A DNA stretch of 63,212 bases, counting the filler, from Kipferlia bialata (Eukaryota), in assembly GCA_003568945.1 (NCBI GenBank). It is 6 parts of 6 records of this genome, joined end to end, with 100 filler letters (N's around TTAATTAATTAA, not from the genome) between each part and the next. Parts side by side here need not be neighbours in the genome. Positions count along the whole stretch, not along the records: positions 13,053 to 25,985 come from BDIP01001009.1; 5 more parts are not named here. One strand, written 5' to 3'. The notes beneath the pieces are model-generated. The model did no database searches and was not told the origin of the DNA. It saw nothing but the letters and a program-made list of their open reading frames with translations. Numbering within the stretch: the stretch's first letter is position 1; the number at the start of each line of letters is the position of its first letter. The position numbers were made by a program, and so were the translations under genes. Positions 1 through 63,212 of the stretch are shown one piece after another.

Positions 1-712
1 AGGAATCGGACAAAAACCGGAATATTCCGAATGATTGTTTCAGCCCCCAACGCAATCTATTTTCGGAAAATAATTTTCCTGAGATCTAGTCTACAAACTA
101 CAAGTGAGAGTGTTTGACATAGAACTTTTGTGATACTCCGTGAAAACAATTCACTGTGATACAGATGGATATCAGTGTCTTTTGATTTCGAATGCATATG
201 GGAGATATCATATATATTGGAGCCTGCCACCCCTGTCTGGGGCATCCAAGCACCAGTCTAAAGAGTGTCTCCTTGGCTTCCCTTCACGAGATGGGGTTCG
301 TGTTCTCAGTAGCGGCTTTCATAGCTGAGGAAACCTTTCAGAAGGAGCACGCCTATCTCGCTGTCTGACTCTGGCCCTACTAGATATGGTTTGACTCTGT
401 CTTTGTGTCATGTTGTTCGTCAGACTCTGACTGATTCTGGGAACGACATGCACCACTCAGGATTGGTGTGAATTGTGCTTCAGTTGTACAATACTAGTAC
501 TCAGTACAACCCAGTGATTGGACCCCAAATCACTATGAGACAGTGTAATTGTGTCATGTGATATATAATACATCTATTGAAATATGGAGGTTACCAACCG
601 CTACTGCCAAGAGTCCAGTATGTTCAAGACACCATGAAGGCACAGAACAACAAAAAGCATCCTCCTTTTCCATCTCTGACCTCATCTCTCTCATACACAC
701 TACCTGTCTCCT

Positions 713-3700
713 TTACTGCACAATGTCACAGACAGAGTGCACTATCTGAGGCAGGGGGTGCACTGAGTTGGGGTTGGTGTCTGCCTCTCCTACCTCTCTG
801 TCAGTGTCTGTGACACAGAGGGTGTCAAGGGAACGGCCAGCCTTCTGGAGCCTCTGAGAGTGAGACAAATAACAAGAACAATAATACACATACACATTAA
901 GTAATGACATTGTTTATGGAGAGTGAATATATGTATATACTTGGGTTTTACCTGTGCAATGACTATTGAGGGTATAGTGTATATATATACATAATTGCTA
1001 TACCTGTGCAAACACTGTAGCCCCCAGTGATGTGATGCCATTGTCTGTGATGTCTATGGATGTGACAGAGGGTGCAAGGCAGAGGAGGGAGGGGAGGTGG
1101 AGGAGGCCGGTGTTGCCAAGGCTGAAAGATCAGATATCCAGAGTAGATACGAAAGCAATACATATTTGCGGCATTGCTGCATACAGTACATTGTACTACT
1201 TGTGATACATATATACATAGATACATACCTGTTACTGCTGAGGTTGAGTGATGTGACATGGGTCAGGTCAGCCCAAGGGGTGGAAGCCTCGGGGCCTAGT
1301 GGGTAAGAATAATTGGTACTGCGTTGGATATGTAATCAAGCCAAATAGACTGAGTATATATGAATATATACTCCCATACCTCCCAGAGCAGCAGGGTACA
1401 CAGACCCGAGCCCCACCCCACTGAGGTCTAGGGTGGAGGACTCATCAGACACGCAGTTGGCCACTCTCTCTCTCACCTGAGTGATAAGAGAAACTCAAAT
1501 AATATAGTGCCATGAGTATGTGCATGTACATATTGATGAAGAGACCACGAACCTTAGCAGCGAGGTCCTCGCAGAATATCCCGTCAGAGTCATATGTACA
1601 TACACATATATATTATGATAGAGAGAACACTAACCTTAGCAGCGAGGTCCTCGCACAATATCCCGTCAGAGGGAATGAAAACAATATAATACACAAAGAG
1701 TATGAGTAAGTATAAACTGATGAGAACACTGACCTTTGCAGCGAGGCCATGGCAGAATATCCCGTCAGAGATGGAGTGGGATGGACATATGGGAGAGTCC
1801 TGCTCAGCTGCCTGTCTCTCTCTCTCTCTCTCAGCCTCAGCCTCAGCCTCTGCCAGTCTCGCCTTCTCTCTCTCTGCCTCCTTCTCATCTAGTCTCTTCT
1901 TGTAGATCTCAGTCAGCTAAGCTTCAGTTTATAGTTACATTGGCAATATAATAATTAATACCAAAGATTACCTTGGAATATGAGTACGCTGTTGTAAAAC
2001 TAATGTCGAAATACATACTGGACCCAAAAAGAGTACGTGGAAGTAGTGGCACTATAGTGAACATACCCAGTAGACTATCAAGGATGAGAGTATCACAATA
2101 CTCAAACTTATATATATATTTAATATATACACATTAACACATATAGTATACCTCGAACAGAAATGGTATGGATATAGATATATGTTACCTCGCTTAGTCT
2201 CAGAAGGGCCTCGCTGGCTTGTCTGTTGCTCTCCTTCTGAAGTTAAGTATATAATATGGATTTCCAACTCCCACTCAATTCCGTTGAGGATGAGATGCCA
2301 ATAGTAATATAATAATGTAATATAATCCCACTCCCATTAATGACTGTGGACGACAATGAATAATGATATTCCAAACATATGTGAAACCTACCTCATACTG
2401 GTTTGGCCTCCAGTTTGGCCTGTGAGGGTCCAGGACTAGGCGGTTTCCACGCAGGGCGCACCTCTAGTGTAAGAACCAACAGGCTTACTCTCAAGGTAGT
2501 AGTATATAGAGAATCAATGAGATGCCTAACAAAATACATGCAAATCGGCAGTAAAATATGGAGTATGTACATTCACTCTCACCTGCTTCATGCCGAAGAC
2601 GATGCCGCTGAACTTCTTGTACCCCTCCTCCGTCACCCTGTCCTCCTTCAGTGCAAGGACAGCTAGGGGTGAGGTGGGTTACAAGAGAAAAGGCTTATAT
2701 ATGGAAGTGTAACAAGAGGTCGAGTGATGGTAAGGTAGTCAATAGACAAATATGTGTACAGGACGCAGTGAGCAATGAGTTATTGTAACCTTGTTCTACA
2801 GATACATACCTTCAAACATCTCTGCAGCCTCAAGGGCAGAGGGCCTCTCGGTCTTGGTGTGCTAGTGTAAGAGTACGGAGTGAAAGACCCTTGTATTTAC
2901 ACAAACTAATATCTATCCATATACATGGAGGAATATATTTGAGTGTGCAGAGAAGTGTGTTATCCTTTAGCTCAACATTCACTGATTCAGCACTGGTGGA
3001 ATGCTCTATATATAGAGTATGTGACTGGTAATGATGAGTTGCCTACCTGAAGTGTAAGGTGCACTATCTGGGCCAGTCCTGGGACACCTAGGCTTAGACA
3101 TTGAATAATAGTTGTGAATGTTTGTGTTCTACAATACTGAGTGTCCAACAGAGGCATATATATATGTCATTTGAGATGGGTGCCTAACAATGATGGGAAC
3201 ACATGTGAGTCGTGATGGACTTAACAACCTATACATGTACTATCGCAATATGTTTATAATACCTGTGGTCTCGTCCGACATGCACTGGATGTGCTGGCGG
3301 TCAAGGGCGGCACTGAGGTGAGGACCTACGAATACAATACATAAATAATAATATATATGACTGATCTCCAAAAGACAACAGATTATACAAGAGGATGCAA
3401 ATACACGAGGGCCAAGGGCGGCACAGAGGTGAGGGCTATATATATACTAGAGGATTCATAGTCAAGAGGATAACCCTTCATACCTATAGTCACTCGTGCT
3501 CCTCTCTGTCGTGTGGACAGGGTGGCGACCGGCAAGGTACTGTGGGTGAGGGATGGGACAAAAACTATAAAATTGAACACCAAGAAACAATAGAAGTGAT
3601 ACATGTATAGCGGTTGAAATACATCGTACTGATATATCTGGGGTTTGGGATATAGTAGTCGCTTATACTTCAGGTTACCTCGTAGCAGATGACCCCAGTA

Positions 3701-6700
3701 GCAAACACATCGACCTCTGGTCCGTTGTCCTTCTGAGAGTGAGTCACATTCATTTCTACATCCTATGTCAGTATCTCTATCTACATCAGTACAAGTCACT
3801 GACAGACAGGATGATGAGTGACTAAGCTAATGAATATATAACTTGAATTACGTCATGATTTGTACTTAAACCAAAATGTCAGAGTTAGCATATGCAGTGA
3901 GTCAATGCATCCTGCTCTCTCTATCTGATTCTATACATACAGACTTCGACATACCACTCGTTCTCCATATAACTCTTTATATATCCACTTATATCCACTA
4001 TATATACATATGTATATATATGTCTACATATAGCCAATCACTTCAGGTCCATATCTATATATATCTATACATATGTACTTCTTTATATATATATCAAATG
4101 TATGCTTCCAATCACCTCAGGTCCATATCTATACATATACACTTATATTTGTATATATATATAAATATGTCTACGTATAGCCAATCACCTCAGGTCCATA
4201 TCTATATATATCTATACCTATATACTTCTCTATATATATATACAAATGTATGTTTCCAATCACCTCAGGTCCATATCTATGTACATCTATATATATACTT
4301 ATACATATATATATACATACATATTTCTACGTATAGCCACTCACCTCAGGTCCATATCTATATGTCTATATCTATCTATATATATATACTTCTATATATA
4401 TACACATGTATGTTTCCACTCACCTCAGGTGGTCTGGACAGGGGTGATACATACAACTCTTTCTCCATATATCTCTATATATACTATATATATCCATGTC
4501 TGTGTGTCTATGTATAGCCACTCACACATCTTTCTACATGTATGAATGTCTGTGTGTCTACTATAGATACTATACCTCAGGTGGTCTGGACAGGGGTGTA
4601 CCCCTGGCATAGGAGGAGTGTAGGTCCTGGATGAGATATAGACCATAAACGTACAGTGGGATATAGACCATTCATGATGGAAAGCAATAGAGAGAGATGT
4701 ACCATATATCCTGTAATGTTTATGTGTGTAATACATTCCGGCTTTGGGGGGTATGGGCATGGCCATAATAGTAGAAGATATATATATGCATATTTATTTA
4801 TATAGTACTCTGTGTACATACCCGCTTTTACACTCTATATGTGTATATCTACATATACAATATAGTAAATATCCTATATACACACCTGCTTTGGGGGTAT
4901 GGGCATGGCCAGCCCCATGTCTATGAGGGTGACCAGCCACTGGCCATCGACCACAGACACCATGATATTGGCACCCTGGGGTCAGGGCATATTATTCATT
5001 CGTATCCCACTTCTATATTAGTGGCAATAGACCACATACACTATGTATGTACCCTGTGGCTTGTGAGAAAATATCCCATTGTAATCGATGTGTACTAGTC
5101 TTACCTTGAGGTCTCTGTGGACCACTCCCTCGTCGTGCATATACACCACAGCCCACATCAGCTGGGGGGTCAGTAGGGCAAGAGACATACTATTACCATA
5201 TACATTCACTGACATTCTTTAGATGTATACAGTATATATTGCATGTAAGTCTATGTGTATACCTGCATCAGCGAATCACAAAGTGTGATGGGATACATAC
5301 TGACTAGAGTACATAGAGCACATTTCTAAACAGATGGTGACAGTACTTATGTCTTCACCTGTAATAGCTGTGGAATCACAAAGTGGGTAGGTATGGCCCA
5401 CTTGGCCCCATGGGCCTGGATCTCCTGGGCCTTGGCAATGATATCCGACTATAGGGTTAGGAGTCTCTACTTTATATAACAACACAAGATAGTGCACTCT
5501 ATATACATATTTGCACACACATGGTTCAGTATTACACACGTGCCTATACATAGTGTAGATATAACCATAACACAAAAGACAAATTTTGGTGTTTGAATAC
5601 TTGTGCCTTCTGTGGGTATATTAATATATGTATATATATATATATATATATACACACCTGTGCCTTTGCTACTTTGTCCTTGTAGCTCTTCTCCATGGCA
5701 GGGGTCCACTTGTTATCACTTATGGTCTTGTTCCTCTTGGCCAGCCACTCCTGCTGCTGGTAACCTAGGGTGAGCAGAAACACGTGTGATATTTGTACCT
5801 CTCCATCTCATTCCTCCTTCGGCCAGAACTGTCACCTAATATATGTATATATATATATGTATCCTGCATATTCCAGTATATGTTGAAAGTATATACACTT
5901 TTTATCATACCTCCCTTGGCCCATGCAGCCACTCTCATCACATCCTCGAGGGTATCAACATCTGTAAGAGGAGTCTTGCTCCTAAGTCCAACCTTCCTAC
6001 TATGAAGGGCAGGTCACATACACAGAAACAGCCATCTAAATAGAAAGGCATTGAAGGTTACTCATAATAAAGTACTGATACAAACATGCGCATTAATAGA
6101 GGCGTACTATATATATTCTCAGTTGTATCATAATACAACATATATGTACAACTATCCCATACCTGCCCTCCATGATGTGCACCATGTCACCCAATGAAAC
6201 GAAACACATATATATTAATATATAGATACATATGTATATATGTAATAGAGTTGTAACACCTACCTGCCCTCCATGATGTGCACCATGTCACACCCGTCAA
6301 TGACATCAAACACCATGGCCAGTCTCTGCAGATCAGTGACATGTGTGTAGAATTAAGAGAATACCACATTATAAAGAATATACAACTAATACTATATGTA
6401 CACACGATCCATGCCTAGTCTCTGGAGATAAGTGGCATACGCCATAGAATACCATATATATAGATATACATATAGAAAAATAAAGAGCAGAAAACGGTGA
6501 GTAAACTATATACTCAATTATTATCATTAGATCTAATATATACAATACCATAAATACAAAGTCATGATGTTTTGTTAATATATACATACGCACCGTCTCC
6601 CCCGCCAGACTGAGACTGGCAGAGAGGTCGCCACACTCTGTGATGTCTAGGAAGGCATCAACCAGTCTGAGAATGAGCAAGACATAACCGCATGAATATG

Positions 6701-7002
6701 AACTGAAGAGCATCACATAATATGCAAGCAGACATGAGAAGGATAGATAGTGACATACCCTTGTCCCATATACATATAGTAGGGTATGAGGAGGAACGGG
6801 GATCGAGAGGGGGGGGGGGCGGAAGGTGATTGGAATTGGGAAGGTACAATACCATTTACCTCACGCATGGTTGCTCATCAAACATACAAAATTGAAACTG
6901 AAGAAGAGAGAGAGAGATAGGACTATCAATTACCTCACACATGGGTTGCGCATCTTCTTCTTGGTGGCCCAGCAGTCCATGCGGCGCAGCATGGCAATCT
7001 CC
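713..7002 (-). CDS. Multi-exon Ser/Thr protein kinase with C-terminal leucine-rich repeats (5' end lost at the gap)
   Basis: Spliced exons give EIAMLRRM (subdomain III), YMHDEGVVHRDLK|GANIMV (VIb), LIDMGLA (VII), GTPLSRPPE (VIII), DVFATGVICYE (IX) and RPSA (XI). A charged linker follows, then LRR-like STLDLSG, VTSLNLSSN, VTSIDITDNGI. Stop at 713-715. Confidence 0.85.
1551..1770 (-). repeat. Exon-end plus donor echo cluster (2 intronic copies) in the kinase gene
   Basis: Real SDGIFCHGLAAK|gt; copies read SDGILCEDLAAK|gt and SDGIFCEDLAAK|gt. Confidence 0.85.
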
Positions 7003-7379
7003 CTGAAGATAAGGGTCATATATACTCTATATATATATATATATACATATATAGAGAGAGAGGGAGAGAGAGAGATGGTGGCCCAGTAGTTCATGCGGAG
7101 CAGCATGACAATCTCTCTAGATGTAAGTGGGTGATACAGAGAGAGAGAGAGACATACTGTAATATGGCAATCTCCCTAGATGTAAGGGGGAGAGAGGGAA
7201 TGGGGGGAAGTGTGGGAGAGGGGGGAGAGGCGCAAGAGGACAATCTCTAGAGGTAACGGAAATCTATCAATAATAGTACTACCTATATGTAGAGAGAGAG
7301 AGATTGGTGACTGGGAAGGAAGGGAGAGTGGAGACCCCACCGTGGGGTGAGGGAGAGAGGGAAGGTGATACTGATATAT

Positions 7380-7412
<33 letters not shown>

Positions 7413-7421
7413 GGGGGGAAG

Positions 7422-7562
7422 NNNNNNNNNNNNNNNNNNNNNNNNNNNNNNNNNNNNNNNNNNNNNNNNNNNNNNNNNNNNNNNNNNNNNNNNNNNNNNN
7501 NNNNNNNNNNNNNNNNNNNNNNNNNNNNNNNNNNNNNNNNNNNNNNNNNNNNNNNNNNNNNN
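7422..7562. other. Scaffold gap flanked by G and C homopolymers
   Basis: N run preceded by a long G tract and followed shortly by a C tract. Confidence 0.95.
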
Positions 7563-7979
7563 AGTGAGGTTAGTAGTTTGAGTAGTCGTATTGGAATCTC
7601 CCCCCCCCCCCCCCCCCCCCCCCGCCGACCACGAATGGCAATTCTTGGTGTTCACTCTTAGTCCTATTCTCCACCCTCTCTCCCCCATACTATCTCTCTC
7701 TGTCTGACACCTTAGAAGGGAGTCAGACTGGGTCCCTTCAAGCACAGGACCGAGGATGGTACTGGGAAGTTGTCTTGTGAGCATGAAGAGGATTGCCCTC
7801 TGCTTTGGAATGGTTAGTGTTATGAATTCATTTTCGACTCTACCACTGTCTCGTAGGCATATGCGCCTTCTTATGAAACACTTCCCGCATCAGCTGGATC
7901 GATACCTCTCCACCTATATCATATTTATACACAGAGTCGCAATACCCTCTCCTGACCTTCAGCCTCCTCCAGTCTCGTT

Positions 7980-8981
7980 GTGGCTGATGGCGTCGAGCTT
8001 TCGGCGCTCACCGCAACACTGAATCTACATATTCCGGATTACAGTTTAGTAGGAGTTGTGAGCGCCGGCGTGTTCCTGTTCTACAGCGTTGAGGAGGGCA
8101 ACCTTCCCATAGTGTCCTCCCCCAGTTTCACCATGGACAAGGATACCTGGGATGACATAGAGACCACAGTGGTGCCCCTACCCCCAGTGGGGTCGGAAGA
8201 AGAAGAGTGGAGCCCGAGCGAGGTGGTGGTGGATGCTGGCGTGGCCTACTTCAATATGGACAGGGGTACAGTACCGACGTGTGATTCGGCGCTCTTTGCG
8301 CTTTGCCTCGACACCCACGACTGGGCGGAACTCCCACCTGGTCCTTATGGGAGGAGGGTTCTGGGGTATCACATGACTCGGTCACGCCTCTTCATCCTCG
8401 ATGGAGACCTCTTTGATATGAGGACCTCAGAGACGCCCAGACCCTTGCTATTACGACACTTTGAACGTATGGGCAATCCCGATAGTGACCAGACTCCACT
8501 TATGTGCCATCGCTACTCCGGGGAGCGCAATGAGTGGACGGACACGCAGTTTCCCAGTGACGTCAAGGTGAAGGATGTGTCTTATGCGCCGGTGGTGGTA
8601 CATGGGGTTGCGTACCTCTTTACCACAGATGACAGACTGCTGTCGTACTCACCATCCAAGGGCTGGGAGATGGCCTCTGTGGACTGGAAGGGAAGGCCAC
8701 CTACGTCCGGGTATGGTGCCACGCTTGTGGGTGTCGGCAGATACCTGGTAGGGATCACAGGTGAATATGACAACTCTTTTGGGACCGAGATATTCTGCTA
8801 TGACACAGTATCTGGGGAAGTATTTCACCGCTTGCTTCTTCCCTTCGTGATGGACACACGGGTTACTCTTCTACCGCCCTATGAGGGTGTCTTCTCGGCG
8901 CATATGGAGAATGAAGACAGGGACTCTGTTTGCAGGATCCTGTTTGACATTCCCATGGGATCAGATGCTCCAATGGTATAG
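7980..8981 (+). CDS. Kelch-type beta-propeller-like protein (one long exon; start uncertain)
   Basis: 333-aa ORF with propeller-blade motifs VVVDAGVAYF...LCLDTHDW, RYSGERNEW, VVVHGVAYLF, GVGRYLVG, CYDTVSGE. A possible acceptor ctgaccttcag lies at about 7952-7962. Confidence 0.65.
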   Translation: MADGVELSALTATLNLHIPDYSLVGVVSAGVFLFYSVEEGNLPIVSSPSFTMDKDTWDDIETTVVPLPPVGSEEEEWSPSEVVVDAGVAYFNMDRGTVPTCDSALFALCLDTHDWAELPPGPYGRRVLGYHMTRSRLFILDGDLFDMRTSETPRPLLLRHFERMGNPDSDQTPLMCHRYSGERNEWTDTQFPSDVKVKDVSYAPVVVHGVAYLFTTDDRLLSYSPSKGWEMASVDWKGRPPTSGYGATLVGVGRYLVGITGEYDNSFGTEIFCYDTVSGEVFHRLLLPFVMDTRVTLLPPYEGVFSAHMENEDRDSVCRILFDIPMGSDAPMV

Positions 8982-9400
8982 ATAATTTGTTTTAGGTTTC
9001 AGTTGTCACAAGTTCAAAGAATGAGAAAGAGAGAATATAAGAAGTCGTGTTAAGTTAGCACTGCTAACCCAGTACTCTCTATTGTGTGATCTGGTCCCAA
9101 GACGAGTTCAATTCCATTTGGTTTCCACAGCTGGACACTAGATACCCAAGACATCCCAACTCTGTGGCTTAACTCCTGATCTTTGAGTCACTGCTGTACT
9201 TGTCATTCAATCCCTTAATCTCTGTCCATTCGACAGAGAACACTCTCTCTCGACCTCCATATAGCCACTTAGGGCTCAACAGTTCTGAGAGTAGCTCAGA
9301 CAATTCAAGAAGCCATCTCTTTTGGAAGTGGAGACTCTCTACAGGAGGATGACCCCGTAACGTATCTCATCCCTCTTGCAAAAATCAGACTCTATTAGTC

Positions 9401-12400
9401 ATGGCTGAGCAGCAGGAAGAAGTACGTGACCACTGGTCACTGCCCAGTGTTGTATTCAGTAATTCCATTTGTATTTCAAGCTATTGGCAGTATTTCCGCT
9501 GGCATTGTCTACTTGTCATTACCTATATGTTCCCGTCCTCTGCCACTGATACTCAGAGTGCCATGAGTCGGCTTGTTGGTGCTGTCTACCCAATATACTC
9601 TAGGTTGAACCGGGAGCTCCACCGGGCGGTAGAGGAGGCTGTGAGCTGTTTACCCCCCTTTACCTCGGAGACACAAGTGTATTCGGTACCAGAGGTAATA
9701 GGTAATTAGGCTAATTTCTAACAAGCATATGGGAGTATAGTTGTATTGGGTTGAAATAGTTATGTGTACGTATTGTATGTGTATGTAATACGATGACCTA
9801 ACCATGGTCCCCCTGTATAGCTACTGTCATGATCAGAGTGACAGCCACCCCCTCACTCACCCCAAGTCATACATAGCGGCAGCAACTACCCTCTTCCAAG
9901 ACCCCAGTGTAGAGCTGAGTCACTTCTGTGACACTCTCCGCAGTTTCCCCAGGGGATGGGGGGACAGATACTTCCATAGAGGTAAGTATTCTGTAGTGTA
10001 TGGTATACGTGTTAACCCCCTTCACCCTCGAATTACTGATGCAAATACCGGTGACCAAATACGTGAGGCTCTCTTTGGTTCCTTACCCTCAGGCTCTCTC
10101 GGTATGGGCCACACCACCCTAGCCCTGGGGTCAGTGCTGTACATGCTGGACCAGAGGGTGAGGGGGGTATCGTCCTCTGGAGACATGGGGCAGATGCCCA
10201 TCCCTATCTACATATGCCCTCTAGCGACAGAGGATGTGGATGCTTCAGATCCAGTCACCAAGGCATTTGCAGGATTTGGCACACTTGTGGACGACTTCGT
10301 CAGGACACAAGGCTTTACGTGGTACTCTGGTGCCTGGAGGAGTGTTTTGAGACCTTTTGGTGTTGCATCTCTACAACTTGTTCTCTTTCTGAGAGAAATT
10401 TGCAAAAACGTCTCGTGCTTGAGAGACCTGGAGATTCTAAGTGGCAGACTCTTGCAGGGGCACGACAGAATCATTGCGCATCTGAATCGTTCGCGTAGGG
10501 AAGTCATAAGCACTGAGGAGCAGTTTAGAAGCGGCAGTCTAGCGTATAGTGGAGCCGTTCGAGATGCACAGCAATGCACCTATGGATATCTAGATGCATT
10601 GAAGTATGCGCACACCCACCCAGGTATATCAACCCGACTCGTGTTCAAGCATAATGTTAATACTGCAATAGTCACGATCATTGTATTTGTGGTCAAATAC
10701 ACACCGTATTTTTGACCACCAACTCTATGTACCAGTTGATACTCTCTCGGAGTCAGCCGTACATACACGTGAGTGGTATCAGTGTATTCATTGACAATCA
10801 CTAACATCTAGGATAGGATAGCTGTCATAACGCTACATACTCAGCGCCAGATATAGTGTCTCACCATCAGGTCAGTTCTCATGGTTCATTGACCTTGGCC
10901 AGATCCAAGGCAATGCACAGCGCAACAGTCTTGCGGCAACATGGTGCTATGGCCTTACTTCCTTTCGAGCTGCCATTCATTCCCTTTGTGAGAGCACCAG
11001 CCCGATTCACGCACCTCTGAATCTCATTGACCCATTCCACAAGACCCCACAGAGCTATGAAACTAGCTATGTTTACTACCGGCAGACAGTGCACCGCAGT
11101 GGTGCTGGAGGGGGAGTGCGACCGATCACTACCCTCTTGGACTGTTTCAGTAGGACAGAGTCGGACGGAGTTCCCTCTGCGTTCTGTGCCAGAGGCCTCT
11201 GGCTCTCTCGGTACCTGAACTACACTGCAAACACACCCAGTGTCCTATCCTCAATCATCCGGTCTATGTGCCAAGAGTGGCTGACGCGTACACGCCCTGC
11301 TATTAGCAGGGCCCCTGCTCACTGTGAGATCGCTGTATTCTACAACATGCTGGTGAGACCCTCTACCGTCCCTGATATTAACAGGAGAGGCGACCAAGCC
11401 ACGCATCGTACTTGGGCTAACCATGCCCTAGACAACTATCCCGCAAGGTTGGTTCTTTTGGGGGAGTATGGTACTCAGAGACCAATACACGTGGTAAGGG
11501 GCACCTGGGGACTGGGAGTGGAGACGGCTGACGGCAAGACAGTGAGTATTGAGAGTGCTCTCTCTGTGCAACTACCTCTACTTGGTGATGATCCACTGGC
11601 ACATCGTATTGCTCTGTCCATTCCAAAGAACAGATCGATCCTCAGTCATGCGCTAGACACCAGCAGGTACATTGATCGATAGATAACCATACAGCCGGTA
11701 GAGTCAGTATACTGAGCTCATAATGTCCCGTACTCTGTGACAGAGTCTGTCTCTATTGTGAGTAGCCAGGCCCCAAGATTAGATCTATACACTTCAAGGA
11801 CAAGACAGCATGTATTGCATAATCAATACAATTACTACTATTTTGACGCCCAGGTACTTGATGCCAGTTCAGGCAAGGGGTGCCAGTGGCGCAGTGGGGC
11901 CAGTACTTAGCCCGTGGTTTGGCCAAGACCTAGTGGGCCACTCCCTTATCCAGGCCACACACACCAGCACCGTTACAGAGAATGGTTCTGTGTTCCGAAT
12001 CTGGCCCTCTTCGAGACTTGAGAGAGTGCCGCCTCAGGACTATTGGGGAGCGGAGACATTCTGTGTGCCATTCCTTGCAGGGATCAGGTATTGCCGTAGC
12101 ACTGAGTGCTAAGCACTCTAAAAGTACGACTTCTAGTGGTCTGGAACATAATACCTCCTACTATTACGCTGACCTGTAGAAACATGCTGCGCCACATGAA
12201 GTACCCCGAGTCAGACATCAAGGTATAACAACAGTTCAAGGATGCAATTCCATCACCTAATACTATTGAGTTAATAGTACCACTGAGACTGGTACAGAGC
12301 CAGACATCAAGGTAAGGGGAGACTTCTATTTGGGAACTGTATGATGGAAATTCCATCACAGAATCCATCACTCACTGAAGACTTCAGAATAGGGTACTCT

Positions 12401-12930
12401 CTGACACATACACATACCGCTGCTCTTACCCCCAGGCAGTCACTGATCAGATTCCTGACTCATACACCCATGCCTACCTACCTCGGCTTGCATGCGACAG
12501 TGAGAGAGGAGGCCTAGAGGGGTGGTCCCTAGCCCCAGATGGTGTGACGATCACAGACCCCTTCAACAGTGATGTGGCATGTGTGGGTCTGATGTCTATG
12601 GGTCGCAATATGTTCAGAGGGGAGGGAGTGGAGGTGGGGGATGATGTGGTTCCAGTGGCATTTAGGAGAAGAGAAGTGGAAGGAGTAGTAGGGAGGACCA
12701 CATGTGGGTTGCTTGTGATGCACACCGACAACCAAGTGCTTAACACCCAACAAGCAAAGGTAGAACGCAAGGCGACCTTGGTCTATTATCGCCACACTCA
12801 ATTGGTAAGTGAGGCATATCCCAACGTACCATCCCTGGTCATGTTCTTTACGAGGAATGGAAGGGACAGTATCGTCACGGATGAGTTTGGAGGTAATCGC
12901 CCTAAGGCGATTTGCCCTAAGACGGTGTGA
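9401..12930 (+). CDS. Hypothetical multi-exon protein with long exons, no recognised family
   Basis: Long same-strand ORFs (9804-10715, about 10871-11665, 11853-12087, 12180-12222, 12436-12930), several joinable in frame by GT-AG introns (e.g. GIR|NMLRHMKYPESDIK|AVTDQIP). The 5' structure is uncertain. Confidence 0.5.
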
Positions 12931-12952
12931 AACGCTTCTGACGTTTGTTCCC

Positions 12953-13052
12953 NNNNNNNNNNNNNNNNNNNNNNNNNNNNNNNNNNNNNNNNNNNNTTAA
13001 TTAATTAANNNNNNNNNNNNNNNNNNNNNNNNNNNNNNNNNNNNNNNNNNNN
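12953..13052. other. Artificial scaffold-joining spacer N44-TTAATTAATTAA-N44
   Basis: The 12-mer has stops in all six frames. An identical 100-nt structure recurs five times. Confidence 0.97.
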
Positions 13053-13141
13053 GTAGCTAGTGCCTCCTGTCCCCCCCTTCCCCCCCCCCCCCCCTTCAAA
13101 GTCACACCCTTATGCATCTCTCTTTCATGTCTAATACACAG

Positions 13142-14014
13142 GCACCAACTTTGGTATCTGGGTCGACCTGGCCACAAGGGCAGTCACGTTCCAGAGGTAT
13201 GGGTACATAAAGTGTATATACTCTCTCTCTCTCTCGCTCTCTTCCACTCTCCACATATACATATACTCCCTCACTCTAGAACACTTGTGCTCACCCTTTC
13301 TCCACCTCTCTCCCTCTTTCTCTATGTATATCTGACTCTCAGGCGCACTGGTGCCCTTGGCCCCCAGGAGGCATTCTACTCATACAAGAAGGTACGGGCT
13401 CTCTCTCTATATATATCTATATATCTATATATAGAGTATAAATTCATGCATTCTTTCCCCCAGATGATCCGCTCCCTGACTGGCATTGCCCACCTCTCTC
13501 TCTCCCTCTCTCTCTCCCTATGTATATTTATATCTTATATCCAGATGATCCCCTCTCTGACTGGCATTGCCCAGACCATGGTGACTGTGATGGAGGAGAC
13601 AGGCACTCTGGCAGGTACTAAAACTATTAAAACAGTATATACTGTATACACAAACATATATTGACTTACCATTAGGCATCCTTGACCCCAACCAGGGCCA
13701 GGAGGGTCTCTCTCTCTCTCTCTCCCTCCCCCCCTCTCTCTCTCTATGTATATATATATACTATAAGTGAGAATGTATATATAGGCTATTGTGCTTACAC
13801 TAGGCATTCTGGATGCTAACCAGGGTCTTGACGGTGCCTCTGTCCTCATATTCGGGGAGTTCTACGGAGGTAGATACAGAGACCAGACTGCTGGCATGAT
13901 CATGGTGCAGGTGAGCGTCTCTATATATCACTATCTCTATATCGGATAATCATTAGCTCTTCTCCCCACGTATATATCTCATAGAATGTGTTACTATCTT
14001 TTCTCTCTCAACAT

Positions 14015-14058
<44 letters not shown>

Positions 14059-17000
14059 CCTCTCACCTCCCAGCCCCAGATCCACTACAGCCCCACCTGC
14101 CACTTCTTCCCATTCGACATTGCAGTCTGCCCAGAGGTGCTATTCTAATGAGATATGGTACTAGTATATACATTTATGTATTGCTACAGTATCACATGCA
14201 TATATATATATCCACCTGCCGTTTCTTCCCATGCGACATTGCAGTCTGCCCAGAGGTATGCATATTCCGAGACGCATCCATACAAGTGCAGATGTAATTG
14301 TATATACTTTGTATTTTCGTGTATATGTGTGGAACCTTCTTCCCATTTGACATCGCAGTCTGCCCAGAGGTACTAACCTAATGAGATGTACATACTATAC
14401 CTGTGTGGCTAGATTCGCACTCTCATTCTACATCTTACCCCCAGGGCGATGCCTCTGTCGAGAGAGAGAACCAGCGTGAGCTGGCCGAGGACGAGGTGTG
14501 TGTCTCTCTCTCTCTCTACCCCCTTCTCTCCTCCTCTTCTACTAAGAAGGTACTCTCTCCCCCGTCTCTCCTCTCCCTTCACATATAGTAATATACATAT
14601 ACACTAATACCCAGGGTGATCCCCTCCCCCCCCACCCCTCCGACATGGTGTACCTGTCTGCACATGAGGTGGACTCCATCTGCGAGAAGGCAGCAGGGTA
14701 CGTGTGTATATAAGGATGTATATTTATATATAAATGTATCGTATCGTATATACATATATATAGTATATACATATATTTCTTCTAACCTGTAGTGTATATG
14801 TATATCTATATTGATGCACCATCTCACCCCCCAGCCGCTGTGACCTCCTGACCTGGGCCACACCTGTGATGGTCGGTACACTCGAGGTATATATCTCAGT
14901 ACATATGTCAATACATATTGGTACTTAGTATATGCTCAAATTATAGTTCACCCTGCTCACCCCCAGGACTATATGTATATATATGTGTGTGTGTATGTAT
15001 ACCCCATCCTCACCCCCAGGAGTGCAAGGCCATACCAGTCGAGGGAGTGGCCACCACCATCCCAGGTACTTAAGTTCATCTCTCTCTCTCTCCCTCTTTC
15101 AAATTGTCAGGTACTTGTGTTCATTTCTCTATCTCTCTCTCTCTACATTGAGCCATGTCCCCACAAGTTCTCTTCACATATATCTCTGTATACTCCTAGA
15201 CCATTGACCCTAGGCCGCCTTGGCCTTGAGCCCATCCCCGACAACTTCTCTCTCTCTCTCTCTATACACTATTGTATATCCATATGGTTTCTCCCTAACT
15301 TCAGGCCGCCTTGGCCTTGAGCCCATCCCTGACAACTTCTCTCTCTCTCTCTCTACACCACTATATATCCATATAGTATTTGTATCTCTATCTCACACCA
15401 GGCCGCCTTGGCCTTGAGCCCATCCCTGACAACTTCTGGGAGGGGGTCGTCATCAGGTATGTCTCTCCTCTTGCCATATATACGTTATGGCCATTGTATT
15501 TCGTGACGGCTTCACTATTTGAGTATATACACTTATACATGAACATCGATATGAATCTCCATACTCTTTAACCCCAGGCCACTCCACCAGCGTGGCAGAC
15601 ACACACTTATATTCACAAGCATAAGTGTATTCACACATTAGTATACATATGTCTCTCTCTATATATGTATGTGTGTACTAACCCCAGGCCCCTCCACCAG
15701 CGTGGCAGGCACACCATCATGAAGCGCAAGGTCAACGTCATGGGGTCTGCAGGAATAGCAGCAGCTGAGAGGGCAGCCAAGGTATATAGTGCAATCAGTA
15801 ATATATGTATATATTAATATCTCTGTATATGAGTATGTATTTGTGTATATATACATTTGTTAGTGTGATACTATTTATGATCAGCGAAGAGGGCAGCTAT
15901 GGTGGGAAGAGCGTCGTATGTAAGCCCGTGGATCTACCAATGGCCCATTCTCTCCCTCTCTCATATCATGTACTCATAGGTGTTTCTTTTCTCACCCCAG
16001 TCCAAGATCCGTGGCTCTGCCAATGCCAATGACACAACAGATGTGCTGGCACCTTACAGGGCAGGTTGGCATATTAATAGTGCATGATATATACTCTACC
16101 CTAGTATCTGGTCATTCCTCCACCTATTTGTATCTATGATTGTGTATACCTCTCATTCTTAGCCATCGACGCTGTCCTGACTGTGGACAGGGCCACTGAC
16201 ATACACACACCTCTACCACTATGGATGTACTATATTGACTACTATATATATATATATATATATATTCTTCTCACCCCCAGCCATCGACGCTGTCATGACT
16301 GTGGACAGGGCCACTGACATATATCTCCCTAATACTATACATATATACTCAATATATACTCTGTATATACTCTGTATATATATATATTCTTCTCACTCAT
16401 AGCCATTGACACCATCATGACTGTGGACAGGGCCACTGAGATCATCTCCCACCACGGGGTGGCCATGAAGGTATGAGATGGGTATACATATAGTTACTAT
16501 ATGATATAGTATATATGGATATTTCTTACCCCTTTGTGTCATTCGACATCTCGCACCATGGGGTGGCCATGAAGGTATGCATATATATATATATATACAA
16601 TATAAATTATTGATGTACCATATATGTATGATATACCATAGTGTACATATGCATCAGTACATTGATGTATACATATACATATCATCTCCCATCACGGGGT
16701 GGCCATGAAGGTACGAGAAGGGTATACATAATATACAAATTTAGTATATATGGATGCCACTTACCCAATTGGGTCAAAGGCGATGTCATCAAGCAGTTCT
16801 TAACTATTTCCCCCTAGATATGCACACTATACATACACAGTAGCGTGTCACTGTAACCTAACCCTCCAGGTCATTGGCCGTGTCATCAAGGAGTTCTCCG
16901 ATGAGGTGATGGGACTGGTCATGGAGGGCATGGACGAGGCATTCTTCAGGTATTATATATATATATACTGCATATGTATATATATGTATATACACTATTA

Positions 17001-17735
17001 CCTCCACTATATATACCCTTGGATTATCCGATGAGGTGATGGCCCTTGTCATGGAGGGCATGGACGAGGAGTTCTTCAGGTACTTATGTATATAATATAC
17101 ATGTATATATATGTATTAGTATATATATAATGTGCAATATACTACATATACTACATTGTAGCTGACTAGTCATGGAGGGCATGGACGAGGCATTCTTCAG
17201 GTACTGATGTATGTATATGGATCGGAATTTTCTCTGTATACTGTATAATTCTTCTATAGTCTGATAAGATCGACGTAAGGATGGAGGGCATGGACGAGGA
17301 GTTCTTCAGGTACAGAGTCTGTCACAGACATTCTTATGGATATTTGTATAATATGAACATGAAGGAACCTTCATGTTTGTACTGTGTACTAGTGTACATG
17401 ATATACTTTAGTCCACTCACCCCAGGCTGACTGACAAGACCCAGGCCAAGCTGAAGAAGGTCATCCGCAAGGTATGGGAACATCATTGTTATAATAGATA
17501 CATATAGTATGCTCTTTCACGATATGGTACACTACAATCATATATACAGTTAGTGGTACTTTACTTGTAATGATTACTGGTGCATTTGCTGAAGAAGCTC
17601 ATCTGCAAGACATATGCTGGTCTCTCTCTCTCTATTCATATATACATCTCTATGTGTACATGTCACACCCTCCTAACCCTTCAGGAGGCGGGTGTCTTCG
17701 TTAGGCAGGTCTTCCTGCAGCAGGCCCAGGGTTAG
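13142..17735 (+). CDS. Rnl2-family (T4 RNA ligase 2 / kinetoplastid REL-like) ATP-dependent RNA ligase, 5' partial, multi-exon
   Basis: Exons give GTNFGI (motif I tail; the catalytic Lys exon is missing), FQRRTGALGPQEAFYSY (Ia), IFGEFYGG (III), HYSPTCHFFPFDI (IIIa), WEGVVIRP (IV) and TIMKRK (V). C-terminal TVDRATEIISHHG...IGRVI resembles the Rnl2 C-domain. Stop TAG at 17733-17735. Confidence 0.85.
15202..15440 (+). repeat. Acceptor plus exon-start echo cluster (2 intronic copies) in the RNA ligase gene
   Basis: ag|gccgccttggccttgagcccatccc(c/t)gacaacttct occurs three times. Confidence 0.9.
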
Positions 17736-18163
17736 CACCGACCGGCTGGCAATCATAGACCCCACATCCGTATTCTACGCGATATTAATATTGCTTTACG
17801 CGATTGTGGTAACACTGAGGGGCACATGGCTGAAACCTCCAATATATGTAATAGATTCGCTCAGTGAAGCATTTGTAAGTTGCACTGGCAAGTGAGGATA
17901 CTCTCATATACTATTGTCAATTTTTAGCTAATGATATTAGTGATGGTACCTTATCATACTCAAATACATGCCTATACAGTACAACCCAAGAAGAGGACGA
18001 ACAAATATATTGGCACGAGGTTCCAAACACCTCACTAATGAATGAACAATGGACACAAAACGATAATCTCTCCACGACTAACACTCCCACTGACACTTAG
18101 TGCTAAGCGCATATGACTCTAACCGACAGTTTGTCTCTCCAGTGGAGACTCCTAGTTACTGCC

Positions 18164-21063
18164 TTAGTGCTTTCTCCTCTTGCCGCTCTTGACATTGGAG
18201 GAACCAGAGTGCTTGCCTAGGGGTCAATGACACACATTCGAATTTGAATACGAAGTACATATACAGAGAGACAGAGAATAGTTATATACAGTGTATTCAG
18301 TGCTTGTCTCTGTCACCTCATCCTTCCTGTCACCGGCCGTATGTATACACACGTATATGTACATATACTATTTCTAAAACATAGTATATACACATATATA
18401 CACATCAACACACCTAGCAGCTCGTCCTCGTCCTTCTTGTCCTCGGCAGCCTCAACCACAAGGTGACGGCCTAGGAGTGAGAGAGAAGTATATACATAGA
18501 TAGAGAGAGAGAGAGACAGAAAGACCACAAGTTGATGGCCTAGGAGTAAGAGAGAGAGGGATGGTGAGAAGGAAGACGACGCATACTTAGCTACATATGT
18601 AGATCTGCAATGGTTATATACATACCATAGAAGTGGGTTCCGTTCAGCATCTTGGCGGCCTCGGCGGCATCCTCAACACTAGAGGTTAGACATAGGTATA
18701 TGTATATAAATATACTGATACATAGATAAAGAGAGAGAGAGAGAAAGCATCTTGGCAGCCTCGGCAGCATCCTCAACACTGGGGGTGATGTCCACATAGT
18801 GATATACATACACATACATATAGGCATATACCGATGTGCACTGACCTAGTGTACTCTGCGAATCCGAATCCCCTCAGCTCTCCGTTCTGCCTCTTTGGGG
18901 CACGCATGGTCTTCAACTCGCCAAAGGAAGAGAGTAACTGACGCAGTTCCTATTGTTAGAGTATATTGATAGAGAGAGAGAGAGAGAGAGACACGCATGG
19001 TCTTCAACTCGCCAAAGGAGGACAGGAGCTGACGCAGTTCCTATCGTTAGAGTATATTGATAGAGAGAGAGAGAGAGAGACATGCATGGTCTTCAACTCG
19101 CCAAAGGAAGAGAGGAGCTGACGCAGTTCCTAATGGTAAGTATTATAGTATTTACGTATATATATGGGAGCGAAAGAGAGAGAGAGAGAGAGAGTATGGT
19201 CTTCAACTCGCCAAAGGAGGACAGGAGCTGACGCAGTTCCTATTGATTAGGTATATAGATATAGATAGGGAGAGAGAGGGAGAGAGAGAGAGAGAGACAT
19301 GCGTGGTCTTCAACTCGCCAAAGGAGGACAGGAGCTGGCGGAGCTCCTATTGATTAGGTTTTCATATATAAATATGTGTGTGTGTGGGACAGAGAGAGGG
19401 AGAGAGATATTGTGCCAAAGGAGGACAGGAGCTGACGCATTTGCCTAACGGATACATATATTCCATTAGATATATATCACTCTGTACCTAAGCATTGGCC
19501 TGGAATGCAATGTTCCTGATAACCAGCTACATACATATTCAGATGTATATATAATAATATATACATATATGTATAATTGATATATACAATAGAAGTATGT
19601 CACTCAATACCTTAGCATTGGCCTGGAATGCAATGTTTCTGATGACTAGCTTGAGGGCACCCTTGGCCTTGGCCGGGGTGGAGGCATCTCTATACATGAG
19701 TATGTATTGTATAGTATCTATCTATCTATACACTCTAGATATGTCAGCAGCAAACAGACAAGTACTTAGTACCTGTTAGTCAGCCTCATCTCCAGGGGGT
19801 TGTCCTTGGGGGCACGCTCCAGCCTCTTGGCGGCACGGGCCTGGGGTGAGGGTATGGACGTATATGCATGATTGTTTGGATATATGCACAACAACAGAGA
19901 GATTCACACAAATGATTACTTTTGATTATGAATATTATACCTTGGCCCTGGCCTCGTCTGTGATGGCAGCCCACTCCAGATACAGGGGGACCTGGGGTAA
20001 GAGGTATATGTATATGGATACAAGGCAATACATGTACACAAATACATATAACGTGAATCGAGTGGGAGAGAGAAGCGCCACAAAGTCGTCCCCAGACAAA
20101 AGTGCGTAAATATAGGTAATACACCCCATATACCTTGCTCTTTCCGAGGGGTGTGAATGCCAGTCTCCTGAAGGCAACCTGGGGGTCAGACGAGTTGTAA
20201 GGGTATGAAAGTAAGAACATGACCCATGAATATGTGTATTAGCGTCTTTCTATGGCTATTGAAGGCAACTATGCAATGTATATGGACACCACTTAGTATA
20301 TGGATATGACATATTGTATATGATAGCAGTACCTTAGCGGACTGAGCATCTGCCATCTCGACAATGACTGTATACTATATCTACATATATACACATACAT
20401 TATCTATATACGTATACAAATAACTATGCACACACATCTATACCTTAGCGGACTGAGCATCTGCCATCTCGACAATGGTCAGAAGGGCACCTGGGGGTAG
20501 ACATATAGAATATAATACATATAGAGATAGAGGTAGAGAGAGGGAGGGAGAGGGAGAGATAGGTTAGAAGGGCACCGGGGGAGGGGGGGGGGGGGGGAGA
20601 GATAAACCTATACAATGGATATAATGCAATATGTATCTCTATACCCACCTGGGCTTGGGTACACTGCACTGACTGCGGCGATTACATATATATTAATACA
20701 TAGTATACATGTAGTGTATATATAGTATATATATAAATAGCAGTATGTACCTGGGCTTGGGTACACTGCACTGACTGCTGCATGCTTGGAGAACATGGCC
20801 TCTGGGGGGTGAGAGATAGATAGAGATAGAGAGATAGAGAGAGTTACACGGAGAGAGAGATGCTTTGGAGGACAAGGCCTCTGGAGGGTGAGAGATAGTT
20901 ATAGGCATATGTATATATATATATATATATATATACAGCGTATGTACCTATGTCGTCTGGTGACACATCCTCTGGGATGTTCTTGCACAGCACAGTGGTC
21001 TTGGACCTATGGTTAACATACACATGTATATATAGAGAGGGAGTATATATACTGAGAATATAT

Positions 21064-21097
<34 letters not shown>

Positions 21098-21711
21098 TCT
21101 ACCTGACACTCTCTGCGTCCGGATCAGGCTCGATACCCCTGCTCTCGAGGAAGATGCCTGGGGGTTAGTGTATGTGTATCATACATATATGCGATATATA
21201 TATATACAAATAGTATACATTTATAGTGTTTATGTGTTTATAGTATATATATATAGTGTGAGAAATTGTATCTCTACTCCATGCTATCACAAATAAATAC
21301 ACAATGTACCTAGCTCCCTTGTGAGTATTGCCTCTCCCGCTTCCATTCTGACAGCTGCATACAAAATGAATAGTATATAGTATATACATAGCATATAGTA
21401 TAGATAATTAATAGTATAATACCTAACTCTCTGGCTAGCCTGGCCTCTCCCGTTGCCATCCTGACAGCTGCATTCTCTGAGAGAAGGTCCTCCTTGGACA
21501 CACCCAGTCTGGAGGCAAGTGTAGAGGTCATAGCGCCCTAGGATTAAGGGTGTAGAGAGAGAGAGAGAGAGAGAGAGACCCAGCCTGGAGGCAAGGGTGG
21601 AGGTCATGGCACCCTGATATTAAGGGTGTAGAGAGAGAGAGAGAGAGAGATACCCAGCCCAGAGGCAAGGGTAGAGGCCATGGCACCCTATAGTGAGTAT
21701 ATATAAATATG

Positions 21712-21753
<42 letters not shown>

Positions 21754-23730
21754 ATGTGTGTGTGTGTGTGTGTCCTCACCTTGTTAGTGTGGAGTGTGTT
21801 CCATGTGGACTGGTCGGCAGAGCTGTTGAGTCTGGGGTCAGGGATATCTAGTAGTATAAATATACATATATAGATGACACACATATATACAAGTCAGTAC
21901 ATATATATACCAGCTATGGACTGGTCTGCAGAGCTGTTCAGTCTGGACATGAAACGCAATATTACACATATATACATACAAGCACAGTTTCTGTTATGTA
22001 TGTGATCTCTCTCTCTCTATATATATGTACCTGTCTATCCACATACACATACCTCTGCTTCTTCTGCCTCTGCTTGTATGTCAGCTTAGAGTCATCACTC
22101 TCCCTGGGGGCAAGGGCAGCTGTGAGCCTAGCGTTAGATATTTACATGAGCAAATATATATACATACAAATAAATATATAGAACGAGCGAGAGAGAGGGG
22201 GGGGAGAGGGAGAGAACACCCTCCCTGGGGGCCATGGCGGCTGTGAGCCTAAGGTGAGATATATACATACAGGTAGAGACAAAGAGAAAAAGAAGAGAAT
22301 GTCAATCAAGTACAGTAGTACCTGATGATCTTTCCTCCGATGATGTGGCTCTCTGAGAGTGCCTTGACAGCATGCTCAGGCAGCATGAACTGCACAAAGG
22401 CAGAGCCTGGCATTAAGGGTGCAGAGGGAGAGAGAGAGAGAGAGAAAGTATGCTCAGGCAGCATGAACTGCACAAAGGCAGAGCCTGACAATAAGGGTGC
22501 AGAGGGGGGGAGAGAGAGAGAGAGAGAGAGAGAGAGCCTTGACAGCATGAACTGCACAAAGGCAGAGCCTGACAATAAGGGTGTAGAGAGGGAGAGACAG
22601 AGAGAGAGAGTAAACAGTACCTGTGCTGAACTCTGACACTGGGTCGATGATGATGTGGGTACATCACACACATATACACATACACATACACCTCTACATA
22701 GTATGTGTATCTATCTATATAACTATCCATATATATATATCTATCTATATACACACAGTACCTGTGCTGAACTCTGACACTGGGTCTATGATGTGGGCCT
22801 ATTTATAATACATGAATGTATATATGTACAAACTAAATTAACACATTTATCATATATATATATATATATAGGTGTATTACCTGTGCTGAACTCTGACACT
22901 GGGTCTATGATGATGTGGGTGTCACTCACAGGACCATACTTCTCAAAGTGCCTGGGTGTTACATGTGTGTTCAGACACATACTATTACATACACACTGTA
23001 TATACATATATGTGGGTATATACCTCCTCAACACCCCACTGTCTGTGCTCACTGGCAAATGGTACAGCTTCACATTCCTCTATACTATATAATATATACA
23101 CTATACATATGTATATATATACCTCCTCAACACCCCACTGTCTGTGCTGACTGGCAGGTGGTACAGCTTCACATTCCTCTATACTATATTATATATACAC
23201 TATACATATGTATATGTATACCTTCTTAGCACCCCACTGTCTGTGCTGACTGGCAGGTGGTACAGCTTCACATACCTCTATACTATATAATAAATACACT
23301 ATACATATGTACATGTATACCTCCTCAGTACCCCACTGTCTGTGCTGACTGGCAGGTGGTACAGCTTCAGTCTGCCTGTCTCTCCGGCATCGGCAAAGCC
23401 CTCGCCTACATGTAAGGAACATATTTATTACTATAAATATATACATGAATATACTACAATATATACTCAGTCTGCCAGTCTCTCCGGCAAAGCCCTCTCC
23501 TAGGGTAAGAGAGAGTAATATAGAGATATATGCTCCCCGGCATCGGCAACGCCCTCGCATGATTACCAGACAACTACATAGTCACTACACTGTATCACCC
23601 ACAATATTTACACCACTATACTACTATGAACATAGCTGTACCTGACACTGTCACTCCATTGCTCTCCCCCTCCTGGGGTGCCTGTCTGACAGGGGCAGTG
23701 GCTACTTGGACCTAGGGGTAAGTGTATATG

Positions 23731-23798
<68 letters not shown>

Positions 23799-24917
23799 AT
23801 ATGTCTGTCTCACAGGGGCAGTGGCCATCTGGACCTAGGGGTAAGTATCACTTAGACCAAGAATGAGGGATTGGAGATACGACTCCTCATAGAACAAACA
23901 GATCTACATCCACATAATCAAATACATGTGCAATGTATACATAAATACAAATGTATATACATGTACCTCAATCTTCTGGCTCCTCATGTATGTGCTGTTC
24001 AACTCCTTGACAGACCTAGGGGTAAGGAAGAGACAATACGAATGAAGACACGTGGGACTGATAGAGAGAGAGAGAGAGATAGGAATAGATAGGTGCCATT
24101 CAACTCCTTCACGGACCTAGGGGTGAGACGCTAAGTGTATATAATATATATACAAGTTGTATACACTAAGTATTAGTCATTGCATGGTACTCTTCCTTAG
24201 ACTTGGGATATAGATATGAGAGGAGTGGCAAAAGTATATGCACAGTGAGGCAGAGAGAGACAGAGAGATGAATATATGGAGCTCAATTCTTGCCTTGCTG
24301 CTGTCCCTCATTGAACATCATGTATATGGTATATATTGAATATATAGAATGTATGATTAGTATATACATATACAATATAGGTCAATACAGTTATATACCC
24401 TATACTTTCACTATACCTTGCTGCTGCCTCCTCGTCGTTGAATCCAAAGAGACAGACACAAAGTATACATATTCATTATGTATATGTATATATGTCAATA
24501 TAGTCCATCTATATCTATGCCATACCTTGCTGCTGCCTCCTCGTCATTGAATCCAATGAATGCATAACGACGGGACTTTCCATCACTACAGAGTGAGTGA
24601 GAGAGAGGGAGAGACATTAATCAAGAGAGATACAGATCAGAATAGAGAGATCTCAGAGAAAGTACACAGAGCGGTGGTGGTGGGGGGGGGGGGGGGGTAC
24701 TAATACTGGGTCGTCTTCTAGGAATATGCGGCAACACAGGACGTAGGTAAGCGATGGTACAGTGAGATACTCAGAGTGTGAGAGAGTAGAGAGCAATAGA
24801 TACGTACGGTCTACGCTTCACGTAACAGTCTGTGATGGATCCATATGGCGAGAACAGGGCCTTGAGCGCCTTCTCGTCTGCCTGCACGGGCAGATTCTTG
24901 ACAATGACACGGGACAT
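18164..24917 (-). CDS. MRD1: Multiple-RRM ribosome biogenesis protein MRD1/RBM19, multi-exon
   Basis: N-terminal MSRVIVKNLP...DGKSRRYAFIGF, further RRMs (GSAFVQFMLPEHA; AFRRLAF...PLYLEWA; KLVIRNIAFQA...ELRQLLSSFGELKTMR...LRGFGFAEY...THFYGRHLVVE), ending in basic GKRRKH*. Confidence 0.9.
18893..19440 (-). repeat. Acceptor plus exon-start echo cluster (4-5 intronic copies) in MRD1
   Basis: The tag|ELRQLLSSFGELKT block repeats about every 90-110 nt, separated by (GA)n/(TA)n tracts. Confidence 0.9.
23021..23370 (-). repeat. Exon-end plus donor echo cluster (3 intronic copies) in MRD1
   Basis: The KLYHLPVSTDSGVLR|gt block occurs four times at about 100-nt period. Confidence 0.9.
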
Positions 24918-25060
24918 AGCCCCAGTACGCGCAGAGAGAGAGTAGCTACTGAAGATGTGGTACTGTCTTCTCAACTACACCCTTAAGACGTTTTTGCCAA
25001 TCTTGTATCTGCCTTCAATCATGCCTCCGTGACCTATTTTCGGGATTATAGACAGTAGAA
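24918..25060. promoter_or_regulatory. Putative bidirectional promoter between MRD1 and MAK16
   Basis: 143 bp separate the two divergent ATGs. Confidence 0.6.
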
Positions 25061-25919
25061 ATGTCCTCAGGCCAGGACGGAATCATATGGGAGTGCATTA
25101 ACAAGGGCTTCTGCTCTTTTAAGACGAAGACTGCCCGCCAGACCATGTGCAGGAACCCATACAACCTTACCGGTCTTTGCGGCAAGAAGAACTGCCCTCT
25201 TGCCAACTCCCGGTACGCCACAGTCATTGACGAGGACTACAAGGTGTTCCTGTGCATCAGGACACCCGAGCGTGCTCACCTCCCCTCCACCATGTGGGAG
25301 AAGGTTGAGATGCCAGAGGACTACTCTGAGGTATGTGGAGCTATTCAACTTACCCTGTAGTATAGGGTGGTAGTATATATGCGTATATTACATTGGGGTG
25401 GGAGAGTGTAAGTGTGTGTAGCGCGGTACACGCTGCATTTGTTACCAGAGTAAGATATGGTACCGGTACCGATGTGCCTCTCAAGTATGATCTCTATCAG
25501 GAGTGTAACCAATACACTGCCGGATCTGTTTATACTAGATGTATACCTCTGTGGCGTCGCCTGCATCGCATCATACTGACTACTCATTGCATTGGGTTCT
25601 CTGATCACACATACAAGTATCCTTATGTCTCTCTTTCTTCTGTATTTCTGTACTCTTCCCTCACTACTAGGCCCTGAAGCTTGTGGATGAGAAGCTCCAG
25701 TACATGCCAGCATACATCAGACACAGGTAAGAGACATGTGTCCAGATATTTGGTAGTCAAATCGTGTACAATATGGAATATGTGCCTCTCCCGCTCTCTC
25801 CCCCTACTCTCCCTAATTAGTATGTATGTATGTACCTATCTTACCCCAGGTGTAAGCAGAGGCTGACCAAGATCACTGAGATGCACGTGAGGGTCAGGAA
25901 GCTCAGGAAGAAGATCGAG
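25061..25919 (+). CDS. MAK16: MAK16 60S biogenesis protein (3' partial, 3 exons visible)
   Basis: IIWECINKGFCSFK...CRNPYNLTGLCGKKNCPLANSRYATV...TPERAHLPSTMWEK...ALKLVDEKLQY...CKQRLTKITE. Confidence 0.95.
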
Positions 25920-25926
25920 GTGGGAT

Positions 25927-25979
<53 letters not shown>

Positions 25980-25985
25980 CATATA

Positions 25986-26085
25986 NNNNNNNNNNNNNNN
26001 NNNNNNNNNNNNNNNNNNNNNNNNNNNNNTTAATTAATTAANNNNNNNNNNNNNNNNNNNNNNNNNNNNNNNNNNNNNNNNNNNN
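25986..26085. other. Artificial scaffold-joining spacer
   Basis: N44-TTAATTAATTAA-N44. Confidence 0.97.
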
Positions 26086-26330
26086 CCAGAAGCCGAGATA
26101 TATATGGTGAAGTGGTGACCTATTCTGCGGCACATGAGTGACGTCAGGGCATGTTGCATCTCTGCACAAATAGAGGTGAAAGAGATACAATGAATATGAA
26201 TCTCTAAGTACTTTACAATATATGAAGCCACAAACTTTTTATCTGGTACATCTATTATATATCAAAGGTATATGTCACAGGACCTTCAACTGCCTCAGCA
26301 AACTCTATACAGGTGCCGGGTGTCCATTAT

Positions 26331-29300
26331 CTACGCAGGAAGCAGGAGACTCACAAGCCGCACAATATCAACAGTGCCATCACCATGTGTGGGGAGGGCC
26401 AGTGCCTCAAGTTGGGAACTGGGAAGAACGGCTCCGAAACACTGTGGAATCAGAGCTCGGTCCATTCCCGAAGATGCACCGGAATCGCTAACCATCCGTC
26501 TGAAGAATGCGAGATACTGATCACGGCCGGCAACGGGAGGAACTATCCTCCTCATAAGGGTGAGAACCTCATCCCCAGAGATGGTCCGTGACTCTGACGT
26601 GCATGCTGCATCAAATGCCGCTCTGATTCTGGGCATAGCGTCCTTCTCAGACCCGGCCTCACCGAGAGCAGCCACAATGCGAGTGAACATGTCAACATCA
26701 ACACGGTCAGACGAGTCAGAGTCACACGAGGCAATGTAGGCCATGACAGACTTGATCGTGTTGTACTCGGCCAGGGTGAAGTTGAAACGTGTGTGCACGT
26801 CCTGTGCGCGGGTCAGGGCGTCAGTGAGAGTCTCAGACTCAGCAGTAAGATGCTCCTGCAGGGACATCAGAGTGGACTGCAGGTGCTGAAGCCCAAGGTG
26901 AGACGGAATAGCCATCTCCTCTCTAGCAGAGCTAGGCAGAAGAGACCTGAGCTTGCTGATCCCTTCGGACCTGGGAATCAGTCTCTCATAATCAATTATA
27001 ATTAGATACTATGGGCTCTTAGCAGCAGTCATAATCTAGAAAACTCCTTAACCGGCTCTCGAAACATCAGAACCCACCTTATCATGTTGTTGACTGTGTC
27101 GGCCGCCCTACATTCCTGACGTCAGAACAAATAATAACAATATATCAGGGTCATACCCACACATACTCACCGAGAGGTCATTATTGGTCATGACACACAG
27201 GTATGCCGCATACTTCACCAGGGTCAATCTCTCCCGCTCAGCCGTTGTCACCGCCCCATGTCTCTCTGATGACAGACTGGACAGGGCAGATATGGTGGCG
27301 CTGTACCCGGTGGACAGGGCAAGACACTCTGCCCTACGTGCCTGTCAGTCAGGTACTAACACGTAACCAGAACGAGAGAGGAACTATAAATACATGTGTA
27401 TCTCGACCCCCACCTGCCACTTGTCCCTGAAGGCACGCATGTCCACGGCAGGGACTAGCTCGATGAACTCTCCTGATGATGAGAGAAATCAAGGCTGGTC
27501 AGAGGTGTCTGGGGACAAACCATACGTACCTAGACTCGGTGGAGCTTCCTCACCATCCATCTCTGGCTCAAACAGAAGGAATCCACCTGGGGTTATAGAA
27601 GCTGGGATACCACAAACACCTATGCCATCACACAGTGTATATCAGAGCCAAGGGAGGAAGGACCATGGACCCTTCTGCCGCAGTATCAGTATCAGTACCT
27701 GTGATGAGGTCTGCCACCCTGTCGAGCCACTGGTCCTGGTCGGAGGGGGACCGGGGGGCGGGGGGGCGGGACTTGGGGACACTGGGTCCTGCGGCAGACG
27801 ACGCACCCTCACTACTGGAAAACACATCGGCAATGGTGGCATGAAGGGGCGACGTGTATCCTGACACCCCAAGAGGCAGCCTGGGGTTAATTGACGGATA
27901 ATGTTGAGTGAAGCGTTGCTTGAACACAGAACATACACAAATGGGGATAATACGCACTCAAACTCATGTAGACTATTGTAACAATACATGTTTGGTCCCA
28001 TGTTGTCGGGCATACCTGACCATAGCGTCTTCCATGGTATTCATGGCCTCTGACATTGGAACAGCGGAACCAGCAGCCTACAGTGAACGAAATATCGATG
28101 TATGTTGAAATTCAGGGCTGTTCAGAGAACTACCGTCCCAGTTTTCTACACTGCAGCAACTGCTTACCTGAATTTCCGGCATGAACTCCTTTTCCAGCCT
28201 GAGGTAAGATATTGTCATGGAAACACTTGAGTCTGATATATAGCTGCCAAACATAGTAACCACTAATATCACACCAACTACGCGAAATAGGTCGAATGCA
28301 ATGCCACAGCGTATATCACAGATTCAATACATTGACTGTACCTGGAGGCAATATCAACAGTGTGGTCACTGAGGTTCTGCTTGATGATTGCTGAGGTGAG
28401 TTGTCATTTCTTCCCTGAGAGGCTACCGTTCACAGTGAAATTATGTTGACTAGTACATACCTGAGAGAAGTCTGACACGAAGGGGATCGAAGAGGAACTC
28501 CAGTGCCCTTTCATTCTTTGCCACAACCACAGCCCCGCCCTGACCGGCCTCGGCGTCATCGCCAAGAGGCGAGACAGCTCCCACAATGGAGGGTGGGGAG
28601 GAGGAGACACCACCAGCCGACAGACCGACCTCTCTTTCAAAGTCGGAGTCAAGGCGAAGGTAGGATGGAACATCAACGCCAGCGTCAGTAGAGAAGGAGA
28701 CACGTGTAGTCCCGTCATCCATGGTCGTCTCATGCATCAGAAGTATCCCACCGATGGACTGCTCCCCAGTGGAGCTTCTAGCCCCACTGTCAGTGTCTGC
28801 CGAGTCCTGCTGACTGGCACCTGAGCCTGGTCGGGACAGGGACGGCGGCGCTGCACCCTTGGGCGCCTGCCTCAGCAGAGAGCGGATGCCCCGCCCCATG
28901 TCGGTCTCCATGTCCACCTCTGCGTCTGAGACGAGTCCCTGCAGCAGAGACATCACTGACTGGATGGCACCAGAGCTGGCAACACAGGCCTGCTGCTGTC
29001 GCCTGCATAAGTAAGAATCATAAGAACTCTATCAGTATCTCAGTATCATGAATACCGTACCGTGTTGTAGTTCTCAGGCCAAGTGCCCTGAACAGCATGT
29101 CACATGTGGGCATGACGGCTCTGATGTTCTCGGTGAGGTCATTGAAACTAGCAACCATGTCAAGAATCTGGGTGAGAACTCACAAACATAAAGGAAATAT
29201 ACAAGTAGCGCTGAATGCCCACCTCTCCCTTCAGTGACACATACTGCATGGGGTGCAGATACTGGGACATGCAGAGACTGCTGTGGGGGGAGACACTCTC

Positions 29301-32300
29301 TGGCATTCCGTCAGAAACAGAGAGCAACCTTATGGCAAGAGACTCCAACCGTCCAGCCGTCTCTAACCGGCTGTTACCGTGGCTACTTGCTCCCTCTGAC
29401 AACGCCTCAAGGTGATCGAGCTTCGACACTTGTGAGCTTCCACCGGATACGACAGGGGCACTATGTGTAGACTTCGATAGGGAGAACAACAGCCCACACT
29501 GGGTGGCACTGGGGTCCCGTGAGGCTGGGTCACCGGTCCCAGTCTTGGGGGAGGCCGAACTGGCAGCCACCAGTTTGGTCGCCGCCTCAAAGTCTTCAAC
29601 CATACTGATGTCAATGAGTTGCCAAGACAATGCATCCACATGCTCTCCTTCCACATCCTACCATACAAATGCAATAGATCTAATCTGTTTACATCCTATA
29701 TAGGTAGAGTCTTACCTGGACAGGACGTTTCCATAGTATGCATGCCGAGTCCTGAGAGCGCTGACATCGAATAGGGCCCTGAGAGTAAGACTGGACAGGT
29801 TTACTGTAAACAGTCGTGACAAGGAGTCTTACCGTATGCAGTCCTCGGGTGTGTTGAGGGCATAGCGCTCAGAGACCCCCTGGGCATGGGTGGGCAATGA
29901 AGAGTCTTGGCCTGAGTACACCTCGGTGAATGCAGCCAGCAGTGCCTCTCCATCAAGGATGAAGTTGTCGACATCTTCAATGCGCTCTGGCATAAGACAT
30001 GTCTGTATCCAACACCATATACAGATACAGCATAAACGTACTCGTCACAGTATCCTTACCTGCGTAACCTGCACAATCCGCTGGCACATAACGCGAGAGC
30101 AGATGGAAGTTCAGGTCACACTGGAACCTGCTCATGAGACAATTCTACCAATATCACAGTGACGTGGACGAGGTCAGATACCTGCTGATCGCCTCACATG
30201 CAGCGCTCCAGTAGGTCACAATCCAAACTGGTGTGAGTTCCAAGCTGCAAGAATATGAGGGCCACTCAGATAAGAAATAATGTATGTGATATAGAAGTGA
30301 AACACAACAAATTTCTATTACCTAGGTGGGACCAGAGTGTAGCAGACACAGGGGCCATACGGTTGTCATGGATTTCCTCTGTGGTGAGAGTATAATAGTG
30401 GATTGAAGGAAGTCACGATTATTGTGATTGATGTATATACACTGTCCGTGAGAGAAAGCATATGTACATTACCTAAAGAGACGGTGCTGGGATGTAGCCA
30501 CTGTACATGTGCCTCCCGATCCGCCTCTCCCACACTGGTCTCATCCGCACTCTCTGGCTCTGTGTCAGAGTCAGCGGGGACCTCGTCCATGTGTATCCCA
30601 CCACGGTCAGAGACCGCCGGGGAAGCACCCCTGGACTCTGATGCCTCGGGGTCAGGCCCCTCAGACCCCTCAGGCCCCTCAGACTCTTCCTCTGGAGAAC
30701 GGAGGACACCGAACTGGTATCCTGCCGTCACAATCTCCTGGAGCGTCGCAGAAGCGGAGGCACGGTCTCCAGTCCCCCCCGCCAGCACTGGAATCATCCA
30801 CCTGACCGGCTGGGCCTGATCTATACCGCCGCCCTCGGCCACCCGGGAGATACTCCCACACAAGGAATGAAGGTCTCCAGCCGCAGCAGTAAGAGTTTTG
30901 CGCAGTGCAGAGCATTGAGTGTGTAACGCTTGCAGACGCTCCTGCTCCACCTGCCTCTCCTCCCGGTCCCTGGTCTCTGTCTCCTCCATGGCCTCCCTGT
31001 CACCAGGTGACAGTCGGGCATCAGAACCCGACGAACTGGTGGCAATGCTAGTCAGCAACAGAGATGCATGGGTGTCGTATCGCTTGGACAGGGACGAGTG
31101 GATCTCGTGATACTGCCCCTGTGTCCTCTGTAGTGACTGGTACACAGAGTCCATGGTCTCTGAGAGAGACAGCGCCACTGTCTGGATGTGAGTGTCTGGG
31201 TTGGATCAATTACCAGACTGTATGTATTGTATGTATGTTGTATGTATTCGATACATCTCTGCCAAGTGATGGAAATGTAATTCATAGTATACTTGCTAAT
31301 ACACCACCTGGTATGACACGAGCTCCGAGTCTGAGTCAGAACTCTCCTGGGCCGAACCCGATGCACCCCTCAGCTTGGCAGCAGCCTGTTCAACCCCTAT
31401 TGTGAGTTTGATGATACTCAGCCATACATACATATGCAGTAAATATGATGCAAGAGAGAGCCATTTAGGACCTAACCTGATAGGATTACGTCAAGATAGT
31501 CAACAAATGCTGACGGAACAGGGTGTCTCTCACTGCCGTACTCAGCCAGCCTGTCGTTAGAGAGTAAGGAGCATGTATGAGGAACAGAATATAGTGAAGA
31601 GAAGCACAAGGACTATCTGTCACACCTGGTACAGAGACCCCTTATGTCTTCAACCTTCCGATCCGCCTTGCCAACCAGTATGGCCGTATCCTCTAGGAGC
31701 AGACGAGCTCCTGGGGTCAAGTTCTATAGGATCATACAAACTCCGTAACATGCTGACCGAGTAAGTAGACTCACCCGTGCTAGTCGCTGGGGTGGACAGG
31801 CACTGGAAGAGCCGATCTGTGAGTTCCTCAGTCAGCTGCCCAGATTGGGTGTGGACCTGGTATCATATCAACTCAGAACAACCAGTTACGGAAAGGAGTT
31901 GTCTCTATGCTTGTGGACATGCATAGTGATGCTCATTGCTGTACCTGGTGTAGTATTGAACTGCACTCATGACGACGCTCGCGCCACATTTCAATTCCTT
32001 CAGTCAGAATAACACGAGAATCATAACATGTAATGCTAACGCTTGATCAGTTGGATCAGGTCCCTAAACAATGGGGAAGAGGACATACCTTGCTTGGTAC
32101 CAGTAAAGGTCTCATGTAACCTTGATAGAACCTGAATATAAGAGGAGTCTAGGCGATGTCTGTAGATAACAGGTCAGGTACACATTTGATTGACACACTC
32201 AGGTGAGCTCTTACCCGCACAGCCCTCTGGGTGTCAATACTGGCCAATTCTGTGTCGCTCACGTCACTGAATCTGGGGTATCAGTATCATTATCAAACAA

Positions 32301-35300
32301 CATATATGCATACTAATACATCACTGAACCTCATGTGACGTCCTGCTATATCTTAGTTCACCAGCCTGGAAACCAAAACCCATACCTTATAATGTCTAGC
32401 AGCTGCGCATGATGTGTTGCTACCGCATCTGCTTCCCTGGGTTAGTATCCGTCAGGTCTATGAATGTGAAACTAGTGTAAGACAACTGCACCTATCAAGG
32501 AAGTCGAAGGTGGTTCCTCCGACATAGGAGTCGGTGTCCACATCCTCGAGCTTGGTGGTGAGACTCTCAGCCCAGTCGCACACACTGGACACCATCCCGG
32601 ATATGCACACAGATGGGTCGAAACCAACAAACGTGACTCTTGCAACCTGAGTGAGCGGCAGGGGTAACACTAGATGAAACATATATGGGGTTACTATTAG
32701 ATTGCCAAATCCTTACGGCATGCCTTCTATATACCTTCTTTGTCACTTCGTTCAGCAACTCCGCATAGTCCATACACGTGGCAAATCCAGACAGAATAGC
32801 CTGACACTCGTCCATAGGCAATGCCGGTGTATCAAGTAGGGCAGCACAAGGGTCAAGAATCAGCAAGGCATTGGAGTCCGAGCTCGACGTGGCCATAAAG
32901 GACTGAGTGTTTGGGGGCATGAGAGCGAGAAGATCCTTAAGTGCCAGAACGGACTCGTCTGCACAAGACCCCGAGGATCCAGTGGTGTCGACAACACTCG
33001 AGAGCACAGCCTGGTATCCAGGGTATACGCCGAAGGCCTCGGGAACGTCTGACCCAGCCGCGACCCCGTCCTTGACGGAATACCCCCGATACAGTCTCTC
33101 AGCTGTGTTGACAGATGACTCCAGCACCTTGACAAAGCTATTGTTAGCGACTAAGAGTAGATATACACATACTCGACAACACAAACAGAAGAGACAACTC
33201 AGGAGAGTACCTCTGTGCTTGTACGAGACCTCCTCGGAGGATCACTGCCTCGTGCCTGAATATTAGTAGGGGAGAATGCGTCAGGGTCTGCATGAATATA
33301 CATATATCACTGGAATACATGTTAAAAGAGTAACCACACGTCAGTACTCACCGTAGCATCGCAATACGGGCCTTGTCCGTTGTGTCACTGTCCAGCTCCT
33401 GTCTCAAACAGGCATACTTGTCAGTGGCACTGGCAACCATGGCTCCTACCCTGTCCATCCCAGACTGTATCTGCCGGTACAGGCTCAAGTACTCCACTCT
33501 ACGGACAAGAGCCTGGTCACAAAGACGAAGGGAGTTACGAATACCTGGAATGAGTATACAGCTGTAATTGCTGGAGTACGGTGATGCATAAACACCCAAT
33601 AATTACCTTCAAATAGAGCGTCAACCCTCATGGAAAGAGAATCATAACTGGTCTGACGGTTCACTGCAACTGGGGTCAGAAGAAATAGGATGAACAGTGA
33701 GGAGTCAGTCCAGAGTTTCAGACACAAACTCAAAGGACCCATACCTGACTCATAGGTTCCGATGCGTTTGAGATGGCATGCCCTGTCAAAGAGCTTGGCA
33801 AGTCCAGAGAGTAGTCTTCCCCAAGCTCTAGCTGACTATGAGATACGCGGAAGAGAGCTTTGTGACAGCGACCATTAACTTAAGGCTGACATGTCTTTGG
33901 GAACAATACGTACCTTGAATGGCGCGTAACCCGTCGGAGCCTCCCCTGACATCAGAACATGGTATAGAGTGTGATGCGCAAGACTGAGGCAAATATATCT
34001 ACGGATCGAGGCTGGATTACCTGAGTATCTGGGCAACCATACTGGACGTCTGATCATAGTCGTCGCTGACCCTGGTGACGGCTGACACAAACACCTGTGG
34101 TAAACATTAAGAGGCTGTAACCCTCAAGCAATTCCCTCCATATGACAGCTCCCATCTAAGGGTAGTATCTTCCACCGATACCAAAGATGCATCGTATCAG
34201 TCAATTACCTGTGACAATGAGGGCCGGAGGGTTCCCACAATTGTGTTCAAAGCACCTGTTGATGAGTATTTGTATGAAATCAATTCAACACGATAGACAT
34301 ATGAGGAGAGACAATGATCATAGCAGTGCTGTGGCAGGGAAGAGCTTCAAAGTGTATCATTCATGTGTGAAGAGCACCCATAGACACACTCACCCTCAAA
34401 GTCCTTAATGTCGGTCAGCAAGGCATCAGCGCTCTTCCTGGAGTAAACGGCAATACTATTCGGTCAAACACATTGGTCTTACATTTACACTCATATTCCT
34501 ACCTATACTGAGTCACACTCTCACTTGACGGCTGCGACTGAAGAAGGTACACCTCCAAGAGTCCTAGACGGACCGACACCGACACAGAGAGAGCCTCGCG
34601 GTCTTCTGCAATCAGCCGTGCGAATCGCACGAGTGACTCTCCAATAGAACCATGTTGCATCTCAACAGCGATATCATCTGTGTCACGGGAGAGAGAGAGT
34701 GCGGCGTGTGCCTGCTCTGTCAGTTCCTGCACCTTGGGCAAGGCGTCGATGCACCGGCACTTCAAGTCCTCTAGGGTCTGACTCAACTGAAGAGCCACAG
34801 CATCACCTGACGTGACTAATCGAATACCCAACTACGAGACAATGACTACTCCAAGCAACAATGACATATACACAAACCAATCACAATTCACACCTTCAGG
34901 TTCAGTGATGCTGCTCCCGGCCAAAACCATGGCCCGTCTCTCAGCACCTGGTATGAGACTACGGTATTCATTCCATACATCAACGAGTGAATCGATCTAT
35001 ACCTATCCACCCCATCATGGGGAGTGCTTCTCCGAGATACATCTGAATATTGCGAGAATTGGTCTTCTGCCCCTGGTGAAGCATACGGGCCCGTTCAAGA
35101 AGGTCTTCTGTGTCAAGTCTGGCAGTGAGCAGGACACCCAAACAGTAATGTATACACGAAGAGCACAATCAACCAAACAGAGTCAAGATAGGTACCTCTG
35201 CCTCTGGAGGCTCTCCTTGATGAGATGAGGGGGCATTAACAGACCAGACCCGGCACCATATGCCCCAAGCGGGAGCAACACACAGTTGTCTTCCGATGTG

Positions 35301-38300
35301 TCACCGTCTTGTCCAGTCAGATACTCTGGATCCGAGGGAGTGGCAATAATGCTCTCGTAGAGGGTTTGAAGGGAGGTCATTTGGTCCTGGAGGTCAGAAT
35401 ACCGGGAATATCCAGGACAAGACTTCGTTATACCCATGGAAGACTCAGAAACACACTGAAGAGTAATATAGTAGCATAATGTTCACCTCGTATCCACTGA
35501 GGGTGTGAAGTGTCGACTCACACACAATTGACACCTCTCCGGTGTCTGACACTGACAGGTGGTCACGCAATCCCTGGGGTCATATTCACATGTATACTAC
35601 ACCATTATACAACTACATTAACTCTGCTGTTAAGCAGGACATCAACATGGTGGCTAGTACACTCATCATGTTGCATGGAGTACCTCAACCAGTTCCTTGC
35701 GACCGACAGACCACCGATCGATAAGTGTTGTTCCAAAACGATAGTCCGCCACTTGCAGATTGTATTCCAAAAGGGAAGAAACTCGGCTGGAGTAAGAAAT
35801 GAGAATGGAAACACCCTCCGATAACACACCCACACCGGTATGGTGGCACAAACCTACTTATCCTCCCATGGACAGCAACAAGTTTGCCAAGAAGTGCCAT
35901 AACCTTGCTGGTCATCTGTTGGTGACCTGACGTAAATAGAATCCACATATAGTGTAGTTAGGGTAACACATGTTACTGAGAAGAATTCGTCACAGAATAC
36001 CCATAACTCCTATGGCCATCTCACCTCCCGACACCATGGAACTCACCCCAACCGACATGCCTACATGGAGTGCGCTGCTCTCTGGTGATTAGAGGAGACA
36101 TGACACTAGACGATAGTTAGTACAAGCACCGCAAACCTGCCAGAGAGGGCAGTCCTGAGGCGTCGGAGAGAGCCATGCAGAGGGACGATATGATCTGGGC
36201 AATAATCGTGAGCGCCTGACTGAGCTCCGTAATAGAGACGCTGCTCATGGGCATCTGGCTCTCCTCTTCCAGAAGAGACTCAGACGGCGGGACAGACGAC
36301 GTGTTATCCCCACCGACGTCCCCTCTGGGTATGGAGGGCACGGTGAGCTGTGCAAGAGATACTGCCTCCCCAGCGATCTTCTGGGCCTGCTCCATTGGAG
36401 CAGCATCCGTAACAGAGGTCGCTCCCATGCCCAGAGAACGTAGCACCCGAGTCATGTACTGGGAAGCAGCCCTATCCGCTGACACAACCACATTGTCACA
36501 GAACTCAAGGGTTGCCCGCTCTCTCATATTCACCTGGCATAGATCATGGGCTGGAGGTTAGGCATGTATAGAGTGATTAGAGATATACCACAACAAGCAA
36601 TACCAGCTAAACACGTGGATCTTTACCTGCCGAGATCAGCATCCCTCCCCTCTGACGGACTAGGTCTCCTGGTTGTGTCAGCAAGTCTAAAGCCTAGAAG
36701 GAATAATTATACGTACCTAGTGTCTGGAGCAACTGAAAACGGCTATCAGTACTGGCTCCTTCGGCAGTGGAAAGAGAGACAGAGAGTGAATGCGCCTGGG
36801 TCTCTAGGCTTCGCATATTCTGGAGGGCTGTCACACCGTCAGAGGCATAACACCTGGAATAAGGGACTGGAAACTAATAGAACACTCCGTGTCAAACAGC
36901 CATACCTCTCAAACGTCTGATGGACTTCCATCAGGTGTAGTCCGACACGACACATGACCTTGGAGGCACTGGGGCTATCAGCAGCCAGGGCAAGAACGGC
37001 TTGGGTGCCGTAAGCTCCTCCACAGGCCACGTCTACAGCGGACAGGTTCCCGGAGACAAGGTCACACGGAGAAGCACCCTGGATCAGATTACTCGACTTA
37101 GCCAATAGATTATGCATACTCAAGCAATGACACTGAACACCAGTAATAGACAAGATATACATATATGCAACCTGGTGAAGAGCCTCCACTAAGATGCTCT
37201 GCTGTTCCATGAGAAACTCATGACACGAGGACAGGGAGTCGCTCAGTGCTGCAATGGTGGTTCTGTCATTAGTATATAACACGGATATCTGTCCCTCAGG
37301 TTTCCATTCAATCTGGCACCCACACTACAGTATGAGACTAAAGGCACCCACCCAGCATTCTGGAACGATGACAGCTCTTCCTCAACAACTGCGAGCTGCT
37401 CGCCCAGGTCGGACTTGAGAGACCGGAATGCCCTAAGTACAGCTTCACTTCTCTGCGATGAGTACATTTATAAATACTATTGCACACCGCTTTGGACATA
37501 TAGAATGACAGTGAGTACATACCTTGATCTCGGAGTCACTCAACACGCCAATACGGCGAAGACGTGCCTGGGTGAGGGAGAATACCAATTGTGTAAACAC
37601 AGAACGTAACCCAACTGCCCACATATACAGTCAGTGACACAATTCGTACCATCTCCTTCTGGGTGTCTTCGGCGAGTGTCTGGCGCTTGCTGGGGTCAGT
37701 AATGGGACGATACAATCATACTTCTGGTGTCTTTCGAATACTAAATGTGCCGCGCTCTCCTAATTTGTATCCTTACCTCAATTCAGAGACCCAATAGAGA
37801 AGGCGTCTCCGTGCAGACAGCAGCATACCAGCCCGGTCACACTGACTGTCATCGACACTCCCACTGGTGCCACCACGGGAGACCGACAAGTGCAGCCCAC
37901 TGGAGGTGGGAACCTCGCCTGGCTGTGCTTCCCTGAGTCCCTCCTGCCGAGACACAGTCTCAATCAGAGACTGCAGGCCGTCGACAGCAACTCCAAAGTG
38001 AGAGGTAACCCTCGACCCTCCATTGTCAAGATCCAACTCAGATATTGTGTCACCCGCCAAGAGAGTTGGAGAGACCCGCTTCACCACATCGGCCAACAGC
38101 CCAGCCGACTGCATCATGCAATCTACCATGGCCCCTGCCTCCCGGTGCTCTGTCTTCACAGCATACAGGTCAGCCTGCACGGATCTGATCTTCCGTCCTG
38201 TGTCAGATGTACACACGCAAATCATGCCAAAATAGAACACAGCCATATGCAATACAAAACAACACCATAGCCATCTGACCTGTGATATGGGCTAAGTTCT

Positions 38301-38937
38301 GGAGGACCAAGGGGTCCGGTGCATTTGAGTCGAGCTCCGCAAGCCCGTCCATCCGTACAAAGGCGGAGGACAGAGACGGCACAAAGCTCAGGCCCTCGAC
38401 CTGCATGCTCAGCACATCAGTGACGGCCTCCAACTCAGTGTCATACTGGGCTGTGATCCTCGCCAGGTCGGCCCCAAGCTCCTCCACGACACCAACAGGA
38501 ATCAACGACAGACTGAGGGGATCGCTGGAGGAATCTGCAGACCTACCATCCCTCTCCCTCTGATGCTGATCCTGCCTGGCGGCTGACAGACGCGCTGATA
38601 GTCTATCAAGCTCGGTGTCAATAGCACGCAGCTTAATGTGTAGCCCTCCAGACACCTCACTGCTGCGGTACCTAGTCTCTGCAACTCGCTCCGAGACCTG
38701 TTGACACAGGTCCAGGAGATGCTGCTTCTGCTGCAGCAGAGAGACCAGATACGTGTGCTGGGTCTCCAGTGTGACAACGGGAATGGTGGGAGGTGGAATT
38801 GTAACAGCAAACACCAGGCGGCGAAGGTACAGGCCACGAATTGTCTGAATCCGAGGAGTGATGTCCTGGACCCTCTGAGACAGTGTGCCAAACCGGCCCC
38901 TGACCTCTGCAAAGTCGGTGTCTGGTCTGATAACAAC
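26331..38937 (-). CDS. Very large alpha-helical protein with C-terminal alpha-actinin/spectrin-like EF-hand domain (5' partial; single-gene status not fully verified)
   Basis: Dozens of minus-strand exons across the scaffold encode heptad-rich helical sequence. The last exon (…LQSTLMSLQEHL…FTLAEYNTIK…DSDSSDRVDVDMF…IVAALG…RTISGDEVLTLMRR…DQYLAFFRRM…LPSSQLE…GTVDIVRLVSLL*) is collinear with the alpha-actinin C-terminal calmodulin-like domain by eye. Confidence 0.6.
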
Positions 38938-39015
38938 CTGGAATAAACATCGGGGGAATGAATGAATGGTGGGGGGGGGGGGGGGGGGGATACAACTAAT
39001 GACAATACCTCTGTC

Positions 39016-39115
39016 NNNNNNNNNNNNNNNNNNNNNNNNNNNNNNNNNNNNNNNNNNNNTTAATTAATTAANNNNNNNNNNNNNNNNNNNNNNNNNNNNN
39101 NNNNNNNNNNNNNNN
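39016..39115. other. Artificial scaffold-joining spacer
   Basis: N44-TTAATTAATTAA-N44. Confidence 0.97.
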
Positions 39116-39393
39116 GCACTTCAACCTCCTGCCCCTGTGTATTGTCTCAACATGGTCAGTGAGACGATATGTGCTTGCGTATGACTTGTCACACTCGATA
39201 CACACAAAGGGCTTCGGAACAGGAGCCTTGTAATAAGTAGCACGCTATAAACAATTCATACATAACATATACATTGGGACATTACTATTGAGCCAACACC
39301 ATATACATATGACTTCATCGTCAATCAAGGAATGAAGTGAGATGCTTCGAGTCCTGATGCCACTGGTGTGTAACAACCCGTTCTTAACGACTC

Positions 39394-41634
39394 TTACCAC
39401 ATAACACATGGAAATGCAAGGGTATTTGCATACTTGACAATTATCACGGGCGACCATACCATATACCCAACCACAAGTGACGATGCTACTATTCCACACC
39501 CTGAGTCTTGCTCCGAGACACTGACCTTGTTTTCTGGATCCTTATCCGAGCCTGACACAGAGGAAGCTACTGATGCGATGTGTGGGCCAATGAGAGTCCT
39601 GAGGGCATCTGAATCCAGTACACCTACGATATCACCGTGGACATTGACCCTGACACATATGGGTGGCGTCTCCTGCGATGAAGAACACATGCGATAGGAA
39701 GAGTTGATCCAGAAATAATACATCCCAATAGAAATATCTAGCGTATTCTACCAATGACTTACATTGATGTCTACAGAGGGGTGATTCCTCTCCATGTGCG
39801 CTGACACACCATGTCTTAGAGTGTAGGTCCTGAGTCTCAGAGTCAACGTGGACAAGTATTGACACTGAGAATAGTCACGATATTAGTAGTATCACTATGA
39901 TAGATACACTGGGAGAGAACAGAACCTACAGTTGGGTGACCTAAGCTCAACTAACTGACGGTGTCAGTCTGGCGCACAGAAGGAACGACTCATATTTGTA
40001 TCAACCATGTTGCATTCATACTAACCTCTTACAGCATGGACACTGGTATCTCACTCCACAATGTGCACTGACGATATGGCATCTTAGACTCCCCTAAAGA
40101 ATGAGCATATCGATCATAAATTTCAGACTGAATATCTGTGTCTTCACTGAGCTATGTAGGAAGGAATGTTAGTTTGTAACTCACGTGGCAAGAGTACTCT
40201 TTGGGGCACAGGTGGCACGTAAGCACTTCATTGCGGTGGGTCTTCCGATGGGCCATGTAGAGCTCTGGATATTAGAGTGATGCCACTATGATACCGAAGG
40301 GCACGAAAGCAAATACATACGAGAGCACAACTTCACCCCAATCCGCCGGTTGCCCCTCACTAAACTATGAAGACGGTGACGGTTTGAGGGACTAGTGTCT
40401 CACCGTGTGTGTTGAACGTCTCCTCACACATCGAGCAGGGATAGGTCTTAGTGCGTCGGGTATACCTGCGCGTGCTGTGTGCATTGGCTATGTGCGAGAA
40501 GAGCATGTATGGAGTGAGAGTCCTGTTGCTGGGGCGATGTAACGTCAGAATGTCGCTTACATACCTCTTGTACCGAATCTCATGCCACACACAGTGCCGT
40601 CTCCGTTCTTGGAACGGCAATCGTAGGGAAGTGTTTCGTGTGTATCGCTGTGTTGGAGCGACAGACGCTCTGGGGTCAGTTGCTTCGGCCATTATAAGAA
40701 GACTCACTAGCCATGACCCCCACACATAGCGTCCCTACTAGTGTCACGAGTACTATAGGTATTGATACTCCCACTGTTTGCAATGTATGGGTGAGTGAGG
40801 ATATATATACGTCCGTGGTTGGCCGAGACCTTTACCTTGCATAACCCCCAGATGGGACTTGTCTGCCTCTCGATGTGTTGTGAGGTGGAAACCCAGCAAC
40901 TCTGGGGTGGGTATCAGTACCGATATTACCACTAGAGTATGATATCAGTATACGAGTATCTCTCCCACTGTATGTACCTCTTGTCTGGAACCGTATCCCA
41001 CACACTGTGCCATCCTTACCCGGGGCAGGACACTGGTAGGGGAGGTCATCGTGGACAGCTTTGTAGTGGGCGTGGAGGAGGGCTGGGGTTAAAAAAGATA
41101 GGGAGTTTGCAGACGTGGGTTCGGCATGTATTGCAATGTCCAGTTACCTAGTGTAGGGAACGTCTCGTCACAGGTAGTCATGGCACACAAGTGGCTTAGA
41201 GGCATGGTGTCAGACCCCTGGTCAGGAGTAGTGTGATCTCCGGGTGTCTGGGGAGTTAGGTCACACTGCCACAGGATACCAAGAAAGTACGACAAATGTT
41301 GGCCCAACTAAAGGGTTGACAAATAGTCACTGACAACTGTAGATAGCTGAGTGACAAGTATATAGTGGCACGCAAGAGTGGAGTCAAAGAGACACACCTG
41401 GCGTGTCCCTGCATCTATATCCATCTCCATCTCAGTGTTTGTGGGCTTAGACTCAAGTGGTACAGGTACCTGTGGCAAATATGTCTCGTTACTAGACTTG
41501 TCAGACGGACATTCACTCCCTTTAGTCGGCTCTCTTCCCACTCTCAACCGGTCCTCTGTTGTCTTTTCTGCGTTAGTGCTGCGCCGGCGGTGTCCTGAAG
41601 AACGGTCCCCTTCGTGCCCTCCCTCCGGTGGCAT
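39394..41634 (-). CDS. C2H2 zinc-finger protein with about 6 fingers, multi-exon (3' end uncertain)
   Basis: Spliced fingers: CAMTTCDETFPTLALLHAHYKAVH; CPAPGKDGTVCGIRFQTRELLGFHLTTH; CRSKNGDGTVCGMRFGTR(D)MLFSHIANAH; CSMCEETFNTHELYMAHRKTH; CHLCPKEYSCHGSLRCHIVSAH; CPCCKRTYTLRHGVSAHMERNH. Confidence 0.8.
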
Positions 41635-41795
41635 ATCAGTGGGATGCTATGGGACTGTAAGAGAGATGTCATGAGTCCATGTTGGATGTTTGACAAGCAA
41701 AAAGTACAAAAGGGTTCACTCGATGAAATGTGGGATTCGGAAGAGTGGGATATAATTAAGATATACAATTGTCCAGCAAGTAACAATCTGCGCCT

Positions 41796-43464
41796 CTATT
41801 CCCTCGATAGCTGGATGAGCCTCAGCACCTTGTCATCGCCGACACTGTCTGCGATATCCGCCGGTGTTCTACCCTCTGAATCGGCTGCACAAGGGTCAGC
41901 ACCTGAGTGTCAGTATCATACTATACATACAATATACAAACAAATACTGATACTGTTGCATTGGGGTAAATATTCGTAAATATATGTAGCACCTGCCAAT
42001 AGGAGGAGTCTCACTATCACGTCGTTGTTGCGGCTCACCGCGAAGTGAAGTGCAGTTCTTCCCTGGGTAAGGATGGTTTGTGAACTATACATCCTGAGCG
42101 TATACTACTGATATATATATGAGTATGTACTTCTATATATATGAGATCTCAGCTGTATCAATGACCCTGACCTTGTGTGTCCTCCCATCAGGCTTGGCAC
42201 CAGCCAGCAGCAGGGACCGAACCCGCTCTTCCGCCCCATCTGCCACCGCTCTGTGGAGAGGGGTCCACTGCTTGGCACCCTCATGTCTGTCTAGATTGGC
42301 TGTATCTATGCCACTCTGCTGCATGTGGCTAGGGGACGAGAGGCCTCTCTCAACAGCCTCTGCGGCAGTCCCTACGTACACCGGGCCTGGATCATTCAGC
42401 CTGAATATGCCCTCGTACCTGCCACTCCTAGACACTGTCAGGGGCCCTATCACACCGCCTCCAGCAACATACACACCCCACCGCAAGAGCTCCTCACCCC
42501 TGAGGCCATGTGGCAGTGGCAGCCCCCTCTTAGCCTCAATCTCTGGGATGGAGAGCCACTCTGCCCCCTCAGACTCCCTGTCTGGCTTGCTCTTAGGTGC
42601 CTGGTGGATGTCGGTGGGTTCCGCGTAGAATATGACCCTCATCCTGGCTGTCTCGGGGGATGTCAGGGAGTGCTCCACGGCCAGTACACCCTTGAGTGTC
42701 ACATCAACACCTGCCATCAGTATGAGTAGTGTGTATATTTATATAGAGAGAGAACGTATATATATATATATATATATATATATGCATGACACTGATTCCT
42801 CTCTCCTCCCGTATCTCTCTTAGGGCTGTATCAGTGTCGGAAGTTACTGGATACACATATACTTTGTATATATGCATATGCCACTCATACCTGTTTCCTC
42901 CTGTCTCTCTCAGGACAGTACCAGAATCAGTATTACATATACTGATACAACTGATTCAGTAGTATATATGTATGTATATGATACCTCCCTCCTCCTGTGT
43001 CTCCCTGAGTGCAATACCAGTATCAGTATAACTTATACTTACACTACTGATTCAGTCTTATGCATATATATAGTATATATATGTATGTATATGGTATTGA
43101 TACCTGCCTCCTCCTGTGTCTCTCTCAGTGCAGCCTCCACAAAGGTCTGGCCGTAGTCGACATGGCCGGCAGGCAGCCACCAGCCGCGGCCTCTGGACTC
43201 AGACACAGCGAGGAACTTGCCTATGGGATTAGGACCATTCCTTCTTTCGTATATACATTCTTTGTGTATGATGAGGAATGGAGTTGTGTGGATCCTAAGT
43301 ATAGCTTCAAAAGATGTATTGTATATATTAGTATACTAGTAATTCTATATATATACTAGTAATTCTCAGACTGGGTCACTTTTAATGAGCATACCTGACA
43401 CAGGATGGCGGCACACCACAACGGCAAAGCCATGCGTCTGGAATGCAATCCTCTTGTCGCCCAT
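41796..43464 (-). CDS. Nudix hydrolase fused to C-terminal ankyrin repeats (5 exons)
   Basis: WWLPAGHVDYGQTFVEAALRETQEEAGV (Nudix box), then WTPLHRAV, GRTALHFAV, GADP and GRTPADIA ankyrin motifs. Runs from ATG 43464 to TAG 41796. Confidence 0.88.
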
Positions 43465-43872
43465 AGTAGCACTAGATCTGAGTCTTTGCAGGTTAGTTAA
43501 GCTGAGTTGTCCTGGATATCAGGAGGTATAGTGAAGTGAGAATAGTGTAGTAATGGGAGAGGTGATTGGATTGGGGGAGTTGGGGGGGGGGGGGGGGGGG
43601 GGGGTCAAACTTTTGTGTGGAGTAGGTCTAGACATCTTACAGTGGCTCCTGTTGGCCCAAACCATAAGACCCGGTCCGAATACAAGACATGGCTGAAATA
43701 TCATACAGAGTTCCAATCTATAAACTCTCCGATCATTAAAGATCCAATGACACCAAATACACTAGCAACAATACAACCTAACCACACTACCGAAAGTATA
43801 ACAAATCTCCGACATAAAGGACACGGAGACACTCAAACCACCATAGGTCGATCCGTTGAAACCAAAGGGAAG

Positions 43873-46523
43873 TCAAGCGAAGTCAAAGTAGGCAGAGTCT
43901 GTGTGTGTCTGGGATGGGGGCCAGAAAGACATGGAGAGGGACCCCTCGTCAGACTCAGTCTCTGACAGGCCTCCCTCCCTGTCTCTGTCTCTGTCTCTGT
44001 CTCTCTCCCTCTCCCTGTGGCCAGACTTCTCTCTCTCCAGTAGTTCTGGCAGAGGGACTAGCTCTGTCAATGGCTGCTTGTGGTCCGAGGCACTGAGGGA
44101 GAGGTGGGAGAGGGAGAGGGCGAGGGAGGCATCGGCATCCGACACACTCTTGGCGGCCTTGCCCCTGCGTCTCTTCTCTCTCTCTCTCTCTCTCTCCCTC
44201 TCTGCCACCTCCTGCAGCAATGGTGCCAGGTACTGGTGGTACCTGCATAACCTGGAGGTCTCCTGGTGTGAGGATGTGTGGTGAACAGGGTAGATATATA
44301 TATATATATAGAGTACACCCCCTACCTTTGGGGATATGTCTGCCAGCAGGGCATGCAAGGGGGGTAGCATGGGGAGAAGGGGGTCGGTGGGGGAGGGGGA
44401 CTGAGGGGCCAGGATGGACTCGACCTGGGGGTGAGTACAGAGAGAAGTAATAACAACGTAAATACTAACAGAGGCAACACCACCGTATATGCCTCCCTGT
44501 TTATCACACCTTTGTGAGCGGGGTGTCTATGGCCAGAGATGCCAGGGACACTCCGATGGAGAGGGAGGGCGAGGGGTCAGAGTCAGTCAGGCGGGACTTA
44601 CCCTGGGGTAAGAGGGGTGGAGACAGAGTAGTAGAGCATAGGGCATTTTAGTATGAGAGAGAGCCTCACCTTGCTCCCCCCCACCGGTGTGAGTGTGAGT
44701 GTGGTGTGGGTGAGTGCGCCTCCCTTCATCAGAGAGGACAGGTCTATGTTGCACGTCAGCACCTCAGCCTTCTTGCAGCCCTGACAGTCAGAGAGGGATA
44801 GAGACGGAGAAGGAAAGACTGGTACGGACACAACCCACCTTAATGTCCACAGCCCCTGTCTCTCTCTCCCCTACATGGTCTGGGGCATCATCTGCCGTCT
44901 CTCTCTCCCTTCCCCTCTCCTTCTCTCTCTCCTTCTCTCTCTCCCTCTCCTCTCTGTTTGATGCCGCTGCCACCTTCGTCTTCTTCACAGTGCAGATGGA
45001 GATCCTGGGGTCAGAGGTATAGTATATACTAATACGTATATATATACAGAGAGAGAGAGAATGTGTCTTCACAGTGCAGATGGAGATCCTGGGGTCAGAG
45101 GTATAGTGTATATACTAATGCGTGTATAAATACAGAGAGAGAGAGAGAGAGAGAGATAATGCGTCTCCACAGTGCAGATGGAGATCCTGGGGTCAGAGGT
45201 ATAGTGTATATACACACACACACACAGAGAGAGAGAAACAATAAGAGAGAGAGAGAGTATGTGTATTCACTGTGGTACCTGAGCGTGGGTGTGGCTGTCT
45301 CCCTCAGTGAGTGCTTGTATGTCAAGGCAAACAGAAGGGACACAGGGGCCTGAGGGGTGAGGGGGGGGGGGTACCACTATCTTCTAAAACGCAGAAATAG
45401 AGGATGTAACTACATGCAACATATACATGGAACTGTACCTGCACTGGGAGCAGTGGCAGGACCGATGCCTGGGAGTGGCTGAGGGAGTATGCTGGGACGT
45501 CAGTCAAAGTACAGCAACAGACACTGCCACAATCACCATATTTACCATATATAGCTAAATAGAGTGAGAGACTGGCGAGACTGACTGTACGGGATATATA
45601 TACAGCACGGTATCACATACTCATCCAGGTCATACCTGATGGGAATGGCCCCTGGGAGAGAGGAGGGGGAGAGGCAGGGAGGGAAGAACCCACACAAAAG
45701 GGAGAGGAGAGCACAGTGCGTGACCTGAGTATAAGAGAGGAGCAGGGTGACATTGCTGCATAAATCCAGTGAAGTATACCTAAACTGAGGTCCAGAAAGA
45801 GAGAGAGAGTATACCTGTCTACAATCTTGGCCCCCACTGAGAGCCCCTTGCCAAATAGAGACGCGCCACTCTGGAAGCACAGGGAGTGCACATGTACATA
45901 GGCCACTCTGGGCACACCTAGGGGGTCAGGGTACTACAGTAACACAAAACAGGTCACATATATAGTGAGTAACTGTATTCACACAATACACTCAATATAT
46001 ATTTGCTACCAACCTGTCTTCCAGTTCTGAACCTTCTCTTCGCCCAGTGGAAGGACGTAGCTACCCTGGTATAAGAGAAGGGGGTAAGAGTGATCCCAAT
46101 TATGTCATCCATTTATGCGAATGAGATCGTTATGGGCAAATAACACAGTAAATATGTGGGATTGGAGTATAAGTGTGCAATTACAAGGGCTTCAGCGATA
46201 TGTAGGGACAATTGGCAGCAGACTACAAATAGGATATGTTGGTACCGGTACCAAATTAGATCATTGATACATACCAACGCCCAGAGGAAGTATCTAGAGA
46301 TGTAGACAACTATACAGCTAAGTATCACACAATAGGGTCATATGGGCGTGCCGCAACGAATACCATGGAGGAGAGAGATGATATATATATATATATACCC
46401 AATATGCAGTAGAGATAGAGTCGGACTGTCCCGATTACCTGCAGCAGAGGGTTGAGCCTCTCGAACGAGCAGAGAGGCTCCATCCGGAATGGGAACACAG
46501 AGACCTGTTGGGGGCTGTCTCAA
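43873..46523 (-). CDS. Hypothetical multi-exon protein with RE/RD low-complexity tracts (start uncertain)
   Basis: GT-AG-bounded exons can be joined into an open frame ending ...DSAYFDFA* at 43873. No recognised domain. Confidence 0.55.
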
Positions 46524-46695
46524 GCTAGTATCCAGCCGCCAGTGTCAGGGATAGAGAGAGAGAGACGTTCCAACGGTCACCTCAGACCAACAATTTCGTC
46601 TACACCCTTTGACAAACACACCGACTCGTGTCCTCTCTTCTTTAAGACGAGTTGCACAGCAGAGCGCTTGTAGAGTCTGGATCTTAAGTTGAGAC

Positions 46696-49210
46696 ATGTC
46701 CTCGTACTCTCCGCTGAGCCTCTCTGGCCCCTACACCCAGGCGGACAGGGAGCGTGACCGGGAGCGTGATGTCATGCGTGACATTGAGAATGGGGTGGTG
46801 CCAAACAGGGTGGGGGAGAGGGACTTCCGCAGCACTGCTCCTCTCTCTGCGTCCCACTCGCTCTCCCTGGCCAAGCCTATCGGTAGTCTCTCTGGTAGCT
46901 TTGGCGCACCCAAGCAGCAGCCTCTGTATGACATGGAGGAGGAGGCGCTGAGGGCCCAGATAGCAGTGCTCACAGGTATAGGGAGGTTTCTATATACAGG
47001 GCCACGAGCTCTCTAGCTGCATTGGAAGTATAACAATCAGTGTGTGTACCCCCCCCCCCCCCCCCCCCCCCCCCCTCCCCCCCCCTCCCTCTAGTCTTTN
47101 NNNNNNNNNNNNNNNNNNNNNNNNNNNNNNNNNNNNNNNNNNNNNNNNNNNNNNNNNNNNNNNNNNNNNNNNNNNNNNNNNNNNNNNNNNNNNNNNNNNN
47201 NNNNNNNNNNNTTTTGTGGGGGGGCTCCCCCCCCCCCCCCCCCCCCCCCCCCCCCTTCCCCCCCACTGGATGGATACCCTTCATGTTTTCCCCTCTCACC
47301 CCTAGGTGCCTTCCTCTGCCCCACCCTCAGTGCCCTCAAGTCCCACAGCCCAGTGGTACGCATAGTGTATTATACATGCTGTTATTTGTGTTGTCCCCTT
47401 CGTTGACTGAATGTGGTTGATACCACATCTCCACTCTTTACCTCTCCCTCTCTCCCTCCCTTACCCCTCCAGACTGGTGCCAGGTGTGTCATAATATGAT
47501 ATACAAGAGTACTAATATCTATTGTTCCATTAGCTGAGTCATATCATTTAGTAGTTTCCCCTCTCCCCCTCCCTTACCCTTCCAGACTGGTGCCCGGTGT
47601 GTCATCCTGGCACCCACCAGAGAGCTGGCAGTCCAGATCGGCATTGTGGCCAGAAAGATGGTCAAGTGAGTACATTACCACTATTCTCTAGTTTGATCCA
47701 TTAGTGATATCCCATACTCTGTACTGACCCGCTAGGTACACTGACCTCCGTGTGTGTCTGCTGGTGGGAGGTGACTCTCTCTCCAACCAGTTCAGTGCAC
47801 TGTCCGGCAACCCAGGTGCATATGGAGTATTGTGTTGTATAGTGTATTGTGACCCCCTCCCACACCACTCTCTCTCTCTCACCTCCAGACATCATCGTTG
47901 CCACCCCTGGTCGTCTCACCCACATCATGGACGAGACCCCAACCTCTCTGTCCCAGGTACATAACCATGAACTAATGCTGTATGGTCATACTGAGTGCAG
48001 TACTTGATCATACAAATACATTGGTTATACTGATACTTCGTCACACTGGTGTAACTGTCACTGATCCCAGGTCCAGTACATGATCATGGATGAGGCAGAC
48101 AGGATGTTCGAGCTTGGTGAGTGGTATATGGTATAGGATACCATAGTATATGTATATATACCTGACCCCAGCCCTGCGTGACCAGGTCATCATTGTGTAT
48201 TATGTCTCTCTATTTATGTATATACCTATGCACCCCCATACCCCCACCTCATCCCCAGCCCTGCGTGACCAGGTCAGCACCATCCGTGATGCCATGGGTA
48301 CCAACGTGCAGACCCTGCTCTTCTCTGCATCCATGCCCAGCACCCTGGCAGACTTTGTCAGGGCAAAGCTCAGAGAGCCAGCCGTCATCAGGCTAGATGC
48401 AGGTGTCAATTATATATACTATACTATATACATATATACATGATATTATACATATGTCAGGGCAAAGCTCAGAGAGCCAGCCGTCATCAGACTGGACGCA
48501 GGTACATTACACTACCCTTTATACCCTATATATATACGCTCATCAGACTGGACGCCGGTGGGGAGAGGCTGTTACTCTAGTTGGTATTATATATATACTA
48601 TGTGTGTATTGAGGCTCACCCCAGACACCAAGATCCCAGAGACCCTCTCCCTCCAGTACATGACAATCAGTGCTGGTGAGAACAAGGTATGCACGCATAT
48701 ATTTGGATGATCATATTTATACCTGTGTACCTCTACCCGCCAGAGTACTGCCACTGTCCTATATATACCTACCTGTATACCTCACCCCCAGGTAGCTGCC
48801 CTGCTCCTCCTGCTCCAGTCCCCCTCCCAGGCCATGCCCGTCACACCCATACCCGCAGACAGCAGGGTCATCATATTCACAGCAACCAGGTATCATGGTG
48901 TCATATTCACACCCATAATGTATCGGTATGGTGCCTCTCTGTTCCAATATGGATCTTCGGGAAGTCTGCTTTTGTACTGTCCCTCCCTCACCCCCAGATA
49001 CCACGTTGACTATCTGACCGCTGTTCTGAGGAGAGAGGGCATCTCCGCGGTCCCCATCTATGGATCACTCGACCAGCAGGTTAGACACACATTTATATGC
49101 ATGCTACAATATGTTGTCATCTACACTGTCTCACCCCAGGCCCGTTCTGCTGCTGTGAATGGGTTCAAGACCAACCAGTACAGGTGCCTGGTCACAACAG
49201 GTAAGCATGG

Positions 49211-49263
<53 letters not shown>

Positions 49264-51923
49264 GTATCTCCCTCACCCCCCAGATGTCGCTGCCCGTGGT
49301 GTGGATATCCCAGATGTGGAGTATGTCATCTGTTACGACATGCCTGCCAGTCCCAAGGTATAGATAGTGAATATATATACACACCAAACTGTTCTGAGCC
49401 ATTTCTCTCTCCCCCCCCCCCCCAACCCTAGGTGTTTGTCCACCGTGCCGGTCGTGTAGCCAGGCAGAACAAGAGCGGTCTGTGTCTGTCCATCGTGACC
49501 CCCGAGGACCTGCCCTACCTCTGTGACACCACGCTGTTCCTGGCCAGGCCCCTGCAGCCATGCACTGAGGCTCAGGTGGGATATATCTATACATATATAT
49601 ATATGTATGTATATACACCTCATACCCTAGATACTATTCCCTACCTCTCTCACCATTAGAATGGATGCAAGGACCTGTCCTTCTGGCTGACCAAGGCGGG
49701 TAGGAAGGGGGTGTCTGAGGGTGCCATTGGGGCAGTGCCCCAGTGCTTCCTCGACATCATACAGGTACATCCTAACTTGCGTGCTCTGTGGGGTTTATCC
49801 CCCGATACTCTATCATCTCTCTCTGGTGTATACTCTACCCCCCAGCCCACCATCGACCGTGCCATGTATTCTTTCTCTATATATATATTCCAATCTCTTC
49901 CTGATCTATACTGTAAACCCTGTGCACCTACCCCAGCCCACCATCGACCGTGCCCTGGATGACCCCGAGGTGGCCAAGATGCGTAAGAGCGTCAACAACT
50001 CCATGATCAGGTATACACACCCACTCAGAGTACTCCCTATGTATACGTGTGCATGTATCTGACCCCCAGGTACCGCAAGACCCGCCCCACCGCCTCCAAG
50101 CCTGCCCTGACCAAGAGCCACTCCATCATGGACGGCGGCATCCCCATGCACCCCCTGTTCCTCAGCTACGAGAGCATCACAGGGCCATCCATCGCTAGCC
50201 TCAGGTGCATACATCTACATATACATGAACTCTCATATATGTATATATATATGATATATGTACCCTCTTCCTCACCCCCAGGAGTGTGCGTCCCACCCAG
50301 TCCATCCTAGAGGTGGGCAGCAGCACCACAGGGCAGGGCGAGATGTCAAAGCTCATCATGCAGACAAGGTATGATAAATAGATTGACCAGGGATTGTGTA
50401 TATATAACATGTATATGCATATAGGTGTGTGTATGTCAAAGCTTTTCATGCAGACAAGGTATTGTATACATTGGTATTTACATGTTGTATTTGCTATACT
50501 TGATATCATACTGGCACCCGATGTAGATGTTAGAATTCCTGCTGACCCCAGGCGTATGGAGATGGACAAGCGCAATGAGCGTCTGACTGGTTTGAGGGAG
50601 CAGGCATCCAAGGTATATATGCATTCATACATACATATATATGTATGGTACTGACCCCCAGGTTATGGCACAGAAGAGGAGCATTGAGTCCCTCCAGGCC
50701 TCCCTGGGAATAGGGAGTGGCAAGTACCAGGGGTCAGGCTTCATCAGTGACAGACCAGAGGACAAGCAGAAGGTACCAGTATATATATATGTATATATGT
50801 ATATTTATATATATAAGAATATATTAATATTATATTTATATATACTAGTATAGACCCTGACCCCCCAGGAGATTGACGAGGCCGGGTATGCCCTGGACAA
50901 CGGGTCCAAGCAGAGCAGACAGGACTCCCTGACCTCTGCCATCATGGACCTGCTGCCAGAGGACCACGAGACACTGACCGGGAATTTGAAGAAGGTATGT
51001 ATATGTGGTATATACATATATATATACTATACTATACTATACTAGGTAGAGTATATAGTATATATGTCTACGAGACACTCACAGGGAACCTCAAGAAGGT
51101 AGGGTATATACAGTGTGTATATACATATATAGACTGGGAACCTCAAGAAGGCATGGAAGGGGTACAGAGATTGTATATACATACATATATGTTTAACCCC
51201 CAGGGCCTTGTGACGAAGTGGGACGCCAAGTCCAAGCAGTATGTCAAGTTCGACAGTGCCCAGCGGACAGCCGAGAAGGCAGCCAAGAAGAAGCAGGCGC
51301 CACTCCTCACGCAGACAGACTCAGGTACGTATATAGAGTATATTGTATATACCTCTATGTCAGTATATGTATATATATATACACACACATTCATAAGGCC
51401 CCACTCCTCACACAGACAGACTCGGGTATGTATATATAGTATATTATATATATATAAATATATATATATATAATATACCTCTATGTCTGTATATGTGTAT
51501 ATATACACACATTCATAAGGCCACACTCCTCACACAGACAGACTCAGGAATATATATATATATATTTATATGTATTAATAGTGTATCAATATACTTAACC
51601 CCAGGTGGCTGGGCCGTGACCAGGGCCAGGGTCAAGGGCAACCTGTACGACCAGTGGAAGAAGAGGACAAACAGGGAGATCCAGCGGACAGGGGTCAGTG
51701 AGGAGCCTGACACCGGCCTCACCGCCCAGGAGCACAAGCTGCAGGGTCTGGGAAGGCATGCAAAGAGGAGGTTCCACATTGAGGTGGGTGAAGACAGCTG
51801 TCTATACTCTCTATCTCTCTTACTGTGTATCATTATGTCTCACTCTCTAGGAGCAGAAGCACGGCAGGCAGGCTAAGGGCCCCCTCAACAGTGGCACAGC
51901 CACAAAGACTAAGGCTGATACAG
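46696..51923 (+). CDS. DBP10: DEAD-box RNA helicase DBP10/DDX54 (interrupted by gap 47100-47211; 3' partial)
   Basis: APTRELA, GGDSLSNQFSAL, ATPGR, DEADRMFE, LLFSAS, IFTATRYHVDY, YGSLDQQAR, TDVAARGVDIP, FVHRAGRVAR, plus DBP10 C-terminal WDAKSKQYV and LYDQWKK. Confidence 0.9.
47100..47211. other. Scaffold gap flanked by C homopolymers
   Basis: N run between C tracts. The helicase Q-motif and motif I exons are missing, so the true gap is probably larger. Confidence 0.9.
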
Positions 51924-51995
51924 GTGGGTTGTGATATCCTACTCTATTGAAGTGTGTACTCTCTTGGGTATCCCCCCCAGTTTTCCTTCTCTCTC

Positions 51996-52031
<36 letters not shown>

Positions 52032-52044
52032 CCGACCGCCCCCC

Positions 52045-52144
52045 NNNNNNNNNNNNNNNNNNNNNNNNNNNNNNNNNNNNNNNNNNNNTTAATTAATTAA
52101 NNNNNNNNNNNNNNNNNNNNNNNNNNNNNNNNNNNNNNNNNNNN
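52045..52144. other. Artificial scaffold-joining spacer
   Basis: N44-TTAATTAATTAA-N44. Confidence 0.97.
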
Positions 52145-52195
52145 TTTTTATAAATATCCCTCCCCCCCCCCCCCCCCCCCCCCCCCTCACTCTAG

Positions 52196-54520
52196 GTCCA
52201 TGACCAACTGCCTCTACAACCTTGAGGTCGAGGACCCCTACCACAACGTGCTCAGGGAGCTCGGATTCGAGATGGAGACTATCCAGGTATATATAGCATA
52301 CAATATATATACTGTTCACCATATCTCTCCCTCTATCTCTATCTCTCTCTCTCTCTCTATATATATAGTATATGTGTCTCTCTGACCCCAGGGAGAGGAG
52401 TCTGACGCCGGTCTCGGCAACGGAGGTCTCGGACGCCTTGCCGCCTGTTTCATGGACTCTCTGGCCTGCCTTGACATGCCCGCCTACGGATACGGACTCA
52501 GGTGCATATATACATATGAATATGATAATACGAGCGGGATTTGAACCCACTGACCCCCAGGTACCAGTACGGTATGTTCCGCCAGACCATCGAGGACGGA
52601 TACCAGAAGGAGAACCCCGACTACTGGCTGACTCACGGAACCCCCTTCCCCCAGGTACAGCATGTCTCTCTCTCCCTCCCTACACCCTCAATACACCGTC
52701 TGTACTTACACTCCAGGTCGAGCGTCTCGACATCACCTTCCCCGTCCGCTTCTACGGACACACCGTTGCCCACCCCGTTGAGGGTACGTACATTGTCTCT
52801 CTCTCTCTCCCTTCTCAATATTTATATGCATTCCTCGGGAATCGAACCCACGCCACTACCACATCCATCTGACCTCCAGGCACCAACAAGAGCAGGTGGG
52901 GCTGGGAGGGTGGCAGCACCGTGCAGGCCGTCGCCTACGACTGTCTCTGCCCCGGACACCACACCAACCACGTTGTCCCCATCAGGTACTGTACTCTCTC
53001 TCTCCCTACACCCTTCTCTTCTTCTCTCCCTCTAGCCCCTTATGTCAGGCTGTGGGCTGCCCGCCCCTCCACTGAGTTCGACCTCAGCGTCCACAACTCC
53101 GGAAACTTCCTGAGGTACATTAACGCAACCTCTCTATCTCTATCTCTTTTTAGGCTCTCTATATATTTGCTATTATCTAACTTGCAGGTCCGTCGCCGAG
53201 AAGGCCGACTCTGAGAACATCACCTTTGTGCTCTACCCCAACGACTCCACCGAGGAGGGTACGTATACATACATACATATTAGAAAGTGCATGTAGTGGG
53301 AATCGAACCCAGGTCCTCCTAACCCCCAGGCCGTCTCCTCCGTCTCAAGCAGGAGTACTTCTTCGTCTCTGCCTCTCTGCAGGATATCCTCAGGAGGGCC
53401 GAGAGGATCGAGTGCCCCTTCTCCAAGCTCGGTAAGTATATATATATATACATATACATATACATAGAGGGAATTGAACCCAGAACCATTGATGAATGAT
53501 AGCCTTACCCTCAGGTGAGAAGTACGCCGTTCAGCTCAACGACACCCACCCCGCCCTTGGAGTGCCCGAGCTCATGAGGTACCCTCTCTCTCTCTCTCTC
53601 GTAAGATAATAGTGCAGAGAGTGGGGATCGTACCCACGCCCATCTAATCCCAGGCTTCTCCTTGACGTCCACGGCTTTGAGTGGGAGGAGGCCTGGGAGG
53701 TTGTTGGATCCGTCTTCAGCTACACCAACCACACCGTGCTCCCCGGTATGTACTGTCTCTCTTTATCTTTCTCTCTCTCTCTCTTAATGATCTCTCTGAC
53801 CTTCAGAGGCCCTCGAGAAGTGGCCCCTCTCTTACTCCCTCTCTCTCTGTCTCTCTCTTTCCATATATATTTGATTCTATATATCTCCCTCCTACTTTCC
53901 CTGACCCCCAGAGGCCCTCGAGAAGTGGCCCCTCTCCATCCTGGTCCACCTTCTGCCCAGGTACCAAAGTCTCTCTCTCTCTCTCCCTCAATTGTATATG
54001 TATAGTATTCTTGGATGGTATTGTCTAACCTCAGGCACACTGAGATCATCCTCGAGATCAACAGGAGGTTCCTCGCCGTTGTCGAGGCCAAGTGGCCCGG
54101 TGACATCGAGAGGTATGCATTACTATGCACTAAGTGGGGCTCGAACCCAGGACATTGTGCTCACCATCCAGGCTCCAGCGCATGTCCCTTGTGCAGGAGG
54201 GCTCCCAGAAGATGGTCAGGATGGCCAACCTCGCCATTGTGGCCTCCCACAAGGTACTCTCTCCATCTCTCTCTGTGTGTGTGTGTGTATGTACATCTCT
54301 CTTATTCCCAGGTGAACGGTGTTGCCGCCCTCCACTCCCAGATCATCAAGGACACCATCTTCAAGGTACACACCTGCTATTTACTCAATATAGATGTAGT
54401 GTCTGTCTCTCTATATACTTACTGTATAATGCCTCTTACCCCCCAGGACTTCTACGAGCTGTGGCCCACCAAGTTCATCAACGTCACCAACGGAGTCACC
54501 CCCCGTAGGTACAGTCCTCC

Positions 54521-54563
<43 letters not shown>

Positions 54564-56435
54564 AATTCATATATCTTATGCCTTCCTGACACTCAGGTGG
54601 ATCTCCCAGTGCAACAGGCCCCTTGGCGAGTGGATCACCGAGACCCTGCAGTCCATGAAGGTCATCAAGGTAAGGACAGCTATAAGGCAGAGGCTACAAT
54701 AGTGTGACACGAGTGGGAATCGAACCCATGGACTCTGACATCCAGGAGGAGCACGAGTGGCTTCAGGACATGTCCCTCCTCAAGAACCTCCTCAAGCTCG
54801 AGTCTGACGGTACGTGTATATATATTGTATCTGGCTGGAGTTGAACCCACACCTCTCTCACCCTTAAGCCGACACCCTCGACGCCGTGCTCGACATCAAG
54901 AGGCAGGGCAAGGAGAGGCTCTGCGACTACATCGAGGAGCACTGCGGAGTGACCGTGTCCCCCGACATGCTCATCTCCACCCAGGTACCCTCTCTCTCTC
55001 TCTCTCTCTAGACCCTTATTTCTCTCTCTCTCTCTCTCTTACCCTAGGTGAAGCGCATCCACGAGTACAAGAGGCAGCTCCTCTGCCTCCTCGGACTTGT
55101 GCACCAGTACATGGCCCTCAAGGTATAATCATACATATACATGTACACTGTTCATATATCGTAAATGTATATTATTTACTATATGCAACTCTCTTACCCC
55201 CTAGGAGATGTCCCCCGAGGAGAGGAAGGAGAAGGCCGTACCCAGGTGCCACCTCTTTGCCGGAAAGGCTGCCCCCGGATACGCCAGGGCTAAGGTATGA
55301 AACACAATAATATACTAGCAGGGAATCGAACCCACATCCTCCCCCCTCTCATCCCAGGTCATCATCAAGATGATGAACTGCATCGCTGACGTGCTCAACA
55401 ACGACCCCGAGACCTCCGACTACCTCAAGCTCGTGTTTGTCCCCAACTACTGCGTGTCCAACGCCGAGATCATCTTCCCAGGTATAGTATATACACATAT
55501 TCTCTCTCTCTAAACCCTTATTCACACCCAGGCACTGACGTCTCTGAGCAGATCTCCACCGCTGGCCACGAGGTAATCTCTCTCTATATATATATATATT
55601 ATAGTGCATGACAATGTTTTGTCCTCTGTAGGAATCGAACCCTGACCCCCAGGCCTCTGGAACTGGTAACATGAAGGCCTCCATGAACGGAGCCATCATC
55701 ATCGGAACCCTCGACGGAGCCAACGTTGAGATCCGTGAGGAGATTGGAGAGGAGAACATGGTACGCCATTAATATGTATTCCCAGGGATTCGTACCCACG
55801 TCTCTTCAGTTCTGACACCAGGTCATCTTTGGTGCTGAGAAGCACGAGGTGCTCGCCGTGCGTGACACCTACAACAACGGCTCCTCCACCCAGCTCTCCG
55901 AGTCCTTTGCCGCTGTCCTCGACGCCGTTGACGGGGGCATGTTCGGACACGCCGACCTCTTTGCCGTACGTTTCTCTCTCTCTCTCTCTCTTACTAATTA
56001 GTCTCTTTCTAATGCATCTTGCTCAGATTCTGACCCTTCAGAAGATCACCGGTGAGCTCCGCTCCGGCCGTGACTTCTACCTCCTTGCCCACGACTTTGA
56101 CGGATACATCCAGGCCTGGGAGGAGATGTTCAACAGGTATAATATATATATATACATCGATCCACTTAGTATTGTTATATATTAGTATTAGATTATTGTA
56201 TTATTATTATTATATATATATATATATATATATATTGTTTTACGGATACATCCAGGCCTGGGAGGAGATGTTCAACAGGTAATACTACACATTTCCTCTT
56301 CCTTATAAGGAAATATGCGCAGAGTGGGAATCGAACCCTCACCCTCAGGTTCGACGACCAGGATGCCTGGGCCAGGTCCATGCTCCACTCCATCGCCAGG
56401 ATGGGCAAGTTCAACTCTGACCGTTCCATCCAGGT

Positions 56436-56466
<31 letters not shown>

Positions 56467-56724
56467 GTATCTCAATGTAACTCTATCTATATGTATGTAT
56501 TTACTGTCTAGTGTGTATACTTACCCCTCAGGACTACGCCAGGGACGTGTGGGGCATCAAGCCCCAGGGCCACGAGGTCAAGGCTAGGTACAGTCACACT
56601 GTCTCTCTCTCTCCTTCTAAACCCTTTTACTCTCTTTCACTCTCTCTCTCTCTCTACCCTTTATTCACCCTTTAGGAAGGCCGCCCTCCGCTCCGCCAAG
56701 CCCGTCTCCCTCTTCGGCCAGTAA
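52196..56724 (+). CDS. GPH1: Glycogen/alpha-glucan phosphorylase (GT35), 5' partial, 28 exons visible
   Basis: [116 protein letters not shown], and the PLP site [18 protein letters not shown]. Stop at 56722-56724. Confidence 0.97.
52526..56340 (-). promoter_or_regulatory. Twelve intronic 25-nt B-box / tRNA T-arm-like elements, antisense to the phosphorylase gene
   Basis: Plus-strand core GGRNTYGWACCC in elements at 52526, 52827, 53288, 53459, 53613, 54126, 54705, 54826, 55311, 55620, 55775 and 56316 (25 nt each). The reverse complement reads GGGTTCGATTCCC-like. Confidence 0.75.
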
Positions 56725-57319
56725 GTGCCGCAACGACTAGAGACACCACATGCACTCTACCACAGGGGAGAGAGAGAGTAGGGGTGGTGTCGACAGAGTC
56801 AACTTGTAGTGTTACTGACCCCTTTTCAATTTCCGACCACTCGCGGGATAGCCCCCTAGACCCCTTGTTCTACCACGGCTAGTGTATGCGCTCAATGCAT
56901 ATTAACATGCCATACGCTGCCGTGCCCGCTGTGTCATATTATTAATAAATGTTAATCTGTATTCAATGATTGCTGGTTGGTTAACTCTGTTTTATGAATC
57001 AACCCCATAGGAGTAGGGGTATAAGCGTGGTGGCTCCACTGTCTCATATACTAAAGGTTCACAGATACGTATTGTGTAACTAGAGAGAGTAATCGAAGAC
57101 TCCAAGGCCTATAATTGTGGCTGAAGGCTTTAGTCGGCTAAGAGTACCAGTGTAAGGCATATAGTAGTACTATCATCCTAATATGCTATCACCCTAGCAG
57201 GTACCCTAGTACCTGCTGGTTCCACCTGAACCCCTATTCTCTGGTATAGCAAAAAGCAACTCACATTCTTGTGCCGCTTCACCCAGGTGTCTGTGGTCAC
57301 TGCGCCTGCCATCCACACC

Positions 57320-57429
57320 CTGCCTAACAGAGCACCCACTGCGCCTGTAGTACTGGTACACACTCAGTTGACTCTGCCTAACAGAGCACCCACTGCGCCT
57401 GTAGTACTGGTACACACTCAGTAGACTCT
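57320..57429. repeat. 54-nt direct tandem duplication (2 copies, 1 mismatch)
   Basis: ctgcctaacagagcacccactgcgcctgtagtactggtacacactcagt(t/a)gact at 57320 and 57374. Confidence 0.9.
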
Positions 57430-57626
57430 GGAGTAGCAGCACTAGCAACCATAGGGCAGCTGGCGAGTGAGTGTTATAGAGAGAGTGTTATTGAGAGAGA
57501 GAGAGTGTGTGTGAGAGATGGACCCTCTGCTTGACCCAACAGTGTGTGCATGCCTGGATCTGAGGTACAGAGGACTGCAGTAGTCTAGTATATACATATA
57601 TGTATTGCATGACTCCTTCTCTCTTA

Positions 57627-57669
<43 letters not shown>

Positions 57670-57676
57670 ACACCCC

Positions 57677-57776
57677 NNNNNNNNNNNNNNNNNNNNNNNN
57701 NNNNNNNNNNNNNNNNNNNNTTAATTAATTAANNNNNNNNNNNNNNNNNNNNNNNNNNNNNNNNNNNNNNNNNNNN
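57677..57776. other. Artificial scaffold-joining spacer
   Basis: N44-TTAATTAATTAA-N44. Confidence 0.97.
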
Positions 57777-57793
57777 GCGGCAGCGCGGGAGGT

Positions 57794-57836
<43 letters not shown>

Positions 57837-57901
57837 GAAGTGGTCACTGTATAGACAATTGCTTGCAGGTGCTAAACGTATACTCCAAGAGGCACACTCA
57901 C

Positions 57902-60900
57902 CTAGCAGCAGCAGCAACAGTGCCTCAGTTCTCTTGACAGGCGCCAGGGAAGACCCTATATCAGAGTCCCTCCTTCTGTGCCTGTCCCTGTCTCTCTCTC
58001 CGCCTCTCTCTCCGTCTCTCTTGCTCAGCACTATGTTGTAGTCTATGCTGTTGACCACCACCTCTAGCGTGGCTGGGTCCTGCGCAGCCTCCACTATACA
58101 GCTAAGGGCAGTGCGAGTAACCTGGGTGAGAGGTGTTAGCATGTGGTGAACAGTGTATATCCATATATGTGGTGGTCATTGCCGCACCTCGTCTGCCCTT
58201 GCTCCCAGCAGCTGCGTATTGAGGAGCCCAATGGTCCAGGTCTTGGTGTCCCTGTATGTCAGTGCATACCCACTACAAAGACATACACATATATATACAC
58301 GACCCTCTAACACCCCCCCCACCTGCATGGGTTGACCATGAGTATGGTCCTGAGGTGGAGGATGGCCAGGTACTTGGTGGCCCTCGACACATGGGTCTCA
58401 CTCATGGTAAGGACCTGGGGTGGGGCAGGGGGGGCATACATTAGGGTGACTACATCTACCTATCCACATCTATAGCCATATACGTTCCAGTGTATATATC
58501 TGCATGTCCCCCTGACCTTCTCGAGCAGTGTGGCCGGGCACTCTGTGTGTGGACTGGGCTGGAGGGACACAGTCATGGCCCTGATCAGGTACTGTCTCCT
58601 GCTGGTCTCACTCACAGCGGAGAGGAGACCCCACATGGTGTGCTGGGGGTTGGGATGAAGTGTTGTAGTTGGGCAGTAAAACTTGAATATGTAGGACATC
58701 AGTACTGTACTGCCCCTACCTTCCTGCTGTCTATGGTGACACTGGTCCTCATCATGTAGTCAGACCCACGCCTAGGGGTGAGGAGGGTATATATGGATAT
58801 ATATAGATACCAATACAGAGTCGGTGTGACATGTACAAATATATATATGTATGTCCGAACACGCATGGTAACCTTCAGCATTGCAGTATACATACACCCA
58901 TAAACCCCACCTTGTGAGCAGGAGTGCATTGATCACACTGAAGAAGCATCTGGCGTGTGTGGTCCTGACCCCCATGCTACTCAGCATGAGTCCCTCCTCA
59001 CTCTCGGCACTGCGTCTAAGGGCGTAGGAGGGGGTCTTGGGGGTCTGGCCAGGGCTGGGGGACCTGTTCTGGTAGGACAGGGGACTGTCTGTACCCTGGC
59101 CCTGTCCTGCACTAGTCCCTGCCCCCCCAGCCCCTGATGCCTCTGCGGTATGTGTTAGGGTCTCCTCTGCCTGTAACACAGCATGCAGACAGGAGAGGAG
59201 GAAGGGGCCAAAGCGGGACTGGGAGAGCACAAGGACTCCGGTGTCGGAGGAACCTGGGGTCATGGGGGATGGGGGTATAGAGACTGTGAAGTATTAACAC
59301 AAATATTACGTATATACTCCATCTATGGAGACCACATGATAACACTACCCTCCTACCTAGCAGGGTGAACAGATCGAGCACTGTCCTGACTAACATGGGA
59401 CTGGCCGGACTGAGGGCCTGCACGAAGAAGCCCTTATCACTATCCATCAGATACTTGAACAGGGCCTTGAACACACCCTTGCGCACAGACAGCTCGAGGT
59501 ACTCAATCTCTTGCCAGGGGCCTAGGGTGGGTGGTCTAAACACATGTGTATATCAGTAGTTCAGTGCATCACTGGTACTGATACAGCTATATATGCAAAA
59601 TGTTACCAGATGTCTATATGGTACATCGCATGTCTCACACAGCGCAGTATGTATACACCAGTCCAATTATGACTCCCTCTTTACCTATCAACAGGTCGGA
59701 CACCGCGGCCCAGTCTGCATTGTAGGGGTCCTGGAGGTCAGATAATACAATACACACTAAGAGATGTATGCGTACACAGCCTTCCATACACTAACATCAA
59801 ATTCACTCATACACTACCCAGTTTTACACACCTGTTTGAGCCCAGACCTCTTCAACAGTGCCAAGAACTCTTTCCTACGGGTTAGAAGGACACATTGCCC
59901 ATCAGAATACTGTCCCGGCATCTCATTAGTATAGATAGTAACGTTATGGCATACCTCCCCATGTGCCCGACCAGCAGGTGCCGCACAGAGTGACCCTGAG
60001 GGTCAGACACAGTACAGAATAGAGAGAGGGTGACATATATAGAATGGACACACTGTGGGTCTCCATGCTACAGGTATACTACGCGGACACCCACCTGTGT
60101 GTCTGCCACCCCATGTCCCGGTAGTGACTCCTGCAGCACCCTCTCACTCACACTCATGCACAGCTTGCCGCCTCCCTTGCCCTTGGAGTCAGACACCCGC
60201 GAGATATCAACCTGCGTCAGAGAGGAGTATCTCTTGTCATACTCATATGTACATGTTTACTGATAGTACCACTATAGATATACAAGTCTAACCCAAACCT
60301 GTCTGGGCAGTCCGTACACGGGGTCTGCGTCCTTCTCTCTCTCCCTCTCCCTGAGGTACTGTATGTTCCTTAGCAGCAGCGCCGATCTGAATGACAGGCT
60401 GTGTCTGTCGCTAAGGGAGGCAGCCTCTGAGACCAGCCTGGGGAAGGCGTTAAACTGAGACCTGTACTCCCCGGGGAGGAGCTCGTCTGCCATGGCGAGT
60501 ATGATGTACACTAGGATGGTGGCCTCATGGGACACATCTGCACACTGCACTGCCACAGGCACCCTGCCCATAGAGGGAGAGAGAGAGCCCATGCCCAGGG
60601 CAGGGGAGGAGGGGAGGGGCATCCCGTAGTGGGAGTCGGGGGGGTTGAGGCAGAGGGAGGTGTCGGCTGGTGGGACGGCACTGGCCAGCCGGATCAAGAC
60701 ATCAAAGAGACCAGCCTTGAGGAAGGACAGTAACACGACAGACAGGTAGCTGTTGACCAGATTGTGTCTGGGGTGGGGTGAGGTGGACAAGTCAAAGTCT
60801 ATAAAGACGATATGTATATGAGGACAAGAGTGTGCTTAGGTGTCAAGGTAGAATCTTCTTCCGGCCTCTATTAGATATATATAGCTATGACTCGTGACAC

Positions 60901-63161
60901 ACACCTGTCCGATAGCGTGTATGGGAACAGCTGACTGACGACTGTCACATACTGTCTGAGGTCGGTGGAGGGGGCCTGGGGTGAGAGAGAGAGAGAGATG
61001 CAGAAGAGTATACGATGAGGGAGTGGAGCTAGAGACCACGTACACTAGCTCCCTTCCAGGTCTCCTGGTCCTGTCCCCTCTCCTTCTCTCTGTCCTTGTC
61101 AGTCCCCCTCATCAGCTCTCTGGCCCTCCCCCTCCCGCCCCTCCCCCTGTAGTGGTCTCTCTCCCTCACCCACCCCAGCAGCTGCTGCCTTGTCTCCTGT
61201 CTAGTGCCCAATAGGCTGTACATCAGGTCTAGCAGGCTGTCACAGGACCCCGGCACCTGACCACACTCAGATAGGGCAAGGAGAGAGAGAGCACGGCCCA
61301 GGGCCTCGAAACAGTCCTGCTTAGCAGTGAAGTAGATCAATCCACTGAAGCATCTGGGGGTGGGGTATGGGTTGAGTGAGGGATACAATTTCACGTACAG
61401 AAATGGATATCTTCCAAGTAAATATCCAGAGAGTGAGAGAACTGTGTGACTAGAAGACACCGATACACCCACCTTGCCACGCGTAGCAAGGGTGGCACTA
61501 GCATGTCTCCTGAGAATGTGGTGTGTGGGGAGGGAGAGTGTAGGGAGCGTATGCGAGAGTCGAGGTTACCCAGCCGGTCCCGCTCTCTCTCCCTCTCTCT
61601 CTCTTCGTCCGAGTGGTCTCTCACCAGCAGCCTAGCAACATCTCCCTCTCCATCCTACGGTGAGAAGAGTGTGTATATACAGATAGAAATAGCGCTCCAA
61701 ACTGTATCCTCTCTCCCCCTCTCTCCATCGCACCTTCGATGCCTGGGCCACTATGGCAGGTGTAAGACCGTATAGGAGCCTAGACACTGAGGATCTGGAG
61801 AAGAGACACCTGGGGGTGGGTACCAGCATGTACACAGTGGTACAATTTCATATAGTCAACTGATATAACTAATGTGTGTGTACCCACCTGCACCGGGGAG
61901 ATGCCAGGAACCTGTGTCCAATCTGATCTGCTAGGTCATGCACATATCTGCTGGGGGTGGGAAGAGAGGGGAACTGATAACATTATTGTGACAAGACTAT
62001 AATGGGTGTGGTGTACTCTCCTACACAACCATGTATACAACACATATATACACACTAATTGTTCACACACGTACAATGACTGGTATCCCTCTGGCCCCTT
62101 AACCCTAGGGTCCAACAACACACACACCAGTGCATCAAGGGCATTGGCCTGGGGGTAAGTGTGTATACATAGAGAGAGATATTATAACACATACACCCAT
62201 CCACACCCACCTGAGCTGCCAGTGTGGGGCATGTAAGGCAGAGGGTCCTAAGCAGTACAGTCGCATGCATGTGCTGGGGTTAATAGATGAACATCATTAC
62301 CTATAAATGTATAGAGGTGCACTATAATGAAAGAAGACGTTAAGACAGAGACACATACAGTACCTGCTGCTTCCTGTCGTCCATCAGGTGGGTGTTGGCC
62401 ACTAGGGCCACCAGGGAATGTGCCACACACACACCCACAGAGGCAGGCTCATAGTTGAGAATGGCAGCTGTGGGTAAGGGAGGTATACCTGGAGTATACA
62501 TTGTCACTATCCTTTCCTATCTAGAGAGACACCTTACCTAGTAACTCCCTGGCACTGTCGAACAGACCAACAGACCTGAGGGTTAGGTTGCCTTCTACTT
62601 ACTAGGCCTGATACTAGCGGTTGACACAACTATCATACTATATACCGTACTGGTAGGTAGTCACCCATACCTGTGCAGGGAGTGGTACCGCAGTTCAACT
62701 AGGGACGCAGAGGCCAGGGCCTGGATACCTAGGGGTTGGGGGGAAGAATATACATATAGAGGATCTTTGCATTTACATGGTATAGATGAATTGAATACAC
62801 ACCTGTCTGCAGCATTATGAGGCCTGGTCGCCTGTCTCTCAGAGACGTGTGCTGGTGGCATATCTTAACGACTCTGGGGGTAGAGGGTAGGGGAGAGAGG
62901 GAGTACGATGGTGGGGGGAGAAGGGGGGGAGCAGGGGGAGAGGGAGAGGGAGAGAATGATTGTGACGAGTATGAGTATATCCGGAGAGAGGAACACGCTT
63001 ATTCAGGGTCAGAGGAGGAATCAGCATACAGATAGGAGAAAAGGGGCTGAGAGTAGGTAACTACAGAGAGATTAGGGGAGAGAGAGAGAGATAGAGAGAG
63101 AGAGAAAGAGCCGAACCTAGCCAGCGCCTTGAAACCCAGCCGTCGCATGGACACCTTCGCC
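57902..63161 (-). CDS. RICTOR: Rictor/AVO3/Pianissimo (TORC2 subunit), partial at both ends, multi-exon
   Basis: NLVNSYLSVVLLSFLKAGLFDVLI...ATILVYIILAMADELLP...FPRLVSEAAS...RSALLL and WTIGLLNTQL...VTRTALSCIVEAAQDP match conserved Rictor_N and Rictor_M blocks (human DLMDNYLALILSAFIRNGLLEGL...ATILLGELLHMANTILP; WGIELLVTQL). Confidence 0.85.
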
Positions 63162-63212
63162 CTGTGTGAGGAGGGGGGGGGGGGGGGGGAAGGGGGGAGG
63201 GGGGGGTTAATC

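Follow-up and report, generated by a model that had tools for sequence, protein, structure and literature searches.

Introns of Kipferlia bialata contain copies of exon ends that carry a coding-selection signature and may stem from junctions of divergent alleles

Minisatellites at exon-intron boundaries have been described in human F7 IVS7 (37 bp), CBS IVS13, 6-16, lamin B2 (100 bp) and PDGF (81 bp) (PMC1557585). Tandem duplications are also reported from C. elegans helq-1/brc-1, where failed SDSA is followed by polymerase-theta end joining (PMC8654963), and aborted SDSA is known from Drosophila (PMC8951532). Introns, in turn, can arise when an AGGT-containing exon segment is duplicated in tandem in the genome (PMC3443670). 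Kipferlia bialata is described as the most intron-rich metamonad sequenced, with 124,912 introns (PMC5874029). Many of its introns studied here contain real head-to-tail copies of the adjacent exon end with one splice site, which we call echoes. No prior description of Kipferlia echoes, or of allele-like echoes, was found in a literature search with sparse coverage of subscription journals.

The DNA analyzed (the window) comprises 63,212 nt of K. bialata assembly GCA_003568945.1, in 6 parts joined with 100-N filler; positions 13,053-25,985 are BDIP01001009.1. All counts refer to this window and one strain. Echoes were called by a junction-anchored scan of 143 modelled introns at a score of at least 10, alongside a self-BLAST of the window. 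Among mismatched exon-intron pairs, which served as chance control (4,290 per side), fractions of 0.0002 and 0.0000 reached this score. The last gene (23 introns) was modelled automatically, and one intron crossing an N gap was excluded from length statistics. The weak 51-intron model at 26086-39015 enters only the zero count, the AGGT test (194 introns) and the composition table.

The scan identified 66 echoes in 38 of the 143 introns, where about none are expected by chance; some four of them, only 10-14 nt long, could be chance matches. Donor-side echoes are present in 19 introns and acceptor-side echoes in 25, six introns having both, and an affected intron holds 1-5 copies. The exon-derived part, the component common to every echo, measures 10-53 nt (median 29.5) and matches the exon at 92.6% identity; the echo period is 59-152 nt (median 101). 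A fixed synthesis length was considered and rejected, as the period range would be set by exon and intron sizes. With about 94 nt gained per echo, echo units account for 30% of the intron DNA in the window, rising to 47% and 56% in the two genes richest in echoes, and echo duplication is the route of intron growth behind this share. The first-pass annotation had proposed that recurring duplication enlarges introns, and had called for the alignment of introns to their flanking exons from which copy number and period are tabulated here for the window; its growth claim holds, and each of its echo positions was matched in both the self-BLAST and the anchored scan.

Echoes are unevenly distributed (Table 1). 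They were found in 7 of 9 well-modelled genes. Genes A and B (13143-24918; 36 introns) together contribute 45 echoes and the phosphorylase gene (27 introns) two; the same scan found none in the last gene (23 introns) or in the 51 weakly modelled introns. Gene A, exons of which at 13143-14697 match an RNA contig, is presumably RNA-ligase-like, judging by a motif only; a Pfam search with two of its exons gave no match. Gene B, which we take to be RBM19/MRD1-like, was modelled identically to its published protein. Searches with Rfam (gathering threshold) and ARAGORN, and with a DBP10-like exon as query (E<=1e-12), gave no match.

Table 1. Positions of echoes and echo-bearing genes in the window.
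Feature	Position	Strand	Remarks
Gene A, 16 exons, 5'-truncated	13143..17735	+	15 echoes in 8 of 15 introns
Acceptor-side echo of exon 13545-13614	13464..13492	+	skipped in RNA; same DNA contig as exon
Diverged acceptor-side echo of exon 13804-13910	13676..13698	+	sub-threshold, p=0.05; skipped in RNA
Two donor-side echoes (14212-14255, 14336-14369) of exon 14074-14136	14212..14369	+	first donor used in RNA
Two acceptor-side echoes (15214-15249, 15305-15340)	15214..15340	+	exon part near-identical; three differing consensus-type acceptors
Acceptor-side echo	15578..15604	+	anchored scan
Two acceptor-side echoes	16163..16317	+	IDAV in echoes, IDTI in exon
Donor-side echoes 16547-16574, 16681-16710; decayed acceptor-side echo 16773-16800	16547..16800	+	AG lost in 16773-16800
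Three donor-side echoes	17027..17309	+	exon and echoes alternate: DEAFF / DEEFF / DEAFF / DEEFF; intron across 16949-17426 assembled as 476 nt
Decayed donor-side echo	17588..17609	+	GT lost; anchored scan
Gene B (KIPB_004643), 497-aa RRM protein, 22 exons	18160..24918	-	30 echoes in 14 of 21 introns
Acceptor-side echoes 18524-18539, 18746-18778	18524..18778	-	anchored scan
Five acceptor-side echoes of exon 18949-18846	18992..19443	-	differences nearly all silent, among them CTC/CTG leucine codons; outermost without AG; intron across 18950-19611 assembled as 661 nt
Donor-side echo, same intron as 18992..19443 array	19488..19528	-	stop codon inside
Donor-side echoes 20333-20366, 20649-20676; acceptor-side echo 20865-20880	20333..20880	-	both donor-side echoes: zero exon mismatches, unrelated intron heads
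Acceptor-side echoes 21578-21613, 21652-21687, 21917-21942, 22217-22248	21578..22248	-	
Acceptor-side echoes 22450-22484, 22543-22568; donor-side echoes 22621-22660, 22762-22793	22450..22793	-	single intron
Three donor-side echoes	23024..23270	-	99-nt period; 10/10 differences silent
Acceptor-side echoes 23485-23499, 23533-23558, 23805-23834, 24099-24116; donor-side echo 24417-24447	23485..24447	-	
Kinase gene echoes 1553-1589, 1635-1671, 3413-3423, 4424-4446, 6163-6190	1553..6190	-	
Nudix gene, three donor-side echoes	42799..43013	-	decay increases outward
Hypothetical gene, two young acceptor-side echoes	45066..45186	-	
DEAD-box gene (DBP10-like, name from first-pass annotation)	47473..51547	+	nine echoes in 8 of 22 introns
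Phosphorylase gene, two echoes (53807-53831, 56238-56278)	53807..56278	+	

Contigs of two runs from one sample, X1 (DNA) and X2 (taken as RNA by guess, GT..AG joins being present), were compared with positions 13100-14715. A 324-nt X1 contig of depth 458 (neighbours 355 and 419) carries both the echo at 13460-13492 and the exon at 13545-13614, spaced exactly as in the window. X1 is perhaps the window's own source sample, hence what the contig adds is a separate assembly rather than a separate sample. No alternative letters or gaps were found in the X1 contigs over this interval, so no second allele was seen there; the sole variant was a 60-nt contig at one fifth depth. The first-pass annotation had suggested mapping RNA junctions, and in all three echo introns covered by the X2 contig the authentic first donor or last acceptor is used and the echoes are skipped. 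The join from 13391 to 13545 was taken from the table of aligned pieces, as 4 joints at repeats are absent from the join list. A metagenome scan gave no close relative, only 11 distant loci (46-75% identical) that were left aside.

A silent excess among exon-echo differences is a new result, the first-pass annotation having missed this coding-selection signature. There are 94 silent and 54 amino-acid-changing differences (63.5% silent), distributed over codon positions as 37/17/94. A neutral copy is expected to reach 27% and a copy dead from birth at most 43%, a ceiling that the observed value exceeds (p=4e-7). The excess was also seen for unique differences (72/114 silent, p=1e-5) and for the nearest echoes alone (56/87, p=5e-5). 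Inner echoes keep the bias even where the exon agrees with an echo farther out, with 17 of 22 differences silent. Four-fold sites differ at 20.9%, compared with 3.6% at zero-fold sites, and the odds ratio of 6.4 within trinucleotide context rules out CpG or context mutability behind the third-position bias. AT-ward decay of the echoes was likewise ruled out (47 GC-to-AT and 66 AT-to-GC differences). Resolved by gene, silent and changing differences number 55:18 in gene B, 14:3 in DBP10, 20:17 in gene A, 2:7 in the kinase and 3:7 in the Nudix gene; the excess stems mainly from two conserved genes, gene B and DBP10. In forward simulations, a dead copy mutating at the rate of the exon became 39-45% silent, with 0 of 200 runs per setting attaining 63.5%, and fitted only with an echo mutation rate about 1/4 of the exon's. 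Pure allele origin gave 87-89%, so later decay is needed to reach the observed value.

The splice signals of the echoes are largely intact. GT is retained in 27 of 31 donor-side and AG in 28 of 35 acceptor-side echoes, and site scores resemble those of real sites. Identity of the flanks to the real flank is 47% (donor) and 62% (acceptor), against 32% and 44% for unrelated introns; neutral decay to this identity would retain GT/AG in only about 23-30%. Taken together, the silent excess and the real-like splice scores despite diverged flanks indicate that the copies diverged while still coding. The dinucleotide is intact in the nearest copy of all 16 clusters and in the outermost copy of 11, and silent and changing differences stand at 86:39 in echoes with intact GT/AG versus 8:15 in those without (p=0.004). 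One junction exists in six distinct versions. Common breakpoints were found in 6 of 16 clusters; the ends of new junctions show no dominant dinucleotide, divergence having blurred the breakpoints and made microhomology unreadable. In a four-gamete test of the four clusters that allow one, a single pair was incompatible, and it belonged to a decayed cluster; the test is nearly uninformative.

The echoes probably started out as exon-intron junctions that functioned in other, divergent alleles. On balance, we favour out-of-register recombination between divergent alleles, stranding a retired junction in the intron, with selection retaining only single-junction duplications. Silent-biased differences above the dead-copy ceiling point to the homologue, not the sister chromatid, as template. 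A break in an exon would be repaired on a divergent homologue, and synthesis would pass the exon end into that allele's intron. Re-annealing would then fail and end joining follow, as in the tandem duplications cited above (PMC8654963); the chromosome would gain a new junction and the old one would stay behind as an echo. Unequal exchanges between exon and echo could afterwards raise or lower the number of units at an unchanged breakpoint, and every such event would bring in a functional junction beside the exon; the two variants alternating along the array at 17027..17309 were counted for this allele-recombination reading. Judging by simulated geometry and presumed selection, survivors would be duplications with one splice site and an intron-sized spacer. 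First donor and last acceptor would be spliced, as in the three covered introns, and outer copies would decay, as the clusters display. Metamonads are reported to be without NHEJ, and fornicates without Rad51A and with two Dmc1 (PMC8516963); Dmc1-specific residues stabilise mismatched heteroduplex (PMC6719624). Tentatively, Kipferlia introns might thus archive retired alleles, Dmc1-only repair on divergent homologues pushing old junctions inward where NHEJ is missing. An allelic origin implies that alleles differ at about 20% of four-fold sites, a very high value that counts against it, and the lower bound on spacer length (at least 33 nt, mostly above 50) is accounted for only by an assumed splicing constraint.

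It is unlikely that the echoes arose by slippage or sister-chromatid repair as ordinary tandem duplications within one chromosome that were dead from the start and later refreshed by conversion from the exon, with the working junction changing much faster. Such an origin would fit flanks closer to the real flank than those of unrelated introns, spacers clearly homologous to their neighbour in 8 of 66 cases (z>3; 15 at z>2) and the neutral appearance of the kinase and Nudix echoes, and geometry plus selection would account for the junction bias. However, the coding-selection signature argues that echoes are not simple dead duplicates: the silent fraction lies above the ceiling, the echo would have to mutate about four times more slowly than an exon 100 nt away, and neither the consensus-quality yet different splice flanks nor the silent inner-echo differences are explained.

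The first-pass annotation had described the duplication as focused on exon-intron junctions. While duplication is borne out, such a focus need not be assumed: given the exon and intron sizes here, 66% of randomly placed 100-nt duplications in a simulation cover a single junction and 1% are wholly intronic, and exon-only and two-junction duplications would be purged by selection, giving the same bias. A junction-aimed process (spliceosome-, R-loop- or RNA-templated) that inserts an intron-like stretch and duplicates the exon end is accordingly distinctly improbable, even though 38 of 39 whole-exon matches reach the junction within 2 nt, far exon ends as query gave 0/100 matches on each side, and spacer lengths resemble those of short echo-free introns (KS p=0.16). 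At z<1, 34 of 66 spacers are no closer to their neighbour than other introns are. When short echo-free introns were compared for a sequence family shared across genes, as introners or transposon-derived introns would form, mean local scores were 16.0 between genes and 13.5-19.5 within. Intron-only repeats are at chance level (3/44), but diverged copies of this kind would escape detection. Moreover, echoes hold exon-intron rather than exon-exon junctions, and the process would not by itself explain the silent-biased differences. Intron gain or sliding, also raised earlier, was not borne out, the AGGT exon-duplication signature being found in 0 of 194 introns and a usable internal AG/GT in 3 of 66 echoes against about 5 expected. 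This is no depletion of internal AG/GT (p=0.24). No internal exons below 37 nt were found.

Use of echoes in minor transcripts, as alternative ends, mini-exons or recursive steps, would account for coding-type constraint and intact splice signals, yet it appears very improbable: the RNA contig skips the echoes wherever it covers them (contigs drop rare forms), none of the 30 gene B echoes enters the published protein, a second usable site occurs in only 3 of 66, and retained lengths have no clear frame bias (27/19/20 mod 3). That the assembler stacked divergent haplotypes in tandem, the refuting alternative named in the first-pass annotation, is scarcely credible, for although stacking predicts an allele-like signature, the assembly is short-read (PMC5874029) and an independent contig bridges one echo locus and no donor-side echo, that contig joins echo and exon at full depth and window spacing, six versions of one junction exist, outer copies lack GT/AG or contain a stop, every copy is partial and turned toward the intron, and a second haplotype is absent from the DNA contigs (13100-14715).

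If the allele reading is true, echo-exon comparison yields allele diversity and recombination from one genome, and sex in free-living fornicates becomes testable; C. membranifera has been inferred from gene content to be haploid and sexual (PMC8516963). An archive of retired alleles would, if real, preserve traces of tens of thousands of earlier recombination events together with allele sequences in one genome, testify to sex and hyperdiversity in a free-living Giardia relative, and provide a genome-wide natural experiment setting a reduced spliceosome against near-perfect decoy sites. The spliceosome has been described as reduced, with 87 of 174 proteins and no snRNA candidates found in that survey (PMC6679479). 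Echoes provide many matched decoy donors and acceptors, with which exon definition and scanning can be tested directly against each other; simple 5'-to-3' scanning does not account for the choice of the last acceptor.

Compared with known systems, echoes resemble AGGT intron gain in that local tandem duplication supplies extra splice sites, but that model duplicates exon-only sequence and creates an intron (PMC3443670), whereas echoes span an existing junction and create none. Like SDSA duplications, they are head-to-tail copies of a template-synthesised stretch, and their median period falls near the lower limit of the published sizes, which start from about 100 bp. The C. elegans duplications are described as identical copies made from the sister chromatid in a repair mutant (PMC8654963); in Kipferlia, the copies differ as alleles do, in an apparently natural genome. 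In boundary minisatellites, too, the exon terminus recurs within the intron along with its donor; splicing takes the donor lying farthest upstream, and the other units are silent (PMC1557585). As described there, they are few, single-gene, homogeneous donor-side arrays. Kipferlia echoes, in contrast, are spread over many introns and both sides, in arrays that are not homogeneous near-identical units, with few copies, diverged spacers (most not homologous at z>2) and a signature of coding selection.

Echoes, that is, copies inside an intron of the neighbouring exon end together with its splice site, are a real feature of the window, to which all counts given here refer. Kipferlia bialata is a free-living fornicate. 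Exons of eight genes were set by coordinates and checked for open translation. The last gene and 26086-39015 were modelled by a small gene finder trained on those eight, plausibly in the first case and weakly in the second. Statistics are based on 143 introns in nine genes, the 51 weak introns of 26086-39015 being used only where stated. A junction-anchored scan (score of at least 10) found donor-side echoes in 19 and acceptor-side echoes in 25 of the 143 introns, giving 66 echoes in 38 introns, while mismatched exon-intron pairs reached score 10 at a rate of at most 0.0002 (4,290 trials per side). All echo positions reported in the first-pass annotation were recovered by self-comparison of the window and the anchored scan. 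The exon-derived part measures 10-53 nt, at 92.6% identity with the exon. Echoes repeat with a period of 59-152 nt (median 101), and each adds 94 nt to its intron, echo units making up 6,813 of 22,654 intron bases. Copies are always turned towards the intron: of 39 whole-exon matches, 38 reached the junction, and far ends of exons yielded 0/100 matches on each side. Density was highest in genes A (16 exons, 13143..17735) and B (KIPB_004643), with 45 echoes in 36 introns; the last gene and the 51 weakly modelled introns of 26086-39015 contained none. Intron style differs sharply from gene to gene.

Two runs from one sample cover the stretch, and their contigs were aligned to 13100-14715. The DNA run may derive from the source sample of the window; the second run was taken to be RNA. 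A 324-nt DNA contig, at depth 458 beside neighbours of 355 and 419, covers 13534-13698 with one part; its second part matches the exon start 41 nt on, exactly where the 13460-13492 echo lies and at the same spacing. This bridging covers an acceptor-side echo only, no donor-side echo being bridged, and contigs lose rare forms. No variant letters or gaps were listed in the DNA contigs over 13100-14715, bar one 60-nt contig. The RNA contig spans seven exons (joins 13391->13545, 13614->13804 and 14136->14445), using the first donor and last acceptor; the four echoes of these three introns, one of which falls short of the strict threshold, are skipped.

If echoes were dead from birth, they would mutate at all positions and the exon only silently, so that at most 43% of differences should be silent (27% if all changes arose in the echo). 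Exons and echoes differed by 94 silent and 54 non-silent changes (codon positions 37/17/94; p=4e-7), or 72/114 silent with each difference counted once (p=1e-5). Divergence was 20.9% at four-fold versus 3.6% at zero-fold sites, with an odds ratio of 6.4 within trinucleotide context. In the nearest echoes alone 56 of 87 differences were silent, as were 17 of 22 inner-echo differences at which a more distant echo matches the exon. Two-step leucine changes (TTA/CTC, TTG/CTC) occur. In forward simulations with the echo detector used on the real data, dead copies reached a silent fraction of 39-45% and pairs of functional copies one of 87-89%; to fit the observations, a dead copy had to mutate about four times more slowly than the exon. 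Two genes, B (55:18) and DBP10 (14:3), supply the excess, which counts against an allelic reading, as do the silent:non-silent ratios in gene A (20:17), the kinase (2:7) and the Nudix gene (3:7).

The splice flanks point the same way as the silent excess. Identity between the intron flanks beside echo and real junctions was 47% on the donor and 62% on the acceptor side, which exceeds the unrelated-intron baselines of 32% and 44% yet stays far below that of the exon side. The dinucleotide was intact in 27/31 donor-side (GT) and 28/35 acceptor-side (AG) echoes; random decay to the observed flank identity predicts about 23-30%. Splice sites of echoes scored much as real ones do: 1.23 versus 1.15 for donors (background -0.36), and 2.25 versus 3.60 for acceptors (background -5.54). 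Echo decay is a later event: the silent:non-silent ratio is 86:39 with an intact dinucleotide and 8:15 without, and the dinucleotide is intact in the nearest copy of 16/16 clusters and the outermost copy of 11/16.

We lean towards an allelic origin, echoes being retired working junctions of divergent alleles. A break in the exon would invade the divergent homologue, whose exon end and most of whose intron would be copied before annealing fails and the ends are joined; the new junction would then adjoin the exon and the old one become an echo, with acceptor-side echoes arising from the mirror-image event. Unequal exchange between exon and echo would later alter copy number, the breakpoint being inherited, as indicated by equal lengths in 6/16 clusters and alternating DEAFF/DEEFF variants. 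Failed SDSA with end joining is described as a source of tandem duplications in PMC8654963 and PMC8951532. According to PMC8516963 and PMC6719624, respectively, metamonads lack NHEJ, fornicates lacking Rad51A and having two Dmc1 paralogues, and Dmc1-specific residues stabilise mismatched heteroduplex. No second allele was found in the DNA contigs on 13100-14715, nor a formal recombination signal in the four echo clusters open to the four-gamete test. Divergence has blurred the breakpoints, and no microhomology was seen at them.

Less probably, the duplication process may instead be aimed at splice junctions, as first proposed for this DNA. Resemblance to the neighbour is no greater in 34/66 spacers than in other introns, and intron-only repeats are about as frequent as chance predicts (3/44). 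However, simulated random 100-nt duplications with these exon and intron sizes hit one junction in 66% of cases, two or more in 26%, exon only in 7% and intron only in 1%. Selection would purge the exon-only and two-junction classes, so targeting is not needed. Spacers measure 33-129 nt (median 73.5), a length distribution like that of short introns free of echoes (KS p=0.16). Uniformly placed breakpoints reproduce it only if a floor of about 50 nt is set, and the smallest intron observed is 49 nt.

Intron gain or sliding, also suggested earlier, found no support: the exon-duplication signature modelled in PMC3443670 occurs in 0/194 introns, the 51 weakly modelled ones included, and a usable internal AG|GT in 3/66 echoes versus about 5 expected. 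No internal exon is shorter than 37 nt. PMC5874029, which reports 124,912 Kipferlia introns, and PMC6759080 leave open whether these are old or gained, which the echoes do not settle.

Coordinates of features in the window
Feature	Position	Observation
Artificial contig linkers, N-TTAATTAATTAA-N	12997, 26030, 39060, 52089, 57721	flanking stretches not true neighbours
KIPB_004641	7956-8978	100% identity to window ORF
KIPB_004643	24918-18160, minus strand	22-exon model; exact letter match to published 497-aa protein
Differing acceptors	15214, 15305, 15402	three different consensus-type acceptors before near-identical 36-nt exon start
60-nt DNA contig	14072-14125	one letter differs; depth 60 (a fifth) vs 300 for matching contig; may be error or minor allele
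Long gene	26086-39015	intron microsatellite 2.5% vs 19-25% in genes A, B, DBP10 and phosphorylase
Acceptor-side echo	48172-48189	stops just past internal AG|GT; readable as 14-nt mini-exon; candidate intron in the making
Kinase intron array	3732-4576	843-nt intron; about six units of about 75 nt, each holding the donor and no more than about 7 exon bases
13-nt motif GGGRNTYGWACCC	52536-56338, sense strand	12 copies vs 1.6 expected; phosphorylase introns, close to acceptor
Paired exon ends	40562-40601, 40975-41014	one gene; mutual repeats with cysteine motif, both apparently coding; possibly retained whole-exon duplication
Tandem repeat	57329-57420	two 54-nt copies downstream of phosphorylase gene, read from the sequence

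The motif GGGRNTYGWACCC is absent from the rest of the window. Its sequence looks like that of a tRNA T arm or B box in antisense; three copies weakly match a tmRNA T-arm region on the opposite strand (E 0.07-0.3). The pattern hints that sequence was copied from intron to intron within one gene, or that tRNA ends were captured.

The density of echoes on both intron sides and the allele-like copies are without a published account that we found: the literature covered, which was partial, described neither of these nor Kipferlia echoes as such. Five human genes carry boundary-spanning minisatellites with silent pseudo-donors (PMC1557585), which are like the Kipferlia echoes in that the unit spans the boundary and the extra splice sites are silent. 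The closest match in the window to an F7-type minisatellite is the kinase intron array.

Follow-up and report, generated by a model that had tools for sequence, protein, structure and literature searches.

Intronic echoes of splice junctions differ from their exons mainly at silent sites in a Kipferlia bialata genome and may be stranded pieces of other alleles

Introduction

Why should DNA that lies inside an intron respect the reading frame of the exon beside it? In a multi-RRM gene of Kipferlia bialata, the donor of exon 5 is followed by three further copies of the exon end, each with its own GT, and every base by which these copies depart from the exon is silent. An earlier note on this DNA called such copies echoes, and proposed that each had once been the functional exon end, had been copied from divergent functional alleles, or is still recruited into mRNA by an unusual route. 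Here we measure the silent bias over all echoes of the surrounding window, a stretch of 63,212 nt, and weigh these readings.

Repeats that straddle an exon-intron boundary are known from the human F7 gene, where the first unit of the 37-bp VNTR of intron 7 spans the boundary, and from similar minisatellites; in the F7 report, as far as its accessible text goes, splicing uses the donor farthest upstream, and the pseudo-sites that follow it, described as sequence-identical, are silent (PMC1557585). Intragenic duplications tolerated by splicing are likewise a known kind in the accessible parts of two reports (PMC2891723, PMC3488318). An intron-rich fornicate genome has been described with 124,912 GU-AG introns, in a paper whose accessible text does not contain the word 'duplicat' (PMC5874029).

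Materials and Methods

The window consists of several contigs joined by N spacers. Genes were found with a small purpose-built predictor, and 10 models were then curated by coordinates. The echo search covered the 165 introns of these models; excluded were predicted genes at 7570-12950 and 32500-39010 and the stretch 39100-41700. Each exon end was compared with its own flanking intron by frame-blind local alignment, and matches were filtered by anchoring within 2 nt of a splice site, by score and by length. Ten of 68 matches were discarded because they scored low, were unanchored at the splice site or measured <18 nt after trimming, and 58 were retained. In window-wide counts each site-and-base was scored once.

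Read evidence came from one sample in two runs, both in the form of contigs and compared only over 13060-14705. One run is presumed to be RNA, a status not on record; the joints of its contig are GT-AG. The other, a DNA run, is perhaps the window's own source, and thus tests the assembly and not a second sample; its contigs have no cover at 14215-14379, hence over two donor echoes.

Results

All frames of the 10 curated models are open, and GT-AG bounds 165 of 165 introns. In 134 of these, a branch-point-like A precedes the intron end by 6-8 nt, a placement close to the fused branch-point arrangement that the available text of one report describes for diplomonads and parabasalids (PMC6679479). 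The 68 alignment matches were spread over 42 introns, and the 58 echoes retained fall in seven genes, half of them (29) on the donor side and 29 on the acceptor side. By gene, the introns with echoes number 14/21, 10/15, 8/22, 6/21, 2/27, 1/9, 1/4, 0/2, 0/23 and 0/21. Two long genes, 26331-31856 and 57902-62873 (-), have 44 introns and not one echo, whereas elsewhere, on other contigs, up to two-thirds of a gene's introns bear them; the echo process is therefore regional or gene-specific. Coordinates of the principal loci are collected in Table 1.

Table 1. Echo-bearing loci and their parts; positions are those of the window
Feature	Position	Strand	Remarks
Focal multi-RRM gene, 22 exons	18164..24917	-	open frame; GT-AG at all introns; RRM_1 on exons 1 and 19
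Exon 5 of focal gene (real)	23321..23405	-	ends at first of four donors
Donor-side echo 1 of exon 5	23222..23270	-	49 nt; 3 silent differences; GT retained
Donor-side echo 2 of exon 5	23123..23171	-	49 nt; 2 silent differences; GT retained
Donor-side echo 3 of exon 5	23024..23072	-	49 nt; 5 silent differences; GT retained
Span with three 50-nt TA-rich intron starts	23073..23320	-	23320-23271, 23221-23172, 23122-23073
Final piece of intron 5	22952..23023	-	72 nt; normal-sized complete intron with branch point and AG
Exon 6 of focal gene (real)	22881..22951	-	own donor-side echoes 22793-22762 and 22672-22621
Exon 10 of focal gene (21537-21423) and echoes	21310..21687	-	acceptor-side echoes 21613-21573, 21687-21647; donor-side echo 21360-21310
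Exon 19 of focal gene (real)	18846..18949	-	starts at last acceptor of array
Five acceptor-side echoes of exon 19	18992..19442	-	19040-18992, 19129-19081, 19239-19196, 19346-19298, 19442-19414
Second echo-rich gene	13142..17735	+	16 exons seen; echoes in 10/15 introns
Second echo-rich gene, part compared with contigs		+	acceptor echoes 13464-13492, 13676-13698; donor echoes 14212-14255, 14336-14369
Exon 20 of DEAD-box helicase gene and echo	50869..51098	+	exon 50869-50994; donor-side echo 51070-51098
Glycogen phosphorylase gene, two echoes	53807..56278	+	53807-53831, 56238-56278

The focal gene has echoes in 14 of 21 introns, and we take its product to be an MRD1/RBM19-like protein. Exons 5 and 6, searched singly against Pfam, gave no match, and their reading frame rests on the open chain of 497 codons in which they lie, on GT-AG at 21 of 21 introns and on the RRM_1 matches of exons 1 and 19. 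The gene is divergent with an L28e/MAK16-family gene, their starts 143 nt apart (24917-25061), and both presumably act in ribosome assembly. A metagenome scan with the first exon of this neighbour returned 11 distant loci, the best at 46-75% identity on short stretches, and no close relative.

The helicase gene was named DBP10 in the earlier note; its exon 3 gives a weak DEAD match (E 0.0017). For the second echo-rich gene, two single exons searched against Pfam had no match, and its protein carries motifs that we assume to be those of RNA ligase 2 family enzymes. The two glycogen phosphorylase echoes have an exon part identical after trimming and an intron side without recognisable likeness. 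The same gene (52536-56326, +) has a GGGAATCGAACCC-like motif just upstream of the acceptor in 12 of 27 introns, and the pattern has no match in any other intron of the window. We take the motif to be the reverse complement of a tRNA T-arm, or box B; ARAGORN found no tRNA, and the motif could be a gene-specific intron element or the product of copying between introns. Intron 9 of the kinase gene (843 nt) contains, at 3985-4446 (-), an array of about six units of 73-81 nt, in which only some 10 exon bases precede each donor, below the length required by the echo filter.

The array in intron 5 of the focal gene has a spacing of 99 nt, each unit being the last 49 nt of exon 5 plus 50 nt of intron start; the three intron starts differ from one another at 2-4 positions per 50. 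Seven distinct differences separate the echoes from the exon (GTA>GTG, CTG>CTA, AGG>AGA, CTG>TTG twice, CAC>CAT, GTC>GTG), and all are silent. By site-state, they hit zero-fold sites 0/28, two-fold sites 4/16 and four-fold sites 3/11. The probability of seven silent changes in seven is 0.0001-0.002 under neutral DNA and 0.002-0.024 (about 0.005) under a stricter null that lets the exon lineage accumulate silent changes of its own. The locus was chosen post hoc by eye, and zero-fold against four-fold sites alone give P 0.085, so it is the window-wide count that carries the claim. Exon 5 also contains an internal donor-like GTACTG (23332-23327, -), 11 nt before the exon end, whose use would break the frame; it was created by a single silent change absent from all three echoes (GTA versus GTG). 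Elsewhere in the gene, introns 6 and 9 (22407-22440, 21538-21570, -) share a near-identical terminal module of CT run and branch point, which is the best match among all intron-end pairs and is present in their echoes too.

Over the 58 echoes we counted 107 distinct differences, at codon positions 1/2/3 in the numbers 25/11/71, and 75 of them are silent by site; read in the two shifted frames, only 21/107 and 10/107 would be. The earlier note's statement that echoes diverge almost only at synonymous sites thus describes the exon 5 array (23021-23370) exactly but overstates the case for the window, where 32 of 107 differences are not silent. Its further examples at 18893-19350 and 50966/51070 proved on recheck to be as described; the helicase exon 20 echo and the exon 10 echo 21613-21573 each show five silent and no replacement differences.

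The note had also proposed a dN/dS comparison against a null of 1. The appropriate neutral expectation is about 0.5, because the exon itself keeps gaining silent changes only, and simulated neutral echoes passed through the same trimming and pipeline gave 0.51, with a minimum of 0.23 in 900 runs. We observed differences at 28 of 818 zero-fold and 42 of 218 four-fold sites, a base-stratified ratio of 0.18 (P 3.5e-5 against 0.5), with an interval of 0.10-0.30 from a bootstrap over 40 exon sides. The silent bias described in the note is present, and the reading of echoes as neutral pseudo-exon fragments, for which about 0.5 is expected, is rejected. The ratio is 0.22 (P 0.001) without the three loci that the note had named, and the donor-side and acceptor-side sets are concordant. 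It varies by gene: the focal gene has 0.11, the helicase gene 0.06 and the second echo-rich gene 0.36 (P 0.27), and outside the focal gene it is 0.27, a borderline result (P 0.051).

Several simple sources of silent excess were tried and rejected. (i) Splice-signal constraint at exon edges is not the cause: skipping 3 or 6 nt still gives 0.17 and 0.19. (ii) Mutation bias towards A/T is not either, silent differences being symmetric between A/T and G/C (35:28, P 0.45). (iii) Detection bias is answered by the simulated neutral echoes and their 0.51. (iv) Faster mutation of the exon alone does not suffice, as changes private to echoes are silent-biased too.

This last point was examined in the arrays. 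For differences confined to a single echo the ratio is 0.10, from 3 zero-fold and 8 four-fold changes (P 0.01 against 0.5); for those common to all echoes of an array it is 0.15. Of the 15 differences in a nearer echo at sites where a farther one equals the exon, 12 are silent by site (two in codons with a replacement). Drift of the present exon is hence not the sole source of the bias. The arrays are mosaics and no time series: the silent variants of the exon 19 echoes are intermixed, the second echo having two exon states that are missing from the nearest. The suggestion that divergence might scale with distance from the exon found no support (rho 0.11, P 0.41 over all echoes; nearer echo closer in 16 of 24 untied pairs).

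Replacement differences do not tend to be more conservative than random ones (mean BLOSUM -0.43 versus -0.48), which fits later decay and not allele polymorphism. Splice dinucleotides have decayed at 6/116 = 0.05, near the zero-fold divergence of 0.03, and doubling the latter leaves about 64% of the four-fold divergence beyond the time since duplication. This suggests two phases, in which some two-thirds of the four-fold divergence would have built up under coding constraint of both copies and the small rest by neutral decay. Codons with two differences are in excess, 15 against 6.4 expected (P 0.002).

An echo unit comprises 20-62 nt of exon end or start and 33-129 nt of intron, 74-153 nt in total with none shorter, and the lengths of the two parts are inversely related (rho -0.46). 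Splice dinucleotides are well retained, GT in 27/29 donor-side and AG in 26/29 acceptor-side echoes, and a branch-point motif precedes 23/29 acceptor echoes, against 88% of real AGs and 18% of decoy AGs. With matrices trained on the window's own models, echo donors score as real donors do and echo acceptors slightly lower (P 0.028). On the intron side, by contrast, 34 of the 58 echoes resemble the real intron end no better than the top 5% of unrelated introns do, and intron-side and silent divergence are uncorrelated (rho -0.04). The exon part and its splice signal have thus been kept, and the surrounding intron is different. Four introns hold echoes of both sides; in each, the donor echoes lie upstream of the acceptor echoes, and therefore no pseudo-exon is formed. 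Junctions that enter a dinucleotide repeat make up 16/29 on the acceptor side against a background of 24%; the donor side has no such excess (8/29). Some echoes have a stop, deletions or lost splice sites. Fifteen of the 58 show no difference at all and may be plain sister duplications.

Three further accounts of the echoes were considered at this level and set aside. In-frame alternative splicing would be open to only 7 of 58 echo sites that are in frame and stop-free, with offsets distributed 24:13:21 over the three phases. Recursive splicing at AG/GT does not fit most echo-bearing exons, which lack an initial GT. Borrowing of intron ends within a gene has a weak excess (14 versus 6 and 20 versus 8 top pairs) and leaves the silent bias unexplained. 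No full-length duplicate exon with both splice sites was present among the 68 matches in 165 introns.

Over 13060-14705, in the second echo-rich gene, the contig of the presumed RNA run (depth 22, no other letters) joins seven exons from first donors to last acceptors, four joints at repeats having been left out of the comparison. It passes over all four echoes there, two acceptor-side and two donor-side, and contains no echo letters. A DNA contig of 324 nt follows the window without a mismatch through exon 3, the intron and the exon-4 echo, at a depth of 459 beside neighbours of 355 and 419. Counted from its first base, the contig occupies 13399-13722 and shares exactly 30 bases with its neighbour; repeats are skipped in the alignment, and from this fit in length the exon-3 echo should lie inside it. 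No second allele appears in this region, as neither the DNA nor the RNA contigs of the one sample have other letters. Since the RNA contig skips the echoes and the DNA contig carries an echo in line, both misassembly and major use in mRNA are unlikely at 13060-14705. Contigs drop rare forms, and rare use in mRNA may occur.

Discussion

Copies identical at birth cannot yield a silent bias unless the echo stays under coding selection, and the simplest source that had already diverged and already been selected is another allele. An old exon end left behind by duplication on the same chromosome is insufficient: it predicts 0.5 where 0.18 is observed. We consider it on balance probable that the echoes are junction pieces of long-diverged working alleles, left in introns by out-of-register recombination and then decaying slowly. 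The proposed steps are as follows, sex in the host being assumed. In a very diverse population, whose alleles might differ by about 0.1-0.2 at silent sites, the microsatellite-rich introns of diverged alleles would no longer align, and when two haplotypes meet only the short exons would pair. A break in an intron would then leave an unpaired intron tail, whose end may use microhomology, frequently at a CT run, to prime on the other allele just past the junction. Such a template switch would place one allele's junction before the other's, a left end giving a donor-side echo and a right end an acceptor-side echo. Selection would retain only products that the spliceosome reads correctly, with one splice site per echo and a unit of at least about 75 nt, and splicing from first donor to last acceptor would render them harmless. 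The silent differences would date from the time when each copy was still translated in its own lineage, and replacement differences and lost GT or AG would mostly be later decay. If the host is a free-living fornicate, two points in the accessible text of one report are relevant: metamonads are reported without canonical end joining and fornicates without Rad51A, and one free-living fornicate is predicted to be haploid with evidence for sex (PMC8516963).

Several observations sit awkwardly with alleles as the source. The ratio is uneven between genes. The narrow unit length is unexplained without the added selective filter. At the exon 5 array the intron parts differ by 4-8% and degenerate sites by 10-24%, a gap that would require either chance or subsequent exchange limited to the exon part. 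Of the readings in the earlier note, a once functional exon end and a copy from divergent functional alleles both fit, as a single process, and recruitment into mRNA gains no support.

That recruitment, in which echo sequence would still reach mRNA at some level by unusual splicing or a template switch, could draw on the strength of echo donors and the near-parity of echo acceptors, and on the invisibility of rare forms in contigs; rare use is possible. But each echo has a single splice site, few are in frame and stop-free, their phases are scattered, and the RNA contig runs past four of four echoes with no other letters, apart from its four repeat joints, so we hold this very unlikely. We regard as comparably unlikely that echoes are remnants of whole-exon duplicates, once mutually exclusive exons, that later lost one end: this would yield a silent bias and separately maintained splice signals, yet no two-site duplicate survives among the matches, and a long remnant phase would have shifted the ratio towards 0.5. 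An assembly artefact that set allelic contigs in tandem has a slimmer chance still. The unit length of about 100 nt does resemble a short read, the focal locus and the donor echoes 14212-14369 lie outside DNA contig cover, and 9% of words sampled at 18100-25000 are missing from the DNA run, close to the value of about 11% estimated by hand for the case that every junction is false, although the 0.91 share of words present in the focal gene does not discriminate between true and false junctions. Against it stand the 324-nt contig, with its middle deduced from the 30-base overlap, the lack of other letters in either contig set, and arrays with up to six versions. Least probable is that same-chromosome tandem duplications decay neutrally, the bias being the exon's own silent change plus chance; such repeats are known from splice-junction minisatellites, and this may apply to some echoes and to the second echo-rich gene taken alone, but it is rejected window-wide and for echo-private changes.

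Two other ideas were weighed. If duplication were error-prone, the new copy might become the working junction, only events with silent errors surviving, and the echo would be the unchanged old junction. This accounts for an altered intron side with intact splice signals and for the excess of two-difference codons; it requires an error rate near 0.2 per base, of which we know no example, and predicts nested change in one direction, whereas the arrays are mosaic and the silent changes symmetric. We think it improbable. Less so, but still doubtful, is that echoes are silent cassettes under continuing selection, damaged ones being purged when array collapse or conversion makes them the working exon end. 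The mosaic exon 19 echoes and the much better preservation of exon parts than of flanks speak for this; stops, deletions and lost splice sites in some echoes speak against it, and by our reasoning exchange frequent enough for selection would erase divergence unless allele diversity were already high. Cassettes would thus need a huge population of high allele diversity, and so fold into the allelic origin that we prefer. A bolder reading, which we put forward tentatively and think unlikely, is a living reservoir: the introns of housekeeping genes would store splice-junction cassettes of many alleles, swapped back into the working exon, through DNA or rarely RNA, so frequently that selection would keep them translatable, and exon ends would turn over by cassette exchange.

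Un- or partly expressed copies that keep coding signatures are familiar from the silent cassettes of antigenic variation and from duplicates of mutually exclusive exons. The echoes differ from both in measuring 20-60 nt, lying in housekeeping-type genes, having one splice site and showing no use in the RNA contig; mutually exclusive exons are full copies with acceptor and donor, of which the 68 matches include none.

They come nearer to intron 7 of F7 as described in the available text (PMC1557585): donor-side echoes are head-to-tail copies of exon end and donor whose first unit spans the boundary, and, at the four echoes of one gene covered by the RNA contig, the outermost authentic site is used and echo sites are silent. 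The F7 case is one donor-side locus; here 42 of 165 introns are affected and half the echoes are acceptor-side, with the last acceptor used. Its pseudo-sites are described as identical, whereas here the intron parts are often dissimilar and most differences in the exon part are silent; near-identity of units over their whole length occurs at the exon 5 array (92-96%) and is lacking in 34 of 58 intron sides. Like the intragenic tandem duplications of a second report, echoes are short and made harmless by splicing; those duplications of exonic AG/GY create a new intron of the duplication's own size, in the text accessible to us, where 'synonymous' does not occur (PMC2891723). Here, unlike there, the repeat copies a junction already present and lengthens its intron, the units lying inside that intron and being skipped along with it. 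Junction-spanning repeats and splicing-tolerated duplications are thus known, and dense two-sided echoes with a silent bias appear to be new, with the mechanism proposed above: we found no description of them in the literature searched, which left most subscription journals outside.

For annotation, echoes mislead gene predictors, and several were miscalled as exons by our own. Whatever their origin, the arrays offer a natural test of how splice sites are chosen. Acceptor arrays with up to five echoes exist, and at two acceptor echoes the spliceosome is seen to bypass sites that have a full branch point and AG and lie at a normal distance for an intron, and to use the last; such behaviour suggests exon definition in a unicellular-type genome with small introns. 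If the allelic origin is true, a single genome without visible heterozygosity stores other alleles in its introns, each echo being a sample of a past haplotype. The echoes would then be evidence of recombination between very divergent alleles, would allow silent diversity to be estimated from one isolate, and would mark a dense, two-sided route by which introns grow.

Follow-up and report, generated by a model that had tools for sequence, protein, structure and literature searches.

Antisense extended B-box-like elements in twelve introns of a Kipferlia bialata glycogen phosphorylase gene, putative solo TFIIIC-type sites

Introduction

Kipferlia bialata is a free-living fornicate, and Giardia is one of its fornicate relatives. 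The B-box is a motif of tRNA genes, and TFIIIC is a tRNA transcription factor. In the 63,212-nt stretch of K. bialata DNA analysed here (the window), one protein-coding gene raises the question of why twelve of its introns should each carry, on the opposite strand, an element that resembles an extended B-box and the 3′ part of a tRNA. Such elements could be DNA sites for TFIIIC or another protein, signals read in the pre-mRNA, or remains of tRNA-derived sequences; the pattern of conserved and variable positions bears on all of these.

The host gene and its introns

The host is a glycogen phosphorylase gene on the plus strand, with short exons and GT-AG borders in 27/27 visible introns; its 5′ end falls beyond the N gap at 52045-52144. 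The exon at 55822-55965 is 100% identical to P0001, which is labelled as Kipferlia bialata glycogen/starch phosphorylase, and the 27-intron model, spliced from 52200, translates into P0001 exactly. P0001 in turn matched Pfam PF00343 at 6.3e-290 and yeast glycogen phosphorylase at 2.2e-218.

The introns of the phosphorylase gene are spliced. Contig X2 record 9, for which an RNA origin is a guess, aligned to exons only, and by its coordinates the distance from exon 2 to the last exon is 2168 nt, equal to that in the spliced model. Contigs from a second study (X3), which are on record as RNA, covered both flanking exons at three introns, one of which bears an element (55761-55821; X3 record 14). 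The X2 contig reaches ~220 nt farther 5′ than the first exon of the window, so the gene start and the first introns lie outside the visible part.

Codon use in the gene is extremely biased (Nc 26.9, GC3 0.86), which suggests high expression; this is read solely from codon bias, because expression levels cannot be ranked from the RNA contigs. When the whole window was scanned with the gene's own codon weights, which is partly circular, most of the top-scoring stretches lay within the phosphorylase gene. A search of prokaryote genomes with P0001 kept 80 of 477 loci, all of them intron-less and of 45-51% identity, and gave no intron-bearing relative.

Twelve copies, one gene, one orientation

The gene and the twelve elements are located as follows.

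52197..56724, plus strand: glycogen phosphorylase gene (Pfam PF00343), 28 visible exons and 27 GT-AG introns
52526..52550, minus strand: extended B-box copy 1, intron 52502-52560; adjoins branch-point motif
52827..52851, minus strand: extended B-box copy 2, intron 52784-52879
53288..53312, minus strand: extended B-box copy 3, intron 53259-53329
53459..53483, minus strand: extended B-box copy 4, intron 53432-53514
53613..53637, minus strand: extended B-box copy 5, intron 53579-53653; A at position 55
54126..54150, minus strand: extended B-box copy 6, intron 54113-54171
54705..54729, minus strand: extended B-box copy 7, intron 54670-54745
54826..54850, minus strand: extended B-box copy 8, intron 54810-54868
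55311..55335, minus strand: extended B-box copy 9, intron 55295-55357
55620..55644, minus strand: extended B-box copy 10, intron 55573-55652; overlaps branch-point motif, A at position 50
55775..55799, minus strand: extended B-box copy 11, intron 55761-55821; A at position 55
56316..56340, minus strand: extended B-box copy 12, intron 56137-56348; overlaps branch-point motif, A at position 50

Positions within the element are given in tRNA numbering. The initial annotation had described twelve copies on the minus strand, in twelve introns of one gene. All of them were confirmed, each 25 nt long and each in its own GT-AG intron. Its invariant final A (A73, 12/12 copies, preceded by C in 9/12 and by T in 3) was also found, and the 7-nt spacers do differ as it had proposed, positions 66-71 being alike at 0.30 vs 0.27 in a shifted-register control. 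The intron of copy 12 also contains a duplicate of the preceding exon's end, at 56238-56281.

Element-bearing introns account for 12 of the 27 visible ones, and the remaining 15 have at least three mismatches to GGTTCRANYCC on either strand. Leave-one-out PWM scores of the twelve copies ranged from 18.6 to 28.6 bits, while the next-best site in the 63 kb window reached 13.3. Exact GGTTCRANYCC occurred ten times on the minus strand of the gene, and neither on its plus strand nor elsewhere in the window; no further copy was present outside the gene in these 63 kb. Depth differences are confounded by microsatellites and acceptor motifs and give no count of further copies. Introns outside the gene were called with a splice-site PWM, which gave 105 calls vs 18-33 on three shuffles and hence an estimated ~80 real introns. 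The element is absent from these ~80 introns elsewhere in the window (12/27 vs 0/80, p=7e-9, where 80 is the estimate).

All twelve copies are antisense to the gene (p=0.0005). They lie 121-579 bp apart, at a density of about one per 345 bp, and their distance is variable on both sides, with 13-47 nt from the nearest donor to the copy and 8-31 nt from copy to acceptor; a mild shift toward the intron 3′ side was found (p=0.027). A (CT)4+ tract was present in 3/12 element-bearing introns vs 11/15 others (p=0.02, post hoc). A metagenome scan for donor, motif and acceptor yielded no relative's locus among 118 of ~170 stretches: as we read them, nearly all the matches were prokaryotic tRNA genes in antisense, a few looked like other tRNA-related repeats, and none was a contig rich in microsatellites that carried several copies outside tRNAs. 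The motif evidence thus covers one gene in one genome.

Conserved and variable positions

Read in the antisense direction, the copies follow the consensus G46-N-Y48-S-T50-GGGTTCRANYCC-CNCT-NNN-TRYA73. They fit the B-box consensus GGTTCRANYCC exactly in 10/12 cases and with one mismatch in 2/12. Eight core positions (51-54, 56, 58, 61 and 62) showed 0/96 changes, vs 23/72 at positions 49, 50 and 63-66 (p=3e-10). The changes within 51-62 were G57A in three copies, four at position 59, and T60C and T55A in two copies each; positions 57, 59 and 60 are the R, N and Y of the B-box consensus. Seven of the eight core positions were part of the search pattern, which makes ascertainment a concern for this contrast; the gap in scores is the control, and at the decay rate of the flanks only 4.6% of neutral copies would retain all eight core bases. 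No half-decayed copy was found among the 27 introns, in which the scores are bimodal, and together with the core intact in 12/12 this argues against neutral relics. By this substitution pattern, the copies are very probably under purifying selection.

The motif also extends beyond the B-box on both sides. It reaches 5′ to Y48 (11/12) and G46 (10/12), and 3′ of it an AT-rich tail at 74-83 is shared in register (identity 0.38 vs 0.31, p=0.006). Single positions were compared with 120 element-free intron ends at matched distances, of which about a fifth are probably false calls. Against this splice-site-matched null, A73 (12/12, p=2e-6), Y72 (12/12, 1e-5) and Y48 (11/12, 1e-4) were enriched, and C65, C63, T50, G51 and T80 also stood, while G46 (p=7e-4) did not survive correction for ~220 tests and T70 (1e-3) was likewise weaker. 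An extension 3′ of the B-box, comprising C63, C65, Y72 and A73, is therefore conserved, as is characteristic of ETC sites. The exceptions at T50 (two) and Y48 (one) are the three copies that meet the branch-point motif, as is expected if both signals are under selection. A Y that seemed conserved at position 33 (12/12) was discounted, since that position falls on the acceptor AG and branch A.

Relation to tRNAs and tRNA-derived elements

The 5-nt stem and 7-nt loop that the initial annotation had recognised hold for the GGG/CCC core and not for the outer pairs. Pairs 49-65 and 50-64 are kept in 4/12 and 7/12 copies; pair 51-63 is lost in one copy (11/12) and the two inner pairs in none (12/12). 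The same five pairs are kept in 47/47, 46/47, 47/47, 46/47 and 47/47 real tRNA arms (47 distinct arms from 91 real tRNAs, apparently prokaryotic and a sample biased by the motif pattern). For the outer two this amounts to 11/24 cells vs 93/94 (p=5e-10). The four copies with C49 all have C65 and never G65; with outer pairs both broken and non-covarying, identity rather than pairing is what is kept. G51, invariant in the copies, is another base in 20/47 real arms.

Other tRNA features were sought as well. A CCA end next to position 73 occurred in 0/12 copies, an A-box-like match upstream in 1/12, about the chance rate, and no T4 run, the Pol III terminator, on the minus strand of the gene. ARAGORN predicted 0 tRNA genes, and Rfam (E<=10, 50000-58000) gave no match to a tRNA family; its matches in that interval were microsatellite-driven miRNA ones, other sub-threshold ones and three tmRNA T-loop matches of 13-15 nt, far below threshold. 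A tRNA-derived SINE is not indicated either, as there is no A-box and the similarity is confined to ~32 nt with no shared body. Nor do the introns resemble introners, which are alike over their whole length and have fixed ends: here the flanks are unrelated and the end distances vary.

A putative array of solo TFIIIC sites

Our leading explanation, to which we give an even chance, is that these are solo extended antisense B-boxes, putative tauB/TFIIIC sites of ETC-like type, which aid open or tethered chromatin of a probably highly expressed gene. The tauB half of TFIIIC would dock at the antisense intronic B-boxes about every 345 bp and would not start Pol III transcription; the array would help to keep the chromatin of this Pol II gene, whose expression is probably very high, open or tethered. 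In a codon-optimised gene the introns would be the one part left free to hold such sites. Sense copies might, speculatively, be purged because of a T-loop in the pre-mRNA or cryptic sense Pol III transcription. We infer TFIIIC as the reader from the motif; the role in chromatin openness or tethering is speculative.

Solo docking of TFIIIC is favoured because the kept positions match the bases read by tauB, including those beyond the B-box on both sides. Human tauB base contacts map to G53, T55, C56, G57, C61 and C62 (PMC11811891, in which C69 corresponds to C56). In the copies, G53, C56, C61 and C62 are present in 12/12, G57 in nine with A in the other three, and T55 in 10/12. C56G is reported to lower yeast binding 370-fold (PMC11811891). 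On the 5′ side, K223 of yeast tau138 contacts the template G pairing with position 48, as mapped by that paper's own offset of one, and on the 3′ side yeast tau91 contacts bases conserved at ETC loci; tauB can dimerise (PMC11724288).

Among the three readings that the initial annotation had proposed, a TFIIIC- or ETC-type site is the best fit to the substitution pattern. A simple orientation-free insulator does not predict 12/12 antisense, and strict orientation needs an extra assumption under a simple DNA docking site too. Several further points count against the TFIIIC reading. T55, a contacted base, is altered in two copies; the known yeast ETC sites are intergenic and not intronic (PMC3395662); a dozen tightly bound complexes could act as a roadblock in a highly transcribed gene; and the link between array and high expression is based on one gene. 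TFIIIC subunits were reportedly found by BLAST in Trichomonas and not in Giardia (PMC3369914). In the full-text literature, with few subscription papers covered, we found no report of TFIIIC in Kipferlia or of intronic B-box arrays in protist coding genes, and TFIIIC terms were absent from three text supplements of the K. bialata genome paper.

Alternative explanations

The element could instead be read in the pre-mRNA, where its purine-rich sense strand (GGG...GAACCC) would be an intronic splicing or stability signal, with a protein, or an RNA that is tRNA-derived or tRNA-like, as its reader; we regard this as unlikely. The use of a single strand in 12/12 copies agrees with it, as do the mild 3′ bias and a position always 8-31 nt from the acceptor, and splicing efficiency would be most important in a highly expressed 27-intron gene. 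A divergent spliceosome would also fit, as K. bialata is reported to have only 87/174 spliceosomal proteins and no snRNA candidates found (PMC6679479). However, the distance is fixed neither to the donor nor to the acceptor, the sense strand forms only weak hairpins (-1.6 to -7.4 kcal/mol), the same gene splices 15 introns without the element, and the variation obeys B-box degeneracy rather than RNA pairing: G>A, which wobble would tolerate, occurs in 0/36 cases at 51-53 vs 3/12 at 57 (p=0.013). The same substitution bias speaks against pairing with tRNA 3′ fragments, as the initial annotation had envisaged, and the lack of CCA (0/12) and the best-kept positions 51-58, which lie largely outside a short 3′ fragment, also disfavour it. 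That each copy is such a target, or the captured 3′ end of a different tRNA, is the least probable of the explanations and a very improbable one. The geometry of tRNA positions 49-73 is matched and the spacers vary among copies, but the broken outer pairs, with C49 facing C65, and the invariant G51 contradict an origin by capture of intact tRNA 3′ ends, and neither ARAGORN nor Rfam detected a tRNA.

Intronic retroposons usually show an antisense bias, with which the orientation of the copies agrees. The copies might be functionless relics of a tRNA-derived repeat, a SINE head or an intron-making element, that spread in the gene, e.g., by reverse splicing or gene conversion. One consensus with a tRNA-like G46, Y48 and T-arm and the AT-rich tail in register would fit such relics, and the 3′ half of a tRNA, taken in antisense, can resemble a branch point followed by an acceptor, as in tRNA matches that were pre-selected by the search pattern. 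We consider this improbable, given that all eight core bases are kept in 12/12 copies against the 4.6% expected at the flank rate, with no half-decayed copy, and that the spacers at 66-71 are unrelated and a shared body, A-box and CCA are lacking. The variable acceptor distance (8-31 nt) counts against it too, and likewise argues against a fixed intron-making element in the earlier idea that tRNA-derived insertions might have seeded the introns; a relic origin could nevertheless apply to sites now kept by selection. Equally improbable in our estimate is that the B-box reader is lineage-specific or reduced and differs from canonical six-subunit TFIIIC, the motif being its DNA site and acting directionally to activate Pol II or to signal a pause. 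This reading shares the sequence evidence with the TFIIIC reading, the strict orientation suggests a directional effect, and the reported absence of TFIIIC in Giardia (PMC3369914) would be in line with it, as would the mammalian Polr3e MIR, a precedent for an antisense-only effect, though a transcribed one (PMC5358760). On the other hand, there is no candidate protein, the BLAST failure in Giardia may reflect divergence, and with the tauB contact positions matched, 48 included, tauB itself is the simplest explanation.

Wider meaning

If TFIIIC docks at these sites, in a dense one-strand array within a protein-coding gene, the factor would have been put to a new use, and ETC-like biology would extend to metamonads, where Giardia reportedly lacks TFIIIC (PMC3369914). 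Introns, of which this 51 Mb genome has 124,912 (PMC5874029), would gain a concrete function for their sequence. The role of TFIIIC-only sites is described as still an open question (PMC12409998), and a dozen independent copies in one gene and one orientation, under apparent selection, offer a natural test of the effect of solo B-boxes on Pol II transcription or splicing. A more far-reaching proposal, which we hold only tentatively and think rather doubtful, is that intronic oriented B-box arrays mark the most highly expressed Pol II genes throughout the genome of this intron-rich fornicate. TFIIIC or a reduced reader would then act in the gene body as an activator, as a tether or as a factor for pausing at splice sites. 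If true, the tRNA promoter code would be encoded in introns and used in a strand-specific way. Whether such arrays are a curiosity or a general rule depends on how many genes carry them.

Comparison with known systems

The phosphorylase array is ETC-like by sequence, and we claim no membership of the ETC class. As in yeast ETC and S. pombe COC sites, each copy is a solo B-box with no A-box that is not a tRNA gene (PMC3395662, PMC12409998). The yeast ETC site is described as 23 bp comprising the B-box and a 3′ extension of ~10 bases, to which our copies are likened by the presence of a conserved extension and not base by base; it tethers loci and acts as a barrier (PMC3395662). Yeast ETC sites occupy eight intergenic loci, mostly between divergent genes (PMC3395662), whereas the phosphorylase array consists of twelve intronic copies in one coding gene, all antisense and 121-579 bp apart.

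The Polr3e MIR similarly is a Pol III-type element that lies antisense to a Pol II gene, inside one of its introns, and in a reporter it had an effect in antisense orientation only (PMC5358760). It is a single SINE that has both A and B boxes, is transcribed and reduces expression (PMC5358760). The phosphorylase sites, by contrast, are many, lack A-boxes and terminators, and lie in a gene of extreme codon bias. TFIIIC-bound SINEs near inducible Pol II genes are reported to influence gene position and expression; these are repeat-borne and promoter-distal (PMC3744447), while the phosphorylase sites are intragenic and have no repeat body. In a protist, B-boxes are also over-represented outside the tRNA context in the Dictyostelium rDNA cluster, with 22 per 44 kb (PMC5391098). 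That cluster lies on extrachromosomal rDNA, and several of its B-boxes are accompanied by A-boxes and were made by segment duplication (PMC5391098); its density is about six times below the 12 per 3.8 kb of the phosphorylase array.

Possible sources of splice sites in introns

Within many introns of the window, exon starts or ends are duplicated in tandem together with their splice site, as partly decayed copies numbering up to about six per intron, and the spacers between them are microsatellite-rich. These intron copies look like the outcome of a pervasive junction-duplication process, which could move splice sites or make new ones. In the glycogen phosphorylase gene such duplication is rarer, with two cases.

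Junction duplicates in introns of the window (positions)
13460-13560
14050-14370
15215-15440
16880-17310
18890-19440
22380-22560
23000-23370
51280-51550
53793-53936
56096-56281

Some bacterial tRNA genes, when their 3′ half is read antisense, present a B-box complement that runs straight into a branch point and an acceptor, both matching the Kipferlia type perfectly. This arrangement, for which the search pattern itself selected, was seen in many loci of the metagenome scan, L004, L006 and L017 among them, and is much like that of the phosphorylase intron 55573-55652. Judged from sequence, an antisense tRNA fragment could be the supplier of a 3′ splice site.

A (CT)n tract, common in phosphorylase introns free of the antisense extended B-box element (11 of 15; 52287-56675), is mostly missing where the element is present (3 of 12).

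Strain variation and other genes in the window

In the phosphorylase exons, RNA contigs from a second study (X3) show single-base differences from the window at 52944 and 55441, at a depth of 3-4. These point to a near-identical strain in the second data set, but may be errors.

Linkers of 100 N carrying a 12-nt AT palindrome lie at 12997, 26030, 39060, 52089 and 57721, the first four at intervals of about 13 kb. The window probably consists of separate contigs joined end to end, and genes adjoining across linkers are therefore no evidence of synteny. An intron-rich helicase gene adjoins the phosphorylase contig; no element was found in its introns, and its one B-box-like match, at 49162, is exonic and without Y60.

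Other genes in the window
47300-52000, plus strand: intron-rich helicase gene (Helicase_C match on one exon; DEAD-box by eye)
24780-25980, divergent pair: plus-strand Ribosomal_L28e-family gene (family match), presumably MAK16-like, and minus-strand RRM-like gene (by eye)
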